A stretch of DNA of 64,000 nucleotides. It comes from Anaerolineae bacterium (lineage in GTDB: Bacteria > Chloroflexota > Anaerolineae > S140-20). The stretch covers positions 53,031 through 117,030 of the forward strand of contig JALUTT010000092.1 in the NCBI GenBank assembly GCA_027021705.1. Reading direction: 5' to 3'. Numbering within the stretch: the stretch's first letter is position 1; every line of letters starts with the position of its first letter. Shown here one piece after another: positions 1-64,000 of this stretch. The translations under genes were made by a program, and so were the position numbers. The notes under the pieces are model-generated. The model made no database searches. It saw only the letters and a program-made list of their open reading frames with translations, and was not told the origin of the DNA.

Positions 1-1
1 T

Positions 2-655
2 ATCACGGCCTTTCGAGAAGAACTCTCCCGCTGGCGTTTCTACTACTTCGACCCAAAGACTATGCGGGCGGAGGTGCCTCTCAAAGAGGTTGAGAACCTG
101 GGAGCTTTTGGGGCTGACCTGGCCGCTTTCTACAGCACTTTGAAGTCGCGGCACCCTCGGCAGTTCGAGGCTTTGAACCGGGCCCTCCGCTCTCTGCTGC
201 CCGATGTCCAGCGTCTGGATGTCGAGCGTACCGATGAAGGGTTTCTGCGCCTACAGGTCTTCGAGAGAGGAGTTCCCTTCTCGGCTCGCATCATCTCCGA
301 AGGCACTCTCCGTATCCTGGGGCTGTTGGCCATCACCAACCCCCTGTCACCGACAACGGTCATCGGATACGAGGAACCGGAGAATGGGGTTCATCCCCGG
401 CGTCTCCAGCTTATCGCCGATCTGCTCAAGAACGCCTCCGAGACCGGAAAACAGGTCCTGGTCAATACCCACTCGCCTAAATTGCCTACCTACTTTGATC
501 CCCAGGCTCTCATTGTCTGTCGCAAAGAGGGGGGTAAAACTTCTTTTCTCCCCCTTTTGGACTTGGGACCTGTGTTCCAACCAGCGCTTATTGAACAAGC
601 CCTGGCCGAGACCCCGCTGTCGGAACGGATCTTGAGGGGGGATTTCGGTGGATGA
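2..655 (+). CDS. ABC-type/AAA_21 ATPase, C-terminal part (5' end outside window)
   Basis: Frame open from position 2; signature-like ISEGTLR, Walker B/D-loop IGYEEPENG, H-loop NTHSP. Confidence 0.85.
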   Translation: MTAFREELSRWRFYYFDPKTMRAEVPLKEVENLGAFGADLAAFYSTLKSRHPRQFEALNRALRSLLPDVQRLDVERTDEGFLRLQVFERGVPFSARIISEGTLRILGLLAITNPLSPTTVIGYEEPENGVHPRRLQLIADLLKNASETGKQVLVNTHSPKLPTYFDPQALIVCRKEGGKTSFLPLLDLGPVFQPALIEQALAETPLSERILRGDFGG

Positions 656-1277
656 AATTCGCATCGGATACTTCTTGGAGGATATAGGCCAGGAGCAATT
701 TCTGCGAACTTTGGTGGAGCGGGTCGCCCAAGAAGTTGGGATCGCCTCCCAACGGCTTCGCCACGAAGTGCGAAATGCCACCGGAGGGCGAGGCAAGGTG
801 CTGGACGAACTGCGGCGGTTCTTACGCGATGTCGGTCGTGAGCGCGAGAGTCCCTTTCCCTTGCTGATTGTCGCCATAGATGGCAACTGCAAGGGGTACC
901 AGGAAAGGCGGAACGAAATCCACGCCATCGTCGAACGGAGTGGCTACAGAGGACGGGTAATCTGCGCCGTGCCCGATCCCCACATCGAGCGATGGTATTT
1001 GGTGGCCCCACGCACGCTTCAGCGGGTGTTGGGGGTCTCGGTCACTCCCGGCGTGCCTCCCTACAAATGCGAACGTGGCCGCTACAAACGGGCGCTCCGC
1101 GAGGCCATCCGGCAAGCAGGCATAATAGCGCCTCTGGGAGGCATCGAATACGGCCCTGACGTTGCAAGGGCTCTCGACTTGTACACTGTTGGTCGAGCCG
1201 ATCCGGGATTCAAGCACTTCGTGGATGAACTGCGAGAGGGGTTGTCCCCTTTCGTGCGATCCCAGGACCCTTGGTAA
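648..1277 (+). CDS. DUF4276/RloB-like TOPRIM-fold partner of the ATPase
   Basis: Overlaps ATPase stop; FLED, IVAIDGN and PHIERWYL motifs resemble TOPRIM-like ATPase partners. Confidence 0.6.
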   Translation: MDEIRIGYFLEDIGQEQFLRTLVERVAQEVGIASQRLRHEVRNATGGRGKVLDELRRFLRDVGRERESPFPLLIVAIDGNCKGYQERRNEIHAIVERSGYRGRVICAVPDPHIERWYLVAPRTLQRVLGVSVTPGVPPYKCERGRYKRALREAIRQAGIIAPLGGIEYGPDVARALDLYTVGRADPGFKHFVDELREGLSPFVRSQDPW

Positions 1278-1371
1278 TTACCCATATATGCGGGCTACTT
1301 CGCGGTCCTCGGTGTAGAGATGCAACTGGAGTTGCATCCTGCTCAGCCGGGGAGACTTATGGGTAATCGCC
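1273..1371. mobile_element. MITE-like element, family B (GGTGATTACCCA ends), with internal palindrome
   Basis: GGTAATTACCCATA 1273-1286 / TATGGGTAATCGCC 1358-1371; internal GATGCAACTGGAGTTGCATC. Confidence 0.6.
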
Positions 1372-1383
1372 GACGTGCAACCG

Positions 1384-1411
1384 TTGACGGTTAGGCGAAA
1401 GGCCGTACAAT
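1384..1411 (+). promoter_or_regulatory. Sigma70-type promoter of rsmD
   Basis: TTGACG-N16-TACAAT, 10 nt before ATG. Confidence 0.6.
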
Positions 1412-1421
1412 ACGTAGCGCT

Positions 1422-1985
1422 ATGGTCCGTGTCATCGCCGGCACAGCCAAAGGACGAAAACTGCGGGTGCCTTCCGAAGGGGTCCGCCCCATCACCGACC
1501 GGGCCAAGACCGCCCTCTTCAGCATCCTGGGGCCGGCCGTGATCGGTGCCCGCGTCCTGGACCTCTTCGCCGGGGCCGGGAGTGTGGGGATCGAGGCCCT
1601 CAGCCGAGGAGCCGCCCAGGTCGTCTTCGTGGAGCGCGACCCCACAGCGGTCCAGGCCATCCGTTGGAACCTGCGCCACACCGGCCTGTTGGAGCGAAGC
1701 CGGGTGGTACGCAAGGATGTCTTCAAGTTCCTGGCCGGAGAGCCGGAACCCTTCGACCTCATTTACATCGCCCCTCCCCAGTACCGAGGGCTTTGGGCCG
1801 ATACACTGCAGGCCCTGGATGCCCGGCCTGACTGGCTGGCCGAAGAGGGTCAGATCATCGTTCAAATCCACCCTCGCGAATACGAGCCCTTGCCCCTACA
1901 GCGGCTCTCCCTCTTCGACCAGCGGACCTACGGGGGGGTGATGCTCTGCTTCTACGAACGGAGTGGAGTCCTCGTCGAGAGCTAG
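1422..1985 (+). CDS. rsmD: 16S rRNA (guanine966-N2) methyltransferase
   Basis: RVIAGTAKGRKL, LDLFAGAGSVGIEALSRGA, IAPPQY. Confidence 0.92.
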   Translation: MVRVIAGTAKGRKLRVPSEGVRPITDRAKTALFSILGPAVIGARVLDLFAGAGSVGIEALSRGAAQVVFVERDPTAVQAIRWNLRHTGLLERSRVVRKDVFKFLAGEPEPFDLIYIAPPQYRGLWADTLQALDARPDWLAEEGQIIVQIHPREYEPLPLQRLSLFDQRTYGGVMLCFYERSGVLVES

Positions 1986-2119
1986 GTGAGGCTTCCATCC
2001 TTCTACGGGCAAAACCGTCTCTTTGCCAACCCTTCCGCCTCTTCATACCCACCCTTGGGCGAGCCGCCATCGTCCCCCTCATTGAACGCCCCGCTCGTGA
2101 AGATATACACACATCTCTA

Positions 2120-2193
2120 TGTCAAAAGTGACAACTGTCATATGAAATGAATGGCAACGATTACTTGACTTTTCTCGGTCTTCCGGGGATGAT
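2120..2193 (+). promoter_or_regulatory. Putative promoter and palindromic operator of the CODH/ACS operon
   Basis: TGTCA-AAAG-TGACA-AC-TGTCA 2120-2140; TTGACT 2165-2170, N17, GATGAT 2188-2193. Confidence 0.45.
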
Positions 2194-2257
2194 GTCCCCA
2201 AGGGATTGAAGAAGTTTTTGCCGTAATCTGTTCCTAAAAGGCACCAACAGGGGAGGG

Positions 2258-2674
2258 ATGCCTATGGCCACGTTGACCCTTGAGGTCCCGTTGATGTACG
2301 GTGACCATCACGTTACCGAGGTGAGGCGGCTCCTGCTGAGCTTGCCCGGCGTAGAGGATGTCTACGCCAGCAGCTGTTTCCACATCGTCGAGGTCCAGTA
2401 CGACGAAGCTCAGGTGAGTCCTGAGGAGATTGAGGCCCGGCTGGAGGAAGCCGGCTATCTGGGAGAGTTGCCGGTGCCCGTCGAGGCCGGGGCCGTCCAC
2501 GGGAATGGACAGGGGGACGGTCCGAAGCCCTCGTATCGCCACACGACCGCCTATGAGCAGACCCGGCAGGTGATCAGCTTCGCCCAGCGCGTGCCCTATC
2601 GGGGACGCCCCTTGTGGCCCTGTCCCGGGATGGGGGTTCTGCGCAACGTAGAACTAGAAGAAGAAGGGAGGTGA
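2258..2674 (+). CDS. HMA-fold-like metal-binding protein, first gene of CODH/ACS operon
   Basis: TLTLEVPLMYGDHHV...LPGVEDV...VQYD...EEAGY pattern; RBS GGGGAGG. Confidence 0.7.
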   Translation: MPMATLTLEVPLMYGDHHVTEVRRLLLSLPGVEDVYASSCFHIVEVQYDEAQVSPEEIEARLEEAGYLGELPVPVEAGAVHGNGQGDGPKPSYRHTTAYEQTRQVISFAQRVPYRGRPLWPCPGMGVLRNVELEEEGR

Positions 2675-2677
2675 CCG

Positions 2678-4693
2678 ATGGCCCGGAAGAAGCGCAGCCT
2701 CGAAGAGTTCAGCGCCGATCCTGCCGCTCAGGAGATGCTGGTACGTGCCGAGGAGATGGGGGTCTCGACGGCCTTCCATCGGGCCGACGCCCTCGCCCCC
2801 TGCAACATCGGGGCTGCCGGCATGTGTTGCAGCAACTGCGGCATGGGGCCTTGCCGGCTGACCAAGGATGGGCTGACCGGCGTCTGCGGCGCGACCATTG
2901 ACACCATCCAAGCCCGTAACCTGGTCCGGGCCATCGCCGTGGGATCGGCGGCCCATTCGGACCACGGACGTGATATGGCCTTCACCCTCAAGGCGGTCGC
3001 CAACGGGGAGGCGGAAGGCTACGTGATCCGCGACGTGCCCAAGCTCCGCACCCTGGCCGCCCGTTACGGCATCCCCATCGAGGGGCGCTCCCCCGAAGAG
3101 ATCGCCAACGACCTGGCCGACCTCTACATCGCCCAGTTCGGTCAGCAGGATGGCCAGGTGGTCCCCATTATCCGTGCGCCGGAGAAGCGTCAGAAGCTCT
3201 GGAAGAAGCTGGGCGTCATCCCCCGAGGTATTGACCGGGAGGTCGTCGAAGCGCTGCACCGCACCCATATCGGCGACGACCAGGATGCCGAGCACCTCCT
3301 GCACCACGCCATCCGCACCGCCCTCAGCGACGGCTGGGGAGGTAGCATGATCGCCACCGACGTCTCCGACATCCTCTTCGGGACGCCGGCCCCCCTCCTC
3401 GGACGGGCCAACTTGGGTGTCCTACGGGAGGATATGGTCAACGTCATTGTCCACGGCCACGAGCCGACTTTGAGCGAGATGATCGTCGCCGCCTCCCAGG
3501 ATCCGGAGATCATCGAGTACGCCCGCGCTGCCGGCGCCAAAGGGGTCAACCTGGCCGGCATTTGCTGCACCGCCAATGAGATCCTGATGCGCCAGGGCGT
3601 CCCGGCCGCCGGAAACTTCCTGCACCAGGAGTTGGTCATCCTCACCGGTGCCGTCGAGGCGATGGTGGTGGACGTCCAGTGCATCATGCAGGCCCTCGTC
3701 GGCCTGGCCCAGAACTTCCACACCCTGATCATCACCACCTCCCCCAAGGTGAAGATCAAGGACGCGGTCCACATCGAGTTCGACGAGCACCAGGCTCTCA
3801 CCATCGCCAAGGAGATCCTGCGCCGCGCCATTGACAACTTCAAGAACCGGGGCGAGGTCCACATCCCGGCCGCCCAATCGGAGCTAATCCCCGGCTTCTC
3901 CCACGAGTACATCAACTATATGCTGGGTGGGAGCTACCGCGCCTCCTTCCGCCCCCTCAACGACGCCATCATGGCCGGGCGCATCCGGGGTGTGGCGGCC
4001 ATCGTGGGGTGCAACAACCCCCGCAGCACCCAGGACTACCTGCACTCCTACGTGACCCAGGAGCTCCTCAAGCAGGATGTGCTGATCGTGGAGACGGGGT
4101 GCGGGGCCATCGCCACCGCCAAGTTGGGCCTCATGCTCGGAGAGGCCGGCCTGGATCAGGTCGGGCCGGGCCTGCGCGAAATCTGCGAGACCGTCGGCAT
4201 CCCACCGGTGCTCCACATGGGCTCCTGTGTGGACAATAGCCGCATCCTCACCGTGCTCACCCAAATGGTCGAGGAGGGCGGTCTGGGTGACGACATTGAC
4301 CAGATTCCGGCGGTGGGGCTGGCTCCCGAGTGGATGAGCGAGAAGGCCCTCTCCATTGGTGCCTATTGCGTCGCATCCGGCGTCTACGTCATCTTCGGCG
4401 GGAGTTCGCCGGTGAGCGGGATGCCCGATCGGGTCTCTGACAGCGACCTGGTCTCCCGCTACATCAGCGAGGGATGGGAGAAGCTCTACGGCGGCAAGCT
4501 GGAGTTCATCCCCGATCCCGAGGAGATGGTTCGCAAGACGCTGGAGCACATTGACAAGAAGCGTGCGGCCTTGGGGCTGCCGGAGTACGATCCCAGCCGC
4601 TTTGGCCGCAGCGGCGATGCCCGCATCCTGGAACTGGAGAAACTCCCGTTGCCGGAGCGTCGGGAAGCGCTTTACGGTGTACCGGTGCGCTAG
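2678..4693 (+). CDS. cooS: Ni-Fe carbon monoxide dehydrogenase catalytic subunit (CooS/AcsA)
   Basis: CNIGAAGMCCSNCGMGPC; C-cluster ligands HGH, GICCT, DVQC, GCNN, TGC, GSCVD. Confidence 0.97.
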   Translation: MARKKRSLEEFSADPAAQEMLVRAEEMGVSTAFHRADALAPCNIGAAGMCCSNCGMGPCRLTKDGLTGVCGATIDTIQARNLVRAIAVGSAAHSDHGRDMAFTLKAVANGEAEGYVIRDVPKLRTLAARYGIPIEGRSPEEIANDLADLYIAQFGQQDGQVVPIIRAPEKRQKLWKKLGVIPRGIDREVVEALHRTHIGDDQDAEHLLHHAIRTALSDGWGGSMIATDVSDILFGTPAPLLGRANLGVLREDMVNVIVHGHEPTLSEMIVAASQDPEIIEYARAAGAKGVNLAGICCTANEILMRQGVPAAGNFLHQELVILTGAVEAMVVDVQCIMQALVGLAQNFHTLIITTSPKVKIKDAVHIEFDEHQALTIAKEILRRAIDNFKNRGEVHIPAAQSELIPGFSHEYINYMLGGSYRASFRPLNDAIMAGRIRGVAAIVGCNNPRSTQDYLHSYVTQELLKQDVLIVETGCGAIATAKLGLMLGEAGLDQVGPGLREICETVGIPPVLHMGSCVDNSRILTVLTQMVEEGGLGDDIDQIPAVGLAPEWMSEKALSIGAYCVASGVYVIFGGSSPVSGMPDRVSDSDLVSRYISEGWEKLYGGKLEFIPDPEEMVRKTLEHIDKKRAALGLPEYDPSRFGRSGDARILELEKLPLPERREALYGVPVR

Positions 4694-4721
4694 AAGAGGA
4701 AGAGCAGGAGGAGGTAGCCCT

Positions 4722-7010
4722 ATGTCTCGTTACATCGCCACCCGCGCCATCCGTGGCGCGCACGCTCTGGTCACAGAAGCCGAACTGATGCTCCAAAAGG
4801 CCCTGGCCGAGAAGGGGCCGGAGACCCCGGTCGCCTTTCCCAACACGGCTTACTACCTCCCCGTGATCTACGGCATGACCGGCATTCCCGTCGAGAAGCT
4901 GGGCCAACTGGAGCCGGTGCTCCAACACGCGCGCGCTCTGCTGCATCCCCTCCCCTCGGAGAAGCGATGGACGCCCTATCTGGGCGAAACCCTGGATTGT
5001 GGCATGGCGACGCTGCTGGCCGCCGAGGCCATCGAAGCCATCCGTTTCGTCTACGGGCTGCAGCCGGAACCGATGCCCGGCTTCCGGCTGGCCGGTGGTA
5101 CCGCCTTCACCAGTCCCGACAACGGGGCCGGCGGCGAGAGCCTGGACGGCCATCTCAACGGTCCCATTGACGACATCCAGTTGCGCACGTGGGGGATCCA
5201 GTTGGTGGACGGGCGGATGCCGGGCTTCGCTGCCATCATCGGCGCGGCCAAGTCCAACGAGGTCGCCGTGAAGATCGTGCGCGAGCTCCAGCAACGGAAT
5301 ATCCTCTGTTTCCTCGCCGGCAACGTCAACGGGCGGAGCATCATCCACCAGTTGATCGAGGAAGGGGTCGAGCTGGGCTACGACACCTACACTGTCCCCT
5401 TTGGCACAGACACCATCAGCGCCATCTACGCCTTGGGCTTCGCCGTCCGCTCAGCCCTCACCTTCGGCGGCCTCAAGGGCGGCCAGGCCCGGGAAATCCT
5501 GCTCTACAACAAGGACCGTGTCTTCGCCTTCGTCCTGGCCCTGGGCGAGGTGGACGACCTGAAGTACGCCGCCGCCGCCGGCGCCATCAACTTCGGTTTC
5601 CCCGTCATCGCCGACACCGTCATCCCCGAGATCCTGCCCACGGGCATCACCACCTATGAGCACGTGGTCAGCATGCCCTTCAACGAGATCGAGGGCAAGG
5701 ACGACTTGGAGCGGGCCGAGCGGCTGGTGCAGAAGTGCATCGAAGTGCGCGGCGTCAAGATCAAGGTTACCAAAGTGCCCGTCCCCGTCCCCTACGGCTC
5801 CGCCTTCGAGGGCGAGGTCGTGCGGCGGGCCGACATGCGGATCGAGTTCGGCGGCAAGTACTCCCGCGCCTTCGAGTACCTCTACATGGCTCCTCTCAAC
5901 GAGGTGGTGGACGGGCGCGTCGAGGTCGTCGGACCCGGCTTCGAGGAGGTCCCCGAACAGGGCCACATGGACCTGGGCATCGTGGTCAAGGTGGCCGGCC
6001 GGGGGATGCAGGAGGACTTCGAGCCGGTGCTGGAACGCCAGATCCACTACTTCATCAACGGGGCCTCCGGCGTCCAGCACATCGGCCAGCGCGACATCGC
6101 CTGGATCCGCATCTCCAAAGCGGCGGCGGAGAAGGGCTTCAACTTGGAGCACCTGGGCAAGATCCTGCACGCCCGCTTCCACGCCGACTTCGGGGCCATC
6201 GTGGACAAAGTCGAGGTGACCATCTTCACCGATCCCGACCGGATCGAGGAGTGGCTGCGGGAGGCCCGCAAAGCCTACGACCGACGCAACAAGCGGCTGG
6301 CCGACCTGACCGACGAATCGGTCAACGAGTTTTACTCCTGCACCCTCTGCCAGTCCTTCGCCCCCAACCACGTCTGCGTCATCAGCCCCCAACGGCTAGG
6401 ACTCTGCGGGGCCTACAACTGGCTGGACTGCAAGGCCTCCTACAACATCAACCCCACCGGCCCCAACCAGCCCATCAAGCTGGGCACCTGCATTGACCCG
6501 GTGAAGGGGTACTGGACGGGGATCAACGAGTACGCCCGCATTGCCTCCCACGGCACCGTTGAAGAGGTGGCGATGTACTCGATTATGGAAAACCCGATGA
6601 CCGCCTGCGGCTGCTTCGAGTGCATCGTCATGCTCATCCCCGAGGCAAACGGCGTGATGGTGGTCAGCCGGGAGGACTCCAGCATGACGCCGGCGGGCAT
6701 GACCTTCAGCACCCTGGCCGGGATGGTCGGCGGCGGCATCCAGACCCCCGGCGTGATGGGCGTGGGCAAGTACTACCTGCTCAGCCCCAAGTTCATCTCC
6801 GCCGACGGCGGCTTCAAGCGGGTGGTCTGGATGAGCAGCATCCTCAAAGAGACGATGGCCGAGGAACTCCACGCCGTCGCCACCCGCGAGGGCGATCCTG
6901 AGCTGATCTCCCGCATCGCCGACGAACGCTACGCCGTCACCGTTGAGGAACTGCTGGCCTGGCTGGAGGAACACGACCATCCTGCCCTGACTATGCCGCC
7001 TATCTTCTGA
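4722..7010 (+). CDS. acsB: Acetyl-CoA synthase
   Basis: ATG 4722 after GGAGGAGGT; A-cluster CTLCQ, GLCG, TACGCFEC. Confidence 0.97.
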   Translation: MSRYIATRAIRGAHALVTEAELMLQKALAEKGPETPVAFPNTAYYLPVIYGMTGIPVEKLGQLEPVLQHARALLHPLPSEKRWTPYLGETLDCGMATLLAAEAIEAIRFVYGLQPEPMPGFRLAGGTAFTSPDNGAGGESLDGHLNGPIDDIQLRTWGIQLVDGRMPGFAAIIGAAKSNEVAVKIVRELQQRNILCFLAGNVNGRSIIHQLIEEGVELGYDTYTVPFGTDTISAIYALGFAVRSALTFGGLKGGQAREILLYNKDRVFAFVLALGEVDDLKYAAAAGAINFGFPVIADTVIPEILPTGITTYEHVVSMPFNEIEGKDDLERAERLVQKCIEVRGVKIKVTKVPVPVPYGSAFEGEVVRRADMRIEFGGKYSRAFEYLYMAPLNEVVDGRVEVVGPGFEEVPEQGHMDLGIVVKVAGRGMQEDFEPVLERQIHYFINGASGVQHIGQRDIAWIRISKAAAEKGFNLEHLGKILHARFHADFGAIVDKVEVTIFTDPDRIEEWLREARKAYDRRNKRLADLTDESVNEFYSCTLCQSFAPNHVCVISPQRLGLCGAYNWLDCKASYNINPTGPNQPIKLGTCIDPVKGYWTGINEYARIASHGTVEEVAMYSIMENPMTACGCFECIVMLIPEANGVMVVSREDSSMTPAGMTFSTLAGMVGGGIQTPGVMGVGKYYLLSPKFISADGGFKRVVWMSSILKETMAEELHAVATREGDPELISRIADERYAVTVEELLAWLEEHDHPALTMPPIF

Positions 7011-7023
7011 CAGACGCGCCGAG

Positions 7024-7218
7024 GGGTGGTCTCCCGCCGAGGCGTGCCATCGCTCCGCCACCTGTCGGACGTGGACCATAAGGCTGCACGGGGAGGCCCT
7101 CTTAACCTCGGCCGGAATGGGAATTCCGGCCTGCGGGGCAGCTCGCCGGGTTTGGCTCCCTTGGCCTGTGGAACGTCCGGGTAGGATCGAGTGACCGACG
7201 TCCCGTGGGAGACCACCC
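7024..7218. other. Long nested stem-loop region between acsB and acsD
   Basis: Nested complementary arms 7024-7037/7205-7218, 7066-7072/7173-7179, 7090-7098/7154-7161, 7110-7118/7123-7131. Confidence 0.55.
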
Positions 7219-7458
7219 GACGGAGAGGGTGGGGGACGTTCTCGGTATGGTGTCCCCTTCCCTCCCCGTCTGGGACGGCCCTCCTCTTCCTCTCTTCCAG
7301 GTTGAGGTGAGCTGCAATCCGTGAATTCGTTCGGGATTCGTTGACTGGGTGCCGATGGAGCGACCCGCAGGTCGCCCGTAGGCACAGAGTTTAGCCGGTG
7401 CTGTATCGCACCTCCAAGCCCATCCAGACGAGAGACCGGAAATACGCAGGAGTGAGCT

Positions 7459-8442
7459 ATGCCTCTCGAAATTCCGAAAGACAAATGGCCCGGTTCCGTT
7501 CGCACCATCACCATCGGGGCCACCCCCGAGGAGGGGGGGACCCGCGCCTGTACCGTCACCGTCGGGGGGGAGACGACGATGCCCTTCCTCCACTTTGAGG
7601 GCGAGATTCCCCACCGACCGGTGGTGGCCATCGAGATCCGAGACCGCCGGCCCGACGATTGGTCCCCGCTGCTCCTGGAGACCTGGGGGGAGGTGGTGAA
7701 CGACCCGGCCGCCTGGGCCAAAGCGGCCGAGGAGGCCGGCGCCGACCTGATCCAGCTCTCCCTCAGCCTGACCGACGGCGACGGGGAGACCACCACCCCC
7801 GAGGCCGCCGTCGCCGCCGTCCGGGCGGTGCTTCAGGCCAGCGGGCTGCCGCTGATGGTCTTCGGGCCCGGCCAGGCCGAGGTGGACAACCAACTGCTGG
7901 TCGCGGTGGCCGAGGCAACCGCCGGGGAACGGCTGGTGCTGGGCATCTGCGAGGACAAGAACTACCGCACCATCGTCGCCACGGCGATGGCCAACGGCCA
8001 CCTGGTCAACGCCCGCACCCCGATGGACGTCAATCTGGCCAAGCAGCTCAACATCCTCATCAGCGATATGGGCTTTCCCCTCGACCGCATCCTGATGGAC
8101 CCGACCACAGCCGCCCTGGGCTACGGCATCGAGTACGGCTTCTCCGCGATGGAACGGCTGCGCCTGGCCGCGCTCCAGGGGGATGCCATGACCCAGTTCC
8201 CGATGCTCGTCACCCCCGGCTTCGAGGCCTGGAAGACCAAAGAGGCCAAAGTCGGTGAGGAGGTGCCGGCCGAGTGGGGCGACTGGCTGGAGCGGGCCGT
8301 CCATTGGGAGACCCTCACCGCCGTTACCCTGCTGGAGGCCGGGGCCGACATCCTCGTCCTCCGCCATCCCGAGAGCGTGCGCCGGGTCAAGGCTGCCATT
8401 GACGACCTGATGACCGTGCGCGAAGTGGAAGCAGTGGCGTGA
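7459..8442 (+). CDS. acsD: Corrinoid iron-sulfur protein small subunit
   Basis: VGGETTMPF, DVNLAKQLN, LGYGIEY, AGADILVLRHP. Confidence 0.95.
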   Translation: MPLEIPKDKWPGSVRTITIGATPEEGGTRACTVTVGGETTMPFLHFEGEIPHRPVVAIEIRDRRPDDWSPLLLETWGEVVNDPAAWAKAAEEAGADLIQLSLSLTDGDGETTTPEAAVAAVRAVLQASGLPLMVFGPGQAEVDNQLLVAVAEATAGERLVLGICEDKNYRTIVATAMANGHLVNARTPMDVNLAKQLNILISDMGFPLDRILMDPTTAALGYGIEYGFSAMERLRLAALQGDAMTQFPMLVTPGFEAWKTKEAKVGEEVPAEWGDWLERAVHWETLTAVTLLEAGADILVLRHPESVRRVKAAIDDLMTVREVEAVA

Positions 8443-8457
8443 TAAGGAGACAGCGCT

Positions 8458-9801
8458 ATGGCCCTGACGGGAATCCAGATCTACAAGCTTCTGCCCAAGA
8501 CCAACTGCAAGGATTGCGGCTTCCCCACCTGCCTGGCTTTCGCCATGAAGCTGGCCGCCAAACAGGTGGAACTCTCCGCTTGCCCCCACATCAGCGAGGA
8601 GGCCAAGGCGGTCCTCGCCGAGTCCGCCTCTCCGCCCATCCGGCTGGTGACCCTCAAGGCCGATGGTTACGAGGTCAAGGCGGGCAACGAGGTGGTCCTC
8701 TTCCGCCACGAGAAGAAGTTCTACCACAAGCCTGGCTTCTTCATCCGGGTGCGTGATGATGCCTCCTTGGACCAGATCAGGGAGAGGGTAGCCGCCACCG
8801 ATGCCTACACTGTGAACTACGTGGGGATGGACCTGACGCTGGACGGCTTCGCTGTGGAGTCGGCCTCCGGCGACCCGACCACCTTCTCCCAGGCGATCAG
8901 CGCGGTCCGGGCCGTCAGCCAACGCCCCCTCATCCTGATGAGCCGGGACCCGGGGGTGATGGCGGCCGGCCTCCAGGCAGTGAATGGTGAGGCCCCCCTC
9001 ATCTACGCCGCCGACGCCGACAACTGGGAGGCGATGGCCGACCTGGCCAAGCAGCACCAGGCTCCCCTGGCCGTCTTCGCCGACTCCCTGGAGGGGCTGG
9101 CCGACCTGACCCAGAAGATCAAGGCCAAAGGTGTGGAGGATATGGTCCTGGACCACGGGGCGCGGGACCTGGGCACATCCCTTGCCCGCAACACCGTGAT
9201 CCGCCGCCTGGCCCTGAAGAAGACCTTCCGTCCCCTGGGCTATCCCATCATCGCCTTCCCCGGCGACGCCGGCGATGCAGCCTGGGAAGCGATCTTGGCC
9301 GCCCACGCCGTCGCCAAGTACGCCGGTTTCATCGTCCTGGACCACACCGCGCCGGAGATGCTCTACCCGCTGCTGGTCCTGCGGGAGAACATCTACACCG
9401 ACCCGCAGAAGCCAATCCAGGTCCAGCCCGGCCTCTACGAGATCAACGACCCCTCGCCGGAGGACCCGGTCCTGGCGACCACCAACTTCAGCATCACCTA
9501 CTTCAGCGTAGCCAATGAGGTGGAAGGGGCCGGCCTGCCCGCCTGGCTCCTGGTGACCGATGCCGAGGGGATGAGCGTCCTCACCGCCTGGGCGGCGGGC
9601 AAGTTCGACGCCGAGCGCATCGCCAAGGATGTCCGGCGCTTCCACGTCCCCGACAAGGTCCATCGCAAGCGGATCGTCATCCCCGGCCACGTGGCGGTCA
9701 TCTCCGGGGAGCTGGAGGAAGAGCTGCCCGACTGGGAGGTGCGCGTTGGCCCTCGGGAGGCGGTGGACCTGCCCACCTATATGAAAGAGGCCCTCGTGTG
9801 A
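8458..9801 (+). CDS. acsC: Corrinoid iron-sulfur protein large subunit
   Basis: LPKTNCKDCGFPTCLAFA...CP; TTNFSITYF; SVLTAWAAGKF. Confidence 0.96.
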   Translation: MALTGIQIYKLLPKTNCKDCGFPTCLAFAMKLAAKQVELSACPHISEEAKAVLAESASPPIRLVTLKADGYEVKAGNEVVLFRHEKKFYHKPGFFIRVRDDASLDQIRERVAATDAYTVNYVGMDLTLDGFAVESASGDPTTFSQAISAVRAVSQRPLILMSRDPGVMAAGLQAVNGEAPLIYAADADNWEAMADLAKQHQAPLAVFADSLEGLADLTQKIKAKGVEDMVLDHGARDLGTSLARNTVIRRLALKKTFRPLGYPIIAFPGDAGDAAWEAILAAHAVAKYAGFIVLDHTAPEMLYPLLVLRENIYTDPQKPIQVQPGLYEINDPSPEDPVLATTNFSITYFSVANEVEGAGLPAWLLVTDAEGMSVLTAWAAGKFDAERIAKDVRRFHVPDKVHRKRIVIPGHVAVISGELEEELPDWEVRVGPREAVDLPTYMKEALV

Positions 9802-9805
9802 CCCT

Positions 9806-11722
9806 ATGGCTGAACACCTCGTCCAGTTCGACGGTAGAGAACCGGTGCGCGTGCCCACGGGCACGCTGCTGATCGAGGCAGCCCGGCTGGCCGGGGTGGA
9901 GATCCTCCAACCCTGCGGCGGTCAGGGACGGTGTGGCCGCTGTGCTGTCCAGGTGGTTAACGGTGACGTGCGCCGCCGCAGCACCCTGCGCCTCTCGCCC
10001 GAGGACGTGGCCCAGGGCTATGCCCTGGCCTGCCAGTCGGTGGTCGAGGGAGATGTCACCGTCATCGTGCCGCCCCAGGAGAAGCTGGAGCGGCGGCTGA
10101 CCACCGATCGCACCGTCGCCGAGGTCACCGTCCCGGCCGGCTACGACCCCCAGACCGCCCAGACCATCCGCCGGATCGCCCTCACCCTCCCGCCCCCCAG
10201 CCTGGACGACCAGACGGACGACTGGAGCCGCCTCCAGACGGCCCTCCGGCGGCAGGCCGGCATCGCCGAGGTCCAGATCTCCCTGCCGCTCCTGCGGCGC
10301 ATCGGGCCGGTGCTGCGGGAGGGGGCGTGGCGGGTGACGGCGGTCCTGGACACGATGGCCTGGGACTGCCCCGGCTGTCCCGCCCGTCTGATTGACCTGC
10401 GCCCCGGCCACGAGCCGGAGGATGCCCCCCTGTGGGGAGCCGCCGTGGACGTGGGCACCACCACCGTCACCGTCTGGCTGGTGGACCTGCTGACCGGTCA
10501 GGTGCGGGCTCAGGTGGCCGAGTACAACCGCCAGATCACCCGGGGCGAGGACGTCATCTCCCGCATCATCTACGCCAGCAAGAACAACGGCGGCGAGGAG
10601 ATGCGGGCCCTGGCCTTGGAGACCATCAACGAGCTGCTGGACCGGGCCTGCAAGCGGACCCGGGCCAAGCCGGAGGAGATCGTCAAGGTCACCATCGCCG
10701 GCAACAGCACGATGATGCACCTGCTCCTGGGCATCCCGGCCGAGAGCATCCGTCTGACGCCTTTCGTGACGGTGGTGAACCATGTGCCCACCCTCCGCGC
10801 CCAGGAGGTCGGCCTGCTCGCCCACCCCGAGGCGACGGTGGACTGCCTGCCGGGCGTCGCCAGCTACGTCGGGGCCGACATCACGGCCGGCGTCCTCGCC
10901 GCCGGCCTGGACGAGACCGATCAGGTTACCCTCTTCATGGACATCGGCACCAACGGGGAGACGGTGCTGGGGACCCGCGACTGGCTGGTCACCTGCGCAT
11001 GCTCGGCCGGCCCCGCCTTCGAGGGCGCCGGCGTCCTCCACGGGATGCGGGCCACCCGGGGGGCCATCGAGGAGGTCTGGATCAACAGCCAGACCTACGA
11101 GCCCACCTACCGGGTCATCGGGAACGTCCCGCCCCGGGGCCTGTGCGGCAGCGGCCTCATCTCCCTACTGGCCGAACTCTTCCTGACCGGGGTCCTGGAC
11201 CGGCGGGGGAACTTCAACGAGAGCCTGGACACCCCCCGCATCCGCAAGGGGGCCCACGGCCTGGAGTACGTGGTCGCCTGGGGGGAGGAGACGGCCACCG
11301 GCCGGGAGATCGTCCTGACGCGGGTGGACGTGGACAACCTGATGCGGGCCAAGGCGGCCATCTACGCTGGCTTCACCGTCCTGGCCGACCAGGTGGGCGT
11401 TCCCCTGGAGACGGTCGAGCAGGTGCTCATCGGCGGGGCTTTCGGCAAGTACATCAACGTGGAGAAGGCGGTGGAGATCGGCCTGCTGCCGGACATGCCC
11501 TGGGACCGCTTCGAGTTCCTGGGCAACACCTCGGTGCGGGGGGCCTACCTGGCCCTGCTGGACTGGCAGGCCCGGCGGCGCATCAAGGAGATCGCCGCCC
11601 GGATGACCTACATCGAGCTCTCCGCCGACAACACCTTCTACGAAGCTTTTATGTCCGCCCTCTTCCTGCCCCACACCGAGCTCTCCCGCTTCCCCACGGT
11701 AGAAGCAGCGCTGGGGGGGTGA
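9806..11722 (+). CDS. acsV: Reductive activator of corrinoid protein (RACo; 2Fe-2S + ASKHA)
   Basis: PCGGQGRCGRC, DVGTTT, DIGTNGE, SAGPAFEG, GLCGSG. Confidence 0.92.
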   Translation: MAEHLVQFDGREPVRVPTGTLLIEAARLAGVEILQPCGGQGRCGRCAVQVVNGDVRRRSTLRLSPEDVAQGYALACQSVVEGDVTVIVPPQEKLERRLTTDRTVAEVTVPAGYDPQTAQTIRRIALTLPPPSLDDQTDDWSRLQTALRRQAGIAEVQISLPLLRRIGPVLREGAWRVTAVLDTMAWDCPGCPARLIDLRPGHEPEDAPLWGAAVDVGTTTVTVWLVDLLTGQVRAQVAEYNRQITRGEDVISRIIYASKNNGGEEMRALALETINELLDRACKRTRAKPEEIVKVTIAGNSTMMHLLLGIPAESIRLTPFVTVVNHVPTLRAQEVGLLAHPEATVDCLPGVASYVGADITAGVLAAGLDETDQVTLFMDIGTNGETVLGTRDWLVTCACSAGPAFEGAGVLHGMRATRGAIEEVWINSQTYEPTYRVIGNVPPRGLCGSGLISLLAELFLTGVLDRRGNFNESLDTPRIRKGAHGLEYVVAWGEETATGREIVLTRVDVDNLMRAKAAIYAGFTVLADQVGVPLETVEQVLIGGAFGKYINVEKAVEIGLLPDMPWDRFEFLGNTSVRGAYLALLDWQARRRIKEIAARMTYIELSADNTFYEAFMSALFLPHTELSRFPTVEAALGG

Positions 11723-11732
11723 GGGGATGGGA

Positions 11733-11815
11733 CAACGAATGGAGAACCGAGTCAACGAATTGGGGCGTCTGCCGCATCCGTTTATCTGTCCAGAATTCGT
11801 TGACTTCATTCGCTA
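11733..11815. repeat. ACGAAT/ATTCGT inverted-repeat element
   Basis: Perfect IR AGTCAACGAATT 11750-11761 / AATTCGTTGACT 11794-11805 plus outer arms. Confidence 0.65.
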
Positions 11816-11849
11816 ACCAAGCCGCCATCGGCGAGGAGGGATCGCACCT

Positions 11850-12788
11850 ATGTACATCATCGGCGAGAATATCCACATCGTCTCGGAGAAGGTCAAGCGG
11901 GCGCTCAAGGAGCGTGATGCCAAGTTCTTCCAGGACCTGGCCGTCCGCCAGGTGGAGGCCGGCGCTCAGGCCCTCGACATCAACCTGGGCCCGCGCAAGC
12001 GGGACTGGGAGGAGGTCTTCCCCTGGATCGTGAAGACGCTGGAGGCCGTTGTAGACGTGCCCCTCTGCATTGACAGCACCAATGTCCTGGGCATCGAGGC
12101 GGCCCTGAAGACGATCACCAAAGCCCAGCCCATCGTCAACTCCACCTCGGCGGAGCCGGAACGCTTGGAGAAGGTGCCGCCCCTGGCCAAGAAGTACAAC
12201 GCCCGGCTCATCGCCCTGACAATGGGCAAGAGCGGCATCCCCGTCTCCGCCGACGAGCGGGTGAGCATCGCCCTGGAGGTCCTGATCCCGCGCATGCTGG
12301 AGATTGACTTCCCCATCGAGGACCTGATCCTCGACCCGCTGATCCTGACCGTCTCAGGATGCCAGGAGTACTGCCCGGAGGCCATCGAGGCGGTGCGGAC
12401 GCTGCAGTATGCCTGGGACCCGCCGCCGGCCGTCTCGGTGGGGCTCTCCAACGTCTCCAACCGGGTGCCGGCCGAGAACCGCTCCCTCATCAACCGCGTC
12501 TACTGTGCCATGCTGATGGGCGCCGGCCTGAAGATGATGATCGCCAACCCCTTGGACGAAAAGCTCAAGGAGGTCATCCGCATCATCGAGGAGCGAGACG
12601 ACAGCACGCCGGTAGGACGCCTCTACCTCAAGATCCACGACCGCATCGCCGCGATGGAGGAGCCCTCCGCCGAGGACGTGGATATGGACGACCCCGAGCA
12701 GGTCGCCATCTGGAAGACGGTCCAGATCCTGCTCAACAAAGTGATCTACGCGGACTCCTACCTGCGTCAGGAGACCATCTCTGCCTAA
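11850..12788 (+). CDS. acsE: Methyltetrahydrofolate:corrinoid methyltransferase
   Basis: Pterin-binding barrel IIGENI, CIDSTN, LDPL, GLSNVS; operon context. Confidence 0.9.
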   Translation: MYIIGENIHIVSEKVKRALKERDAKFFQDLAVRQVEAGAQALDINLGPRKRDWEEVFPWIVKTLEAVVDVPLCIDSTNVLGIEAALKTITKAQPIVNSTSAEPERLEKVPPLAKKYNARLIALTMGKSGIPVSADERVSIALEVLIPRMLEIDFPIEDLILDPLILTVSGCQEYCPEAIEAVRTLQYAWDPPPAVSVGLSNVSNRVPAENRSLINRVYCAMLMGAGLKMMIANPLDEKLKEVIRIIEERDDSTPVGRLYLKIHDRIAAMEEPSAEDVDMDDPEQVAIWKTVQILLNKVIYADSYLRQETISA

Positions 12789-12819
12789 GGAAAGGACGGG
12801 GAGAGGAGGAACTGAAACG

Positions 12820-13608
12820 GTGACCACGACCATCGCCCTCGCCGGGAAAGGGGGGACCGGCAAGACGACCATCGCTTGTATGGTGATCAAGTACCTGCTC
12901 CGGCATCGGCCCGGCACCATCCTGGCCATTGATGCCGACCCCAGCAGCAACCTGCATATGGTCCTGGGGATGGACCTGGAGTGGACCATCGGCGAGATCC
13001 GCGAGGAGATGCTCCAGCAGGTCCAGAGCTCCGTGGCGGTCGGTGCCGGCGTGCTGCCGGGCGGCATGTCCAAGCGGGAGTACCTGGACTACGAGGTCCG
13101 CTCCTCGCTGGTGGAAGGGGACCGCGTGGACCTGATCGCGATGGGGCGACCCGAAGGCCCCGGTTGCTACTGCGCGGTGAACCACCTCCTGCGCCAGATC
13201 GTGGACGGCATCAGCCGCCACTACGACTTCGTGGTCATTGACAACGAGGCCGGGATGGAGCACCTGAGCCGGCGCACGACCCGCGACGTGGACTACCTGT
13301 TGATCGTGAGCGACCCCACCCAGCGGGGCATCGTGGCCGCTGAGCGGATCGCGGAACTGGGCAAAGAACTGGACATTCACATCAACCACACCTATCTGGT
13401 CCTCAACCGGCTGGTGGGGCCGATCCCGCCTCCCCTCCAGGCGCGGATCGAGGCCCTGGGGATCCCCCTGCTGGGGGTCGTCCCGGCCGACAGCCAGGTG
13501 ACCACCTTCGAGTTCAGCGGGCGCCCGCTGATCGAGATGGGGGACGATTCACCGGTCTACCAGGCTGTGGCCGCGATGATGGCCCAGATCCTTGGTCCAG
13601 CTACCTGA
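12820..13608 (+). CDS. cooC: CooC/AcsF nickel-insertion ATPase
   Basis: GKGGTGKTT, DADP, GCYC, DNEAGMEHLSR. Confidence 0.93.
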   Translation: MTTTIALAGKGGTGKTTIACMVIKYLLRHRPGTILAIDADPSSNLHMVLGMDLEWTIGEIREEMLQQVQSSVAVGAGVLPGGMSKREYLDYEVRSSLVEGDRVDLIAMGRPEGPGCYCAVNHLLRQIVDGISRHYDFVVIDNEAGMEHLSRRTTRDVDYLLIVSDPTQRGIVAAERIAELGKELDIHINHTYLVLNRLVGPIPPPLQARIEALGIPLLGVVPADSQVTTFEFSGRPLIEMGDDSPVYQAVAAMMAQILGPAT

Positions 13609-13614
13609 CCGTTG

Positions 13615-13719
13615 TCACCCTCCTGCAGGTCACCGGTCGGGGGCGCTTTCAGCCCCGATGGGCTATTTGAGGCACGGTTTCGCGTCGGAAACGCGCCTAA
13701 CCTGCGGGAGGGTGAACAG
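13615..13719. repeat. Family A ~115 bp hairpin element, copy 1
   Basis: Near-identical to 52244-52364 and 55759-55875; arms ACCCTCC(C/T)GCAGGT...ACCTGCGGGAGGGT. Confidence 0.85.
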
Positions 13720-13752
13720 TCGGTTAACTTTCGACACGTGGGAGAAGACACG

Positions 13753-16700
13753 ATGGGCGACAACGGACGGAGTGCACGGGGTGACGGGTTGCCGGTCGGC
13801 GCAGTGATGGTCATCGGCGGCGGGATCGCCGGGATGCAGGCTTCCCTCGACCTGGCCGACGCCGGCTACAAGGTCTACCTGGTGGAGAAGAAATCGGCCA
13901 TCGGCGGCCACATGGCCCAACTGGACAAGACCTTCCCCACCAACGACTGCGCCATGTGCACCATCTCCCCCAAGCTGGTGGAGGTGGGCCGTCACCGCAA
14001 CATCGAACTCCTCACCAACGCCGAGGTCCTGGACCTGCAGGGTGAGGCCGGGAACTTCACCGTCACGGTGCGCCGGAACCCCCGCTTCATTGACCCGGAG
14101 AAGTGCACCGCCTGCGGTGACTGCGCCAAGGTCTGCCCCGTCACCCTGCCCGACCTCTTCAACGAGGGGCTCTCCCAGCGCCGGGCCGCCTACAAGCTCT
14201 ACCCCCAAGCGACCCCCAACGCCTACGCCATCGAGAAGCGGGGAACCGCTCCCTGTCGGGATGCCTGTCCGGCGGGGCAGCGGGCTCAGGGCTACATCGC
14301 CCTCATCCGCGAGGGCCGCTACGAGGAGGCCCTACGGGTCATCAAAGAGGACAACCCCTTCCCCGCCATCTGCGGGCGCATCTGCAACCATCGCTGCGAG
14401 GAGGCTTGCAACCGGGGGCGGGTGGACGAGCCCGTCAACATCCACGTCCTGAAGCGGTTCGTGACCGATTGGGTCTACAGCCGCCCCCGCGTCCCCCCGG
14501 AGCCGGCGGAGCGCAAGTACCCGGAGCGGGTCGCCATCATCGGGGCCGGCCCCTGCGGCCTGACGGCGGCCCAGGACCTCTGCAAGATGGGCTACGGCGT
14601 GACCGTCTTCGAGGCGCTGCCCGTCGCTGGCGGCATGATGCGCGTCGGCGTGCCCGCCTTCCGCCTGCCCGACTGGATCATCGAGCGAGAGGTCCAGGAC
14701 ATCGTGGACCTGGGCGTGGAGCTGCGGTTGAACACCCGCGTGGAGAACCTGGACGACCTCTTCGCCCAGGGGTACAACGCCGTCCTCATCGCCGTCGGTG
14801 CCCACCGGGGCCGCAAGCTCCCCATCGAAGGGGCCGACCTGGAGGGGGTGCTGGTCAACACCGACTTCCTGCGGGAGGTGCGGCTGGGCAACCCGCCCGA
14901 CTTCTCCGGCAAGCGGGTGATGGTCCTGGGCGGCGGGAACGTGGCCGTGGACGTGGCCCGCACCGCCGTTCGGCTGGGGGCCGCCCAGGTCCACATGGCC
15001 TGTCTGGAGGAGCGGGAGACGATGCCCGCCCATCCCTGGGAGATCGAGGCCACGGAAGCTGAGGGCGTCATCCTCCATCCGGGCCGCGCCTTCAAGCGCA
15101 TCCTGGACGACGGTCACGGACGGGTGGCCGGCATCGAATGCCTCAAGGTCACCTTTATGGAGTTCGACGCCGAGGGGCGGCTGACGCTGGAGACGGAGCC
15201 CGGCTCCGAGCACGTGATCCCCTGCGACATCGTCATCTTCTCCATCGGCCAGCAGCCCGACCTCTCCTTCAACCCTTCGGAGGATGGCGTGGAGGTCACC
15301 CGGCGGGGCACCGTCGCCGTCAACCCGGAGACGCTGGCCGCCACCCGTCCGGGCGTCTTCGCCGCCGGCGACGCCATCACCGGCACCGCCTTCGTCATTG
15401 ACGCCATCGCCGCCGGCCACCGGGTCGCCCAATCCATCCACCGCTACCTGCGGGGGGAGCCGCTGGCCGAGGAGGAGAAGCCCTCCCTCCCCGTCGTGCG
15501 GATGAGCGAGGAGGAGGTCCAGGAAAAGCTCCAGGCGGGGGAGGTCCGGCCCCGCCCCCGGGTGCCCGTGGCCGAGCTGCCCGTCGCCGAGCGGGTCCGC
15601 AACTTCAACGAGGTGGAACTGGGCTACACCGAGGAGGAGGCCCGGACCGAGGCCCAGCGCTGCCTCCAGTGCGGCATCTGCTCCGAGTGCCTGAGCTGCT
15701 GGTACGAGTGCAAGGCGGGGGCCATCAACCACGACGAGGTGCCCCGCACCGAGGAGATCCGGGTGGGGGCCGTCGTCCTGGCCCCCGGCTACCAGGTCTA
15801 CCACGCCGAGCTCTCCGAGGAGTACGGCTGGGGCCGCTACCCCAACGTGGTCACCGCCCTCCAGTTCGAGCGGCTGCTGAGCGCCTCCGGCCCCACCCAC
15901 GGCCACGTCCTGCGCCCCTCCGACGGGAAGCCGGCCCGGAAGATCGCCTTCCTCCAGTGCGTCGGCTCCCGCGACCAGTCCCACGACTACTGCTCCTCCG
16001 TCTGCTGCATGTACGCGGCCAAAGAGGCGATCATGGCCCGGGAGCACGACCCCCGGGCCGAGGTCCACGTCTTCTTTATGGACACGCGGGCCTTCAGCAA
16101 GGGGTACGAGGCCTACTACCGTCGGGCCCAGGAGCAGTACGGCGTCCACTACGTCCGCTGCCGCATCTCCTCGGTCAAGGAGGACCCGGCGACCAAGAAC
16201 CTGATCCTGAAGTACGTGAGCAGCGAACCGGCGGAGGGGGAGGAGAACAGGCCGACGGGGCAGGTCCGGGAGGAAGCCTTCGACCTGGTGGTCCTCTCCG
16301 TGGGGATGGAGATCGCGCCGGAGGTGCGGGAGCTGGGCCGGCGGCTGGGCATCGAGCTGGACGACTACGGTTTCTGCCACACCGTCCAGTTCCAGCCCCT
16401 GGAGACCAGCCAGCCGGGCATCTACGCCGTCGGCCCCTTCCGGGAGCCCAAGGACATCCCGGAGACGGTGACGGAGGCCAGCGGCGCGGCGGCGCTGGCC
16501 GGCGGCCTGCTGGCCCCGGCCCGGGGGAGCCTGATCACGCCGCCCGAGTACCCGCCGGAGCGGGACGTGAGCGGTGAGGAGCCCCGCATCGGCGTCTTCG
16601 TCTGCCACTGCGGCTCCAACATCGGCGGCTTCCTCGACGTCCCCGCCGTCGCCGAGTACGCCCGGAGCCTCCCCTACGTCGTCCACGCCGAGGACAACCT

Positions 16701-18363
16701 CTACACCTGCTCCCAGGACTCCATCCGCCGCATCACCGAGAAGACGAAGGAGCTGGGGCTCAACCGGGTCGTCGTCGCCTCCTGCACCCCCCTGACCCAC
16801 GAGCCCCTCTTCCAGGACAGCATCCGCCAGGCCGGGCTCAACCCCTACCTCTTCGAGATGGCCAACATCCGCAACCAGTGCTCCTGGGTCCACTCCCACG
16901 ACCGGGAGGCAGCCACGGAGAAGGCGAAGGAGTTGGTGCGGATGGCGGTGGCCCGGGCCGCCCGGCTGGAGCCGCTGCACCGCATCACCGTGCCGGTGAC
17001 GAAGCGGGCCCTGGTCATCGGCGGGGGGGTGGCGGGGATGCACGCCGCCCTGGCCCTGGCCGAGCAGGAGATCGCCGTGGACCTGGTGGAACGGGAGGCG
17101 GAGCTGGGCGGCAACCTGCGCCACGTCCGCTACCTGCTGGAGACCCAGAACGGTCGCCTGCGGTGGCACGACGCCCGGACCTACCTGGAGGACCTGATCG
17201 CTCAAGTCACCGCCGACCCCCGCATCACCGTCCACCGGGAGACGGAGCTGGTGGAGACCCACGGCTACAAGGGGAACTTCACCTCGGTCCTGCGCACGCC
17301 GGAGAGGGAGATCACCGTTCAGCACGGGGCGACCATCGTGGCGACGGGGGCGCGGGAGTACCGGGGGCCGGAGTACGGCTACGGTCGCGACCCGCGCATC
17401 CTCACCCAGCAGGAGTTCGAGGCCCTCCTGGCAGCGGGGGAGGTCCGGCAGGGCGAAGAGGCGGTGGAGGCCCAAGAGCTGCCCCAGGACGTTGTGATGA
17501 TCCAGTGCGTGGGGCCGGCGGAGCGGTACTGTAGCCGCATCTGCTGCACGGTGGCCCTGAAGAACGCGCTGAAGCTGAAGGCGCTGAACCCCAAGGCCCG
17601 GGTCACCGTCCTCTACCGGGACCTGCGCACCTACGGCTTCAAGGAGCGGCTCTACACCGAGGCCCGGCGGACCGGCGTCCTCTTCGTCCGCTACGACGCC
17701 GACCACAAGCCCCAGGTCCGGCTGCCGGAGGGAGGGGATGGGGAGCAACCCCCGACCGACGAGCCGCTGGAGGTGCGGGTCTGGGAGCCGATGCTGGGCC
17801 GGGAGATGGTGCTGCACCCCGACCTGCTGGTGCTGAGCATGCCGATGGTGCCGGCCGAGGGGGCCGAGGAGTTGGCCAACCGGCTCAAGGTGGGGGTGGA
17901 CCTGGACGGCTGGCTGATGGAGGCCCACGTCAAGCTGCGCCCGGTGGACTTCTCCACCGAAGGGCTCTACATGGCCGGCGCAGCCCACTACCCCAAGCTG
18001 CTGGACGAGACCATCGCCCAGGCCCAGGCGGCGGCGGCGCGGGCGGCGACCATCCTGAGCCAAGACGCGCTGCCCGTGGGCGGCATCGTGGCCCAGGTGG
18101 ACCCCGAGGCCTGCGTGGGCTGCCTCACCTGCGTCCGCCTCTGCCCCTTCGGCGTCCCCCGGGTCCGAGACGACCTCACCGGCGTGGGGGCCATCGTGGG
18201 GGCGGCCTACATCGAGCCGGCCCAATGCCAGGGGTGTGGCCTCTGCGTCGCCGAGTGCCCTGCCCGCGCCATCCAGTTGATGCACTACCGCCACGAGCAG
18301 ATCGAGATCAAAGTGGCGGCGCTGCTGGAGCCCGCCGTACAAGCGATGAGGAGCATCCAATGA
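13753..18363 (+). CDS. hdrA: Large HdrA-like flavoprotein (HdrL type: two HdrA units with inserted GltD/NfnB-like NAD(P)H module)
   Basis: VIGGGIAG, LDKTFPTNDC, CGRICNHRCEEAC, IIGAGPCG, GGGNVAVD, FLQCVGSR, VFVCHCGSNI, second VIGGGVAG, terminal 2x[4Fe-4S]; ATG 13753 after GGAGAAG. Confidence 0.92.
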   Translation: MGDNGRSARGDGLPVGAVMVIGGGIAGMQASLDLADAGYKVYLVEKKSAIGGHMAQLDKTFPTNDCAMCTISPKLVEVGRHRNIELLTNAEVLDLQGEAGNFTVTVRRNPRFIDPEKCTACGDCAKVCPVTLPDLFNEGLSQRRAAYKLYPQATPNAYAIEKRGTAPCRDACPAGQRAQGYIALIREGRYEEALRVIKEDNPFPAICGRICNHRCEEACNRGRVDEPVNIHVLKRFVTDWVYSRPRVPPEPAERKYPERVAIIGAGPCGLTAAQDLCKMGYGVTVFEALPVAGGMMRVGVPAFRLPDWIIEREVQDIVDLGVELRLNTRVENLDDLFAQGYNAVLIAVGAHRGRKLPIEGADLEGVLVNTDFLREVRLGNPPDFSGKRVMVLGGGNVAVDVARTAVRLGAAQVHMACLEERETMPAHPWEIEATEAEGVILHPGRAFKRILDDGHGRVAGIECLKVTFMEFDAEGRLTLETEPGSEHVIPCDIVIFSIGQQPDLSFNPSEDGVEVTRRGTVAVNPETLAATRPGVFAAGDAITGTAFVIDAIAAGHRVAQSIHRYLRGEPLAEEEKPSLPVVRMSEEEVQEKLQAGEVRPRPRVPVAELPVAERVRNFNEVELGYTEEEARTEAQRCLQCGICSECLSCWYECKAGAINHDEVPRTEEIRVGAVVLAPGYQVYHAELSEEYGWGRYPNVVTALQFERLLSASGPTHGHVLRPSDGKPARKIAFLQCVGSRDQSHDYCSSVCCMYAAKEAIMAREHDPRAEVHVFFMDTRAFSKGYEAYYRRAQEQYGVHYVRCRISSVKEDPATKNLILKYVSSEPAEGEENRPTGQVREEAFDLVVLSVGMEIAPEVRELGRRLGIELDDYGFCHTVQFQPLETSQPGIYAVGPFREPKDIPETVTEASGAAALAGGLLAPARGSLITPPEYPPERDVSGEEPRIGVFVCHCGSNIGGFLDVPAVAEYARSLPYVVHAEDNLYTCSQDSIRRITEKTKELGLNRVVVASCTPLTHEPLFQDSIRQAGLNPYLFEMANIRNQCSWVHSHDREAATEKAKELVRMAVARAARLEPLHRITVPVTKRALVIGGGVAGMHAALALAEQEIAVDLVEREAELGGNLRHVRYLLETQNGRLRWHDARTYLEDLIAQVTADPRITVHRETELVETHGYKGNFTSVLRTPEREITVQHGATIVATGAREYRGPEYGYGRDPRILTQQEFEALLAAGEVRQGEEAVEAQELPQDVVMIQCVGPAERYCSRICCTVALKNALKLKALNPKARVTVLYRDLRTYGFKERLYTEARRTGVLFVRYDADHKPQVRLPEGGDGEQPPTDEPLEVRVWEPMLGREMVLHPDLLVLSMPMVPAEGAEELANRLKVGVDLDGWLMEAHVKLRPVDFSTEGLYMAGAAHYPKLLDETIAQAQAAAARAATILSQDALPVGGIVAQVDPEACVGCLTCVRLCPFGVPRVRDDLTGVGAIVGAAYIEPAQCQGCGLCVAECPARAIQLMHYRHEQIEIKVAALLEPAVQAMRSIQ

Positions 18364-18773
18364 CCGAGTTCACGCCGGAGATCGTCGCCTTCTGCTGTCG
18401 CCATTGTGCCTACGCTGCGGCCGACTTGGCCGGCTCGCTGCGCATCCAGTACCCGCCCAACGTCAAGGTCGTGGAAGTGCCCTGCACGGGCCGGCTGGAC
18501 ATCGTCGAGGTGCTCCACGCCTTCGAGCGGGGTGTGGACGGCGTGATGGCGGCCGGGTGACTGCCGGGCGACTGCCATTACCTGGAAGGTAATCTCAACG
18601 CCCGAAGGCGGGTCGAAACGATCAAGAAGCTGCTGGAGCAGATCGGCCTGGAGAAGGAACGGATCGAGATGTTCAACCTCTCCTCGGCCATGGGGGTCCA
18701 GTTCGCCGAGTACGCCACCGAGATGACCCGGCGCATCCGGGAACTGGGGCCGTCCCCTCTCCGTTCTCATTAG
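18360..18773 (+). CDS. mvhD: MvhD [2Fe-2S] subunit, selenocysteine at UGA 18558-18560 (137 aa)
   Basis: IVAFCCRHCAY...PCTG...GVMAAG-U-LPGDCHYLEGN...LGPSPL in one frame; overlaps hdrA stop (ATGA). Confidence 0.93.
18561..18604 (+). promoter_or_regulatory. Bacterial SECIS-like hairpin
   Basis: CGGGCG 18565-70/CGCCCG 18599-604 lower stem; ATTACC-TGGAA-GGTAAT 18577-93 apical stem-loop. Confidence 0.8.
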
Positions 18774-18823
18774 CGAATTGCAGATTGCGAATTGCAGATT
18801 GCAAATTGCAGATTGCAAGTTGC
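18773..18823. repeat. Heptamer tandem tract (RATTGCR)n
   Basis: gcgaattgcagattgcgaattgcagattgcaaattgcagattgcaagttgc. Confidence 0.9.
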
Positions 18824-18844
18824 CATCCGCCCAGGGAGGTCGTG

Positions 18845-19549
18845 ATGATCGTCGCCGAACAGAAACCACTGGAGGAGATCAAGGAACTCATCGCCGACGC
18901 CGAACGGGTGCTCATCGTCGGCTGCGGTACCTGCGTCACCGTCTGCTTCGCCGGCGGGGCCAAGGAGGCCGCCATCCTGGGCTCTACGCTCCGTATGGCT
19001 ACCCGGCTGGACGGCCACGGCAAGGCGATTGACGAGGTGACGGTGCAGCGCCAGTGTGAGTGGGAGTACATTGACCCCCTGGAGGCCCGCCTGGACGACT
19101 ATGACCTCATCCTCTCCCTGGGCTGCGGCATCGGCGTCCAGACGCTGGCCGAGCGCTTCCCCGACAAGCCGGTGGTGCCCGGCCTGAACACCGTCTTTAT
19201 GGGGCTGCCGGTAGAGCAGGGGGTGTGGGAGGAGCGCTGTCAGGCCTGCGGCGACTGCATCCTGGGCCTGACGGCCGGCATCTGCCCCATCGCCCGCTGC
19301 TCCAAGCAGTTGCTCAACGGCCCCTGTGGCGGCTCCCAGGATGGCCGCTGCGAGGTGGACGAGAGCATCCCCTGCGCCTGGCAGCTCATCTACGAGCGGG
19401 CTAAGGCCCTGGGCCGGCTGGACAAGCTGCTGGAGATCCAGCCGCCCAAGGACTGGTCCAAGAGCCGTGACGGGGGACCGCGCCGCGTCGTGCGCGAGGA
19501 CCTGCGGTTGACCCATCGGGTGGCAGAGGTGGCAGGAGGCGAGCGATGA
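18845..19549 (+). CDS. metV: Methylene-THF reductase accessory Fe-S subunit
   Basis: GCGTCVTVC, RQCE, CQACGDC, CPIARCSKQLLNGPCGG; ATG after GGGAGGT. Confidence 0.9.
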   Translation: MIVAEQKPLEEIKELIADAERVLIVGCGTCVTVCFAGGAKEAAILGSTLRMATRLDGHGKAIDEVTVQRQCEWEYIDPLEARLDDYDLILSLGCGIGVQTLAERFPDKPVVPGLNTVFMGLPVEQGVWEERCQACGDCILGLTAGICPIARCSKQLLNGPCGGSQDGRCEVDESIPCAWQLIYERAKALGRLDKLLEIQPPKDWSKSRDGGPRRVVREDLRLTHRVAEVAGGER

Positions 19550-20550
19550 TGGAGGACCGGAGCAACGGTTACAAGTCCGGGAGCAACCTGGAACGGCTCA
19601 TCCGGGCCGGCCACTTCGTCGTCACGGCGGAGTTGGGGCCGCCCAAAGGGTGGCAGCGGGAGGTGATCGAGCGCAAGGCCAAGCTGCTGCGCGGTGTGGT
19701 GGACGCCGTCAACATCACCGACAACCAGACGGCCATCGTGCGGATGTCCAGCATCGCCGCCGGCTGCATCCTGGTGGAGCTGGGGCTGGAGCCGATCATC
19801 CAGATGACCTGCCGGGATCGGAACCGGCTGGGCATCCAGAGCGACCTGCTGGGCGCAGCCGCCCTGGGCATCCGCAACGTCCTCTGCCTCACCGGGGATC
19901 ACCAGAGCTTCGGCAACCACCCCACGGCCAAGAACGTGCACGACCTCGACAGCATCCAGCTCGTCCAGATGGTCGCGCGGATGCGGGATGAGGGCATCTT
20001 CCAGTGCGGGGAGGCCATCAAGGGGGGCGGTCCGCCCTTCTTCATCGGTGCGGCGGCCAACCCCTTTGGCGATCCCTTCGAGTTCCGCCCCTACCGTCTG
20101 GCGAAGAAGGTCGCCGCTGGCGCCGACTTCATCCAGACCCAGTTGGTCTTCGACATCCCCCGCTTCAAGGAGTACATGAAGCGGGTGGTGGATATGGGCC
20201 TTCACGAGAAGGTCGCCATCCTGGCGGGGGTTGGCCCGCTCAAGAGCACAGGGATGGCCCGCTACATGCGGGACCGGGTGCCGGGGATGCGGGTGGCCGA
20301 CGAGTACGTGGAGCGGATGAAGGCGGCGGTGGCCGGCATCCCCAAGGAGGACAAGGCGGCCCGGCGTGAGGCCTGGCGGGCCGAGGGGATCAAGATCTGC
20401 GTGGAGCAGATCCAGCAGTTGCGCGAGATCGAAGGCGTCGCGGGGATTCACATCATGGCCATCGAGTGGGAAGAGGCCGTGCCGGTGATCGTCAAGGAAG
20501 CCGGCCTCTACCCGAGGCCAACCGTCGGTGAGGCGGTCCTTAAAACATAG
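19546..20550 (+). CDS. metF: Methylenetetrahydrofolate reductase
   Basis: TAELGPP, NITDNQ, CRDRNR, LTGD, AGADFIQTQ. Confidence 0.95.
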   Translation: MMEDRSNGYKSGSNLERLIRAGHFVVTAELGPPKGWQREVIERKAKLLRGVVDAVNITDNQTAIVRMSSIAAGCILVELGLEPIIQMTCRDRNRLGIQSDLLGAAALGIRNVLCLTGDHQSFGNHPTAKNVHDLDSIQLVQMVARMRDEGIFQCGEAIKGGGPPFFIGAAANPFGDPFEFRPYRLAKKVAAGADFIQTQLVFDIPRFKEYMKRVVDMGLHEKVAILAGVGPLKSTGMARYMRDRVPGMRVADEYVERMKAAVAGIPKEDKAARREAWRAEGIKICVEQIQQLREIEGVAGIHIMAIEWEEAVPVIVKEAGLYPRPTVGEAVLKT

Positions 20551-20588
20551 AGCTGTAGGACCAATACAGAGAGAACGAGGGCCTTTCT

Positions 20589-21023
20589 TCAGGCATCGGT
20601 TTCTGAGAAGGTGATGACACCCTGGGCGTTCATCGTAGCCCCTGTGTCTTTCAGCACTCGCTCAATGCGGTTCTCGGCGATCTCTGCTTCGATCTCCTCC
20701 TGGTGATCGAGATAGTAGCTGATGGCATCGTAAATCGCTGCCAGCTCGAGATGGGGATAGGCGGCCTCGATCTCCTCGGGGCTATCACCGGCCTTCCACA
20801 TCGCTGCGATAAGCCATACCGGGATGCTGGTGCCACGTAAGACAGGCCGTCCGCCTCGCACACCCTCACGCCGCACAATGTACGGGTGGTCTGTAGGATG
20901 AACTTGGGCGCGAATCAACTCTTCGGCCATTTCGTCAGGTGTGCGTCGGCTCGCACGAGCCCGCTGCACCAACAGTTCATACGTCTGCCGAGACACCTTG
21001 AGAGTCGCAACGGGTGTAACCAT
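20589..21023 (-). CDS. DUF433 antitoxin-like protein, orphan, antisense within the operon
   Basis: GGRPVLRGTSIPVW, AYPHL, AISYYLDHQEEIE; ATG 21023 after GGAGGTGG. Confidence 0.85.
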   Translation of the reverse strand: MVTPVATLKVSRQTYELLVQRARASRRTPDEMAEELIRAQVHPTDHPYIVRREGVRGGRPVLRGTSIPVWLIAAMWKAGDSPEEIEAAYPHLELAAIYDAISYYLDHQEEIEAEIAENRIERVLKDTGATMNAQGVITFSETDA

Positions 21024-21106
21024 CCCTGCCACCTCCGGGTTGACAACTGGCATCGCACGTTATCTTGAGTATAGCATAGAACCGCCGGTCCAACAACCTT
21101 GTAGCC

Positions 21107-21143
21107 TTGGTGATTACCCAACTCACCTATGGGTCATCACCGG
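21107..21143. mobile_element. Minimal family B MITE (37 bp) with 7-bp target duplication
   Basis: GGTGATTACCCA-N9-TGGGTCATCACC; TGTAGCC at 21100-21106 and 21144-21150. Confidence 0.7.
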
Positions 21144-21166
21144 TGTAGCCCCCAGTGAGGCTGAGC

Positions 21167-22573
21167 ATGGCCACAGCAACCTCTCCAACGACCGAAGTGC
21201 AAAGCCTGGCCGCGACCATCGAGCAGGCTACCGGCCAGAACGTCTACCTCTGCTACCAGTGCGTCAAGTGCAGCAGTGGCTGCCCCCTGGCCGAGCACAT
21301 GGACCTGATGCCCAACCAGGTGATGCGGGCCGTCCAGTTGGGCGATGCCGGCGTCCTGGAGTCGAAGACCATCTGGCTCTGCGCTTCCTGCCAGACCTGC
21401 ACCACCCGTTGTCCCCAAGGGCTGGACATCGCCGGGATCATGGACGCGCTGCGCATCGAGGCCCGCCGGCGCGGCATCCCCCCCGCCATCCCCGAAGTGG
21501 AGACCTTCAGCCGCCTCTTCCTCCAGGACATCCGGCTGATGGGCCGGGTCTACGAGGCCGGCCTGATGGCTGCCCTCAACCTGGCCACCAAGCAGCCGCT
21601 CAAGGATATGGCCATGGGGCTGGAGATGCTCAAGCGGGGCAAGCTCAAGCTGCTCCCCGCCTTCGTCCGCCCGCCCCGGCGGGTGAAACCCATCACCCCC
21701 GCCGACAACCAGATCGCCTACTTCCCCGGCTGCTCCCTGCACTCCACCGCCGCCGAGTACGACCAGACTACCCGGGCCGTGGCCAAGGCCCTGGGGCTGA
21801 AGCTGGTCGAGCCGCCCGGCTGGACCTGCTGCGGCTCCACGCCGGCCCACGGCACCGATCCCATCCTGGCCACCCGCCTGCCCATCCAGAACCTGGCCAT
21901 CGTCGAGCGGATGGGGCTGCCCGCGGTCACCGCGCCCTGCAGCGCCTGCTACTCCCGCTTCAGGACGGCCCTCTACGTGGTGGAACGGGAGCCGGAGATC
22001 GCCCAGGAGGTGAACCGACAGATCGGCTACACCTACCAGGACCGGGTGCGGGTGGAGCACCTCCTGGACACGCTGGTGGATCGGGTGGGGCTGGAGGCCA
22101 TTGAGAAGCGGGTGGAAAAGCCGCTCTGGGGGCTCAAGGTGGCCTGTTACTACGGCTGCCTGATCGTCCGCCCCCCTCAGGTGATGGGGAGGGCGCACCC
22201 GGAGTACCCGATGAAGATGGACCACCTGGTCCAAGCCCTGGGTGCGGAGCCGGTGGACTGGTCCTACAAGACCGATTGCTGCGGTGGGGCATTGGGGATC
22301 ACCCAGACCGCCCTGGCCCACGAGCTGACGGCCCGCATCCTGCAGAATGCCCGCGACTGTGGAGCCGACCTCATCGTTGCCATCTGTCCCCTCTGCCACG
22401 TCAACCTGGACGCCCGCCAGGCCCAGATCGGCCTGGACTTCTCGATGCCGGTCCTCTACTTCACCCAGTTGATGGCCCTGGCCTTCGGGTTGGGGGAGAA
22501 GCGGGCGGCGCTGGACAAGAATCTGGTGGACCCCCGGCCTGTCCTGGTCTACAAGGGGATCCTGGCGGCGTAG
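21167..22573 (+). CDS. Fused HdrC-HdrB heterodisulfide reductase subunit
   Basis: CYQCVKCSSGCP, CASCQTCTTRCP then YFPGC, WTCCG, YYGC, TDCCGG, CPLC. Confidence 0.92.
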   Translation: MATATSPTTEVQSLAATIEQATGQNVYLCYQCVKCSSGCPLAEHMDLMPNQVMRAVQLGDAGVLESKTIWLCASCQTCTTRCPQGLDIAGIMDALRIEARRRGIPPAIPEVETFSRLFLQDIRLMGRVYEAGLMAALNLATKQPLKDMAMGLEMLKRGKLKLLPAFVRPPRRVKPITPADNQIAYFPGCSLHSTAAEYDQTTRAVAKALGLKLVEPPGWTCCGSTPAHGTDPILATRLPIQNLAIVERMGLPAVTAPCSACYSRFRTALYVVEREPEIAQEVNRQIGYTYQDRVRVEHLLDTLVDRVGLEAIEKRVEKPLWGLKVACYYGCLIVRPPQVMGRAHPEYPMKMDHLVQALGAEPVDWSYKTDCCGGALGITQTALAHELTARILQNARDCGADLIVAICPLCHVNLDARQAQIGLDFSMPVLYFTQLMALAFGLGEKRAALDKNLVDPRPVLVYKGILAA

Positions 22574-22639
22574 TGCCGGACGCGGAGCCGGATCCCCAGC
22601 AGGGCTCTCGACGGTTTCGGGGCTCTCCCCGACGGGAAT

Positions 22640-23167
22640 TCAACCGCTGAGGGGGGCTGCCTCCCGTTGAGCCAGCCACTGGGCCAGGGCTGCCCGGTGG
22701 CTGCTGAAGGCGATCCGCTCCGGCAGGCGGTCGGGCGGGAACCAGGCCACCGCCTGGGCATCGTCCCCCGCCCTCAGCGTCCCCTCCACGATGGCGGCCC
22801 GGTAGATGATGAGCACCCCGTTGTCGTTGTGGCCGCCGCCGAAGGCGTGACGCCAGTTGTAGACGCCGAAGAGGCCCTGGAGGACGACCCGCAGGCCCGT
22901 CTCCTCCTCCGTCTCCCGCAGCGCGGCTTCCTCGGGGGATTCATCCCACTCGACGAAGCCGGCCGGCAGCGTCCACTCGCCCACCCGGGGCGGGTAGCGG
23001 CGCTGCACCATCAGCACCTGGCCCTCCTGCTCGATGAGACAGCCGGCTGCGATGACCGGGTTCTCGTAGTTGATGAACCCGCAAGCCGGGCAGGTCTGGC
23101 GCGGCCGCCCGTCCAGTTCCCGCACCACCAGCGGGGTCGCGCAGAGCGGGCAAAAGCGCATCTTCAT
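22640..23167 (-). CDS. Zinc-ribbon NUDIX hydrolase
   Basis: FCPLC...CPAC; GFVEWDESPEEAALRETEEETG. Confidence 0.9.
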   Translation of the reverse strand: MKMRFCPLCATPLVVRELDGRPRQTCPACGFINYENPVIAAGCLIEQEGQVLMVQRRYPPRVGEWTLPAGFVEWDESPEEAALRETEEETGLRVVLQGLFGVYNWRHAFGGGHNDNGVLIIYRAAIVEGTLRAGDDAQAVAWFPPDRLPERIAFSSHRAALAQWLAQREAAPLSG

Positions 23168-23170
23168 CGG

Positions 23171-23752
23171 TTACGTTTCCTCCCCGGTCACCTCGGGCTT
23201 CAGCACCCCGATGTAGGGCAGGTTCCGGTAGTGCTCGTCGAAGTCGAGGCCGTAGCCGACGACGAACTCGTTGGGGATCTCGAACCCCACGTAGTCCAGA
23301 GGGATCTCCACCTCGCGGCGCTCCGGCTTGTCCAGCAGGGTGCAGATGCGCAGGCTGGCGGGGTTTCGGGTGCGCAGGTTGCGGGTGATGTAGTCCAGCG
23401 TCCGTCCGCTGTCAATGATGTCCTCGACGATGAGGACATCTCGTCCTTCGGGGCTGGCCTCCAGGTCCATCAGGATGCGCACCACGCCGCTGGACTGGGT
23501 GGCCCGCCCTCCGTAGCTGGAGATGGCCATAAAGTGGATCTCGTGGGGCACGGTCAGGTGGCGGATCAGGTCGGCCAGGAAGATGAACGCGCCTTTGAGG
23601 ATGGCCACGATGAAGACGTCCCGACCCACGTAGTCGGCCGAGATCTGGGCGCCCAGCTCGGCGACCCGGGCCTGGAGGACTTCTTCGGGGATCAGCACCT
23701 GGGCGATCTCGTTCTCGTGATGGGGCATCTCTGTCATCCTTTCCCGCGCCAT
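23171..23752 (-). CDS. hpt: Hypoxanthine phosphoribosyltransferase, copy 2
   Basis: ILKGA, VLIVEDIIDSGRTL, VVGYGLD. Confidence 0.93.
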   Translation of the reverse strand: MARERMTEMPHHENEIAQVLIPEEVLQARVAELGAQISADYVGRDVFIVAILKGAFIFLADLIRHLTVPHEIHFMAISSYGGRATQSSGVVRILMDLEASPEGRDVLIVEDIIDSGRTLDYITRNLRTRNPASLRICTLLDKPERREVEIPLDYVGFEIPNEFVVGYGLDFDEHYRNLPYIGVLKPEVTGEET

Positions 23753-23884
23753 AGGGGCGTTTCCCTCCGCTGCCGGTGGGGTCGGGCTGCTATGGTGTTG
23801 GCGACCGCGTCCATAGCTCCGAGGACCGCCGACGTTTATCCCATCCCCGTCCGGTCGGCTTCGTAGCGCAGTGGCAGGAGCTCG

Positions 23885-24433
23885 CTACGACTGGTAGACC
23901 TCTGGCTTCAGGGCGGCGATGTAGGGGAGCGTGCGGTGCTTGTCGGCGTAGTCCAGTCCGTAGCCCACCACCCAGACATCGGGGATCTCGAAGCCCAGGT
24001 AGTCAATGGGCACGTCCACCCGCCGGCGTCCCGGCTTGCTGAGCAGCACGCAACTGCGCAGGGAAGCGGGGTTGCGCGTGGCAAAGTTACGCAGCAGGTA
24101 GTCGAGGGTGTGACCGCTGTCCACGATGTCCTCAACGATGAGGACGTGGCGTCCCTCCACGTTCACCTTAACGTCCATGATCAGCCGCACCACCCCGCTG
24201 CTGGTCGCCGTCTGGCCGTAGCTGGAGAGGGCGATGAAGTCCACGCGGTGGGGGATGGTCAGCTTGCGGGCCAGGTCGGCCAGAAAGATGAAGGCCCCTT
24301 TGAGCACCCCGACCAGGATCAGTTGGTCCACGTCGGCGTAGTCCTGGGAGACCTGCCGGGCCAGCTCGGTGACCCGCCGTTCGATGGTCTTCTCGTCTAT
24401 CAAAATGCGTTCCACGTCGGCCGGAACTTGCAT
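23885..24433 (-). CDS. hpt: Hypoxanthine phosphoribosyltransferase, copy 1
   Basis: VLKGA, VLIVEDIVDSGHTL, VVGYGLD. Confidence 0.93.
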   Translation of the reverse strand: MQVPADVERILIDEKTIERRVTELARQVSQDYADVDQLILVGVLKGAFIFLADLARKLTIPHRVDFIALSSYGQTATSSGVVRLIMDVKVNVEGRHVLIVEDIVDSGHTLDYLLRNFATRNPASLRSCVLLSKPGRRRVDVPIDYLGFEIPDVWVVGYGLDYADKHRTLPYIAALKPEVYQS

Positions 24434-24515
24434 AGCATCCCCCCCTCTAGGTGCGGCACTTTAGTAGGCCGGCCCCTCCTCGACTATGGAAGGTTAGGCT
24501 CGTTCTTTAGAAACG

Positions 24516-25109
24516 CTAGGCTTCGGGCGAGGGCCGTCGGGGCACCTGGTGGCAGGCCCGGCAGCGGGCCTCGTAGACCTCCTGGGCTCCCACCAGGATC
24601 ACCGGATCGTCGTAGGCGGCGGGGCGTCCGTTGATCAGCCGCTGAGTGCGGCTGGCCTCCTGTCCGCAGACGACGCAGATGGCCTGGAGCTTGTCCACCT
24701 TCTCCGCCTGGGCCATCAAGACGGGCATCGGGCCGAAGGGCTCCCCCCGGAAGTCCATATCCAGCCCGGCGACGATCACCCGCACCCCCCGGTTGACGAG
24801 GGTGTCGCACACTTCGGCGATCTCCCAGCCGAAGAACTGGGCTTCGTCTATGGCCACGACCTCGGTGTCCGGCTCCACCAGGCGTAGGATCTCCTCCGCT
24901 TCGTGGACGACGATGGCGTCCAGCCCCATCCCGTTGTGGGAAGTGACCTGTTCGAGGGTGTACCGGTCGTCCAAGCTGGGCTTGAAGACCTGAACCTTCT
25001 GACGGGCGATCTGGGCCCGATGCACCCGACGGATCAGTTCCTCCGTCTTGCCACTGAACATGCTGCCGCAGATCACCTCCAGGCGACCGATGCTTCCAGG
25101 CGTTCGCAC
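24516..25109 (-). CDS. tdk: Thymidine kinase
   Basis: [30 protein letters not shown]. Confidence 0.95.
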
Positions 25110-25229
25110 CCCTGACCTCCTTGAAGCAAAAAGGGCAGATGGTTGCTCCTCTGCCCTTCAGACGTTCGATCCACGATGGTTCCCTGATCAGGTCTCTAGG
25201 CGAGCCCCAGGAACTCCTCGGCCCACCGG

Positions 25230-25583
25230 CTACTCAGCAGCAACGGTCTGGGCCTCCTCAGCAGCCTGGGCCTCCTGGGCTTCCCGTTGGGCCTGGGCTT
25301 CGACGAACTCGGCGATGGCCCGCTGGCGCTCCCGCTCGGCCTTGGCAGCGGCCCGCTGACGGGCCTCCTCCCGCAGCCGCTCACTGCGGGCCAGGCGCTT
25401 CAGGAAGCGGTCCACCTGCCCCTCGGTGTCCACGATCCGCTGCTCGCCGGTGAAGAAGGGGTGGCAGGCGGAGCAGACGTCGGTGCGGATCACCGGCTTT
25501 GTCGCCCCCACGGTGAAGGTATTGCCACAACTGCAGATCACCTGGGCGTCTGGATACCACTTGGGATGGATTCCTTGCTTCAT
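25230..25583 (-). CDS. rpmE: 50S ribosomal protein L31 (Zn type) with C-terminal helical extension
   Basis: [21 protein letters not shown]. Confidence 0.95.
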
Positions 25584-25602
25584 CGTCCCTTCGCTTTCCC
25601 CT

Positions 25603-25866
25603 TCAGCGGACAGGCTCTGGGTAGACGCTGACCCGTTTCCGCCCGCCCCGGATCGTCTCGAACTTCACGTAGCCGTCAATGAGGGAGAAGATGGTGTAAT
25701 CTCGACCGAGGCCGACGTTGTTGCCCGGCTTGAAGCGGGTGCCGCGCTGGCGGATGATGATGTTGCCGGCCCGCACGAACTCCCCACCGAATTTCTTCAC
25801 CCCCAACCGCTTCGAGCGGCTGTCACGACCGTTCCGAGAACTCCCGCCACCTTTCTTGTGAGCCAT
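25603..25866 (-). CDS. rpmA: 50S ribosomal protein L27
   Basis: [16 protein letters not shown]. Confidence 0.97.
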
Positions 25867-25878
25867 CCTCCACCTCCC

Positions 25879-26196
25879 TCACTCCAGAAGGATCTGGTCA
25901 ACCCGCAGCTGCGTGTAGCGCTGCCGGTGCCCCTGGCGCCGCCGGTACCGCTTCCGAGGGCGGTACTTGAAGATGCGGATCTTCGGTCCCTTGATCTCCC
26001 CCAGCACCGTGGCGAGGACCCGGGCACCGGGAACGGTGGGCTGCCCCACCTGCACGCGCTCGCCATCTACGAGGAGGAGCACCCGGTCCAGAACGACCTG
26101 TTCCCCTGCCTCGTAGGGAAGTTTTTCCACCTCCAAGATGTCCCCTACCTGGGCGCGATACTGATGTCCGCCCGTTTCAACGACTGCGTAGACCAC
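25879..26196 (-). CDS. rplU: 50S ribosomal protein L21
   Basis: YAVVETGGHQY, GHRQRYT; GTG 26196 after GGAGG. Confidence 0.95.
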   Translation of the reverse strand: MVYAVVETGGHQYRAQVGDILEVEKLPYEAGEQVVLDRVLLLVDGERVQVGQPTVPGARVLATVLGEIKGPKIRIFKYRPRKRYRRRQGHRQRYTQLRVDQILLE

Positions 26197-26280
26197 GGGT
26201 TTCCTCCGGTTGTCGTTCCCATTCACAACAAGGACGAGCCTTGCGTTCCAGGCCCGTCCTGATTCTCCCCTCTGGGGAGG

Positions 26281-26353
26281 CTCCTCGGGCAGGACTCGAA
26301 CCTGCAACCAACCGGTTAACAGCCGGCCGCTCTGCCGATTGAGCTACCGAGGA
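26281..26353 (-). tRNA. tRNA-Asn(GTT)
   Basis: TCCTCGG/CCGAGGA acceptor, loop CTGTTAA, GTTCGAG T-loop. Confidence 0.95.
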
Positions 26354-26374
26354 AACTGACTTCTCGCAGTGGGG

Positions 26375-26403
26375 ATTATACTCGAAACGTCTTTGATTGT
26401 CAA
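26375..26403 (-). promoter_or_regulatory. Consensus promoter of tRNA-Asn/rplU region
   Basis: TTGACA-N17-TATAAT on minus strand. Confidence 0.85.
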
Positions 26404-26417
26404 ATCTCTGGGAGGCA

Positions 26418-26453
26418 CCTCCCGCAGGTCACGCGGTGGGAACCTGCGGGAGG
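26418..26453. repeat. Internally deleted family A element
   Basis: CCTCCCGCAGGT...ACCTGCGGGAGG arms only. Confidence 0.65.
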
Positions 26454-26473
26454 GGGTAGCTCTCTCAGGAAAC

Positions 26474-26502
26474 TTGCTGTCTGGGGAGAAAGCTGGTATA
26501 AT
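26474..26502 (+). promoter_or_regulatory. Promoter of the 26544 operon
   Basis: TTGCTG-N17-TATAAT with extended TG. Confidence 0.7.
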
Positions 26503-26543
26503 CCTGCTCGATACTTCAGACCCCCCGACAGGAGGCTCTTGCG

Positions 26544-28124
26544 GTGGTGCGACGCGAGACGCAGAATCCATCTTACTGGCAACGCTTCCGCGTTACGGAC
26601 GACGACCTGGAACAGTTAACCAACTTCTTCCTGGAGGAAGAGCGTCCTGCCACCCTCGACGAACTGGCCCTGGCCTTGGTCCGGTATCGCTGTCAGCGGG
26701 AAGAAGCAGCCATCCGGCGCAAGCTGACCCAGGGTGCCCTCTTTCAGCCCAAAGACCGCTACGACGTGGGTGATACCCTCGTCTTCCCCGCCCTGGACTA
26801 TGCGGTGGGAACGGTGGTCGGCGTTCGGCCCGGCTTCAACCCCGAGTACGGGAGGTTCCGGGTCATTCAGGTCCAACTGGAGGGGGAGTCCCGCGTGCGG
26901 GAGTTCGCCTCCGAGTTTCCCGCCCCCCATCGTCTGAACCAGGAGAACGGCGAGGAGATTGAGCAAGACGCCCTGCTCACACCGGAGGACCTGTACGGCC
27001 TCTACGGCGACTACGTGCGCCAGGCCCTGGCCGACTACTTGGAGCAGGACGAGGGTTTTGTGCGCCTGGGGGACCAGTGGTTCCTCAAGAGCCTGCTGGT
27101 CGAGATCCACATTGGTCACCTGAACATCGCCGAGGCGGTCCTGGACATCAATGGAGGGGGCCCCCTGCCGCCCGAGGACCTGCTCAAGGAGCTGGACCTG
27201 CCGGAGAGCATCAAGGACGAGCTCAAGGTCTTCTCCCTCAACTATGCCCTGCAGCAGGATGAGCGCTTCGATGAGGTGGGCCCCACGGGAGAAGTCCTCT
27301 GGTTCCTGCGCCGCCTGGAGCCTCCTGAGGTGCTCTACCCTCCACGCCGGCTTCAGGTCACGTCCGTCTCCTACGACCCCAACATCCTGGATGCTGCCCT
27401 CATCCGCCTGATCCAGGAACTGGAGGATGAGCAGGAGACCTTGACCCTGCCCTTCCAGGAAGAGCGGGACGAGGTGACGATCACGCTGACCTTCCCCCAC
27501 CGTCGGGTGGGCTCCCTTCCCCTCACAGACCATCTGGCCCAGTTCTTTCCCACGGGGAAGACCCAGCGCATCCGTTTCCTCTTCCGGGATGCGCTGACCG
27601 GGAAGGAGTGGCCCGGCTGGGTGGTGCGCGAGGGGCGGTACGTCTTCGGGCTGGCCGACTGGTATGCAGAGCATGGCTTGCCTGTGGGCGCTTACATTGA
27701 CATCCGGCGGGCGGAGGAACCCGGCGTCGTGCTCATCAGCTTCCGCCAGCGCCGCGCCAAGCGGGAGTGGATTCGGGTGGCCGTTCCCGTAGAGGGACGC
27801 CTCACCTTTGAGATGCAGAAACGCACCCTGGCCTGTGAGTATGACGATCTGATGATCGTCGGTGTCCAGGACCTGACCGCCATAGACGAGATCTGGATGA
27901 AGGCCGAGGAGGCGCGGAAGCCTGTTGGGGAGATCCTCTGGGAGATTTTCCCAGAGCTGGCCAAGCTCACGCCTCAGGGAACCGTCCACGCCAAGACCCT
28001 CTACAGTGCGGTCAACGTGGTCCGTCGTCTCCCCCCGGGCCCCATCTTCGCCGAGCTGGTCGAGAACCCCCATTACATCCCCGTGGGAGACAACTACTGG
28101 CTCTTCGGTGAAGGGGAGGTGTGA
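26544..28124 (+). CDS. Hypothetical protein (526 aa)
   Basis: Long ORF with host-like codon usage, own promoter and RBS; no family recognised. Confidence 0.85.
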   Translation: MVRRETQNPSYWQRFRVTDDDLEQLTNFFLEEERPATLDELALALVRYRCQREEAAIRRKLTQGALFQPKDRYDVGDTLVFPALDYAVGTVVGVRPGFNPEYGRFRVIQVQLEGESRVREFASEFPAPHRLNQENGEEIEQDALLTPEDLYGLYGDYVRQALADYLEQDEGFVRLGDQWFLKSLLVEIHIGHLNIAEAVLDINGGGPLPPEDLLKELDLPESIKDELKVFSLNYALQQDERFDEVGPTGEVLWFLRRLEPPEVLYPPRRLQVTSVSYDPNILDAALIRLIQELEDEQETLTLPFQEERDEVTITLTFPHRRVGSLPLTDHLAQFFPTGKTQRIRFLFRDALTGKEWPGWVVREGRYVFGLADWYAEHGLPVGAYIDIRRAEEPGVVLISFRQRRAKREWIRVAVPVEGRLTFEMQKRTLACEYDDLMIVGVQDLTAIDEIWMKAEEARKPVGEILWEIFPELAKLTPQGTVHAKTLYSAVNVVRRLPPGPIFAELVENPHYIPVGDNYWLFGEGEV

Positions 28125-28161
28125 CGGTGGCGGGGGCTGCGGGCGCTCGGGTCGGATGGGA

Positions 28162-28206
28162 GCGAGTCAGCGAGTCGGCGAGTCGGCGAGTCAGCGAGTC
28201 AGCGAG
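28162..28206. repeat. Octamer tandem tract (GCGAGTCR)n
   Basis: About 5.5 copies. Confidence 0.9.
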
Positions 28207-28214
28207 GGTAGAGG

Positions 28215-28664
28215 ATGACCAGGCCGGTCGCTTCAATCCAGGTTCTTCGCGCATTTAAACCCACCCTCGACACCCCTTTCCACATAGACTACGGCTGGTG
28301 GGAGCGGTCCGGACTGAACCTCCGGGTCTACCTTCAGAGCCATCTCTGTCCGGAACACCGCAAGCTCTTCGCCGACCTCCAGGAAGTGGAGGAGATTGAC
28401 TGGGTGGACGAAGAGACGGCTGAGGTGACCCGGGTGGATGGTCTCCGGCACGTGCTGCGCACCCATTGCAGCAAGCAGCCGGGCTATATCACTCCCCATA
28501 CCACGCTGGTGGATGCGATCTTTCGGGTCTTCCTGGCCAACGACAACAAGCCCCTGACCCCGGTTGAATTGGGACAGCGGATTGGACGGGACCCGATGAT
28601 GATCCTCCGAGCCCTCTCCCGAGGGCGGGTGTACAAGGGGTTGCGCCCTGTTGTGGATGCATAA
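28215..28664 (+). CDS. Hypothetical protein with possible C-terminal HTH
   Basis: HLCPEH and THC motifs; PLTPVELGQRIGRDPMMILRAL. Confidence 0.75.
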   Translation: MTRPVASIQVLRAFKPTLDTPFHIDYGWWERSGLNLRVYLQSHLCPEHRKLFADLQEVEEIDWVDEETAEVTRVDGLRHVLRTHCSKQPGYITPHTTLVDAIFRVFLANDNKPLTPVELGQRIGRDPMMILRALSRGRVYKGLRPVVDA

Positions 28665-28758
28665 GGACCCTCGTAGGAGACGGGATGTGGAACGGTCCAG
28701 CGCCTCCCCCATCGTCTTCGTTGCGGGGCTCTGGCCGCTTCGGGCGGGTTGACCGGCG

Positions 28759-29247
28759 ATGAAGCTCCTGGCCGATGCTATGCTGGGCCGGCTGGCCCGC
28801 TGGCTCCGCATCCTGGGGTACGACACCACCTACCTGACCGACACCGACGACTACACGGTGATGCGGGTGGCGCGAGCGGAAGGGCGGCTGCTGTTGACCC
28901 GGGACCGGGCGCTGGCCGCCCGGATCGGCCTGGGTGCCCTGCTCATCACCAGCGAGAAGCTGGAAGACCAGCTCCGACAGGTCCTCTCGACGTTGGGTCC
29001 CTCCTCCGCCAAACCCTTCACCCGCTGCCCCATCTGCAACACGCCGTTGGAACCCGTGGATCGCGAGACGGCCCGGGCGTGGGTTCCCCTCTACGTCTAT
29101 CAGACCCAGTCCCAGTTCTACCACTGCCCCGATTGCAACCGCTTCTACTGGCCGGGCACCCACTGGCAACAGATGCGGGCCCTGTTGAGCCGCGTGGACC
29201 GCACCGTGCGGGATGGCACGTCCGTTTCCGAACAGAAAGGAGGTTGA
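28759..29247 (+). CDS. Mut7-C (PIN + zinc ribbon) RNase
   Basis: ADAMLGRLARWLRILGYD, LLTRD, RCPICN, CPDCNRFYWPGTH. Confidence 0.9.
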   Translation: MKLLADAMLGRLARWLRILGYDTTYLTDTDDYTVMRVARAEGRLLLTRDRALAARIGLGALLITSEKLEDQLRQVLSTLGPSSAKPFTRCPICNTPLEPVDRETARAWVPLYVYQTQSQFYHCPDCNRFYWPGTHWQQMRALLSRVDRTVRDGTSVSEQKGG

Positions 29248-29251
29248 CGCG

Positions 29252-29605
29252 CTGAAGGTCGAACCCATCGAGTTGGCCCGACGCCTGGTGGACGCCATCG
29301 TGGACAAGAAGGGGGAGGATGTCCTGCTGCTGGACATCCGGGAGCAGGCGGTCTTCACCGACTACTTCATCATCTGCAGCGGCGAGAGCGAACGGCAGCT
29401 TCGGGCCATCCTGGAGGGCGTTCGGGAGACGGCCAAGAAGCAGTTCCACACGCTGCCCCTCCAGGTGGAAGGCGAGGCGATCAGCGGATGGGTGCTGGTG
29501 GACTACGGTGACGTGATCGTCCACATCTTCGCCCCGGAGTTGCGCACCTACTACGACCTGGAAGGGCTCTGGCGCGAGGGCCGGGTCGTCGTGCGAATCC
29601 AGTAG
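29252..29605 (+). CDS. rsfS: Ribosome silencing factor (start probably CTG 29252)
   Basis: DKKGED, DYFIICSG, WVLVDYGDVIVHIF, YYDLEGLW. Confidence 0.92.
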   Translation: MKVEPIELARRLVDAIVDKKGEDVLLLDIREQAVFTDYFIICSGESERQLRAILEGVRETAKKQFHTLPLQVEGEAISGWVLVDYGDVIVHIFAPELRTYYDLEGLWREGRVVVRIQ

Positions 29606-29621
29606 GCAATGCCTCCTCGGC

Positions 29622-29997
29622 CTATTGGATGGGACACGGATAAACGCGGGTCCGACGGATAGGCACGGATGTTTTCAGATATTTTTTAGAAAATCTGTGG
29701 CTATCCGTAGCATCCGTGTCATCCGTGGTCTATTGGATGGGACACGGATAAACACGGATTGGACGGATGGGCACGGATGTTTCTGAGAGATCTGTGGCTA
29801 TCCGTAGCACCTGTGTCATCCGTGGTCTATCGTCTATTGGATGGGACACGGATAAACGCGGGTCCGACGGATAGGCACGGATGTTTTCAGATATTTTTTA
29901 GAAAATCTGTGGCTATCCGTAGCATCCGTGTCATCCGTGGTCTATCGTCTATTAGATGGGGCACGGATAAACACGGATCCGACGGATAGGCACGGAC
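29622..29997. repeat. Tandem array of 3.5 hairpin units (104-115 bp) built from ACGGAT/ATCCGT motifs
   Basis: Units start 29622, 29730, 29834, 29949; units 1 and 3 appear identical. Confidence 0.9.
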
Positions 29998-30160
29998 TTG
30001 GGCCCGCACAGCCAGCCGGGCCTTCATCCGGTAGTTGAAGCGTGCCGTCCTCCCCAGGTCCTCCCGGTAGAGGATGGGTGAACGTCCCCTCAGTTCGTAC
30101 TGCTTGAGCCGCGTCGGCTGGTTCGCCGATTGGGCGATCAGCCCCTCCAGGTCCACGATG
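29995..30160 (-). pseudogene. Possible gene remnant resembling an alpha-2-macroglobulin C-terminus
   Basis: DLEGLIAQ...KQYELRGR...LYREDL...FNYRMKAR...RAQ; recognised by eye only. Confidence 0.3.
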
Positions 30161-30238
30161 ATCCACAGTCCACAGTCCTCAGTCCTCAGTCCGCCGCTAC
30201 GCCGCCATCCGCTATGCCGCTATGCCGCTATCCGCTAT
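30160..30238. repeat. GTCCTCA / GCCGCTA tandem mosaic
   Basis: gtccacagtcctcagtcctcagtccgccgctacgcc... Confidence 0.85.
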
Positions 30239-31167
30239 ACCCCCAGCCCCCGAGCCCGCCGTTCCTGGGGCAGCAGGCTGTGGTAGAGGAAGGTGTGGAG
30301 GGGAGTAGCGACGCCCACCTCCCGTCCCAGCCGCACGACGGCCCCGTTCTGGGCCTCCAGTTCCGAGGGCCGCCCTTCGAGGATGTCCCGCTGCATCGAG
30401 GCCGTCGCGCCGGGGGGCAGGCTGTCCACGAAGGCCATCGCCCGGTCTACGGCGTCGCCGGCCAGAGCGATGCCCCGGGCCTGGGCGACGGCGACGATCT
30501 CCTCCATCGCCTGGAGCAGCATCTGGCGGGTCTGGGGAAGGGAGCGCAGGACGCCGACGGGCGCCCGGGTCACGGCCCCCACGCCGCCCAGGGAGGCGAT
30601 GAAGAGGAACTTCTCCCACATCGCCGCCTGGATGTCGGGGGGCACCTCGGCCTTCACACCGGCGCGGAGGAAGGCTTGGCGCAGCCGCTCCGCCCGCTCG
30701 CTGGGGCGGTTGTCCAGCTCGCCGAAGGCGATGTAGGGCTCGGCCCCGGCGTGGCGGATCCGCCCCGGCCCGACGCGGGCGCTGAAGATCTTGCAGAGGC
30801 CACCCAGGACGTGCTCGGGGTCCAGGACGGCGGCCAGTTGGTCCGGCGCTTCCACGCCGTTCTGGAGGGGAACGACGAAGCTCTCCGGCCCCACCAGGGG
30901 GCGCATAGCCCGGGCCGCCTCGGGCACCTGCCAGGCCTTCACGCCGACCAGGACGACGTCCACAGGGCCGACCTGGGCGGGGTCGTCGGTGGCCTGGACC
31001 GGGTACAGGTGGAAGTCGCCCAGGATGCTCTCCACCTGCAGGCCCTGCCGGCGCATAGCCTGCAGGTGTTCGCCTCGGGCGATGAAGATCACCTCTTCGC
31101 CGGCCTGGGCCAGCCGTCCTCCGAAGTAGCCACCCACAGCACCGGCACCGAAGACGGCAATGCGCAT
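30235..31167 (-). CDS. panE: 2-dehydropantoate 2-reductase
   Basis: MRIAVFGAGAVGG, VKA, LQNG, WEKF, SMQRD...SELE; ATG 31167 after GGAGG. Confidence 0.92.
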   Translation of the reverse strand: MRIAVFGAGAVGGYFGGRLAQAGEEVIFIARGEHLQAMRRQGLQVESILGDFHLYPVQATDDPAQVGPVDVVLVGVKAWQVPEAARAMRPLVGPESFVVPLQNGVEAPDQLAAVLDPEHVLGGLCKIFSARVGPGRIRHAGAEPYIAFGELDNRPSERAERLRQAFLRAGVKAEVPPDIQAAMWEKFLFIASLGGVGAVTRAPVGVLRSLPQTRQMLLQAMEEIVAVAQARGIALAGDAVDRAMAFVDSLPPGATASMQRDILEGRPSELEAQNGAVVRLGREVGVATPLHTFLYHSLLPQERRARGLGV

Positions 31168-31182
31168 GGGAACCTCCTGTTG

Positions 31183-31745
31183 TAGCGGGCTAGCGGCGTA
31201 GCGGTTAGCGGCGTAGCGGTTAGCGGCATAGCGACCTAGCGGCTGGCGGCGCAGCGGCGGACCAAGGGATGAGGCACCGAGGACCGAGGCACTGAGGGCC
31301 GAGCGGCGTAGCGACCTAGCGGCTGGCGGCGTAGCGGCGGGCCGAGGGCTGAGGCACCGAGGACCGAGGACTGAGGACTGTACCTCCCATCCGCTCAATC
31401 CGTTCTCAAATCCGCTGACAGCTATCCGTTCCAGGGCGACCTAACGGCAAGCAGCTTAGCGGTGGACTGAGGACTGCATAGCCGACCGCCGACGGCCGAC
31501 GGCCGACCGCCGCCGGGGGAGGCACCGAGGGCTGAGGCACTGAGGGCCGAGCGGCGTAGCGACCTAGCGGCTGGCGGCGTAGCGGCGGGCCGAGGGCTGA
31601 GGCACCGAGGACCGAGGACTGAGGACTGTACCTCCCATCCGCTCAATCCGTTCTCAAATCCGCTGACAGCTATCCGTTCCAGGGCGACCTAACGGCAAGC
31701 AGCTTAGCGGCAGACTGCGGACTGCGGACTGCGGACTAAGGACTA
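31183..31745. repeat. TGAGGAC/TAGCGGC mosaic containing a 192-bp direct duplication
   Basis: 31271-31462 nearly identical to 31519-31710 (period 248). Confidence 0.9.
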
Positions 31746-34700
31746 AACACCCTTTCCACCGCCTGCAGCCGCTCCCAGGTGGCAGGGAGGCAGCCCAGCC
31801 GGGCCAGGAGGGGAACGAAGGCTCGGATGTAGCGCCAGACCTCTTCGCGGCCCCGCGCCCGCGCGGCGCGGAAGGCGGTGATGAGCCATCCGGCAGCCTG
31901 CTCCTCCCCCGGCGCGGCCACCTGGGCGAGGGCCTGGGCGACGGCGGTCAGGACCTGAGCGCGGTGCCGGTCGCTCTCAATCCTCTCTGCGGCGGCGAGG
32001 GCGTGGGTCAGCCCTTGGCGGTCTCTCACCTGGGCCAGGGCTTGGGCGACGGCGGTCAGGGCCTGGGCGTGCCAATAGATGTCCTCAATCCTCTCGGCGG
32101 CGGCGAGGACGCGGGAGAGACCCTCCCGATCGCCTACCTGGGCCATCGCCTGGGCGACGGTGGTCAGGACTTGGGCGCGGCGCTCGGCGTCCTCAATCCT
32201 CTCGGCGGCGGCGAGGGCGCGGGCCAGGGCTTGGCGAGCCTGGTCTTTATCCCCCACCTGGGCCAAGGCCTGGGCGATGGCGACCAGGGTCTCTTGGTCC
32301 AACGCCTGGGTGACGGCAGTTAGGACCTGGGCGCGGTATCGGTTGCTCTCAATCCTCTCGGCGGCGGCGAGGGCGCGGTCGAACGCTCCCCCCTGGGCCA
32401 AGGCCTGGGCGACGGCGGTCAGGGCCTCGGCGCGCCAATAGTTGTCCTCAATCCTCTCGGCGGCGGCGAGGGCGCGGTCGAACGCTCCCCCCTGGGCCAA
32501 GGCCTGGGCGACGGCGGTCAGGGCCTGGGCGCGGCCGCTGCTCCATCGAATCCTCTCGGTGGTGACGAGGGCGCGGGCCAGGGCTTGGCGAGCCTGGTCT
32601 TTATCCCCCACCTGGGCCAAGGCCTGGGCGACGGCGGTCAGGGCCTGGGCGCGGCGCCAATCCTTCTCAATCCTCTCGGCGGCGGCGAGAGCGCGGTCTA
32701 GGGCCTGTCGAGCCTGTTCCTGCTCCCCCACCTGGGTCATTGCCTGGGCGACGGCAGTCAGGGCCTGGGCGCCGTATCGGTTGCTCTCAATCCTCTTGGC
32801 GGCGGCGAGGGCGCGGTCCAGGGCCTGTCGAGCCCGTTCCCGCGCTCCCCCCTGGGCCAGGGCCTGGGCGACGGCGATCAGGGCCTGGACGCGGCGCCAA
32901 TCGTCCTCAATCCTCTTGGCGGCGGCGAGGGCGCGGTCGAACTCTTCCCCCTGGGCTAAGGCCTGAGCGACGGCGGTCAGGGCCTGAGCGCGGTCATCGG
33001 TGTCCCTGATCCTCTCGGCGGCGGCGAGGGCGCGGTCCAGGGCCTCCTTCATAACCTGGTCTGTCCGCCTCCCCGTCCGCTCCCAGGCCGCCAGCCCGAT
33101 CCGCCGGTAGGCCTCCGCCTGCCGCTTGGGGTCGGTAATCAGCTCCGCGTACCGCAGCGCCTGCTCCCCCTCCCCCAGCCGCGCCATCACCTCCATCGCC
33201 CCCACCGGCACCTGGGTCGCCAGCGTGCCCAGCGTTCCGTAGAGCAGGCTCCAGCCCACCACCGCTGGCACCCCCGCCACCCCCCGCCCCTCGGCCACCT
33301 CCAGCGCCCGCTCCACATCCCGGGCGTAGGCCCGCCGGCTCGGGTCCCGCGCCCGCTGGGCCGCGTACCACCCCCGGTCCTCGATCAGCCGCCCCAACGC
33401 CTCGAACTCCCCCGCCTTCGCCATATGCCAGCTCAGGTAGGCGTGCCCGTAGCCGTCGTCGGGCAGCGTGGACCACCGGCCCCCCCGGGTGCGGGCGCAG
33501 TAGCGGGCCACCAGTTGGGCGTGGGCCTCTCGCAGCGTCAGCCCCAGCCCCTCCGGTGGGGGGGCCACCAGCAGGCGGCGGGCCAGGCCGTGCAGCAGGT
33601 TGTGTAGGCGGTAGGTGGGCGTGCCGTCGGACAGGGGGGCACCGGGCAACAGCAGCGCCTTGTGATACAGGTAGCGCAGGCCGTCACGCGCCTCTCGCTC
33701 CTCCTTCCACCACACCGTCGCCATCATCGTCGGGGTCAGGCTTATGTCCTCCGGCAGCACCCCCAGCCTGGCGAACTGCTCCCGTCGCGCTTCCGGCAGC
33801 TGGCGCAGGCTCAAGTTGAAAGAAGCTAGTAGGCTGAGCCGCTTGCGGATCGTTTCGTCGGTCTCCCCCTCGGCTTCCGGCAACTCCAGCGCCTCCGGCC
33901 GGGCGATCTCCGCCTGCAGGTCGGCCAGCAAGTCCGCCCAGGGCACCCCGTCGTTCACCTGGGCGGCGGCCAACTCCAGGGCCAGGGGCAGGTAGCCCAC
34001 CGCCTCGGCCAGGGCCAGCGCCTGCTCCCGTTCCCCCTCGGCCAGGGAGCGGTCCAGCTTCTTGATCAGGAGCGCCAGCGCCTGCTCCGGCGTCATCACC
34101 TCTAGGGCGTAGAGCGTGGCCCCCACCGCATTGGCGATGACCGCCTCGCGGGTGGTGATGAGGACCCGGCAGCGGGGGCCGCCCACCAGGAAGGGGCGGA
34201 CGTGGGCCGGCTCCCAGGCGTCGTCCACCACCAGCAGGCAGGCCCGGTCGTGCAGCAGGCTGCGCAGGTGGGCCGAGGCCGACTCGATGAGGGGAAGGCG
34301 GAAGCTGCGGTCCCCCAGGGCGTAGATCCAGCCCAGCAGCAGCTCGGCCAGGTCCGGCTGCTGACCCAGCGTGGCCCAGAGGACGCCGTCGGGGAAGCGG
34401 GCCTGCACGTCGGGGTCGTGGGCCAGGGCGGCGGCCAAGGTGGACTTGCCGATGCCCTCCAGGCCGTGGATGGCGCTGACGACGAGGACGCCGGAGGAGG
34501 GCCGGCCGTCGTCCAGGAGCCGGGCCTTGAGCGCCTCGCTCACCTCGGGCCGGGGAACAAAGTGGGCCGGCAACGGCGGGGCCTGGGTGAGGTAGGTGGG
34601 GCCGGGCTCCACCACCGGTGGGGGTGGAGCGGTGGGACGGCGCTCGAGGAGGGCCGCGATCTGGACGATCTCGTCATCGAGGGGAACGTCCAGCCTCTCG

Positions 34701-34876
34701 CAGAGCGAGCGGTACTCCTCCAGTTTCCCCCCGATGAGCGTCCGCAGCCTTTTAATCTCCCGACGGGCGCGTCGCCTCTCCGTCGGCCTGTCGGAATCGC
34801 GCACGATCTCTTCGTGCTCCCTGATCAGGGCATACATCTCTCGGATGTCACGTTCGAGATCGTCCTTGGGTGCCAT
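31736..34876 (-). CDS. NB-ARC STAND NTPase with N-terminal helical domain and C-terminal TPR-like repeats (NLR-like)
   Basis: GLEGIGKS, LLVVDDAW, LITTR, GYLPLAL, RLHNLL, APAF-like helical segment, about 10 repeats. Confidence 0.92.
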   Translation of the reverse strand: MAPKDDLERDIREMYALIREHEEIVRDSDRPTERRRARREIKRLRTLIGGKLEEYRSLCERLDVPLDDEIVQIAALLERRPTAPPPPVVEPGPTYLTQAPPLPAHFVPRPEVSEALKARLLDDGRPSSGVLVVSAIHGLEGIGKSTLAAALAHDPDVQARFPDGVLWATLGQQPDLAELLLGWIYALGDRSFRLPLIESASAHLRSLLHDRACLLVVDDAWEPAHVRPFLVGGPRCRVLITTREAVIANAVGATLYALEVMTPEQALALLIKKLDRSLAEGEREQALALAEAVGYLPLALELAAAQVNDGVPWADLLADLQAEIARPEALELPEAEGETDETIRKRLSLLASFNLSLRQLPEARREQFARLGVLPEDISLTPTMMATVWWKEEREARDGLRYLYHKALLLPGAPLSDGTPTYRLHNLLHGLARRLLVAPPPEGLGLTLREAHAQLVARYCARTRGGRWSTLPDDGYGHAYLSWHMAKAGEFEALGRLIEDRGWYAAQRARDPSRRAYARDVERALEVAEGRGVAGVPAVVGWSLLYGTLGTLATQVPVGAMEVMARLGEGEQALRYAELITDPKRQAEAYRRIGLAAWERTGRRTDQVMKEALDRALAAAERIRDTDDRAQALTAVAQALAQGEEFDRALAAAKRIEDDWRRVQALIAVAQALAQGGARERARQALDRALAAAKRIESNRYGAQALTAVAQAMTQVGEQEQARQALDRALAAAERIEKDWRRAQALTAVAQALAQVGDKDQARQALARALVTTERIRWSSGRAQALTAVAQALAQGGAFDRALAAAERIEDNYWRAEALTAVAQALAQGGAFDRALAAAERIESNRYRAQVLTAVTQALDQETLVAIAQALAQVGDKDQARQALARALAAAERIEDAERRAQVLTTVAQAMAQVGDREGLSRVLAAAERIEDIYWHAQALTAVAQALAQVRDRQGLTHALAAAERIESDRHRAQVLTAVAQALAQVAAPGEEQAAGWLITAFRAARARGREEVWRYIRAFVPLLARLGCLPATWERLQAVERVFSP

Positions 34877-34889
34877 CGCTGCCCCTCAC

Positions 34890-34976
34890 AGGTTCCTCGG
34901 TCCTCGGTCCTCGGCCCTCATCCCTCGGCCCTCAGCCCTCAGCCCGCCGCCACGCCGCTACGCCGCTAGCCGCTAC
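34890..34976. repeat. GTCCTCG/GCCCTCA/GCCGCTA mosaic in NLR leader
   Basis: Opposite orientation to tract 31183-31745. Confidence 0.85.
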
Positions 34977-34977
34977 A

Positions 34978-35007
34978 AGTATACCACACCTCCCGACGAC
35001 CTTGCAA
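34978..35007 (-). promoter_or_regulatory. Promoter of NLR-like gene
   Basis: TTGCAA-N18-TATACT with TG extension. Confidence 0.6.
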
Positions 35008-35023
35008 CCGCCCCTCACTGGGA

Positions 35024-35150
35024 GATAGCTGTCAACGGATTAGGGGGAGCGGATTGAACGGATTCGGAATCCCCTAGGTGAAGCGCCGGTCCCTCCCGTC
35101 GTCTCCCATCCGCTCAATCCGTTCCTGAATCCGCTGACAGCCATCCGCTC
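35024..35150. repeat. ACGGAT-type inverted-repeat element; right arm also at 31384-31430 and 31632-31678
   Basis: GATAGCTGTCAACGGAT...ATCCGCTGACAGCCATC. Confidence 0.75.
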
Positions 35151-35171
35151 CAAATCTGGGTCTTGCTTGAG

Positions 35172-35912
35172 GGCAGCACCGGCCTGGAAGCGCCGGTGCT
35201 GGGGGGTCGGCGGGGCAGCACCGGCCTGAAGCGCCGGTGCTGGGGGCGGCGAGGCGGTCCGCCGTCGGCGGTCTGCATCGTGTCTTTCCCCATCCGTGGT
35301 GCTCTCCTCCCAAGTATACCACGCCTTCCCACGACATCCAACACCCTCCCGCAGGCCACGCCGTGGAGATGGGCAGCACCGGCCTGAAGCGCCGGTGCTG
35401 GGGGAAAATGAACCCAGCCCCGCCGGTTCGACGGCCCCCCAGCCCCGCCTGTTTGACGGCGGGGCGGTGGCGGTGGCAGCACCGGCCTGAAGCGCCAGTG
35501 CTGGGGGAAATGAACCCAGCCCCGCCTGTTTGACGGCGGGGCGGCTTCCCGCATCCCCCAGCCCCACCTGTTTGACGGCGGGGCGATGGCGGCGGGGCGG
35601 TGCCTGGAAGCGCCGGTGCTGGGGGAAGTGAACCCAGCCCCGCCTGTTCGACGGCGGGGCGGTGCCTGGAAGCGCCGGTGCTGGGGGAAAATGAACCCAG
35701 CCCCGCCTGTTCGACGGCGGGGCGGCTTCCCGCATCCCCCAGCCCCGCCTGTTCGACGGCGGGGCGGCTTCCCGCATCCCCCAGCCCCGCCTGTTTGACG
35801 GCGGGGCGGCTTCCCGCATCCCCCAGCCCCGCCTGTTTGACGGCCCCCCAGCCCCGCCGGTTCACGGCGGGGCGGTGGGCGGTGCCACGGCGGGGCGGTG
35901 GCGGCGGGGCGG
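35172..35912. repeat. Mosaic array of two GC-rich hairpins (REP/BIME-like)
   Basis: About 10 GCCCCGCC-TGTTYGAC-GGCGGGGC and about 6 CAGCACCGGC-CTGAAGC-GCCGGTGCTG copies, some partial. Confidence 0.9.
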
Positions 35913-35914
35913 CT

Positions 35915-37405
35915 TCATCGGCGCACCGCCTCGACGAAGGCCCGCAGCTTGGCGGGGTCCTTGAGGCCCTTGGACCGCTCGACGCCGCTGGAGACGTCCA
36001 CCCCCCAGGGGCGGACCTGGGCGATGGCCTCCCCGACGTTCTCCGGCCTGAGGCCGCCGGCCAGGAGCAGCCGAAAGCGCCGGGCCAGCTCCCGCGCGAT
36101 CCCCCAGTCGGCCCGAAGGCCGGTGCCCCCGGGCCGGGTAGGATGGTAGGCATCCACCAGGAGCTGGGGGAGGGTCGCGGCGTCGGGGAGGGCCGCTCGG
36201 TAGGCCTCGGCCATCACCTCCGCCTCCTCGGGCGAGCGGGGGCGCAGGGCCTTGAAGGCGCGGGGGTGCAGCGCCCCCACCAAGGCCGGCGGCTCCCGAC
36301 CGTGCAACTGGGCCAGGTCCAGGCCGGCGGCGTCCAGGACCGCCCGCACCTCCTCCGCCGGCGCGTCCACGAAGACGCCGACGAACCGGGGGGCGTCGGC
36401 CCCGAACTCGGCCCGCAGCGCGGCGGTGATGGCGGCCACCCGCTCCGGCCGGACGAAGCGGGGGCTCCCGGGGTAGAAGACGAAGCCCAGGAAGTCGGCC
36501 CCGGCCTCCGCCGCCCGACGGGCGTCCTCCAAGGTCGTGAGGCCGCAGACCTTGATGCGTGGCCCGCGCTGCCCGCTGCTCCGAGGCCGGAGCAGGGGGT
36601 GGGAAGGGGGATGGGGGATGGGCGGGGTGGTGAACTCCCGCGCTTTCCGGCCGGGGTCGGCGGCCCGGACCAGCGCCTCCCCGACGAGGATGGCGTCGGC
36701 GCCGGCGGCGGCCACCTCCTCGGCGTCGGAACGCCCCCGGATGCCGCTCTCGGCGACCAGGAGGACCCCCCGGGAAACTTGAGGGCGCAGCCGGGCCGTC
36801 GTCCCCAGGTCCACCCGGAAGGTGCGCAGGTCCCGGTTGTTGACGCCGATGAGGCGCGGCCCGATCCGCAGCGCCCGCGCCAGCTCCGCCTCGTCGTGGA
36901 CCTCGACCAGCGCGGCCATGCCCAGCCGCCGGGTCAGCCGGTAGAGGGCCTGGAGCGTGGCGTCGTCCAGGGCGGCGACGATGAGCAGGAGGGCGTCGGC
37001 GCCGGCCGCCCGCGCCTCGTAGACCTGGTAGGGGCCCAGGATGAAGTCCTTGCGCAGCAGGGGCAGGCGGACCCGGCGGCGCACGGCCCGCAGGTGCTCC
37101 AGGCTGCCCCCGAAGAAGGGGCCGTCGGTGAGGATGCTGATGGCGGCCGCGCCGTTGGCCTCATACCGGCGGGCCAGGTCCACCGGGTCGAAGTCGGCCC
37201 GGAGCAGCCCCTTGCTGGGCGAGGCCCGCTTGACCTCGGCGATGAGGGCCAGGTTGGGGCCGCTCAGGGCGGCGACGAAGTCCCGGGGAGGCGGGGCCTG
37301 GGCCGCTTCGGCCCGCAGCCGCGCCAAGGGCACCTCCCGCCGGCGCCGGGCCACCTCCTCCCGCTTCCGATCCAGAATCTCCCGGAGGATGGTTGGGGAG
37401 GGCAT
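35915..37405 (-). CDS. trpCF: Fused indole-3-glycerol phosphate synthase / phosphoribosylanthranilate isomerase
   Basis: IAEVKRASPSKG, LRKDF, GVNNRDL; then IKVCG, QLHG, LAGGL, GVDVSSGVE. Confidence 0.93.
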   Translation of the reverse strand: MPSPTILREILDRKREEVARRRREVPLARLRAEAAQAPPPRDFVAALSGPNLALIAEVKRASPSKGLLRADFDPVDLARRYEANGAAAISILTDGPFFGGSLEHLRAVRRRVRLPLLRKDFILGPYQVYEARAAGADALLLIVAALDDATLQALYRLTRRLGMAALVEVHDEAELARALRIGPRLIGVNNRDLRTFRVDLGTTARLRPQVSRGVLLVAESGIRGRSDAEEVAAAGADAILVGEALVRAADPGRKAREFTTPPIPHPPSHPLLRPRSSGQRGPRIKVCGLTTLEDARRAAEAGADFLGFVFYPGSPRFVRPERVAAITAALRAEFGADAPRFVGVFVDAPAEEVRAVLDAAGLDLAQLHGREPPALVGALHPRAFKALRPRSPEEAEVMAEAYRAALPDAATLPQLLVDAYHPTRPGGTGLRADWGIARELARRFRLLLAGGLRPENVGEAIAQVRPWGVDVSSGVERSKGLKDPAKLRAFVEAVRR

Positions 37406-37409
37406 GGCG

Positions 37410-38450
37410 CTACGGGGTGCGGGTTGCGTGTTGCGTGTAGGCGATGAGGGCGTCCAGAGTGCGCAGGGCGGCCCCGCTGTCCAGGCTCTCGGCGGCCCGG
37501 GCGATGCCCTCCTCCAGGTCGGCAGCGGCACCGCCGGCGACGAGGGCGGCGGCAGCGTTGAGGAGGACCACGTCGCGCCGGGGGCCTCGCTCCTCGCCGC
37601 CCAGGATGGCGCGGGTGATGCGGGCGTTCTCCTCGGGGGAGCCGCCCCGCAGGGCCTCGGCGGGTGCCGGCTCGAAGCCCAGCGCCCAGGGGTCCAGCGT
37701 CTCCGTCACCACCTGGCCGTCGGCGGGGGGGATGCCGAAGAAGCTGACCCGGTTAGGGCCGGCCGTCGTCAGCTCGTCCAGCCCGCCCGCGCCGTGGACG
37801 ACGTAGGCGGCGCGGCCTCCCAGGGCCTGGAGCACGCGGGCCAGCACCTCGGTCAGCGCCCCGTCGTAGACGCCCAGAAGCTGGGCCGTCGCCCCGGCCG
37901 GGTTGGTGAGCGGCCCCAGGATGTTGAAGATGGTGCGGACGCCCAACTCCCGGCGCGGCCCGATGGCGTGGCGCATCGCCGGGTGGAGCTTCGGGGCGAA
38001 GAGGAAGCCGATGCCGATCTCGTCAATGGCCTGGGCGACCTGTCGGGGGGAGAGGTCGAGGCGGACGCCCAGGGCCTCCAGCACGTCGGCGCTGCCCGAC
38101 CGGCTGCTGACGCTGCGGTTGCCGTGCTTGGCCACCCCCAGGCCGGCGCCGGCGACGACGAAGGCGGTCGTCGTGGAGATGTTGAAGGTGCCGGCCCGGT
38201 CTCCCCCCGTCCCGCAGGTGTCAATCACGTCGGGGCGGGAGGGGCGGACCGGCACCGCCGCCTGCCGCATCGCCCGGGCGCAGCCGACAATCTCCTCGAC
38301 GGTCTCGCCCTTGCTGCGCAGGGCCACCAGGAAGCCGGCGATCTGGGCCGGCGTAGCGGCACCGCGCATGATCTCCCCCATCACCGCTTCGGCCTCCTGA
38401 GCCGACAGCGACTCGCCTTCCAGCAGTCGGTGGATCGCTTCGCGGATCAT
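37410..38450 (-). CDS. trpD: Anthranilate phosphoribosyltransferase
   Basis: DTCGTGGD, FNIST, KHGNRS, GSAD. Confidence 0.96.
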   Translation of the reverse strand: MIREAIHRLLEGESLSAQEAEAVMGEIMRGAATPAQIAGFLVALRSKGETVEEIVGCARAMRQAAVPVRPSRPDVIDTCGTGGDRAGTFNISTTTAFVVAGAGLGVAKHGNRSVSSRSGSADVLEALGVRLDLSPRQVAQAIDEIGIGFLFAPKLHPAMRHAIGPRRELGVRTIFNILGPLTNPAGATAQLLGVYDGALTEVLARVLQALGGRAAYVVHGAGGLDELTTAGPNRVSFFGIPPADGQVVTETLDPWALGFEPAPAEALRGGSPEENARITRAILGGEERGPRRDVVLLNAAAALVAGGAAADLEEGIARAAESLDSGAALRTLDALIAYTQHATRTP

Positions 38451-38544
38451 CGTACCCTCCTTTCAGCCGGATAGCTATGGAAAGCCTCTCTACACGACTC
38501 CGTGCTTTGCCGTAGGGCGGGTTCCCGTACCCGCCCGGATGGCT

Positions 38545-39108
<564 letters not shown>

Positions 39109-39124
39109 CGCAACCTCCTTTGAT

Positions 39125-39445
39125 TTAGTCCTTGGTCCTCAGTCCTTAGTCCTCAGTCCGCCGCTAAGCCGCTAGCCGCTAGGTCGCTAGCCGCTACGCC
39201 GCTACGCCGCTCGGTCGGCGGTTGGCTACGCAGTCCTCGGTCCTCAGCCCTCGGTGCCTCCCTCTTGGTCAGGTGGTCAAGTGGTCGAGTGGTCCTCGGT
39301 CCTCGGTCCTCAGCCCTTGGTCCACAGTCCGCCGCTACGCCGCTCGGTCGGCGGTTGGCTACGCAGTCCTCGGTCCTCAGTCCTCAGTCCTTGCCCCTTG
39401 CCCCCTGCCCCTTGCCCCTTGCCCCCTGCCCCTTGCCCCTTCCTC
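39125..39445. repeat. Heptamer mosaic (GTCCTCR, GCCGCTA, CCCCTTG) overlapping trpE 3' end
   Basis: Direct reading; 39156-39247 matches 41005-41096 at 88/92. Confidence 0.9.
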
Positions 39446-40950
39446 CCTTCCCCCTCCGCCATCTCGATGGCCAGGGCCAGGGCGCGGGCTTTGTGCAGCG
39501 TCTCCTCCCACTCCCGGCCGGGGTCGCTGTCGGCGACGATGCCCGCCCCGGCCTGGAGGTAGGCGGTCTCGCCCCGCATCAGGATGGTGCGGATGGTGAT
39601 GCAGGTGTCCATATTGCCGTTGAAGCCGAAGTAGCCGACGGCCCCGGCGTAGGGGCCGCGCCGCACCCCCTCCAGCTCTTCGATGATCTCCATCGCCCGG
39701 ACTTTGGGCGCACCGCTGACGGTGCCGGCGGGGAAGGTGGCCCGTAGCAGGTCGTAGGCGTCCAGCCCCTCGCGCAGCCGCCCCGTGACCCGGCTGACCA
39801 GGTGGATGACGTGGGAGTAGCGCTCCAGGGTGAGGAAGTCGGGCACCTCCACGGTGCCGTAGTCGCAGACGCGCCCCAGGTCGTTGCGCCCCAGGTCCAC
39901 CAGCATCACGTGCTCTGCCCGCTCCTTGGGATCGGCCAGCAGTTCGGCCTCCAGCGCCCGGTCCTCGGCCTCGTCCGCCCCGCGCGGACGGGTGCCGGCG
40001 ATGGGGCGGACCTCGGCCTGTCGTCCTTCCAGCCGCACCAGCACCTCCGGCGAGGAGCCGATGAGGGCGATGGGGGGATCGCCCCCCAGTTCCAGGAAGA
40101 ACATGTAGGGCGAGGGGTTGAGCCGCCGCAGCGCCCGGTAGATGCTGAAGGGCTCGGCCCGGGTGGGGCGGGTGAGCCGCTGGGAGAGAACGACCTGGAA
40201 GATGTCGCCGGCGGCGATGTAGGCCTTGGCCCGGCGGACCATCGCCTCGAACTGGGCCCGGCTCACGTTGGACCGGGGCCGTTCGTCGGAGGGGCCCGGT
40301 GGCGGCGGCGAGGGGGGAAGGGGGCGCTGCAGCCGGGCCTCCAGGGCCTCCAGCCGGGCGAGGGCGTCGTCGTAGGCGGCGTCGGGATCGCCCCCCGCCG
40401 GCACGAAGGCGTTGGCGAAGAGGAGCAGCCGGTGCTGCACGTGGTCGAAGACGACCAGCGTGTCGGTCACCAGCAGGTGCAGGTCGGGCAGCCCCAGATC
40501 GTCCTGGGCCGTCGCCGGCAGGCGCTCGAAGAAGCGGACCAGGTCGTACCCCAGGTAGCCGACGGCTCCGCCGAAGAAGCGGGGGAGCCCCCGCACCTCG
40601 CCGGGCAGGGGGATGCCGGGGCGGTAGCGCTCCATCTCGGCGGCGACGACGTGGAGCGGGTCCTGGTGGGCCGCCAGCCGGTGGGTCGTCGCGGGCATCT
40701 CGCCGTCCAGCACCGTCACCTCGCGGCCCCGGGCGATGATCTGGCGGCGGGGGTTGACGCCGAGGAAGGAGTAGCGACCGAGCTGTTCCCCCTTCTCGAC
40801 GCTCTCCAGCAGGAAGCCCGGCCCCTCTCCGCGCAGCTTAAGGTAGACGGAGACCGGAGTCTCCAGGTCGGCCGGCAGCTCCCGGTAGACCGGGATCAGC
40901 CCGCCTCGCGAGGCCATCGCTCGAAAGTCCTGTCGTGACAATTTCCCCAT
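39310..40950 (-). CDS. trpE: Anthranilate synthase component I with repeat-derived C-terminal tail
   Basis: LLES, GDIFQVVLS, NPSPYM, PIAGT, GTVSGAPK, QAGAGIV. Confidence 0.95.
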   Translation of the reverse strand: MGKLSRQDFRAMASRGGLIPVYRELPADLETPVSVYLKLRGEGPGFLLESVEKGEQLGRYSFLGVNPRRQIIARGREVTVLDGEMPATTHRLAAHQDPLHVVAAEMERYRPGIPLPGEVRGLPRFFGGAVGYLGYDLVRFFERLPATAQDDLGLPDLHLLVTDTLVVFDHVQHRLLLFANAFVPAGGDPDAAYDDALARLEALEARLQRPLPPSPPPPGPSDERPRSNVSRAQFEAMVRRAKAYIAAGDIFQVVLSQRLTRPTRAEPFSIYRALRRLNPSPYMFFLELGGDPPIALIGSSPEVLVRLEGRQAEVRPIAGTRPRGADEAEDRALEAELLADPKERAEHVMLVDLGRNDLGRVCDYGTVEVPDFLTLERYSHVIHLVSRVTGRLREGLDAYDLLRATFPAGTVSGAPKVRAMEIIEELEGVRRGPYAGAVGYFGFNGNMDTCITIRTILMRGETAYLQAGAGIVADSDPGREWEETLHKARALALAIEMAEGEGRKGQGAGGKGQGAGGKGQGLRTEDRGLRSQPPTERRSGGLWTKG

Positions 40951-40964
40951 AAGCTTCTCTCCTA

Positions 40965-41215
40965 GCTCAGTCCTCGGTCCTCGGTCCTCAGTCCTCAGTC
41001 CTCGGTCCGCCGCTAAGCCGCCAGCCGCTAGGTCGCCAGCCGCTACGCCGCTACGCCGCTCGGCCGGCGGTCGGCTACGCAGTCCTCGGTCCTCAGTCCT
41101 CAGTCCTCAGTCCGCCGCTACGCCGCTATGCCGCTAGCCGCTACGCCGCTATGCCGCTTGATCGGCGGTCGGCTACGCAGTCCTCGGTCCTCGGTCCTCG
41201 GTCCTCATCCCTCAT
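40965..41215. repeat. Heptamer/octamer mosaic in trp leader
   Basis: (GTCCTCR)n and (GCCGCTA[C])n blocks. Confidence 0.9.
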
Positions 41216-41220
41216 CCCAT

Positions 41221-41580
41221 ACGAAAAACGCCCCTCATCCCCGTTGGGGACGAGAGGCGTCCGACGCATCCCGCGGTGCCACCCCACTTAGGCCGGCGGA
41301 AACAAAAAACGCGCCGGTGAAGCGCGTTTTCGTGAGCCAGCCTCACTCGTTGCAGGTACGGGCCTGCTCACCCTGCCCTCGGCAGGAGGCAAGCCGATAC
41401 CCTCGGCCCTGATAACGGTGGCGACTCCGGCCGGCCCTACTGAGCGCGAAGACTGCGCCGTTGGGGCCGGCAGCTCCCCGGCCCATTCACGCCTGCCGCT
41501 TGCGAGTGGGCTTCCAGCCCAAGGCCCACCTCTCTGGCGCGCGCTCAGGCGCTACTCTTCCGGTTCCCAGCCGTTGCTCG
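41221..41580 (-). promoter_or_regulatory. T-box riboswitch, Trp specifier
   Basis: GGAAGAGTA, CAGAGA, GAA-TGG specifier (41483-41485), AGTA, CCGTTA, T-box AAGTGGGGTGGCACCGCG (41272-41289), terminator + U tract. Confidence 0.92.
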
Positions 41581-41609
41581 TGATTCTGTTGGCGGGCGAT
41601 CGCGCCAGT

Positions 41610-41638
41610 AGTATACCAGAGCGCCCGTTGGCTGTCAA
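41610..41638 (-). promoter_or_regulatory. trp operon promoter
   Basis: TTGACA-N17-TATACT. Confidence 0.85.
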
Positions 41639-41649
41639 GGGTGCACGTC

Positions 41650-41806
41650 GCGGTGATTACCCACAAGTGAGCGAGAGAGTGGTCCGTAGCGGGCCGTCCA
41701 CGAATTTCTCACAAATGCACGAATGAGGCGGTCCTGAATTCGTGTATTCGTGCCCCATTCGCGGACGGCTGGTCTCCCTATCTCCAAAGATATGAGCAAT
41801 CACCGC
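41650..41806. mobile_element. Family B MITE, 157 bp, 8-bp target duplication
   Basis: TGCACGTC at 41642-41649 and 41807-41814; near-identical to 51767-51923. Confidence 0.85.
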
Positions 41807-41834
41807 TGCACGTCCTGGCAGGTGAGGCAGTTGG

Positions 41835-43088
41835 TCAAATTGCCCCACGCACCTCCGGCCAGTCCAGCATCATCACCGAGACCTGCGCCCCGGCCGGCAG
41901 GTGGTCCACCTCCTCCGGGATGATGGCCAGCCCCTGGGCGCGGACCATCGAGAGGAGGATGCCGGAGCCCTGGTCGCCGGTCAGCCGGGCGACGTACTCC
42001 TCCCCCCGTCGCTCCACCGTCACCCGCAGGTAGTGGCGGCGGTGGTCCTTGTGGGGGATCGGGTCCAGCAGCCGGGCTTCCACCACCGGCCTCTCCAGCC
42101 GCCGCTTCCCCAGCATCTTGAGGATGGCAGGCCGGGCGAAGAGCTCGAAGCTGACCATGGCCGAGACGGGGTTGCCCGGCAGCCCCAGCAGCGGCACCCC
42201 GCCGATGTGGCCGAAGGCGAGGGGCTTGCCCGGCTTCATCCGCACCCGCCAGAAGGCGACCTCGCCCTCGGCGGCCAGCACCTCCTTCACCACGTCGAAG
42301 TCGCCCACCGAGACCCCGCCGGAGGTGAGCAGGAGGTCCGCGCCCTGCTCCAGGCCGGCCCGGATGCGGGCGGTCAGCTCGGCCACGTCGTCGCGGGCGA
42401 TGCCCAGCAGGATGGGCACGCCCCCGCAGCGCAGGACCTGGGCGGCGTTGGCGTAGCTGTTGGCGTTGCGGATCTTGCCCGGCTGCCAGGGAGCGTCCAC
42501 CTCGATCACCTCGTCACCGGTGGCCAGGATGGCGACGCGGGGCCGGCGGTGGACCTGGACCTCCTTGTGGCCCAGGGCGGCCATCATCCCCACCTCCGGG
42601 GGGCGGATCTCGGTGCCCCGGGGGAGGATCAAGGCCCCCCGGCGCACGTCCTCGCCGGCCTGGCGCACGTTCTCGCCCACCGCCACCGCCTTGAGGACCC
42701 GCACCCACGCGCCGTCCCGCTCCGTCTCCTCGAAGCGGACGACGGCGTCGGCTCCCGGCGGGATGGGGGCGCCGGTCATAATGCGGATGGCGCACCCCTC
42801 GGTGACGGGAACGTCGGTGGTGTATCCGGCGGCCAGGTCGTGGACGATGCGCAGCCGGACAGGGTGGTCGGGGCCGGCGCCGGCGGTGTCGGCGGCCCGC
42901 ACGGCGTAGCCGTCCATCGCCGAGTTGGCCAGGGGCGGGATGTCCATCTCGGCGTAGAGGTCCTCGGCCAGCACCCGGCCCAGGGTCTCCAGCAGCGGCA
43001 CCCGCTCCGGCGGGAGGGGCCGGAAGGCGGCCAGCACCCGCTCTCGGGCCTCTTCAACGCTGAGCATCGGGTACAGCGTCGTGGTCAT
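41835..43088 (-). CDS. moeA: Molybdopterin molybdotransferase
   Basis: SAMDGYA, IMTGA, ATGDE, TSGGVSVG, KPGKP, LPGNP. Confidence 0.95.
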   Translation of the reverse strand: MTTTLYPMLSVEEARERVLAAFRPLPPERVPLLETLGRVLAEDLYAEMDIPPLANSAMDGYAVRAADTAGAGPDHPVRLRIVHDLAAGYTTDVPVTEGCAIRIMTGAPIPPGADAVVRFEETERDGAWVRVLKAVAVGENVRQAGEDVRRGALILPRGTEIRPPEVGMMAALGHKEVQVHRRPRVAILATGDEVIEVDAPWQPGKIRNANSYANAAQVLRCGGVPILLGIARDDVAELTARIRAGLEQGADLLLTSGGVSVGDFDVVKEVLAAEGEVAFWRVRMKPGKPLAFGHIGGVPLLGLPGNPVSAMVSFELFARPAILKMLGKRRLERPVVEARLLDPIPHKDHRRHYLRVTVERRGEEYVARLTGDQGSGILLSMVRAQGLAIIPEEVDHLPAGAQVSVMMLDWPEVRGAI

Positions 43089-43150
43089 TGACTCCTCACT
43101 TCCCTCAGAGCTTCAGGGATTCAAACGCCCGCTTGGCGGCGGTCTTTCCA

Positions 43151-43235
43151 ACGCAGAGGCGCAGGGGGCGCAGAGGCCCTTTCGGCTCCTTCCGCTTCCC
43201 TCTTCCCCTCTCTGCACCCTCGGTGTTCCGGCGGT
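43151..43235. repeat. CGCAGAG 9-nt-period inverted-repeat element
   Basis: cgcagaggcgcagggggcgcagagg ... ctctgcaccctcggtgttccggcggt. Confidence 0.55.
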
Positions 43236-43301
43236 GCATTCCTACCTCGCCGCAGACCGGACGCACTCGGTCTGCCGTGGCAGAGGACTTGAAAGGCCCT
43301 C

Positions 43302-43829
43302 CTACTCGTCCGAGGCCGGCGACCCATCATCCTCCAGCCCCGTGCCCAATTCCAGGGGCTCTTCCACCGGCTGGGCGAGGACCCCCCGCTCCCGCTGGAC
43401 CCGGGCGATGCCGTTGCGGACGACCGTCAGCGTGTGGTTCAGCGTGGCCTCCAGTTGCGTCAGCACCTCCAGCACGTAGTCGTCGGCGTCGGCCTTGATG
43501 CTCTCGGCCTCCTGGAGCGCCTGCTGGCGGATCTCCCTGGCCCGCTTCTTCGCTTCCTGGGTGATGACGTGCTCTTCCACCAGTTGGGCTGCCTTCTCCC
43601 GGGCCAGTTGGCGGATCCGCTCCGCTTCCTCCTTGGCCTGGGCCAGGATCCGCTCCCGCTCCTGGTTGATCCGCTGGGCCTGGCGCACCTCCTCCGGGAT
43701 GGAGATGCGCATCTGGTCAATGAGGTCCCAGGCCCGCCGGGCGTCCACCAGCAGGCTGTCGGAAAAGGGCAGCCGCCGGCTGTTGTTCAGCAACGCTTCC
43801 AGTCGGTCCAGCAGGTGTTGGATGTCCAT
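43302..43829 (-). CDS. Coiled-coil protein commonly encoded after coaD
   Basis: LIDQMRISIPEEVRQA, ADDY motifs; context. Confidence 0.8.
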   Translation of the reverse strand: MDIQHLLDRLEALLNNSRRLPFSDSLLVDARRAWDLIDQMRISIPEEVRQAQRINQERERILAQAKEEAERIRQLAREKAAQLVEEHVITQEAKKRAREIRQQALQEAESIKADADDYVLEVLTQLEATLNHTLTVVRNGIARVQRERGVLAQPVEEPLELGTGLEDDGSPASDE

Positions 43830-43868
43830 CCCAGCCTCCGTCTCGTCCCTCGATGATGCTCGACACCC

Positions 43869-44396
43869 TCAGTCGCGGAGGGAGATCATCGGCACCGAAT
43901 TGTCCCGTTCCTCCCCCAGTTCGGCGAATCGGCGGGCCAGGGCCTCGGCCACCGGTGGCGGAACCATCCGGCTGATGTCCCCGCCCAGCATGGCGACCTC
44001 TTTCACCGTGCTGGAGCTGAGGAAGGTGTGCTCCTCGCTGGTGATGAGACAGACCACCTCGATGTCCGGGGCCAGCCGCTTGTTGGTCAGGGCCATGCGG
44101 AACTCCAGCTCGAAGTCGGAGAAGACCCGCAGCCCCCGCACGATCACCTGAGCGCCCACCTGGCGGGCGAAGTCCACCGTGAGGCAATGGTAGCTGTGCA
44201 CCTGGATGCGGTCGTAGCCGGCCAGCGCCTGGCGCACCAGCGCCAACCGCTCCTCGGTGTTGAAGAGCAGCGTCTTCAGGGGGCGGTCGTAGACGGCGAC
44301 GATCACCTCGTCGAAGATCTCGGCCGCCCGGGTGGCGATGTCCACGTGACCGTAGTGGATGGGGTCGAAGGTGCCGGGGTAAAGGGCTCGGATCAT
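43869..44396 (-). CDS. coaD: Pantetheine-phosphate adenylyltransferase
   Basis: YPGTFDPIHYGH, VRGLR, LSSSTVKE; overlaps recG stop. Confidence 0.96.
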   Translation of the reverse strand: MIRALYPGTFDPIHYGHVDIATRAAEIFDEVIVAVYDRPLKTLLFNTEERLALVRQALAGYDRIQVHSYHCLTVDFARQVGAQVIVRGLRVFSDFELEFRMALTNKRLAPDIEVVCLITSEEHTFLSSSTVKEVAMLGGDISRMVPPPVAEALARRFAELGEERDNSVPMISLRD

Positions 44397-46846
44397 CAGC
44401 TTATCTCGCTTTCCTCTTGCCAAAAGGTTGCGACGCGCCGGGCCAGGAGCCGGTGTTCGGGGCGATGGAGCTCCGGGTCCGCTTCCATCAAACGCTGCGC
44501 CTCCCGCCGGGCCAGGTCCAACAGCCGGCTGTCCCCCATCCCGGCGACCTTCAGGTCGGGCAGCCCGCTCTGGCGGGTGCCGAAGAACTCGCCGGGGCCG
44601 CGCATCTCCAGGTCCTTCTCCGCCAGCAGGAAGCCATCCTGGGTCGCCTCCACCGCCTTCAGCCGCTCCCGGCTCTCCGGCGTCGAGCGATCGGCCAGGA
44701 GGAGGCAGTAGGAGGGGTGGTCGCCCCGCCCCACGCGGCCTCGGAACTGGTGGAGCTGGGCCAGGCCGAAGCGGTTGGCCCCTTCGATGAGCATCACCGT
44801 GGCGTTGGGAACGTCAATGCCCACCTCGACGACGGAGGTGGCGACCAGGATGTCCAGCTCCCCATCGGCGAATCGGCGCATCACCGCCTCCTTCTCCTCG
44901 CCCTTCATCCGCCCGTGGAGCAGCCCCACCCGCAGGTCGTAGAAGACCTCCCGGCTCAGCCGCTCGTACTCCTCGACGGCGGCCTTCGCCTCCAGCTTCT
45001 CCGAGCCCTCGACCAGGGGGCAGATGATGTAGGCCTGGTGCCCCTGGCGCACCTGGGCGCGGATGAAGCTGTAGGCCCGCTCCCGCTCCGTCGGGAGGAG
45101 CACGTGGGTCTCGATGGGCCGGCGGCCCGGCGGCATCTCGTCAATGATCGAGAGGTCCAGGTCCCCGTAGATGGTGAGGGCCAGGCTACGCGGAATGGGG
45201 GTGGCCGTCATCACCAGGACGTGGGGGTTGTGGCCCTTCTGGCGCAGGGCGGCCCGCTGGCGAACGCCGAAGCGGTGCTGCTCGTCAATGACGGCCAGGG
45301 CCAGCTTCTGGAAGGTGACGCCGGCCTGGATGAGGGCGTGGGTGCCGACGACGATCTGGATGCTCCCGTCGGCCAGCCCCTCGTAGATCGCCTTCTTCTC
45401 CGCCGCCGGGGTGCTGCCCGTCAGCAGGCGCAGGGTGGGGCGCAGCCGGGGATCGTCCATCGTCTCGAAGAGGCGGCTCAGGTTGCGGAAATGCTGCTCG
45501 GCCAGGATCTCCGTGGGGGCCATCAGGGCGGCCTGGGCGCCGGCGGCCGCCGTCAGCGCCATCGCCGCCGCCGCGACCACCGTCTTGCCCGATCCCACGT
45601 CCCCCTGGAGCAGCCGGTTCATCGGGCGCTCCTGGCGCAGGTCGGCCAGGATCTCCTCCAGCGCCCGCCGTTGGGCGTTGGTGAGTCGGAAGGGGAGGCC
45701 GGCCAAGAAGCGCTCCAGCAGGGCCTCGTCCACGGGCACGGCCCAACCGGGGCGGGCCTGCCAGCGGTGGCGCTGGCGGAGCACGCCGATCTGGATGAGG
45801 AAGAGTTCGTCGAAGGCGAGCCGACGGCGGGCCCGGTGCAGCGCTTCCCAGTCGTCGGGGAAGTGCATCTGGCGCAGGGCCGTGGAGAGGTCCACCAGCC
45901 CGGCCCGCTCCCGCAGGTCGGGGGGCAAGTGGTCGGGCAGGCGGGGGGCCCAGTAGTCCACCACCCGCTTCATCAGCCGGCGCATCCCCTTGGCGCTGAC
46001 CCCCTCGGTCAGGGGGTAGACGGGAACGATGCGGGCGGTGTGGAGCAGTTCCTGGTCCAGGGGCTCCCAGGTGGGCGATTGGAAGGTGAGCCGGCCCAGG
46101 TACTCCTCCACCTTGCCGCTGATGACGATCTGGCGGCGGGGGCGGAGGCGATCCACCAGGTAGGGCTGGTTGAACCAGGTCACCTCCATCGTGCCGGTCC
46201 CGTCGCCGACGATGGCCTTCACGATGGAGCCGCCGCTCTTGGTCTGGAAGTGCCTGACCTGCCAGATGGTGGCGATGATGGTGACCTCTTCGCCGTACTC
46301 CAGCCGGTTGATGGGCTTGAGCTGGGTGAAGTCGTCGTAGCGGCGGGGGAAGAAGTAGAGGGCGTCTCGGATGGTCCTCACGCCCAGGCGGGCCAGTTGG
46401 CGGGCGCGGGCCTTGCCGATGCCGGTGACGACCTCGATGGGGGAGTCCAGGCCGGAGGGCTCCGTCGCCGGCGGGGGCGGGGGTGGGGGGGCCGGCCTGG
46501 GCGGAGCGGGACGTTCGACCCGGACGGGGGCGGGCTGCTCTTCGACGGCGGCGGGGGCGGGGGCGGCCACGGGTGCGGCCGGTTGGACCGGGGCCGGGAC
46601 GGCGGCGAGCTTCTCCTCCAGCTTGACCATCACCTCCCGCCGGTCGGAGGCGGTGCCCATCTGACCGTACCAGCGCAGCAGGTTGGCGATCCCTTTGATC
46701 CAGGCCGCATCGTCTACGTCCTTCCTGGCCTCTTCCTCCCAGGTATCCGCGTAGCGGGCGATGCCGCCGATGACGGCCCGGTTGCGGTATCCTTGCTCTT
46801 TCTCCAGCGCCAGAATCTTCTTCAGCTTCTCAACGGATTGCAGCAC
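44396..46846 (-). CDS. recG: ATP-dependent DNA helicase RecG
   Basis: QGDVGSGKT, DEQHRFG, MTATPIPR, QFRGRVGR. Confidence 0.97.
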   Translation of the reverse strand: MLQSVEKLKKILALEKEQGYRNRAVIGGIARYADTWEEEARKDVDDAAWIKGIANLLRWYGQMGTASDRREVMVKLEEKLAAVPAPVQPAAPVAAPAPAAVEEQPAPVRVERPAPPRPAPPPPPPPATEPSGLDSPIEVVTGIGKARARQLARLGVRTIRDALYFFPRRYDDFTQLKPINRLEYGEEVTIIATIWQVRHFQTKSGGSIVKAIVGDGTGTMEVTWFNQPYLVDRLRPRRQIVISGKVEEYLGRLTFQSPTWEPLDQELLHTARIVPVYPLTEGVSAKGMRRLMKRVVDYWAPRLPDHLPPDLRERAGLVDLSTALRQMHFPDDWEALHRARRRLAFDELFLIQIGVLRQRHRWQARPGWAVPVDEALLERFLAGLPFRLTNAQRRALEEILADLRQERPMNRLLQGDVGSGKTVVAAAAMALTAAAGAQAALMAPTEILAEQHFRNLSRLFETMDDPRLRPTLRLLTGSTPAAEKKAIYEGLADGSIQIVVGTHALIQAGVTFQKLALAVIDEQHRFGVRQRAALRQKGHNPHVLVMTATPIPRSLALTIYGDLDLSIIDEMPPGRRPIETHVLLPTERERAYSFIRAQVRQGHQAYIICPLVEGSEKLEAKAAVEEYERLSREVFYDLRVGLLHGRMKGEEKEAVMRRFADGELDILVATSVVEVGIDVPNATVMLIEGANRFGLAQLHQFRGRVGRGDHPSYCLLLADRSTPESRERLKAVEATQDGFLLAEKDLEMRGPGEFFGTRQSGLPDLKVAGMGDSRLLDLARREAQRLMEADPELHRPEHRLLARRVATFWQEESEIS

Positions 46847-46905
46847 GATCCTCCTCGCTCTACGGTACGTCGGGTAAAGAGCAGGCGTGAACCGGTCTTG
46901 GCCTG

Positions 46906-47247
46906 CTAAGGTGCGGGGCGGTTTATTCGGATTAGAACCCCTTGGAGGGAGCTTTCGTCTCGAATCGCTGCATCTATCTGACCGGCCAGCCGGGTGAAAT
47001 CCGGGTCATAGCTGCACACGATGATGCCCGCGTGGTCGGATTGGGCCAGGTGCAGACGGATGAAGTGCTTCCGATTCAGGGTCAGCACAGCACGTCCTTC
47101 CTGACGTGCAAATGCCAAGACGGCTTCGTCCGGCAGCCCCTGCCCGGCCTGACCGGTGTCCATCATCGTTAGCACGTCATGGCCCAGGCGTCGCAATGCC
47201 TCCACCGCCGGAAAGGGGAAGTTCTCATCGGCATACAGGCGGGCCAT
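46906..47247 (-). CDS. DUF5615 PIN-like toxin
   Basis: RLYADENFP, GHDV, LTLNRKHF, HAGII. Confidence 0.88.
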   Translation of the reverse strand: MARLYADENFPFPAVEALRRLGHDVLTMMDTGQAGQGLPDEAVLAFARQEGRAVLTLNRKHFIRLHLAQSDHAGIIVCSYDPDFTRLAGQIDAAIRDESSLQGVLIRINRPAP

Positions 47248-47248
47248 G

Positions 47249-47578
47249 TTAAGCCTCTTCGTGCTCCCGAATCTGGCGCTCGATCTCCTCGCGGTGGGCG
47301 CGGTAGTAGGCCCAGGCATTGGCCAGGTCTTCCGCCCGGAGGGTCGGATAGGCACGCAGCAAGTCGGCTTCGCTACTGCCTAGCCGCCGTGCCTGGACCA
47401 GCAACCATACAGGGATTCGCGTTCGGACGATGCAGGGATCTCCACCGCAAACGTCCGGTTGGCTCTCAATGCCGGGAAAGGCTTCTCCCAGGTCTTGCAC
47501 AATCCACCGGAGGAGTTGGGCCTTTTCAGCCCGCTTCATCTGGGCAAGCAGTTCTTCGATCTCCTCAAGCATATTCAT
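47249..47578 (-). CDS. DUF433 antitoxin
   Basis: VCGGDPCIVRTRIPVW, YPTL, EEIE. Confidence 0.9.
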   Translation of the reverse strand: MNMLEEIEELLAQMKRAEKAQLLRWIVQDLGEAFPGIESQPDVCGGDPCIVRTRIPVWLLVQARRLGSSEADLLRAYPTLRAEDLANAWAYYRAHREEIERQIREHEEA

Positions 47579-47586
47579 CGCTCATC

Positions 47587-48477
47587 CTATGCCGTGTCGG
47601 GAGCCCTCACGACCGCTGCGATGCCCAGGGCCCCCGGCCCGACGTGAACGCCCAGGACAGGCGTGGCCTCCTCGACGATGGTCTCGGCGTCGGGGAAGCG
47701 GGCGGCCAGGGTCCGGTGAAGCTGTTCCACGGCCTCGGGAGCATTGGTGTGCAGCACGGCCAGGGCCTCCAACGGCCCCAGCGCCTCGGTGATCTCCACC
47801 AGTCGGGCTACGGCCCGCTTCCGGGTGCGGACCCGCTCCCGTTGAAAGACCTGACCGTCTCGCACCTCCACGATGGGCTTGATGCGCAGGAGAGCGCCCA
47901 TCGCGGCTCTGGCCCAACTGACCCGACCGCTCCGGTGCAGGAACTCCAGCGTGTCCAGCACCGCGTAGAGCCGGACGCGAGGGCGGACGGCCTCCACCGT
48001 GGCGACGACCTCCTCCAGCGATGCGCCGGCCCGGGCCGCCCGAGCTGCCGCGATGACCTGCCAGCCCAGCGCCATCGTGAGCATCCCCGAATTCAGCACG
48101 GCGATAGGGACCTGGGCCAGGGAACGGGAGGCCAGGAGCGCGGTGTTGTGGATAGCGCTCAGGTTCGCCGCGCAGTGGATGGACACGATGCCGCTCCCCG
48201 GCCCAGCTCCCTCCAACCGGGGGAGCAGTCGCCGATAAGCGGCCTCGAAATCCCCCACGCTGGGCGCAGCCGTCGTCGGCAGCACCGGCTCGGTGGCCAG
48301 CCGCCGGTAGAAGCTTTGACGGCTGATCTCCACCTGATCGCGCAGGCTCTCCAGGCCGAAGTTGATGTAGTTGGGCACCACGGTGATCTCCAGCTCCTCC
48401 ACCAACGGAGCGGGAACATCGGCGGTGCTATCGGTGACCACGTAGACCCGTTGAGGGGTCGGGGCAGCGTTCATCAT
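47587..48477 (-). CDS. DegV/FakB fatty acid-binding protein
   Basis: VTDSTAD, PTTAAPS, IKPI, HVGPG. Confidence 0.92.
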   Translation of the reverse strand: MMNAAPTPQRVYVVTDSTADVPAPLVEELEITVVPNYINFGLESLRDQVEISRQSFYRRLATEPVLPTTAAPSVGDFEAAYRRLLPRLEGAGPGSGIVSIHCAANLSAIHNTALLASRSLAQVPIAVLNSGMLTMALGWQVIAAARAARAGASLEEVVATVEAVRPRVRLYAVLDTLEFLHRSGRVSWARAAMGALLRIKPIVEVRDGQVFQRERVRTRKRAVARLVEITEALGPLEALAVLHTNAPEAVEQLHRTLAARFPDAETIVEEATPVLGVHVGPGALGIAAVVRAPDTA

Positions 48478-48480
48478 CCT

Positions 48481-49371
48481 TCACAGGCTCGTGGAGGCAG
48501 GTTCGTAAACCAGCACGCCCAGGCTGTCGGGACCCAGGTGGACGGCCAGGGAGGGCGCGACCATGCGCGTCGGGATGGGCTGGCGCGGGAAGAGGTCGCG
48601 CAGCCGGGTGCGCAGCGTCTTGCTCTCGCGGGTGGGACCCGGACCGGTCTGCAGGATAACCAGTTGCTCTACCTCGCTGAACTCGGCCACAAACTCGATC
48701 AGCTTCTCCACCCCCTGGAGCTTGCTCTGGGCCTTCTCCAGGGGGATGAGGTCCCCCTCCTCCAGGGTGAGAAAGGGCTTGATTCCCAGCATCGTGCCCA
48801 GAATGGCCTGGGAGGGACCGATCCGCCCCCACCGTTCCAGATACTCCAGGTGTTCGGTGATGAAGGCCAGGTAGATGTGGGGGATCAGCCCCCGCATCAG
48901 GGAAATCAGTTCGTCCAGGGGGGTGCCCCGGAGGGCGGCCCGGGCGGCAGCTTCGACCAGGATGCCCAGGCCCAGCGAAGCGGCCTGGGAGTCCATCACG
49001 ACGATCCGGCATCGCCCCAGGAAGTGATCGGCGGCTGCCCGGGCGTGCTCCAGCGTCTTGCTCAGGGAGCCGGCCAGGTGCAACGAGAGGATCTGGCTGG
49101 TCGTCTGGCTCAACTGCTTGTAGACCTCCTGAAAGGCAGCGATGGAGGGCGGATGGACGATGGTCGTCGTGGTGTTCTGGGCGAAGCGCAGGGCGAACTC
49201 CTCAGCACTCAAGTCCAGCCCTTCGCGCAGCCGCCTTCCCCCCCATTCGACTTCCAGGGGGACAACGGTGATCTCCAGGGCTCGGACCAGATCAGGGCTC
49301 AGTTGGGCGGAGCTGTCGGTCACGATGCGAACCCGTCCTGGCTTCCTTCGGGAAACGCTCTGGGAACGCAT
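48481..49371 (-). CDS. DegV/FakB fatty acid-binding protein
   Basis: VTDSSA, LGIKP, HLGP. Confidence 0.9.
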   Translation of the reverse strand: MRSQSVSRRKPGRVRIVTDSSAQLSPDLVRALEITVVPLEVEWGGRRLREGLDLSAEEFALRFAQNTTTTIVHPPSIAAFQEVYKQLSQTTSQILSLHLAGSLSKTLEHARAAADHFLGRCRIVVMDSQAASLGLGILVEAAARAALRGTPLDELISLMRGLIPHIYLAFITEHLEYLERWGRIGPSQAILGTMLGIKPFLTLEEGDLIPLEKAQSKLQGVEKLIEFVAEFSEVEQLVILQTGPGPTRESKTLRTRLRDLFPRQPIPTRMVAPSLAVHLGPDSLGVLVYEPASTSL

Positions 49372-49375
49372 AGCC

Positions 49376-51052
49376 TCATTCGACCGAGAGGATGTAGTGG
49401 TAGTGGGGTTGTCCTCCCTCGATGACCTCGACCTCCTGCTCCGGGTAGCGCTGGCGGATGGCCTCGGCCAGGGCCTCTGCTTCCTCCTGGCTCACATCAT
49501 CGCCGTAGTAGAGGGTGATCACCTCTTGCTCGGCGGCGTTCATCTTCTCCAAGGTGACCCAGATCACCTCTTCGATCCGGTCGCCGGCGGCCGCCAGTTG
49601 GTCGTCCACCAGGCCGATCACCTGGCCGGCGGCCACCGTCACGCCGTTCATCTCCACGGAGCGGGTGGCGGTGGTGATCTCACCGGTGGTCACCTCCTCC
49701 ATTGCCGCTTCCATCGCGGGGAGGTTGGTGTCCAGGTCGGCCTGGGGGTTGAAGGCCAAGAGCGCGGCGATCCCCTGGGGGATGGTGCGGGAGGGGACAA
49801 CGGCGACTTCCTTGGAGGCCAGCGCCGCTGCCTGCCGGGCGGCCATAATCACGTTGCCGTTGTTGGGCAGCAGGATGACCTGGGGGGCCGGGACCGCCTC
49901 GATGGCCTCCAGCAGTTCCTGGGTGCTGGGGTTCATCGTCTGGCCGCCGGCGACCACCGCCCCGACGCCCAGGCTCTCGAAGACGCGGGCCAGCCCCTCC
50001 CCCGGGGCGACGCTCACAACGTCCACCAGGGCCTCCGGCCGCTCTGGAGCAGGGGCAGCGGCCAGGGGAGCACTCTGCTCCTGGTCGCGCTCCTGGACGA
50101 AGCTCTCGTACTGGGCCTGCATATCCTCGATCACCACGTCCCGCAGGGAGCCCCAGCGGACGGCGTAGCTCAGGGGAACGCCGGGGTCGTGGACGTGGAC
50201 GTGGACCTTAACGGTGTTGGCATCGCCGACGACCAGCGTCGAGTCGCCCATAGCGTCAATGTCGGCGCGGATGCGGTCCACGTCCAGGTCGTGGCCCACG
50301 AGGATGAACTGGACGTCGTAGCCGTAGCCGGCCTCACCCGCTTCGGGGACCTCCTCGGCCTGGAAGGCGGGGGAGATGGCTTCCCCTGCCTCCACCGGCT
50401 CTTCCGCCTCGATCCGCTCCCCCCGCAGGGCGTTCCACATCCCCTCCAGGATGACGAAGAGGCCCTGGCCCCCCGCGTCCACCACGCCGGCCTCGGCCAG
50501 AACGGGGAGCAGGAGGGGGGTGCGGGCGACGGCCTCTCGTCCTCGGCTCACCATATGGGCGAAGACTTGGGTGATGTCCTGGTAGCGGACGGCGGCGGCC
50601 CGGGCGGCCTCGGCCACCTCCCGGACCACCGTCAGGATCGTGCCCTCGACGGGGCGAATCACGCCTTTGTAGGCGGTGTCGGCGGCCTCCTGCATCGCGC
50701 GGGCCAGATCGGCTGCCGTCATCCGCTCTTGATCGTCCAGAGCGCGGGCGAAGCCCCGCCAGATCTGGGAGAGAATGACGCCGGAGTTGCCCCGGGCGCC
50801 CATCAGGGCTCCGTGGGCGACCTTGTGGGCGACGGCGCCGATCTTCGCCTCGTCGCAGTGGGCGATCTCGGCCCAGGCCGATTGCATCGTCAGCAGCATG
50901 TTGGTCCCCGTGTCACCGTCGGGCACGGGGAAGACGTTGAGGGCATTGATGGCGGCCTGGTGTTGGCGCAGCCAGTGCATCCCGGCCTCGACCAGGCGGC
51001 GGAAACCCTGTCCATCCAGCATCACAACGGGGTGGGCCTGTTCTCGATCCAT
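49376..51052 (-). CDS. DAK2-domain fatty acid kinase FakA (start uncertain, up to 51109)
   Basis: NVFPVPDGDTGTNM, GARGNSG, GGQTMNPS, GGQPHY. Confidence 0.93.
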   Translation of the reverse strand: MDREQAHPVVMLDGQGFRRLVEAGMHWLRQHQAAINALNVFPVPDGDTGTNMLLTMQSAWAEIAHCDEAKIGAVAHKVAHGALMGARGNSGVILSQIWRGFARALDDQERMTAADLARAMQEAADTAYKGVIRPVEGTILTVVREVAEAARAAAVRYQDITQVFAHMVSRGREAVARTPLLLPVLAEAGVVDAGGQGLFVILEGMWNALRGERIEAEEPVEAGEAISPAFQAEEVPEAGEAGYGYDVQFILVGHDLDVDRIRADIDAMGDSTLVVGDANTVKVHVHVHDPGVPLSYAVRWGSLRDVVIEDMQAQYESFVQERDQEQSAPLAAAPAPERPEALVDVVSVAPGEGLARVFESLGVGAVVAGGQTMNPSTQELLEAIEAVPAPQVILLPNNGNVIMAARQAAALASKEVAVVPSRTIPQGIAALLAFNPQADLDTNLPAMEAAMEEVTTGEITTATRSVEMNGVTVAAGQVIGLVDDQLAAAGDRIEEVIWVTLEKMNAAEQEVITLYYGDDVSQEEAEALAEAIRQRYPEQEVEVIEGGQPHYHYILSVE

Positions 51053-51105
51053 ATGCATCCGTGCATTTGTGGGATATTCGTGGACGGCGGATCGCTCCCG
51101 GGCTC

Positions 51106-51459
51106 TCAATCCACGTCGCTGATGCGCAGCCCCTCTACGTGGACGTTGACGGCGGTGACCGGCACGCCGACGGCCTTTTCCACCGCGAACTTGACGACGT
51201 TCTTGATGCTCTGGGCGACGGAAGCGATGCGGGTGCCGTACTCGATGATGACGTAGACGTCAATGATGATCTGGTGGTCCTGGACGTGGACCTCGATCCC
51301 CTTGTGGGCGCGTCGGGAGAGGGCGCTGGTCAGCCCGCTCACCAGGTTGCGGGAGGCCATGCCGACCACCCCATAGGTGCTGAGCACAGCCTGGCTGGCG
51401 ATGGTGGCGATGGCGGTGGGCGAGATTTCGATCTTCCCCAGGTTGCTCTCCTCGACCAT
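51106..51459 (-). CDS. Asp23/Gls24 family protein
   Basis: GKIEIS, YGVVGM, VNVHVEG; upstream of fakA. Confidence 0.92.
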   Translation of the reverse strand: MVEESNLGKIEISPTAIATIASQAVLSTYGVVGMASRNLVSGLTSALSRRAHKGIEVHVQDHQIIIDVYVIIEYGTRIASVAQSIKNVVKFAVEKAVGVPVTAVNVHVEGLRISDVD

Positions 51460-51617
51460 AAGCTTCCTTCCCTGATCTCAACAGGTTCGGCCACAAGTCT
51501 TGGGCTTTGGAAGGCCCTCCCATCAGAGGTTCTGTCGGGCCTGGAAAGCCCTCCTACGATGGGGAGGGGGCTTTCTAGTACCGCATCGAGCGGACCTCGA
51601 TCAACCGTCCTGGCCGC

Positions 51618-51724
51618 TCCCGCCGGGCGGTAAACCGCCCGGCTCGGCCAACCAAGCCTCCTTCGAGGGCTGTCTTAGTCCGCAAGGCCTTGCTCCTGAG
51701 CCCGGACGTTCACGCCCGGGCGGG
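51618..51724. repeat. REP-like palindrome pair
   Basis: GCCGGGCGGTAAACCGCCCGGC and inverted related GCCCGGACGTTCACGCCCGGGC. Confidence 0.55.
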
Positions 51725-51766
51725 GTTGGGCAGAACAACACTCTACGGGGAGACGACCCGTCACCG

Positions 51767-51923
51767 GCGGTGATTACCCACAAGTGAGCGAGAGAGTGGT
51801 CCGTAGCAGGCCGTCTACGAATTTCTCACAAATGCACGAATGAGGCGGTCCTTAATTCGTGTATTCGTGCCCCATTCGTGGATGGCTGGTCTCCCTATCT
51901 CCAAAGATATGGGTAATCACCGG
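51767..51923. mobile_element. Family B MITE, 157 bp, 7-bp target duplication
   Basis: GTCACCG at 51760-51766 and 51924-51930. Confidence 0.85.
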
Positions 51924-52001
51924 GTCACCGGAGTTGCCCAAAATGGCGTCTCGTGGTAAACTTCTAGCCACTCTACGCATCACGTTGAGGGGATGGTAAG
52001 A

Positions 52002-52184
52002 ATGGCGAAATGTGATTTCTGTGGACGGGGTCCGCAGTTCGGGCACAATGTGAGTCACTCCAACAAGGCCACCAACCGGCGGTGGAATGTGAACGTTCAA
52101 CGAAAGCGGATGGTCATCGGTGGCCGGCGGCGGCGTGTTCACATCTGTACCCGTTGTCTGCGGACGATGAGCAAGACGCGATAG
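52002..52184 (+). CDS. rpmB: 50S ribosomal protein L28
   Basis: CDFCG, GHNVSHS, CTRCLR. Confidence 0.95.
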   Translation: MAKCDFCGRGPQFGHNVSHSNKATNRRWNVNVQRKRMVIGGRRRRVHICTRCLRTMSKTR

Positions 52185-52203
52185 CCTTACGGCCTCACCG
52201 CCG

Positions 52204-52235
52204 GGCCAGCTCTCACGGGCTGGCCTCTTTTCTTT
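52204..52235 (+). terminator. Intrinsic terminator of rpmB
   Basis: GGCCAGCTC-TCAC-GGGCTGGCC followed by TCTTTTCTTT. Confidence 0.75.
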
Positions 52236-52243
52236 GTCTGGAC

Positions 52244-52364
52244 GCACCTATTCAGCCTACCCTCCCGCAGGTCACCGGTCGAGGGCGCTTTCAGCCCCGA
52301 TGGGCTATTGGAAGCCCAGTTTCGCGTCGGAAACGCGCCCAACCTGCAGGAGGGTGAACAGTTC
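52244..52364. mobile_element. Family A element, copy 2, flanked by 8-bp direct repeat
   Basis: GTCTGGAC at 52236-52243 and 52365-52372. Confidence 0.8.
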
Positions 52365-52421
52365 GTCTGGACAACTTATGATACAACGGGATGGGGGAAA
52401 AGGCAAGGAGACCGGTGGTGA

Positions 52422-53519
52422 TTACCCACGCTGCTGGAGCACCCGCTGCCGGAGCTGCCCGCAGCCGGCCTGGATGTCTATCCCCCGCCGGGTGCGCACT
52501 GTGCTGGGGATGCCGTGCCGTTCCAGGATAGCCTGGAAGGCGGCGATGCGCTCCGGCGACGAAGGCCGCCCTTCGTACTCCTCCGTCGGGTTCAGGGGGA
52601 TCAGATTGACGTGGCAGAGGAGCCCACGCACCCGCTCGACCAGGGCGAGCGCCTGGGTCTCGGTGTCGTTTAGGCCGTGGATCATCGCCCACTCGAAGGT
52701 GATGCGCCGTCCCGTGCGGGTCACGTAGTCCCGACAGGCAGCCATCAGCGGATCCAGAGGGTAGCGCCGGTTGATGGGGACGATCTGGTCCCGTAGTTCG
52801 TCGGTGGCGGCGTGGAGGGAGACGGCCAGGCCGACCTGGAGTCCTTCTCGGCTGAAGCGCCGGATCCCCGGGACCAGCCCCACGGTGGAGAGGGTGATGC
52901 GTCGCTGGCCGAAGGCGAAGCCGTGGGGGTTGATGAGCCGGCGGATGGCCTGGAGGGTGGCCTTGTAGTTGGCCAGCGGCTCCCCCATTCCCATCAGGAC
53001 GACGTTGGTCAGCCGGTCCCCTTGGGCGGCCAGGTGGCGGGCGATGAGGATCACCTGTTCGACGATCTCCCCGCTCGTCAGGTTGCGCCGCAGCCCCATC
53101 TGGCCGGTGGCGCAGAAGACGCAGCCCATCCCGCATCCGGCCTGGGTGGAGATGCAGGCGGTGCGCCGCCGACGATAGCGCATCAGCACCACCTCGATGC
53201 TCTCCCCATCGGCAGCCTGGAGGAGGAACTTGCGGGTCTGGCCGTCAGCCGAGGTCATCTCGGCCTGCTGGGTGAAGGAGCCCAGGCGGGTCTCCTGGGC
53301 CAGCCGCTCCCGCAGCGCCTTGGGCAGGTTGGTCATCTCGTCGAAGCCGGTGGCCAGGTGCTTGTAGAGCCACTGCCAGAGCTGGTCGGCTCGGTAGCGG
53401 GGCTGACCCCAGTCGGCCATCAACTCGACAAGGGCGGGGTAGCTCAGGTCGTACAGGTTGATCCAGGGCTCTTCCATAGGCAACACGTGAGGCAACACGT
53501 GACCCTCGTCGGTCTGCAT
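52422..53519 (-). CDS. rlmN: 23S rRNA/tRNA C2 methyltransferase (radical SAM)
   Basis: GCGMGCVFC, MGMGEP, GCGQL. Confidence 0.96.
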   Translation of the reverse strand: MQTDEGHVLPHVLPMEEPWINLYDLSYPALVELMADWGQPRYRADQLWQWLYKHLATGFDEMTNLPKALRERLAQETRLGSFTQQAEMTSADGQTRKFLLQAADGESIEVVLMRYRRRRTACISTQAGCGMGCVFCATGQMGLRRNLTSGEIVEQVILIARHLAAQGDRLTNVVLMGMGEPLANYKATLQAIRRLINPHGFAFGQRRITLSTVGLVPGIRRFSREGLQVGLAVSLHAATDELRDQIVPINRRYPLDPLMAACRDYVTRTGRRITFEWAMIHGLNDTETQALALVERVRGLLCHVNLIPLNPTEEYEGRPSSPERIAAFQAILERHGIPSTVRTRRGIDIQAGCGQLRQRVLQQRG

Positions 53520-53531
53520 CCGGCTACCGTT

Positions 53532-54182
53532 CTACCGCTGGCGTAGGATGTACTCCAGCGTCACCGTCTGATCCTCCAAGGCGGCGACCCGGAAGACGAT
53601 GATGGCAGAGCCGTCGGCAGGGCGGTAGACATAGACGTGGCCTACCTCCACAGGTAGGCATCCCTTGCTGAAGCCGTCGGTGGGCAGCAGCAGCGTCTCC
53701 ATTGCGCTGGCCGGCCAGAACCCCATATCCCGCCCCTCCCCCTGCCCTCGGTTGTTGGACCAGAAACAGGGGCCGCGCTGATCCTCCGCCTCGGCCAGGA
53801 AGTAGAGGTCTCCCCAGGTGATGACCCCTTTGCGGCGCTGGTCGAAGTCGAAGCTCTCCGTGTGGGCCAGGGTCACCTGCCTCCAGGGCGGTGGCGTGGG
53901 GGGCAAGGTCTCCCCCGGAGCCAGCGTGGGCGTGGGGAAGGGGGTGGGGGTGGGGGATCCGGTGGGCTCGCCGATGTCGAAGACCTCCGGCTCCTCGGCC
54001 GGTGGGGTTCCCTGGGGAGGTGTCTCCTGAACCGCCGCCGGCGGTGGGACCGTCGGGACCAGGGTGGGCTGGGGGAGGGACCGACCGCAACCCGCCAGGA
54101 GCGCCAGGAGCGAGATCAGTCCTCCCACCAGACCCAGGGGCTTTCCAATAGCGGTGGAGGCCGTGCGATCTTGCTCGTCCAT
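53532..54182 (-). CDS. Hypothetical Pro/Thr-rich lipoprotein
   Basis: Lipobox LLAGC; start overlaps SAM synthetase stop. Confidence 0.7.
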   Translation of the reverse strand: MDEQDRTASTAIGKPLGLVGGLISLLALLAGCGRSLPQPTLVPTVPPPAAVQETPPQGTPPAEEPEVFDIGEPTGSPTPTPFPTPTLAPGETLPPTPPPWRQVTLAHTESFDFDQRRKGVITWGDLYFLAEAEDQRGPCFWSNNRGQGEGRDMGFWPASAMETLLLPTDGFSKGCLPVEVGHVYVYRPADGSAIIVFRVAALEDQTVTLEYILRQR

Positions 54183-55366
54183 CAGAAGAGAGAGACCTCG
54201 CCGTGGCGGATGCGGGTCCGCACCTCGTTGACTCGGCTCAACTGCTCGTCTAGCACGGCGGCCACATCGGCCTGGATGCTGGGGGTGAGGGAGCCGTGGC
54301 TCGGGCGGACGACGGCGGTGGCCACCAGCGGCTGGTCCAGGGGGGCGCCGATCTGGGAGAGCAGGTAGACCGTTGCCTCCTTCACCGTGGGGACCTGCTC
54401 GATGATGGCCTGGGCGGCCAGCAGGGCCAGGACGTTGTAGACCTTGCCCACGTGGGAGATGGGGTTCTTGCCGGCTGCTGCCTCCAGGCTGGAGGAGCGG
54501 AAGGGGGTGATGAGGCCGGTCACCCGGTTCCCCCGGCCCACGGCGCCGTCATCGCCGTTCTCGGCCGAGGTGCCGGTGACGGTCAGGTAGACGTTGCCGC
54601 TCTCCAGGTCGTCGGCGGTGTTGACCGCTACCTGGACGTGCCGGCGGCTGTGCTGCTCGGCGAAGGTCTGGACGGCGTCCTGGACCGCTCGCCAGGCCTC
54701 CTGGTAGCTGGTGAGGTCGGGGACCTGGGCAGCGATGAAGGGGATGGCGACGGTCAGTGTCACCTCGTCTCCCATCCGGGCGCCCATCACCTTGACATCC
54801 TCACCGATGGGGAACTGGTTGATGAGGTCGTAGTTGATGTAGTTGGTCGTCTCGTAAACCAGGTCCTCCAGGTCGGAGCGGGGCCAGTGGGCGACGCCGA
54901 AGCTGGTATCGTTGGCCGTCACCTGCTCGACGACGTAGATCAGTTCGGTCGCGCCCCGGCCGGCGTAGGAGTCAATGACCACGTGGGCGACCGGGTCCAA
55001 GTAGCGCAGCGTCTCCCCTAGGTAGGCGCGGGCAGCCTCGATGGCGATGGTGTCCATCGGGACCTGGCGTCCGTTGAAGCTGGGCGTGCCCCGGCCGGCG
55101 ATCTGGATGCGGATGGGCTTAAGCACGCGGCCGCCGCCGAAGCCGACTTCGACCTCACCGGCGACCAGTTGGACTTTGTCAAAGTTGTGGTGGAGCGGCG
55201 TGCCCAGGTTCTCCTCGCACCAGCGGGTGTACTCCACGGAGATCCGCTCGGCGATGCCGTCGCACAGGCTGTCTGGGTGGCCGATCCCCTTCCGCTCCAC
55301 GATCTCGACGGGCATTTCCTCGATGAACTGCCCTGAGGCCTCGGACACGACGATATTTCGGCTCAT
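54182..55366 (-). CDS. mat: Archaeal-type S-adenosylmethionine synthetase
   Basis: [46 protein letters not shown]. Confidence 0.92.
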
Positions 55367-55475
55367 ATCAGGGATCCTCCTTATTGAGTGGTAGGGGTGG
55401 GTCGTCCAAGAGTCCGTCTACCGCAAAGCGACCGGCCCTCGCCGTCCAGGGGGCAGAGGGCCGGTTGGGCACACG

Positions 55476-55502
55476 AAAAAAGCCCCTTCTCGAAGAAGAG
55501 GC
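55476..55502 (-). terminator. SAM-I expression-platform terminator
   Basis: GCCTCTTCT-TCG-AGAAGGGGC-TTTTT on minus strand. Confidence 0.8.
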
Positions 55503-55531
55503 AAGCGACGCAGGGCGAGTGCGCAACTTCC

Positions 55532-55681
<150 letters not shown>

Positions 55682-55714
55682 CGTTGCGGGCAGGATATGC
55701 GGTTGTGAAAACCA

Positions 55715-55743
55715 ATGATACCACGCTCTTGGGGCTCTGTCAA
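55715..55743 (-). promoter_or_regulatory. Promoter of SAM-I/mat
   Basis: TTGACA-N17-TATCAT. Confidence 0.8.
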
Positions 55744-55758
55744 ATGGCCGGCGGGTGT

Positions 55759-55875
55759 CTATTCAGCCTACCCTCCCGCAGGTCACCGGTCGAGGGCGCT
55801 TTCAGCCCCGATGGGCTGCTGGAAGCACGGTTTCGCGTCGGCAACGCGCCTAACTGCGGGAGGGTGAACGGTTAC
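55759..55875. repeat. Family A element, copy 3
   Basis: Near-identical to 52248-52361. Confidence 0.85.
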
Positions 55876-55891
55876 GTCGGCTTGATTTCGC

Positions 55892-55920
55892 TTGTCAGCC
55901 TGGACGCTTCGTGGTACAAT
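55892..55920 (+). promoter_or_regulatory. Promoter of tRNA-His
   Basis: TTGTCA-N17-TACAAT. Confidence 0.75.
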
Positions 55921-55932
55921 ACAGACGCGCAT

Positions 55933-56006
55933 GGTGGGCGTGGCCCAGTGGTTAAGGCGTCTGGTTGTGGCCCAGAAGATCGTGGGTTCGAATCCCACCG
56001 CCCACC
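55933..56006 (+). tRNA. tRNA-His(GTG)
   Basis: G-1, GTGGGCG/CGCCCAC acceptor, loop TTGTGGC, C discriminator. Confidence 0.95.
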
Positions 56007-56010
56007 CCTG

Positions 56011-56043
56011 ATCGCCTATCGCCGCAAGCGATAGGCGATTTTC
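56011..56043 (+). terminator. Perfect 12-bp hairpin after tRNA-His (terminator or processing signal)
   Basis: ATCGCCTATCGC-CGCAA-GCGATAGGCGAT-TTT. Confidence 0.55.
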
Positions 56044-56108
56044 CACTCAGGTTGGTGTGGGGGTGACCGCCGGTCGCCCGACAGGTTCGAGTTGCACCCT
56101 TGCCACAA

Positions 56109-56182
56109 GCCCCCGTAGCTCAATGGGACAGAGCGCCGGACTTCGAATCCGTAGGTTGCGCGTTCGAGTCGCGCCGGGGGCG
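56109..56182 (+). tRNA. tRNA-Arg(TCG)
   Basis: GCCCCCG/CGGGGGC acceptor, loop CTTCGAA, GTTCGAG. Confidence 0.93.
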
Positions 56183-56252
56183 CCTGCCAAGAGAGACCCT
56201 TTTGACGACGATCGTCCGTCCTCTGAGTCTGTGTGAGCAAAGGTGGTGTGTG

Positions 56253-59200
56253 ATGGGTATTCCCTGGCCGGCCAAATCCTACGCCCGTATTCCTGACATC
56301 CTGGACCTGCCTCGCCTGATTGAGGTCCAGCTCGACTCCTTCCGTTGGTTCCAGGAGGTGGGGTTGCGGGAGCTCTTCGATGAGATCTCCCCCATCGAGA
56401 GCTTCAACGGCAACCTGCGCCTTTACTTCCCCAGTAACCGACCCGAAAGCAAGGAGATGGAGCTGGACTACCATTTTGGAGAACCCAAACATACGGTGGA
56501 AGAGTGTCGGGAGCGGGATATGACCTACGCCGCTCCTCTTTACGTGAAGGTGCTCCTGGACAACCGGGAGACCGGCGAGAAGGTGGTGAGCGATGTCTTC
56601 ATGGGGGACTTCCCCCTGATGACCGATCAGGGCACTTTCATCATCAACGGCACCGAGCGGGTCGTGGTTAGCCAGTTGATCCGCTCGCCCGGGGTCTACT
56701 TCGACGTTGAGGAAGATCGGGCGACTGGTCGCCACCTGGCAACGGCCAAGCTCATCCCCGACCGGGGAGCTTGGATGGAGTTCGAGACCCGCAAGTCGGA
56801 CTACCTGACCATCAAGTTCAACCGGAAACGCACGATCCCGGTGACCATCTTCCTGCGGGCCCTGGCAGCCGTGGATGATGGGATGGACAGTGGTATCCTG
56901 GTGGAAGGGACCGACGAGGAGTTGCTGGCCCTCTTCGAGGGCGTGGACACCGACTCCGATCACCTCTACATCCCCACCACCCTGCGCCAGGAGCCGGCTT
57001 GGGACCCCCGGGATGGGCGGACCATCGCCGAGGAGGCGCTGCTGGAGTTCTACCGCCGGATGCGCCCCGGCGACCCTCCCACGCTGGACAATGCCCGCCA
57101 GTTCCTGGAGGGGCAGCTCTTCGACCCGCGCCGCTACGACCTGGAGCGGGTGGGGCGGTATAAGCTGAACCAGCGGCTGGGGCTCGCCATCCCCCTCTCC
57201 CGCCGGACCATCACCAAGCTCGACCTGGTCAAGCTGATCGAGCGGATGATCCGCATCAACAACGGGCTGGAGGAGCCCGACGACATTGACCACCTGGGCA
57301 ACCGGCGGGTCAAGACCGTCGGCGAACTGATCCAGAATAAGATGCGGGTCGGGCTGCGCCGGATGGAGCGGGTGGTCAAGGAGCGGATGAGTATCCGGGA
57401 GGCCGAGGGCCTCACGCCGGTGACGCTGATCAACATCCGACCGGTGGTGGCCGCCATTCGGGAGTTCTTCGGCTCCAGCCAGCTCTCCCAGTTTATGGAC
57501 CAGACCAACCCTCTGGCGGAGCTGACCCACAAGCGCACCCTCTCGGCGCTGGGGCCCGGAGGGCTGCGGCGGGAACGGGCCGGCTTCGACGTCCGGGACG
57601 TCCACCATTCCCACTATGGACGCATCTGCCCCATCGAGACGCCCGAGGGGCCCAACATCGGCCTGATCGGACGGCTGGCTACCTATGGCCGGGTCAATGA
57701 GCTGGGCTTCATCGAGACCCCCTACCGGCGGGTGATCCATAGCGTCCCCAGCACGGCGGTGGACCGTCTGGTGAACAAAACGCTGCGGGAGCCGGTAGTG
57801 GACCCGTCGAGTGGCGAGGTGGTGGCCGAGGCCGGAACCGTGGTGGATGAAGCCCTGGCCCAACGCATCGCCAGCCTTTCCCTCGAAGGGGAGATCCCTA
57901 TCGAGCCGGTGGTGACCCGGGAGATCGTCTACCTCACCGCCGACGAGGAGGACAAATACACCATCGCCCAGGCCAATGTCCGGTTGGATGAGCGGGGCCA
58001 ATTCCTGGATGAGATCGTCGCCGCCCGGCGGAGCCAGGAGTTCATCTTCGCCAGGCCCACCCACGTGGACTTCGTGGACGTGGCCCCCCGTCAGATCGTG
58101 GGCATCTCGGCGGCGCTCATCCCCTTTCTGGAGCACGATGACGCCAACCGGGCGCTGATGGGCTCGAACATGCAGCGGCAGGCCGTCCCCCTGATCCAGC
58201 CGGAAGCCCCGCTGGTGGCAACGGGGATGGAGTGGCCGGCGGCGGTGGACTCCGGCCAGGTCGTTCTGGCCGAGGAGGATGGTCAGGTCATCAGCGTCAC
58301 CAGCAGCCAGATCATCGTCCGAGGGGAGTCCGGCGACAAGGTTTACAAGCTCCAGAAGTTCCGCCGGTCTAACCAGAGCACCTGTATTGACCAGCGCCCC
58401 ATCGTGGTGAAAGGGCAGATGGTCAAGAAAGGGGACGTCCTGGCCGATAGCTCCTCCACCGACCACGGGATGCTGGCGCTGGGGCAGAATGTGCTGGTTG
58501 CCTTCCTCTCCTGGGAGGGAGGGAACTACGAGGACGCCATCCTCATCAGCGAGCGGGTCGTCCGGGAGGACCTCTTCACCTCTATCCACATTGAGAAGCA
58601 CGAGGTCCAGGCCCGGGACACCAAGTTGGGGCCGGAGGAGATCACCTACGACATTCCCAACGTAGGGCAGGAGGCCCTCAAGGACCTGGACGAGAACGGG
58701 ATCATCCGCGTGGGCGCGGAGGTGGGACCCAACGACATCCTGGTGGGCAAGATCACGCCCAAGGGCGAGAAGGAGCTAACGCCGGAGGAGAAGCTCCTGC
58801 GGGCCATCTTTGGTGAGAAAGCCCGCGAGGTGAAGGACACCAGCCTGCGCCTCCCCCACGGTGAGCGGGGCAAAGTGGTGGACGTGATCGTCTTCACCCG
58901 GGATGACCATCGGGACCTACCGGCCGGTGTGGAGAAAATGGTACGGGTGAGCGTTGCCCAGCGGCGTAAGATCACCGCCGGGGACAAGATGGCAGGACGC
59001 CACGGCAACAAGGGGGTGATCTCTATGGTCGTGCCCATCGAGGATATGCCTTTCCTGGAGGATGGCACGCCCGTGGACCTGATCCTGAACCCCCTGGGGG
59101 TGCCGGGGCGGATGAACATCGGGCAGATTCTGGAGACCCACCTGGGCTGGGCGGCCTCCCGGCTGGGCTTCCGGGCCATCACCCCTGTCTTCGACGGGGC

Positions 59201-60161
59201 CAAGGAGTCGGAGATCGAGGCCGAGTTGGCCCGGGCCTGGATGATTGATCGGGCCTGGTACGAGGCCAGGGAGCGAGCCTGGGCCTGGCTGAAGGAGCAG
59301 GAGTTCGACACGGAGATGCTGGAGGACGACGACGAGGCCCGCCTGCTCTACGTCCTGGCCTGGTTGGAGCCCCTGGGCTACGATCCCGACCGCCTCGTCT
59401 CCGATGAACGCTACGCTCGGCGGTCGGTGCTGCGAGAGTGGCTGCGCGAGAAGGGGTATGATCCCGACGCTCTCCTTGTCTTCGAGGATGATCCCCGCTC
59501 CTTCGCCGAGCGGGAGGTGGCGGACCGTCTGGCGAAGCTGGCCTGTCTGCGCCTCTGGATGGCCTACCGGGGCGTCGAGGATGTGGACAGCATCCCCGAT
59601 GAGGAGGTCGAGGCCCGGGCGGAGGCGGTCAGCAAGGAGTCGGGCTGGCCCCTGCCCACCGTGGGAAAGATGATCCTCTACGACGGCAAGACGGGTGAGC
59701 CCTACGATCAGCCGGTGACCGTCGGCGTGATCCAGATGATGAAGCTGGCCCACCTGGTGGAGGACAAGGTGCACGCCCGCTCGACCGGCCCGTACTCCCT
59801 GGTCACCCAGCAGCCCCTGGGCGGCAAGGCCCAGTTCGGTGGCCAGCGCTTCGGCGAGATGGAGGTGTGGGCGCTGGAGGCCTACGGCGCGGCTTACACC
59901 CTGCAGGAGATGCTGACGGTGAAGTCGGATGATGTGCAGGGGCGAGTGAAGACTTACGAGGCCATCGTCAAGGGCGAGCCCATCGAGGAGCCGGGAATCC
60001 CCGCCTCTTTCCGGGTCCTGGTCCGCGAGCTTCAGAGCCTGGGCCTGGAGGTAGAGGTGATCACCGACGGCGGGGAGATCCTGCGCTTTGGCAAGGAAGC
60101 GGAGCGCACCCGGCCCCCCAAACTGGGGTTGGGGTTGCTCTCCTTCGGAGGGGAAGGGTAA
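56253..60161 (+). CDS. rpoB: RNA polymerase beta subunit
   Basis: [43 protein letters not shown] 56253 downstream of tRNA-Arg. Confidence 0.98.
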
Positions 60162-60500
60162 GCGCTTCAGGGATGTCTAGCGGAATCAAGCCTTCCGTGG
60201 GGCAGGCTTTCGGGCCAGCCGGCGGTGGACGAGGATGGCTGCCTCACCGTGAGGCAGCCTATTTTTCCCCTTTTTCCCCTGATGTAAGCGAGCATCGGGA
60301 GCGAGGAGAAGGGGAGATCCCAAGTGGACTGTCTACCATCTTCATTACGGCCACCACAGCGGGTGTTCCTGCCCTTTGTCGCGACGGAGACATCTTCGTT
60401 GCAAAAGTGGTGCAGCAGATGAGGTTTGGGGGCGGGGATCCTTCTGGAAGGTGCGGGATTGTCCATCGGGGTCAATCTGGAGAAAAAGGGCGTAAAGTGG

Positions 60501-60529
60501 TTGACAATTTCGCGAATGTGTAGTAGAAT
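60501..60529 (+). promoter_or_regulatory. str operon promoter
   Basis: TTGACA-N17-TAGAAT. Confidence 0.85.
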
Positions 60530-60648
60530 GTCTTTTCGTGACTGGCGGCACCAGGGCAATTCGTCGCCAGCTATAGGGAACACGATGCGCGTGGAGGCCA
60601 TCAGTCGTTGGGATGGCCTCCTTCCTTGCCCTCAGAAGGGAGGGAGCG

Positions 60649-61065
<417 letters not shown>

Positions 61066-61129
61066 GCGTGAGGGGGAGTGAGGGCCTGGTTGCTCATCCC
61101 TTCGCTGGTGTGACGAGGTAGGGGAGACT

Positions 61130-61600
61130 ATGCCAAGACGGTATCGCCCACCCAAACGACAGGTTGAGCCCGACATCCGCTACAACAGCGTCTGGGTTGC
61201 CAAGTTTATCAACCGCGTGATGCGCGATGGCAAGAAGAGCATCGCAACCCGGATCGTCTACGATGCCTTCGACATCATCCAGGAGCGGACAAAGCGGGAC
61301 CCGCTGGAGGTCTTCGAGCAGGCGATGAAGAACACGATGCCGGTCCTCGAGGTAAAGCCCCGGCGGGTGGGTGGCTCGACCTATCAGGTGCCGGTGGAGG
61401 TGCCTCCGCACCGCCAGGTGAGCCTGGCGATGCGTTGGCTGGTGCAGGCCGCCCGGGCCCGCTCCGGCAAGTCTATGGCCGAGAAACTGGCCAATGAACT
61501 GATGGACGCGGCCCGGGGCCACGGAGCGGCTGTGAAGAAGCGAGAAGACACGCACAGAATGGCCGAAGCGAACCGCGCTTTTGCGCATTATCGGTGGTAA
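61130..61600 (+). CDS. rpsG: 30S ribosomal protein S7
   Basis: [24 protein letters not shown]. Confidence 0.98.
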
Positions 61601-61707
61601 AGCGGGCAACTGGGTTGCTCAGTTGCCAGAATCGGCCCTTGAACCTGTAGAACAGCGGCCCGGTTGTCCCTTTACCCGGTTCTGAGAGACTGAGTGACCC
61701 AGTTGCC

Positions 61708-63786
61708 ATGGCGCGCGAATATCCTCTGGAACGCCTCCGAAACATCGGCATCATTGCGCACATTGATGCCGGCAAAACGACAACGACAGAGCGGATCCTC
61801 TTCTACACGGGCCGCACCCATCGGATGGGGACCGTTGACGAGGGGACAACGGTCACCGACTGGATGGCCCAGGAGCGCGAGCGGGGGATCACCATCACCG
61901 CCGCCTCCATCACCTGTTATTGGCGGGGCCATCAGATTAACATCATTGATACCCCTGGGCACATTGACTTCACGGCCGAAGTCCAGCGCAGCCTCCGTGT
62001 GCTGGATGGGGGCGTCGTCGTCTTCGATGCCGTCAATGGTGTAGAGCCCCAGTCGGAGACGGTTTGGCGCCAGGCCGATCGCTACCAGGTGCCCAGGATC
62101 TGCTTTGTTAACAAGATGGACCGCGTCGGGGCCGACTTCGTGCGGACCGTCGGGATGATCCGCGAGCGGCTTCACGCCAACCCTATCGCCATCCAATGGC
62201 CCGTTGGCGTGGAGGACGGCTTCCGGGGGGTCGTGGACCTTCTGGAGATGAAGGCCATCCTCTGGGTGGATGACCTGGGCAAGGAGCCCGTGGTCACCGA
62301 GATTCCCAAGGAGGTGCTGGAAGAGGCGCAGGAGGCTCGCGAGATCATCCTTGAGCGCATCATCGAGACCGATGATGCGCTTATGATGCGCTACCTTGAG
62401 GGGGAGGAAATCCCTGCCGAGGCGTTGCGACGGGCGCTCCGCCAGGCCACATTGGAAGGCAAGGCGACGCCCGTTCTTTGTGGGTCGGCTCTGCGGAACA
62501 AGGGTGTCCAGCCCCTCCTGGACGCCATCGTGGACTACCTGCCCTCGCCGGTAGACATCCCACCCATCACCGGTATCAACCCTTACACCCAACGAGAGGA
62601 AGTGCGTCCCGCCGATGAGGACGCACCCTTGGCTGCCCTGGTTTTCAAGATCGTGACCGATCCCTATGTAGGGCGGCTGGCCTACTTCCGTGTCTACTCC
62701 GGTCGCGTCAAGGCCGGCTCGATGGTCCTGAACTCGACCAAGGGCAAGAAGGAGCGGGTGGGACGGGTGCTGCGGATGTTCGCCGACCGGCGGGAAGACA
62801 TCCAGGAGGTCTACGCGGGCGACATCGGGGCGACCTTGGGGTTGAAGAACACCTTCACCGGAGAGACCCTTTGTGCCCCCCAGGCCCCCATCATCCTAGA
62901 GTCCATCACCTTCCCCGAGCCGGTGATCTCGGTGGCCATCGAGCCCAAGACCTCGGCGGATCAGGACAAGCTGTCCGACGCCCTGCGCCGGCTGGCCGAG
63001 GAGGACCCCACCTTCCAGGTGCGGATTGACGAGAACACCGGTCAGACCATCATCTCGGGGATGGGGGAGCTCCACCTGGAGGTGCTGGTGGACCGGATGC
63101 GGCGGGAGTTCGGAGTCCGCTGCAACGTGGGCCGGCCCCGCGTCGCCTACCGGGAGACCATTACCCGTCCCGTCCGGGCCGAAGGGCGCTTCGTCCGCCA
63201 GACGGGCGGGCGCGGTCAGTACGGCCACGTCTGGCTGGAGCTGGAGCCCTTGCCGCCGGGAAGCGGCTTCGTCTTCGAGAACCGCATTGTGGGCGGTGTC
63301 ATCCCCAAGGAGTTCATCCCGGCGGTGGAGAAGGGGATCCGGGAGGCGATGGAGAGCGGTGTCCTGGCCGGCTACCCTTTGGTGGACCTGAAGGCCGCGC
63401 TGGTGGATGGGAGCTACCACGAGGTGGACTCTTCGGAGATGGCCTTCAAGGTGGCTGCCTCGATGGCCCTCAAGGAAGGGGCGCAGAAGGCCGGGCCGGT
63501 GCTCCTGGAGCCGGTGATGAAGGTAGAGGTCGTGGTCCCTGAAGCCTATACAGGCGATGTCGTGGGCGACCTGAATGCCCGGCGGGCCCAGATCGAGCGG
63601 ATTGAACCCAGGGCTGGGGGCCTGCAAGCTATTGATGCCCTCGTCCCCCTGGCCGAGATGTTCGGCTATGCCACCGATTTGCGCTCGATGACCCGAGGTC
63701 GGGGCACCTTCACAATGGAGTTCGACCATTATGAGCCGGTCGAGCGGGATGTGGCGGAGCGCATCCTGCGAGGCGGACGGCTCTGA
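61708..63786 (+). CDS. fusA: Elongation factor G
   Basis: [26 protein letters not shown]. Confidence 0.98.
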
Positions 63787-63793
63787 GCGTGAT

Positions 63794-63855
63794 ACGTAAC
63801 ACGTAACACGTAACACGTAACACGTAATACGTAACACGTAATACGTAAGACGTTA
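63794..63855. repeat. Heptamer tandem tract (ACGTAAY)n
   Basis: About 8-9 copies between fusA and tuf. Confidence 0.92.
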
Positions 63856-63873
63856 CCAGGGAGGAAGGAAACC

Positions 63874-64000
<127 letters not shown>

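Follow-up and report, generated by a model that had tools for sequence, protein, structure and literature searches.

The UGA codon at 18558–18560 (+ strand) of the 64-kb stretch of DNA analysed here (the window) almost certainly specifies selenocysteine (Sec) rather than a stop. The gene that carries it, mvhD (18360..18773, + strand), is a further member of the Sec-MvhD/FrhD/VhuD family, which is established and has been catalogued since the mid-2000s. We consider it highly probable that the Sec codon is decoded via a SECIS element, that the resulting Sec67 is most likely a ligand of the iron-sulfur cluster, and that the product belongs to a Moorella-type MetVF module. A hidden MvhD selenoprotein with UGA recoding and a SECIS had been proposed in the sequence-only reading of this DNA; the proposal is supported by the full-length homology, the Cys/Sec occupancy of column 67, the fit to the bacterial SECIS (bSECIS) model and the covariation in the hairpin.

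Reading frame and product of mvhD

In the list of open reading frames made with translation table 11, the mvhD frame ended at 18560 (ORF 18225..18560). When TGA was translated as U, the frame ran from MTEF through AAGULPGDCHYLEGN to LGPSPLRSH and closed at the TAG of 18771–18773, giving 137 codons and a single U at residue 67, so that the earlier claim of a frame open past the TGA as far as this TAG was borne out. C13, C16, C42 and C72 are all present in this protein. The start codon (ATG at 18360) shares an ATGA with the TGA that closes hdrL, the 1583-aa ORF upstream, and a GAGGAG resembling a Shine-Dalgarno sequence, as read from the sequence, lies 6 nt before it (18348..18353, + strand).

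The table-11 result is what would be seen if the TGA were a real stop, that is, if mvhD were a pseudogene or if a TGC or TGT had been misread in base calling, with no functional product or just a 66-residue fragment being made. However, the 70 codons after the TGA are conserved as well as the upstream part. The read-through product matched the Pfam FlpD family (PF02662; COG1908) with residues 8–130 covering positions 1–123 of the 123-position profile (E = 3.4e-50); the match crosses the TGA and scored 169.6 bits, the curated cut-off being 22.3. Six distinct solved sequences of the MvhD/VhuD type (PDB chains) matched residues 1–135 with E-values from 1e-40 to 4.9e-34. These alignments run nearly end to end and are ungapped around the TGA site (7bkb_F, 1e-40; 9sw2_D, 1.4e-36; 9sfi_K, 2.8e-36; 5odc_D, 2.2e-35). 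The score with the NCBIfam VhuD model was 153 bits, under the curated cut-off of 215, which fits a bacterial MvhD and not the archaeal VhuD equivalog.

Cys and Sec at column 67

Among the best 120 database homologues, the column of residue 67 is occupied by Cys in 116 and by W in four (P0002, P0029, P0034 and P0110), the first of which is the nearest homologue, with 82% identity. In the solved VhuD chain 9sfi_K, X (Sec) stands at column 67 and also at column 16. The review PMC13188914 counts MvhD/VhuD (PF02662), with 2 Sec, among the selenoprotein families verified by experiment.

The four W entries would agree with a reassigned TGA that stands for an ordinary amino acid (Trp or Gly; NCBI tables 4 or 25), in which case residue 67 would not be Sec. 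We give this explanation almost no credence. TGA closes 20 of the 31 Pfam-supported genes in the 64-kb window, hdrL among them, and is therefore otherwise a normal stop there. Moreover, the column holds Cys in nearly all of the homologues just mentioned and lies in a Cys-ligand motif in which neither Trp nor Gly could take over, and the codon is followed by a hairpin of the SECIS type. We read the four W entries as TGA rendered as Trp by an annotation pipeline; at least one pipeline has evidently handled contigs of this kind in that way.

Relatives of the window gene were sought in contigs of one genome per species with a degenerate pattern that demands TGA in the motif; by our own estimate, fewer than one match is expected by chance. 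TGA was found at the identical codon in at least 121 other loci, each in another genome, which, together with the Cys of the database homologues, provides the alternation of Cys and TGA expected among orthologues and speaks for Sec at U67. In 119 of the 121 matches listed, the read-through MvhD could be aligned over 126–137 residues, and the remaining two are cut by contig ends. Chloroflexota contribute the largest share (57 of the 121 matches listed), and the matches listed that are nearest to the window operon are metagenome-assembled genomes of Anaerolineae/Chloroflexota, with amino-acid identities of 65–80%. The recurrence of the same TGA in so many genomes, with a conserved and covarying hairpin behind it, is at odds with a pseudogene or a base-call error.

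The SECIS hairpin in the window

The sequence-only reading had described a two-tier hairpin with a TGGAA loop beginning 4 nt after the UGA, and this structure was recovered at 18565..18604 (+ strand) by folding, by covariation and by comparison with the bSECIS model. With the U of the UGA numbered 1, the lower stem pairs C8–G13 with C42–G47 (18565–18570 with 18599–18604); because this stem begins at position 8, the hairpin starts 4 nt after the UGA. The upper stem pairs A20–C25 with G31–U36 (18577–18582 with 18588–18593), and the apical loop, UGGAA, occupies 18583–18587, 22 nt after the UGA. The 40-nt hairpin folds with −17.0 kcal/mol (z = −3.68), and none of 200 shuffled sequences folded as well; for a 63-nt stretch the values were −24.1 kcal/mol and z = −2.50, with 4 of 200 shuffles as good. 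The total fold energy of the 121-nt context is ordinary (z = −0.50; 58 of 200 shuffles as good).

According to PMC13188914, the bSECIS model comprises a loop of 3–9 nt, an upper stem of 4–16 bp, a G as the first or second loop nucleotide, a distance of 16–37 nt from the UGA and a minimum free energy of −7.5 kcal/mol or below. The window hairpin lies within all of these limits: it has a 5-nt loop, an upper stem of 6–7 bp, a spacing of 22 nt and −17 kcal/mol. The second loop nucleotide is G, and the loop is closed by U and A. No matching SECIS family was found in Rfam, a permissive scan of 18300–18900 giving chance-level matches only (E > 1).

The stem and loop are built from codons that are rare in this DNA: CAT, GAA, GGT and AAT account for 12.1%, 14.6%, 8.8% and 8.5% of the His, Glu, Gly and Asn codons, respectively, in the 24 confident genes (13,146 codons) used as the base for window codon usage. 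Only selection on the RNA structure would account for rare U-ending codons in the stem, and their presence is a further point against a real stop, an explanation that we regard as very improbable as a whole. The preferred reading, in which the UGA is decoded as Sec, can be put as follows. During translation of mvhD, the mRNA downstream of the UGA would fold into the hairpin, and SelB with Sec-tRNA(Sec) would presumably bind it and deliver Sec to the UGA. The expected outcome is the 137-residue MvhD instead of the 66-residue fragment.

Conservation of the hairpin among relatives

For the structure alignment, 122 sequences (the window and the 121 matches listed) were used. Three features were found. 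One is that 96% of the upper-stem cells are paired, and that in the 112 sequences from outside Bacillota each upper-stem pair is a standard one. Another is found at the pair 23–33, which is A-U in 95 sequences, U-A in 18 and A-C in 9; as judged from the alignment, the A-U/U-A swap is compensatory covariation. All nine A-C mismatches belong to Bacillota, in which the hairpin is shifted by 3 nt (GCCACUA-UGU-UAGUGGC). The last is that the lower stem is paired in 67.5% across the relatives, with 63.9% for its two middle pairs. For the whole structure, none of 500 shuffles matched the observed paired fraction or the covariation score, and when the partner columns were slid by 1–3 positions, only 25–59% were paired, as against the 80.1% observed. 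For one relative (L039), a 66-nt stretch folded with z = 0.01.

The codons underlying the structure are constrained as well. The codon for Asn78 is AAU in all 122 sequences, compared with an AAU share of 47% in the rest of these genes; that for Gly77 is GGU in 95 of 122 (23.5% elsewhere in the same genes), and that for His73 is CAU in 112 of 122 (41% elsewhere in the same genes). The 18-nt SECIS core, CAUUACCUGGAAGGUAAU, lies within the His-Tyr-Leu-Glu-Gly-Asn codons and is almost invariant. In five Cys-type mvhD paralogues found in the relatives' loci, Gly77 is encoded by GGC or GGG (GGU in 0 of 5), and the hairpin is not formed.

Gene neighbourhood

The gene hdrL (13612..18363, + strand) is HdrL-like, with Pfam matches to Pyr_redox_2, Fer4_20 and Fer4 and NCBIfam matches to HdrA2 (E = 1.7e-288) and to models of the GltD family; its 1583-aa product is a GltD-type NAD(P)H/FAD module fused to HdrA modules, and its frame has no in-frame stops. 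Downstream of mvhD lie metV (18845..19549, + strand), for the zinc-ribbon subunit of methylene-tetrahydrofolate (methylene-THF) reductase (PF12225/DUF5981, 'MTHFR C terminal', E = 1.8e-38), and metF (19546..20550, + strand), for methylene-THF reductase itself (Pfam MTHFR, E = 3.2e-40). A DUF433 gene (Pfam; 20589–21053), located on the opposite strand, separates metF from hdrCB (21155..22573, + strand), a fusion gene matching Pfam CCG and Fer4_17 as well as NCBIfam HdrB (E = 5.7e-50) and HdrC (E = 3.1e-17); its product combines a 4Fe-4S dicluster domain with two CCG domains. The order hdrL-mvhD-metV-metF-hdrCB, on one strand (13612–22573), directly follows on the 3′ side a cluster for the Wood-Ljungdahl pathway's carbonyl branch (2678..13608, + strand). 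From its Pfam domains (Prismane, CdhC/ACS_CODH_B_C, CdhD twice, RACo domains, Pterin_bind and CbiA/ParA), this cluster contains genes for CODH, ACS, two CFeSP subunits, RACo, the methyltransferase AcsE and CooC.

Placed beside the gene of an HdrA-type flavoprotein, mvhD completes a clustered set of the Moorella-type subunit genes (HdrA-type, MvhD, MetV, MetF and HdrB/C-type). The same gene order around Sec-mvhD is seen in many genomes of Chloroflexota and Desulfobacterota. Of the 80 flanked loci among the matches listed, 48 have an HdrL alignment of at least 1300 aa on the upstream side of Sec-mvhD; MetV was found downstream in 45 and MetF in 42, and all three were present in 34.

Within an HdrL-MvhD-MetV-MetF-HdrCB module, MvhD would serve as the small iron-sulfur adaptor, and this module, to judge from its subunits, would act as the Moorella-type methylene-tetrahydrofolate reductase of the Wood-Ljungdahl pathway. 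The module is predicted to carry out electron bifurcation of the flavin-based kind, and the HdrA subunit here has an NAD(P)H-binding GltD-like module of its own.

Sec machinery and other candidate selenoproteins in the window

No tRNA-Sec was found in the 64-kb window, where ARAGORN made four calls and Rfam at the gathering threshold gave three ordinary tRNAs. One ARAGORN call, a 98-nt 'tRNA-???' with a 4-base anticodon at 35652–35749, resembled a tRNA-Sec but was rejected, as it falls within a tandem repeat (42/62 nt) and lacks a tRNA match in Rfam. SelA, SelB and SelD gave no Pfam match among 74 ORF translations of the window (13 + 49 + 12). That the Sec machinery was not found within these 64 kb is a point on the side of a real stop. 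Sec use, in the form of SelB and a Sec-containing FDH, is reported for Anaerolineales single-cell genomes (PMC4959059).

The window contains 126 pairs of ORFs bridged by a TGA, which were judged from the part of the translations that was read, together with Pfam on 12 ordinary ORFs; no second selenoprotein gene was recognised in the judged part. The pairs judged were adjacent genes (CoaD, L21/L27, TrpG/TrpD and Mut7-C/RsfS) or off-frame ORFs. An equal-sized pair, 47587–48477 and 48481–49371, consists of two complete DegV genes (Pfam).

Probable role of Sec67 in cluster ligation

Sec67 would replace the first Cys of the conserved motif G-C-x-x-G-D-C-H-Y. Together with C13, C42 and C72 it would make up the predicted four ligands of the MvhD [2Fe-2S] cluster. 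Ligation by Sec67 is most likely, as suggested by elimination among the conserved Cys. Among the Sec-type genes of the matches listed, C13 is found in 120 of 121, and C42 and C72 each in 121 of 121, while position 12 is Cys in 75 of 121; the set of C13, C16, C42, C/U67 and C72 is kept in 120–121 of the 121. Cys16 of MvhD is described as an additional, non-ligand Cys (PMC13580544), and as far as the parts consulted of PMC13518236, PMC13580544, PMC12350162, PMC6019823 and PMC6085437 go, this non-ligand Cys is the only residue named with regard to the MvhD cluster. Since only C13, C42, U67 and C72 are kept besides position 16, position 67 is needed if the [2Fe-2S] cluster has four ligands of the Cys type.

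It is also conceivable that the UGA is decoded and that Sec67 is a redox-active selenol near a cluster bound by other residues. A precedent is given by Cys16 of MvhD and Sec19 of BamF, which are non-ligands and possibly form a disulfide or selenenylsulfide (PMC13580544; bioRxiv 10.64898/2026.04.10.717634). The count of conserved positions leaves such a cluster one ligand short, however, and we regard this alternative as unlikely.

Implications

Knowledge of the family is unchanged by the window gene; the same TGA, hairpin and operon are found across at least 121 species-level genomes. In annotation, the gene would be cut to a 66-residue fragment, missed, or given Trp as in the four database entries, and an essential subunit would be lost from view in the methylene-THF reductase module of this Wood-Ljungdahl cluster. 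As for physiology, the gene implies that the organism decodes Sec. The module for carbon fixation or acetogenesis may need selenium, which is plausible, although another part of the genome might hold a Cys-type mvhD paralogue.

A wider reading is offered tentatively, with somewhat more doubt than conviction: that, in an NAD(P)H-linked methylene-THF reductase made up of HdrL-MvhD-MetVF-HdrCB, the MvhD [2Fe-2S] cluster has Sec67 as a direct selenolate ligand, and that the Sec form with the CAUUACCUGGAAGGUAAU core is the usual state of this enzyme in Chloroflexota bearing the Wood-Ljungdahl pathway. If this were true, these widespread sediment Chloroflexota would depend on the selenium supply for the methyl branch of their carbon fixation or acetogenesis. 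No mention of a link between selenium and the methyl branch was found in the parts consulted of two papers on Chloroflexi (PMC5736913 and PMC4959059).

Comparison with known systems

The sequence-only reading had named Sec forms in VhuD of Methanococcales and in some Deltaproteobacteria, which agrees with PMC1794560, PMC2702500 and PMC13188914 as far as consulted. Archaeal VhuD (9sfi_K) belongs to the same fold family as the window MvhD (E = 2.8e-36 over residues 6–135), has Sec at the column of U67, and is likewise a [2Fe-2S] adaptor docking on HdrA (PMC13518236, PMC6019823). It differs in three respects. Being archaeal, it has a SECIS of another type, located in the 3′ UTR (PMC13188914); a further Sec stands at column 16, which is Cys in the window protein; and its partners are a hydrogenase or a formate dehydrogenase, whereas those in the window are MetVF.

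Desulfobacterium autotrophicum HRM2 resembles the window in that Sec-MvhD1/2/3/5 lie beside HdrA/HdrL and that a Sec-MvhD gene directly follows a gene of the HdrL type, a heterodisulfide reductase/glutamate synthase fusion (PMC2702500). The order HdrL-MvhD(Sec)-MetV-MetF also occurs in Desulfobacteria loci among the matches listed (e.g., L039, L044 and L053). In HRM2, however, HdrL1 and HdrL3 are themselves selenoproteins (PMC2702500), whereas the window hdrL is not interrupted.

The HdrABC-MvhD-MetFV complex of Moorella thermoacetica has the same subunit families beside Wood-Ljungdahl genes (PMC5736913, PMC6085437), and the selenoproteome listed for this species contains FrhD (of the MvhD family) and HdrA (PMC1794560, Table 3). 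TGA stands at the same codon in three Moorellaceae loci (L074, L081 and L107). In the window, by contrast, a 1583-aa HdrL that includes a GltD-like NAD(P)H module takes the place of HdrA, and HdrC is fused to HdrB. The ten Bacillota loci among the matches listed, including Moorellaceae, differ further in the 3-nt shift of the hairpin and its UGU loop, and the identity between the Moorellaceae and window MvhD is only about 52%.

Finally, BamF of the class II benzoyl-CoA reductase of Geobacter metallireducens is, like the window protein, a bacterial selenoprotein and an MvhD-homologous [2Fe-2S] adaptor (bioRxiv 10.64898/2026.04.10.717634). Its Sec19, however, belongs to the N-terminal CxxC/U and corresponds to column 16, not to column 67 (bioRxiv 10.64898/2026.04.10.717634), and BamF is more than 100 residues longer than the window MvhD.

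Reading frame and family of MvhD

The mvhD gene starts at the ATG at 18360 (+ strand), with GAGGAG located 5′ of it at 18348–18353, and this ATG overlaps the TGA stop of the upstream 1583-codon ORF (ATGA). Under genetic code table 11, the frame terminates at the TGA at 18558–18560. When TGA is translated as U, it continues for 70 further codons to the TAG at 18771–18773, and the product of 137 residues contains one U, at position 67. The sequence-only reading, which had described an ORF of 18360–18773 with these two codons, was thus borne out. In Pfam, the read-through product was identified as FlpD/MvhD (PF02662; E = 3.4e-50, 169.6 bits versus a cut-off of 22.3), with a match that spans the TGA and covers profile positions 1–123 of 123. 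Six distinct solved MvhD/VhuD-type sequences also match it over almost its entire length (E = 1e-40 to 4.9e-34). The score against the NCBIfam archaeal VhuD model (E = 4.4e-45, 153 bits) is under the equivalog cut-off of 215, as is expected for a bacterial member.

UGA as a very probable selenocysteine codon

In the alignment with 30 of the best database homologues, column 67 is occupied by Cys in 29 and by W in one (P0002, the closest, with 82% identity); among the best 120 homologues, Cys was found in 116 and W in four (P0002, P0029, P0034, and P0110). The four W residues are most simply explained as TGA codons rendered as Trp by an annotation pipeline with a different genetic code, that is, as mis-annotated selenoproteins. 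The solved VhuD chain 9sfi_K has X at columns 67 and 16 in the window numbering, which agrees with the two Sec residues tabulated for MvhD/VhuD, a verified selenoprotein family, in the part of PMC13188914 available.

We also searched a one-genome-per-species collection with a degenerate DNA pattern that requires TGA within A-G-U-x-x-G-[DENK]-C-H-[YF]-x-x-G-N. At least 121 loci were found, while less than one match is expected by chance according to our own estimate. The read-through MvhD could be aligned over 126–137 residues in 119 of the 121 loci listed, the other two being truncated by contig ends. Judged by record title, these matches listed belong to Chloroflexota (57), Thermodesulfobacteriota (31), Bacillota (10), Myxococcota (6), Cloacimonadota (3), Acidobacteriota (2), and four phyla with one each; eight are unplaced. 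The alternation of Cys and TGA among orthologues, which had been proposed as a check, is therefore present (Cys in 116 of the best 120 homologues, TGA at 121 loci or more). A general reassignment of TGA would also open the frame, but it is excluded because TGA terminates 20 of the 31 Pfam-supported genes in the window.

The hairpin downstream of the UGA

A SECIS-type hairpin of 40 nt was located at 18565–18604 (+) by folding and conservation. Counted from the U of the UGA, C8–G13 pair with C42–G47 and A20–C25 with G31–U36, enclosing the loop U26-G-G-A-A30, whose U and A are able to pair and which has a G within its first two positions. Its energy is −17.0 kcal/mol (z = −3.68; none of 200 shuffles was as good), and the two-tier hairpin with a TGGAA loop described in the sequence-only reading does exist. 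PMC13188914 quotes the constraints of the published bacterial SECIS model: a loop of 3–9 nt, an upper stem of 4–16 bp, a G in loop position 1 or 2, a UGA–loop distance of 16–37 nt and an MFE of −7.5 kcal/mol or lower. The window hairpin, with a distance of 22 nt, lies within every one of them. Since the total fold energy of the 121-nt context is unremarkable (z = −0.50), the SECIS assignment is based on the 40-nt element itself and on how well it is conserved. The codons of G-U-L-P and G-D-C give rise to a direct repeat of 11 nt (GCCGGGYGACT, 2.3 copies) across the UGA at 18552–18576, probably as a side effect of the coding sequence.

For the window and the 121 loci listed (n = 122), the 66 nt that begin at the TGA were aligned without gaps. 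Of the cells, 96% are paired in the upper stem, 67.5% in the lower stem, and 63.9% at the two middle pairs. At pair 23–33, 95 sequences have A-U, 18 have U-A, and nine have A-C. The U-A pair is found exactly where Tyr74 (UAC) is replaced by Phe (UUC) and Gly77 changes from GGU to GGA; the substitution at a second codon position is thereby compensated by one at a third. All nine A-C mismatches belong to Bacillota, which have a different hairpin, and all six upper-stem pairs are standard in each of the 112 non-Bacillota sequences listed. For the whole structure, none of 500 column shuffles matched the real alignment in paired fraction or in covariation score, and sliding the 3′ partners by 1–3 columns lowered the pairing from 80.1% to 25–59%; relatedness among sequences is known to limit such controls, and one of the aligned sequences had supplied the structure.

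The ten Bacillota genes among the matches listed (L005, L055, L062, L074, L081, L083, L091, L098, L107, and L109) carry the motif U-H-P-G-D-C-H-Y-V-S-G-N without the common hairpin. They have instead GCCACUA-UGU-UAGUGGC, located 3 nt further upstream, which gives this codon an alternative SECIS.

Codon usage under the hairpin is also distinctive. In the window and the matches listed, Asn78 is AAU in 122 of 122 (47% elsewhere in the same genes), Gly77 is GGU in 95 of 122 (23.5% elsewhere), and His73 is CAU in 112 of 122 (41% elsewhere). In the window, whose G+C content is 66.8%, the synonymous shares of CAT, GAA, GGT, and AAT are 12.1%, 14.6%, 8.8%, and 8.5%, respectively (24 confident genes, 13,146 codons); despite this rarity, all four are present in the six codons building the upper stem and loop of mvhD. 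Among five Cys-type mvhD paralogues in the fetched loci, Gly77 is GGC or GGG and never GGU, and Asn78 is AAC in three; the one folded, at L026, did not form the hairpin. The full-length PF02662 match across the TGA, the Cys in homologues, and the conserved downstream hairpin together uphold the reading of mvhD as a hidden selenoprotein gene with UGA recoding.

Sec/Cys exchange and the role of residue 67

A FastTree tree was built from 239 rows (123 TGA-type, the four W entries included, and 116 Cys-type) and 125 columns, with the Sec/Cys column masked. At least 21 state changes are needed, five of them forced by well-supported branches, against a mean of 79 for shuffled labels; the number is rough, since so few columns leave most forks unresolved. 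It is in line with Table 1 of PMC1794560, in which repeated Sec/Cys conversions are given for the FrhD/MvhD/VhuD family.

Among the 121 Sec-type genes scored from the matches listed, C13 is kept in 120, C42 and C72 in 121 each, and C12 in only 75. Position 16 is Cys in 116, and in five, all from other genomes, codon 16 is a second in-frame TGA (Sec); archaeal VhuD and BamF likewise have Sec at this CxxU position, while the window gene has Cys. Cys16 of MvhD is described in the available part of PMC13580544 as an extra conserved Cys between cluster and FAD, not a ligand, and the matching BamF residue is given as Sec19 (bioRxiv 10.64898/2026.04.10.717634, excerpt). As C13, C42, and C72 are kept, C12 varies, and Cys16 is described as a non-ligand, the putative four cluster ligands are, by elimination, C13, C42, U67, and C72.

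Operon context

The mvhD gene is the second in a run of an hdrL-like gene (13612–18363, +; HdrA modules joined to a GltD-type NAD(P)H/FAD module), mvhD, metV (18845–19549, +), metF (19546–20550, +), and hdrCB (21155–22573, +). This run lies directly 3′ of the genes for CODH, ACS, both CFeSP subunits, RACo, AcsE, and CooC (2678–13608). Judged from its genes, it is predicted to be the Moorella-type Hdr-MvhD-MetFV methylene-THF reductase arrangement, reported for acetogens and marine Anaerolineae (PMC5736913 and PMC6085437, in part). In 80 flank-fetched loci among the matches listed, MetV occurs just 3′ of Sec-mvhD in 45, MetF 3′ in 42, an HdrL with an alignment of 1300 residues or more 5′ in 48, and all three in 34. 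The closest operons among them (65–80% amino-acid identity) are in Anaerolineae/Chloroflexota MAGs and in L073, an 'uncultured bacterium' locus. A DUF433 gene (20589–21053, −) between metF and hdrCB breaks the otherwise co-directional operon.

Sec machinery and other features of the window

No tRNA-Sec was found in the 64-kb window by ARAGORN or Rfam, and no SelA, SelB, or SelD homologue among the 74 ORF translations scanned by Pfam; Anaerolineales single-cell genomes are reported to use Sec (PMC4959059, in part). The EF-Tu-type GTPase at 61708–63786 is EF-G. A 98-nt ARAGORN 'tRNA-???' with a four-base anticodon (35652–35749) has no Rfam tRNA match and is a false call rather than a tRNA-Sec; it lies within a block of longer tandem repeats at 35413–35912 (periods of 42, 62, and 118 nt; 88–99% matches). 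Among the inspected part of the 126 TGA-bridged ORF pairs, no second selenoprotein gene was recognised. The pair 47587–48477 and 48481–49371 (−) was rejected as Sec read-through, both being complete DegV domains; these tandem genes, located 3′ of a FakA-like kinase gene (49376–51109), share one frame, have exactly 296 codons apiece, and are divided by a single TGA.

The mvhD–metV spacer contains the tandem heptamer AATTGCA (18776–18823, 6.9 copies; a period of 14 fits better, with 94% matches). Similar 7–8-nt arrays occupy many intergenic gaps: AGCGAGTC ×5.8 at 28161–28206, CCTTGCC ×9.4 at 39389–39455, ACGTAAC ×8.6 at 63794–63853, and others at 40966–41218 and 31183–31380. An NB-ARC/TPR protein gene (1046 aa, 31736–34876, −) has internal 99–120-nt tandem repeats at 31918–33045. 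A SAM riboswitch (55532–55681, −; 87 bits) lies 5′ of an archaeal-type AdoMet synthetase gene (PF01941, 54182–55366, −).

Comparison with the known family

We found no paper calling the MvhD encoded in the hdr-mvhD-metVF cluster of Chloroflexota a selenoprotein, and in the available excerpts of two Chloroflexi single-cell papers (PMC5736913 and PMC4959059) Sec is mentioned for formate dehydrogenases only. In a 2006 catalogue, the Sec-containing FrhD/MvhD/VhuD family, with 19 genes, ranked third in size among bacterial selenoprotein families; genes of Syntrophobacter, Syntrophus, Carboxydothermus, Desulfotomaculum, and Moorella thermoacetica are among its members (PMC1794560). Desulfobacterium autotrophicum is described as having four Sec-mvhD genes beside hdrA/hdrL genes (PMC2702500, in part). 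The missing selenoprotein label on the Chloroflexota mvhD is an annotation gap, not a new kind of system; the reading of the window gene as Sec-mvhD is correct, and such a gene is ordinary for the FrhD/MvhD/VhuD family.

Follow-up and report, generated by a model that had tools for sequence, protein, structure and literature searches.

Among the closest described systems are the fungal NLRs HET-E, HET-D, and HET-R, in which conserved repeats are combined with hypervariable sites, according to the accessible parts of the Dyrka 2020 preprint and of PMC13449251. The tandem repeats of these fungal proteins have an internal identity of approximately 80% or higher, and the gain, loss, and shuffling of the units have been proposed as the route to new specificities, as far as the accessible literature goes. 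Bacterial NLR-like proteins with repeats that are 80–90% identical internally have also been recorded, mostly in the Actinobacteria and Cyanobacteria (Dyrka 2020; PMC13449251, accessible part). Because conserved repeats have already been published in bacterial NLRs (TPR, WD40), the gene presented here is a further documented example, rather than a new principle. Hu, in 2017, and Marold, in 2015 ("42PR"), reportedly dealt with NB-ARC/TPR and NACHT/WD40 NLRs of bacteria in which the repeats are conserved.

The gene occupies positions 31736..34876 on the minus strand of the window (the whole stretch of DNA analyzed, 64 kb in length), and all the features described below lie on this strand. It is a single long ORF of 1046 codons plus the stop, with the sequence GAGGGG located 6–11 nt 5' of its ATG, and the identical 1046-aa protein is found in both NCBI and JGI, on a contig of 117,030 bp. 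As a whole, the gene is best explained as a cytosolic NB-ARC (AP-ATPase) NLR-like STAND switch of the immune type, with repeats as its sensor, a reading that we consider probable. The first-pass annotation had called the product an NLR-like sensor, and this is borne out by Pfam, phmmer, and Foldseek, which recover an NB-ARC STAND NTPase with an NLR-like architecture.

The protein is composed, in order, of an 80-aa helical N-terminal module, a linker, an Apaf-1-like NBD-HD1-WHD-HD2 core, ten alpha-hairpin repeats, and a cap. The AF2 models, with a 60-sequence alignment as input, have a mean pLDDT of 79.2 for the full-length protein and 83.5 for a separate C-terminal model. The Pro-rich linker (aa 81–98; 34583..34636) is modelled as disordered at aa 80–95, with a pLDDT below 50. 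The HD2-like helical domain (aa 448–506; 33359..33535) aligns to Apaf-1 in both phmmer and Foldseek, and is recognized by Pfam APAF1_C just under the cut-off (E 1.3e-4, 22.3 bits vs. 22.8). Ahead of the array, a degenerate helical region (aa 507–613; 33038..33358) forms helices in both AF2 models, with a pLDDT of 48–66 at aa 500–560 in the full-length model, and higher values in the C-terminal model. The C-terminal cap (aa 993–1046; 31739..31900) is also helical in both models, and was found again in metagenome fragments with the same repeat flavour, with a cognate ...RWW cap closing the cyanobacterial relatives.

The NB-ARC module (NBD, HD1, and WHD; aa 99–447; 33536..34582), which is predicted to provide nucleotide binding and oligomerisation, was recovered by Pfam, phmmer, and Foldseek. 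The Pfam NB-ARC profile (PF00931) covers aa 114–305 (E 3.8e-19, 69.4 bits vs. a cut-off of 23.5), and the expected motifs are present, that is, Walker A GLEGIGKS (138–145), Walker B LLVVDDAW (214–221), TTR (241–243), GYLPLAL (294–300), and H425. Residues G138, G143, K144, D218, D219, T241, R243, P297, and H425 are each identical in all 121 aligned relatives, and S145 and T242 in 119 of them. The invariant H425 is followed by N426 in the present protein, with D at this position in 117 of the 121 relatives. The structural match to full-length Apaf-1 (3shf, 3sfz) has an E of ~1e-13 and an rmsd of 4.5–4.7 A over 429–430 columns. The profile, motifs, and fold together place the protein in the NB-ARC/AP-ATPase clade of the STAND NTPases. 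No NACHT module was matched at E<=1 in the domain search, which leaves the protein outside the bNACHT group. Apaf-1, CED-4, and the plant NLRs have the same NBD-HD1-WHD-HD2 order, with Walker A/B, TTR, GLPL, and an equivalent of the MHD-type His, although their sensors are WD40 or LRR domains, rather than an alpha-solenoid, and their N-termini are CARD, CC, or TIR domains, in contrast with the un-named 80-aa module found here.

The best sequence match in the PDB is AfsR (phmmer, 1.6e-27), ahead of Apaf-1 (1.4e-17), with the plant NRC NLRs also being matched, and the AfsR model NF053617 is the best NCBIfam match (E 1.1e-34). Given this, and with the trp operon and panE adjoining the gene, the protein might be read as an AfsR- or MalT-like STAND regulator, with repeats that respond to a small molecule or protein of the cell itself, and with gene regulation as the output. 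The match to NF053617 is restricted to the NTPase part, however, with a score of 119.7 bits where the cut-off is 1430, and the Pfam search found no SARP, BTAD, or HTH DNA-binding domain, so that the protein falls outside the AfsR/SARP type. A conserved endogenous ligand, moreover, should not go with hypervariable contact positions, and the N-terminal module is common to caspase, TIR, and CHAT proteins, not to regulators. A regulatory role is considered highly improbable.

This N-terminal module (aa 1–80; 34637..34876) is adaptor-like and belongs to no named family, based on AF2 and the domain searches. It is modelled as three helices (residues 3–27, 31–62, and 68–78; pLDDT of the block, 72–91), had no match in Pfam or NCBIfam, and returned nothing usable from the ESM Atlas. 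The module is nevertheless common to 267 representative clusters (E<=1e-3), and was accompanied in 132 scanned proteins by EAD7 (20), caspase (11), FGE-sulfatase (6), TIR_2 (5), CHAT (5), and bDLD1 (4), where it occupies the N-terminus of caspase, TIR, CHAT, FGE-sulfatase, EAD7, bDLD1, and various STAND proteins. The caspase, TIR, and CHAT partners of the module are known from other organisms.

Effector-associated adaptor domains (EADs) are small terminal domains shared between a core NTPase and separate effectors, according to the part available of Kaur et al. 2020 (PMC7159879). The EADs of this account (EAD1-10 and bDLD1; Kaur, Burroughs, Iyer, and Aravind 2020, in the same part) resemble the present module in being small, non-enzymatic, all-alpha modules at the protein termini. 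The resemblance extends to its presence on STAND NTPases, as well as on stand-alone caspase, TIR, CHAT, and FGE-sulfatase proteins, and to its co-occurrence with EAD7, EAD2, EAD8, EAD9, and bDLD1. In these terms, the module is an adaptor of the EAD kind by its predicted distribution, that is, terminal, non-enzymatic, and shared by the NTPase and separate effectors. By sequence it is not a member, given that it matches no Pfam EAD model (EAD5, EAD6, and EAD10 being left out), and the hhalign probability against small EAD7, EAD1, and bDLD1 alignments was at most 2.3%. No second module-bearing protein was found in the 64-kb window, including the adjacent genes. The two-copy complex prediction of the module scored 0.01, vs. 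a mark of 0.42, which counts neither for nor against homotypic binding.

The ten helix-turn-helix repeats (aa 614–992; 31901..33037) were delimited by anchoring on the motif [AT][AT][EK]RI, and are all helical hairpins in the C-terminal AF2 model. Their lengths, from unit 1 to unit 10, are 33, 40, 40, 40, 33, 33, 52, 36, 36, and 36 aa. In unit 1 (32939-33037), the hypervariable codons encode DTDD (32993..33004), followed by DDWR (32894..32905) in unit 2 (32819-32938), SNRY (32774..32785) in unit 3 (32699-32818), KDWR (32654..32665) in unit 4 (32579-32698), and WSSG (32534..32545) in unit 5 (32480-32578). The second half of the array contains DNYW (32435..32446) in unit 6 (32381-32479), SNRY (32336..32347), with the same codons as unit 3, in unit 7 (32225-32380), DAER (32180..32191) in unit 8 (32117-32224), DIYW (32072..32083) in unit 9 (32009-32116), and SDRH (31964..31975) in unit 10 (31901-32008). 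The ten loops originally read from the sequence (RDTDD, EDDWR, ESNRY, EKDWR, RWSSG, EDNYW, ESNRY, EDAER, EDIYW, and ESDRH) were all recovered, as was the double occurrence of the ESNRY DNA (GAG AGC AAC CGA TAC), in units that measured 40 and 33 aa in the register of that reading. These loops had been described as hypervariable over five residues, which holds for the last four, but not for the first, which is E in eight of the ten units and R in the other two.

The variable residues correspond to the last residue of the turn and the first three of helix B in all ten units, based on the predicted secondary structure, and the binding surface proposed in the first pass is a prediction from this placement. 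The scaffold of each repeat is rich in Ala, Leu, Val, and Ile, and is kept among the units. Pfam assigns TPR_12 to the repeats (E 5.4e-9, 36.6 bits vs. a cut-off of 30.1). Their periods are 33, 36, 40, and 52 aa, in comparison with 34 in the canonical TPR, their best relative by sequence is TON_1535, which is not a TPR protein, and no Foldseek match to a TPR, PPR, or designed solenoid has a TM-score above 0.43.

The claim that the scaffold is repeated almost base for base applies to exact stretches of 80, 66, and 45 nt, but not to the scaffold as a whole, in which the mean pairwise nucleotide difference is 0.115 (75 positions), compared with a diversity of 0.56 in the loop, which is near saturation. 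At the amino-acid level, the scaffold identity among units is 0.78, and columns 12–15, which are four of the 29 columns, carry 151 of the 356 pairwise mismatches (42%), a share equalled by 4 of 100,000 random four-column sets. A pN/pS comparison across the repeats points in the same direction, with a loop pN of 0.52, vs. a scaffold pS of 0.18 and a scaffold pN of 0.10, that is, a 2.9-fold ratio of loop pN to scaffold pS, which is descriptive, as the pairs are non-independent and gene conversion is a confounding factor. The loops were also expected to be aromatic and charged, and they do form a sharply localised patch in which D, R, W, S, and Y abound, with D accounting for 10, R for 6, W for 5, and Y for 4 of the 40 residues. 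On this sequence evidence, the high internal identity of the repeats and the focusing of variation on a few positions are those of the NLRs with highly internally conserved (HIC) repeats, as understood in Dyrka 2014 and PMC13449251.

A repeat profile derived from the present gene alone was too specific, retrieving two proteins with at least six full units, and was rebuilt iteratively. The repeat type and its variable positions proved to be family-wide, in more than 1200 relatives, mostly of the Nostocales and Anaerolineae, with a unit of about 33 aa, four variable residues, and arrays of up to 29 units. In 56 relatives with at least six full units, the within-protein entropy peaks at 1.4–1.7 bits at profile positions 14, 16, 17, and 20, which are common to 56 of the 56, with all the remaining positions at or below 0.81 bits. 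Positions 16 and 17 are dominated by Y and S. The pN of the variable positions exceeds the scaffold pS in 16 of 18 family genes with at least eight ungapped units, the ratio being below 1 in the other two. When calculated at the variable positions of the family, this ratio is 2.5 in the present gene, and ranges from 0.8 to 7.5 in 16 others with a scaffold pS above zero.

These data also bear on a neutral account of the array, in which the protein would be a helical scaffold or adaptor with unconstrained turn residues, the scaffold would be homogenised by gene conversion, and the loop differences and the indel described below would be by-products without a bearing on specificity. Neutrality would be favored by the tolerance of alpha-solenoids to substitutions at their turns, by the crudeness of the pN/pS comparison, with two of the 18 genes below 1, and by the possibility that the sole length polymorphism is an assembly artefact. 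This account predicts a ratio of approximately 1 or less, however, rather than the 2.9-fold value found in the present gene, and the tracts of gene conversion, with identical flanks of 66–80 nt, end before the loops. The composition of the loops (W 5 of 40, together with the Y, D, and R, and the Y/S of the family at positions 16 and 17) is also unlike that of free drift, and identical positions are variable in all 56 relatives. Neutral variation is, in our judgement, improbable.

The first-pass annotation had also proposed that the array is diversified by recombination, and the footprints of this process are present, in the form of a one-unit indel with 80-nt flanks, a 66-nt block, and a 12-aa duplication. 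An allele from a second public assembly, P0002, is identical to the present allele, P0001, across all of its 1013 aa, minus exactly one 33-aa unit, unit 6, and the start of the indel can be placed anywhere between aa 785 and aa 811. This unit is flanked by an exact 80-nt direct repeat, in two copies with an offset of 99 nt (32447-32526 and 32348-32427; span 32348..32526). An exact 66-nt repeat, also in two copies, with an offset of 354 nt (32566-32631 and 32212-32277; span 32212..32631), has an identical scaffold and linker, and different adjoining loops. Unit 7 owes its length of 52 aa to a 12-aa partial duplicate of helix B (32291..32326), in which 24 of the 36 nt are the same as in the following 36 nt, and where the pLDDT drops to 55–64; this is likely the scar of an out-of-register recombination event. 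The scaffold DNA, in which the exact runs reach 80 nt, is alike enough to support unequal homologous recombination.

The length polymorphism between P0001 and P0002 comes from a single pair of assemblies, and could be due to assembly collapse at the 80-nt repeat, because a short-read assembler can drop a unit at an exact repeat of this size. The public contigs of many relatives break off within their repeat arrays. No further near-identical alleles were recovered with aa 600–1046 as the query, which returned 15 fragments of 30–68% identity, and no close relative was found by a single-protein scan of the genome contig collection, in which the source species is not represented. An alignment-based scan of this collection recovered 447 relatives, all distant, with a best-segment identity of no more than 58%. 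Paralogous donors of repeats, which had been suggested as a source of variation, were absent from the window, where a 27-nt scaffold pattern has eight matches (vs. 0 expected in 100 shuffles), all of them inside the array itself. A diversity-generating retroelement was considered and dropped, given that no reverse transcriptase was found among 79 scanned ORFs, and that the loop differences use all four bases.

The surroundings of the gene weigh against a role in defence, in that its neighbours, panE, the trp operon, and rsfS, are all of the housekeeping type, and no defence-island neighbours were seen around it in the 64-kb window. The Rfam search of the 25-42 kb portion of the window recovered one tRNA only, and no RNA family was assigned to the flanking intergenic repeats. 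In PADLOC, the protein has a weak STAND_TPR match only (PDLC01173, E 1.1e-12, on the repeats), and no Avs model matched, which leaves it outside the Avs profiles. The N-terminal domains of the relatives include caspase, CHAT, TIR_2, Mrr_cat, Trypsin_2, DUF4062, and EAD1 or EAD4. From these effector domains, and from those of the proteins that share the N-terminal module, we infer an immune or anti-phage role, and the most likely identity of the protein is that of an immune-type sensor, a kind that has been noted in bacteria before.

By analogy with the fungal systems, the same machine may serve another purpose, namely as a sensor for kin recognition or allorecognition, or for developmental cell death, in a filamentous bacterium, with polymorphic proteins of conspecifics as its targets. 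To our knowledge, and as far as the accessible literature goes, those bacterial STAND proteins for which a role has been tested, Avs and bNACHT, act against phages, which argues against this alternative, and no polymorphic partner locus was identified. The family is nevertheless concentrated in the filamentous or multicellular Nostocales, Moorena, and Anaerolineae, EF-G places the window itself in the Chloroflexota, close to the Anaerolineae, and the chromosomal surroundings are of the housekeeping type, rather than a defence island. The pattern of repeats and hypervariable sites is also that of the fungal incompatibility NLRs (Dyrka 2020; PMC13449251, accessible part). Overall, recognition of kin appears unlikely.

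If the protein is an immune-type sensor, the variable residues would fall along one edge of the predicted solenoid, as a ligand-binding ridge. Once a non-self protein is bound, most probably one of a phage or some other invader, autoinhibition would be released, ADP would be exchanged for ATP, and the NB-ARC modules would oligomerise. The N-terminal modules clustered in this way may in turn recruit, or activate, effectors encoded by separate genes and bearing this module as well. Specificity would evolve through the gain, loss, and reshuffling of units, with the differences among loops being maintained by selection.

A bolder version, which we regard as possible but rather doubtful, would treat the array as a cassette-shuffled, antibody-like surface, in which an invariant alpha-hairpin scaffold carries ten paratope-like patches, all rich in W, Y, S, D, and R. 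Intragenic homologous recombination would reassort these patches quickly enough for otherwise identical strains to differ, and the receptor would signal through an undescribed adaptor to caspase, TIR, or CHAT executioners encoded at other loci. If this were true, the family of more than 1200 proteins would be to bacteria what the conserved-repeat NLR system is to fungi, and would represent a rapidly evolving form of specific immunity or kin recognition that operates without a diversity-generating retroelement.

In comparison with known bacterial systems, Avs1-5 and bNACHT are likewise STAND NTPases of bacteria, in which repeat sensors at the C-terminus are combined with effector or adaptor domains at the N-terminus, and comparable effectors (Mrr-type nuclease, TIR, and proteases) are found on the relatives of the present protein. 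They differ in that the present protein has no PADLOC Avs match, and an NB-ARC rather than a NACHT module. The Avs sensors recognize conserved phage proteins through non-repetitive TPR-like domains, and are not known to do so through near-identical cassettes. Among the solved structures, only TON_1535 of Thermococcus onnurineus (PDB 3zpj; phmmer, E 2.5e-8) resembles the repeats in sequence. It has the same register, AL..A..I.D....A.AL, followed by a linker, and came third when the C-terminal model was searched with Foldseek, with low TM-scores (0.32 and 0.41). TON_1535 differs in being a stand-alone repeat protein, in which the repeats are divergent and no NTPase is present, and it has no assigned function.

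The surveys of bacterial NLRs with conserved repeats relied on the SMART or Pfam annotation of TPR, WD40, ANK, and LRR, in their accessible parts, and the present repeat receives only TPR_12 from Pfam. Its motif and variable positions were not found described in the accessible parts of this literature, nor was the repeat in the available part of Kaur 2020. Two parts of the protein are un-named in the domain libraries, that is, the TON_1535-like repeat and the adaptor-like N-terminal module.

The comparison with HET-E, drawn at the outset from the sequence, is apt as an analogy. The fungal NLRs (HET-E, HET-D, HET-R, and the NWD family) have the same tripartite STAND layout, with a few hypervariable positions per repeat, according to the accessible sources. 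They combine NACHT with WD40, ANK, or TPR, rather than NB-ARC with alpha-hairpins of 33–40 aa, so that only the NTPase superfamily is common to both, and are backed by population genetics and functional proof, in contrast with one pair of alleles for the present gene. In the fungal strategy, the scaffold of the repeats is conserved, a few contact residues are hypervariable, and new specificities arise by recombination. If our reading holds, this strategy would also be at work in a bacterium of the Chloroflexota, as well as in hundreds of relatives from the cyanobacteria, and the family would offer a regular system for the study of how bacterial NLR-like proteins acquire new specificities.

The NLR-like gene is a single long open reading frame on the reverse strand (window 31736-34876), which encodes a protein of 1046 amino acids and carries a GAGGGG motif 6-11 nt 5' of its ATG. 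Pfam returns TPR_12 matches across the C-terminal third of this protein, and anchoring on the motif [AT][AT][EK]RI delimits an array of ten helix-turn-helix units (aa 614-992, window 31901-33037, reverse strand), with lengths, in order, of 33, 40, 40, 40, 33, 33, 52, 36, 36, and 36 aa. The ten five-residue loops reported by the first-pass annotation are read identically in the translated array, including the two ESNRY loops, which share the same DNA, codon for codon. The observation of repeats with variable loops is confirmed.

The variation is concentrated in the last four residues of each loop, that is, columns 12-15 of the 29-column core alignment of the ten units, which carry 151 of the 356 pairwise amino-acid mismatches, a number reached by 4 of 100,000 random sets of four columns. 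The 40 hypervariable residues comprise D (10), R (6), W (5), S (5), Y (4), and N (3), together with seven singletons. The scaffold had been described as conserved almost base for base, which holds for exact runs of 80, 66, and 45 nt, but mildly overstates the average, given a nucleotide diversity of 0.115 in the 75 scaffold nucleotides of the unit, against 0.56 in the 12 hypervariable ones. A Nei-Gojobori-type count across the units gave a pS of 0.18 and a pN of 0.10 for the scaffold, and a pN of 0.52 for the five loop codons. No copies of the scaffold DNA were found in the window outside the array.

Of the 8000 candidates scored in the protein search, 1205 matched at E<=1e-3, and the alignment-based genome scan yielded 447 relatives, with 79 loci kept. 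These relatives are mostly from the Nostocales, Moorena, and other cyanobacteria, with some Anaerolineae and a few from other phyla. They have in common the NB-ARC core and the type of repeat (consensus AL.AAR.I.DE..RA.AL..LA..LP), while their N-termini vary, and include EAD4, EAD1, DUF4062, Trypsin_2, caspase, CHAT, TIR_2, and Mrr_cat. A family repeat profile of 31 columns, built iteratively, identified 772 full units in 85 of the 121 aligned proteins. Scaffold identity ranges from 0.59 to 0.94 in the 56 of these that have six or more units, and their within-protein entropy is highest at profile positions 14, 16, 17, and 20 (1.41-1.72 bits) and is at most 0.81 bits at all the others; in the pooled family residues, Y and S prevail at positions 16 and 17. 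The pN of the variable positions exceeds the pS of the scaffold in 16 of the 18 genes with at least eight ungapped units each, and the 17 computable ratios range from 0.79 to 7.5, with a value of 2.5 in the window gene. Given that the same positions vary across the relatives, the hypervariability is a trait of the family, rather than a peculiarity of the window gene. The scaffold flavor of this gene, RAQALTAVAQALAQ, is lineage-specific, recurring among the 121 proteins only in a 1013-aa allele from a second public assembly (P0002), and also in metagenome fragments of 38-68% identity with the same C-terminal cap.

The full-length AF2 model (60 sequences, mean pLDDT 79.2) begins with three helices (aa 3-78) and a Pro-rich disordered linker (aa 80-95), followed by an alpha/beta NTPase and helical domains; regular helical hairpins make up the remainder to the C-terminus. 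In a Foldseek search, the NTPase region matches Apaf-1 at an E of about 1e-13, with an rmsd to the full-length murine protein of 4.5 A across 429 columns, and the next matches are CED-4, Dark, and the plant resistosome NLRs. Pfam assigns aa 114-305 to NB-ARC (E 3.8e-19) and, close to the threshold, aa 448-506 to the helical APAF1_C domain. The NLR-like architecture proposed initially is right, with an NB-ARC on an Apaf-1 fold and a C-terminal repeat array. The sole PADLOC match is a weak one to STAND_TPR, with none to the Avs models, and the NCBIfam matches of the NTPase are restricted to AfsR-type models, with scores far under the cut-off.

The MHD-like motif, which modulates autoinhibition in plant NLRs, includes a histidine (H425) that is invariant in all 121 aligned relatives. 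The adjacent residue is N426 in the window protein (window 33599-33601, reverse strand), against D in 117 of the 121 relatives, and residue 430 is G, against D in 110 of them.

A separate AF2 model of aa 560-1046 (13 sequences, pLDDT 83.5) gave only generic alpha-solenoid matches in Foldseek, none with a TM-score above 0.43, to designed repeat proteins, TON_1535, the OGT TPR, LGN, and PPR. By sequence, the repeats resemble a single solved structure, TON_1535 (3zpj, E 2.5e-8), and its register is the same. In all ten units, DSSP assigns the turn to R-I-[E/R]-x, and helix B opens with the next three residues, so the hypervariable residues are the last of the turn and the first turn of helix B. 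These positions are in register across all ten units of the model. In a regular solenoid, equivalent positions are stacked along one edge, and the loops would form an exposed ridge, where a putative binding surface is plausible.

The window protein (P0001, which both NCBI and JGI list on a contig of 117 kb) and P0002, which comes from a 23-kb ENA contig, are identical at all 1013 residues, and differ solely by a clean indel of 33 aa that corresponds to unit 6 (EDNYW) and can start anywhere within aa 785-811. In the DNA, two exact copies of an 80-nt direct repeat, offset by 99 nt, bracket this unit. Another exact repeat, 66 nt long and offset by 354 nt, places the same scaffold and linker DNA beside differing loops, with EKDWR and RWSSG adjoining one copy, and ESNRY and EDAER the other. 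Within the 52-aa unit, in turn, part of helix B is duplicated over 12 aa, with identity at 24 of 36 nt. The indel, the exact repeats, and the helix B duplicate are the footprints that would be expected of unequal or out-of-register homologous exchange, although an 80-nt exact repeat can also cause a short-read assembler to skip a unit, which may explain the one missing from P0002. The single-protein genome scan and a protein search with aa 600-1046 recovered no further near-identical alleles. With these footprints of exchange, the conserved scaffold and localized hypervariable loops bear out the evolutionary pattern suggested by the first-pass annotation.

The public contigs of many relatives (loci L028, L040, L049, L036, L018, L007, L029, L030, L045, L060, and L071) stop within their arrays, where assemblies evidently break, and the repeat counts from short-read assemblies of this family are therefore unreliable. 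At three other loci (L041, L015, and L012), the winged-helix region leads straight into repeat or cap sequence, as if a large internal part had been deleted or misassembled.

The neighbors of the gene are housekeeping genes, namely panE (30235-31167, reverse strand), rsfS, trpCF, trpD, trpG, and trpE, with the CODH/ACS Wood-Ljungdahl cluster, rpoB, and fusA farther away. The EF-G is 99-100% identical to proteins of "Chloroflexi bacterium" MAGs and 75-79% identical to those of the nearest named Chloroflexota/Anaerolineae MAGs. The Wood-Ljungdahl-type cluster (2678-22573) encodes CODH (Prismane), ACS beta, CdhD, RACo, a corrinoid or pterin-binding protein, a CooC-like ATPase, a large HdrA-like flavoprotein, MTHFR, and an HdrD-like CCG protein; a SAM synthetase of the archaeal type is encoded at 54182-55366 (reverse strand). 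At the window edge, on the forward strand (2-1277), an AbiEii-like ATPase (AAA_21), cut by that edge, is paired with a DUF4276 gene, a pair frequently listed as a candidate defense module.

Arrays of hepta- and octamer units (GCCGCTA-type, CCTCAGT-type, and others) occupy intergenic DNA on both sides of the NLR-like gene and elsewhere (30172-30238, 31183-31735, 34895-34976, 39160-39211, and 40966-41207). They are frequently inverted relative to each other across genes, and those within 25-42 kb have no match in Rfam. Such arrays are also found at other intergenic sites of the window (18776-18823, 28161-28206, and 63794-63853), and are thus not read as the ends of a mobile element. An intergenic 248-bp tandem duplication spans 31271-31725, and the NLR-like gene has directly oriented copies of a 50-nt element (31384-31433, 31632-31681, and 35103-35152; identity 90-100%) to either side, which could be a dispersed REP-like element or the remnant of a cassette insertion. 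Between the gene and trpCF, some 750 bp of nested GC-rich repeats (35160-35910) are built from 42-, 62-, and 118-nt units whose cores are palindromic; the long open reading frames of this region (e.g., 35074-36153) have no Pfam match and are unlikely to be genes. On the 3' side of rsfS (29213-29605), a repeat of 61-115 nt is present in three to four copies (29578-30001). Following a tRNA gene (26281-26353, reverse strand), about 2.7 kb at a lower GC of 0.62 (26544-29200), with long open reading frames on both strands and no Pfam match at E<=0.01, may represent a small island or a novel gene.

The N-terminal 80 residues (window 34637-34876, reverse strand) form an all-alpha module with no named family, for which no Pfam or NCBIfam model matched and the ESM Atlas gave nothing usable. 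Searched with phmmer against all 1.84 billion representatives, it is present in 267 clusters (E<=1e-3), the proteins of which span 59-1113 aa and nearly always carry it at the N-terminus; there is no second copy in the window. Among the 149 matches listed besides P0002, 132 proteins have at least 130 aa, and Pfam (E<=1e-4) assigned to these the partners EAD7 (20), Peptidase_C14, a caspase (11), FGE-sulfatase (6), TIR_2, CHAT, NB-ARC, and nSTAND1 or nSTAND2 (5 each), bDLD1 (4), NACHT (3), EAD9 (2), and Trypsin_2, TRADD-N, EAD2, EAD8, PNP_UDP_1, and DUF7019 (one protein each), with 59 having no Pfam family. Compared by hhalign with small alignments of EAD7, EAD1, and bDLD1, the module gave probabilities of at most 2.3%. 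Kaur et al. (PMC7159879) propose that effector-associated domains couple core NTPases to effectors through homotypic interaction, and the distribution of the module fits these domains as characterized there. In its distribution, the module behaves like an effector-associated adaptor domain, and a putative immune function of the window protein is plausible.

The repeat of the window gene, its variable positions, and its N-terminal module are undescribed in the literature searched; subscription papers and supplements may describe them. The window protein is a new member of a class already known, that of the bacterial NLR-like proteins with an NB-ARC and highly conserved repeats. A 2026 survey (Genome Biol Evol, PMC13449251) reports NLRs with such repeats across all domains of life, based on SMART annotations of ANK, TPR, WD40, and LRR, with other alpha-solenoid classes explicitly excluded. 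In their 2020 preprint, which cites Hu 2017 and Marold 2015, Dyrka et al. describe bacterial NLRs with WD and TPR repeats that are 80-90% identical internally, and consider that these NLRs may diversify in the manner of their fungal counterparts.
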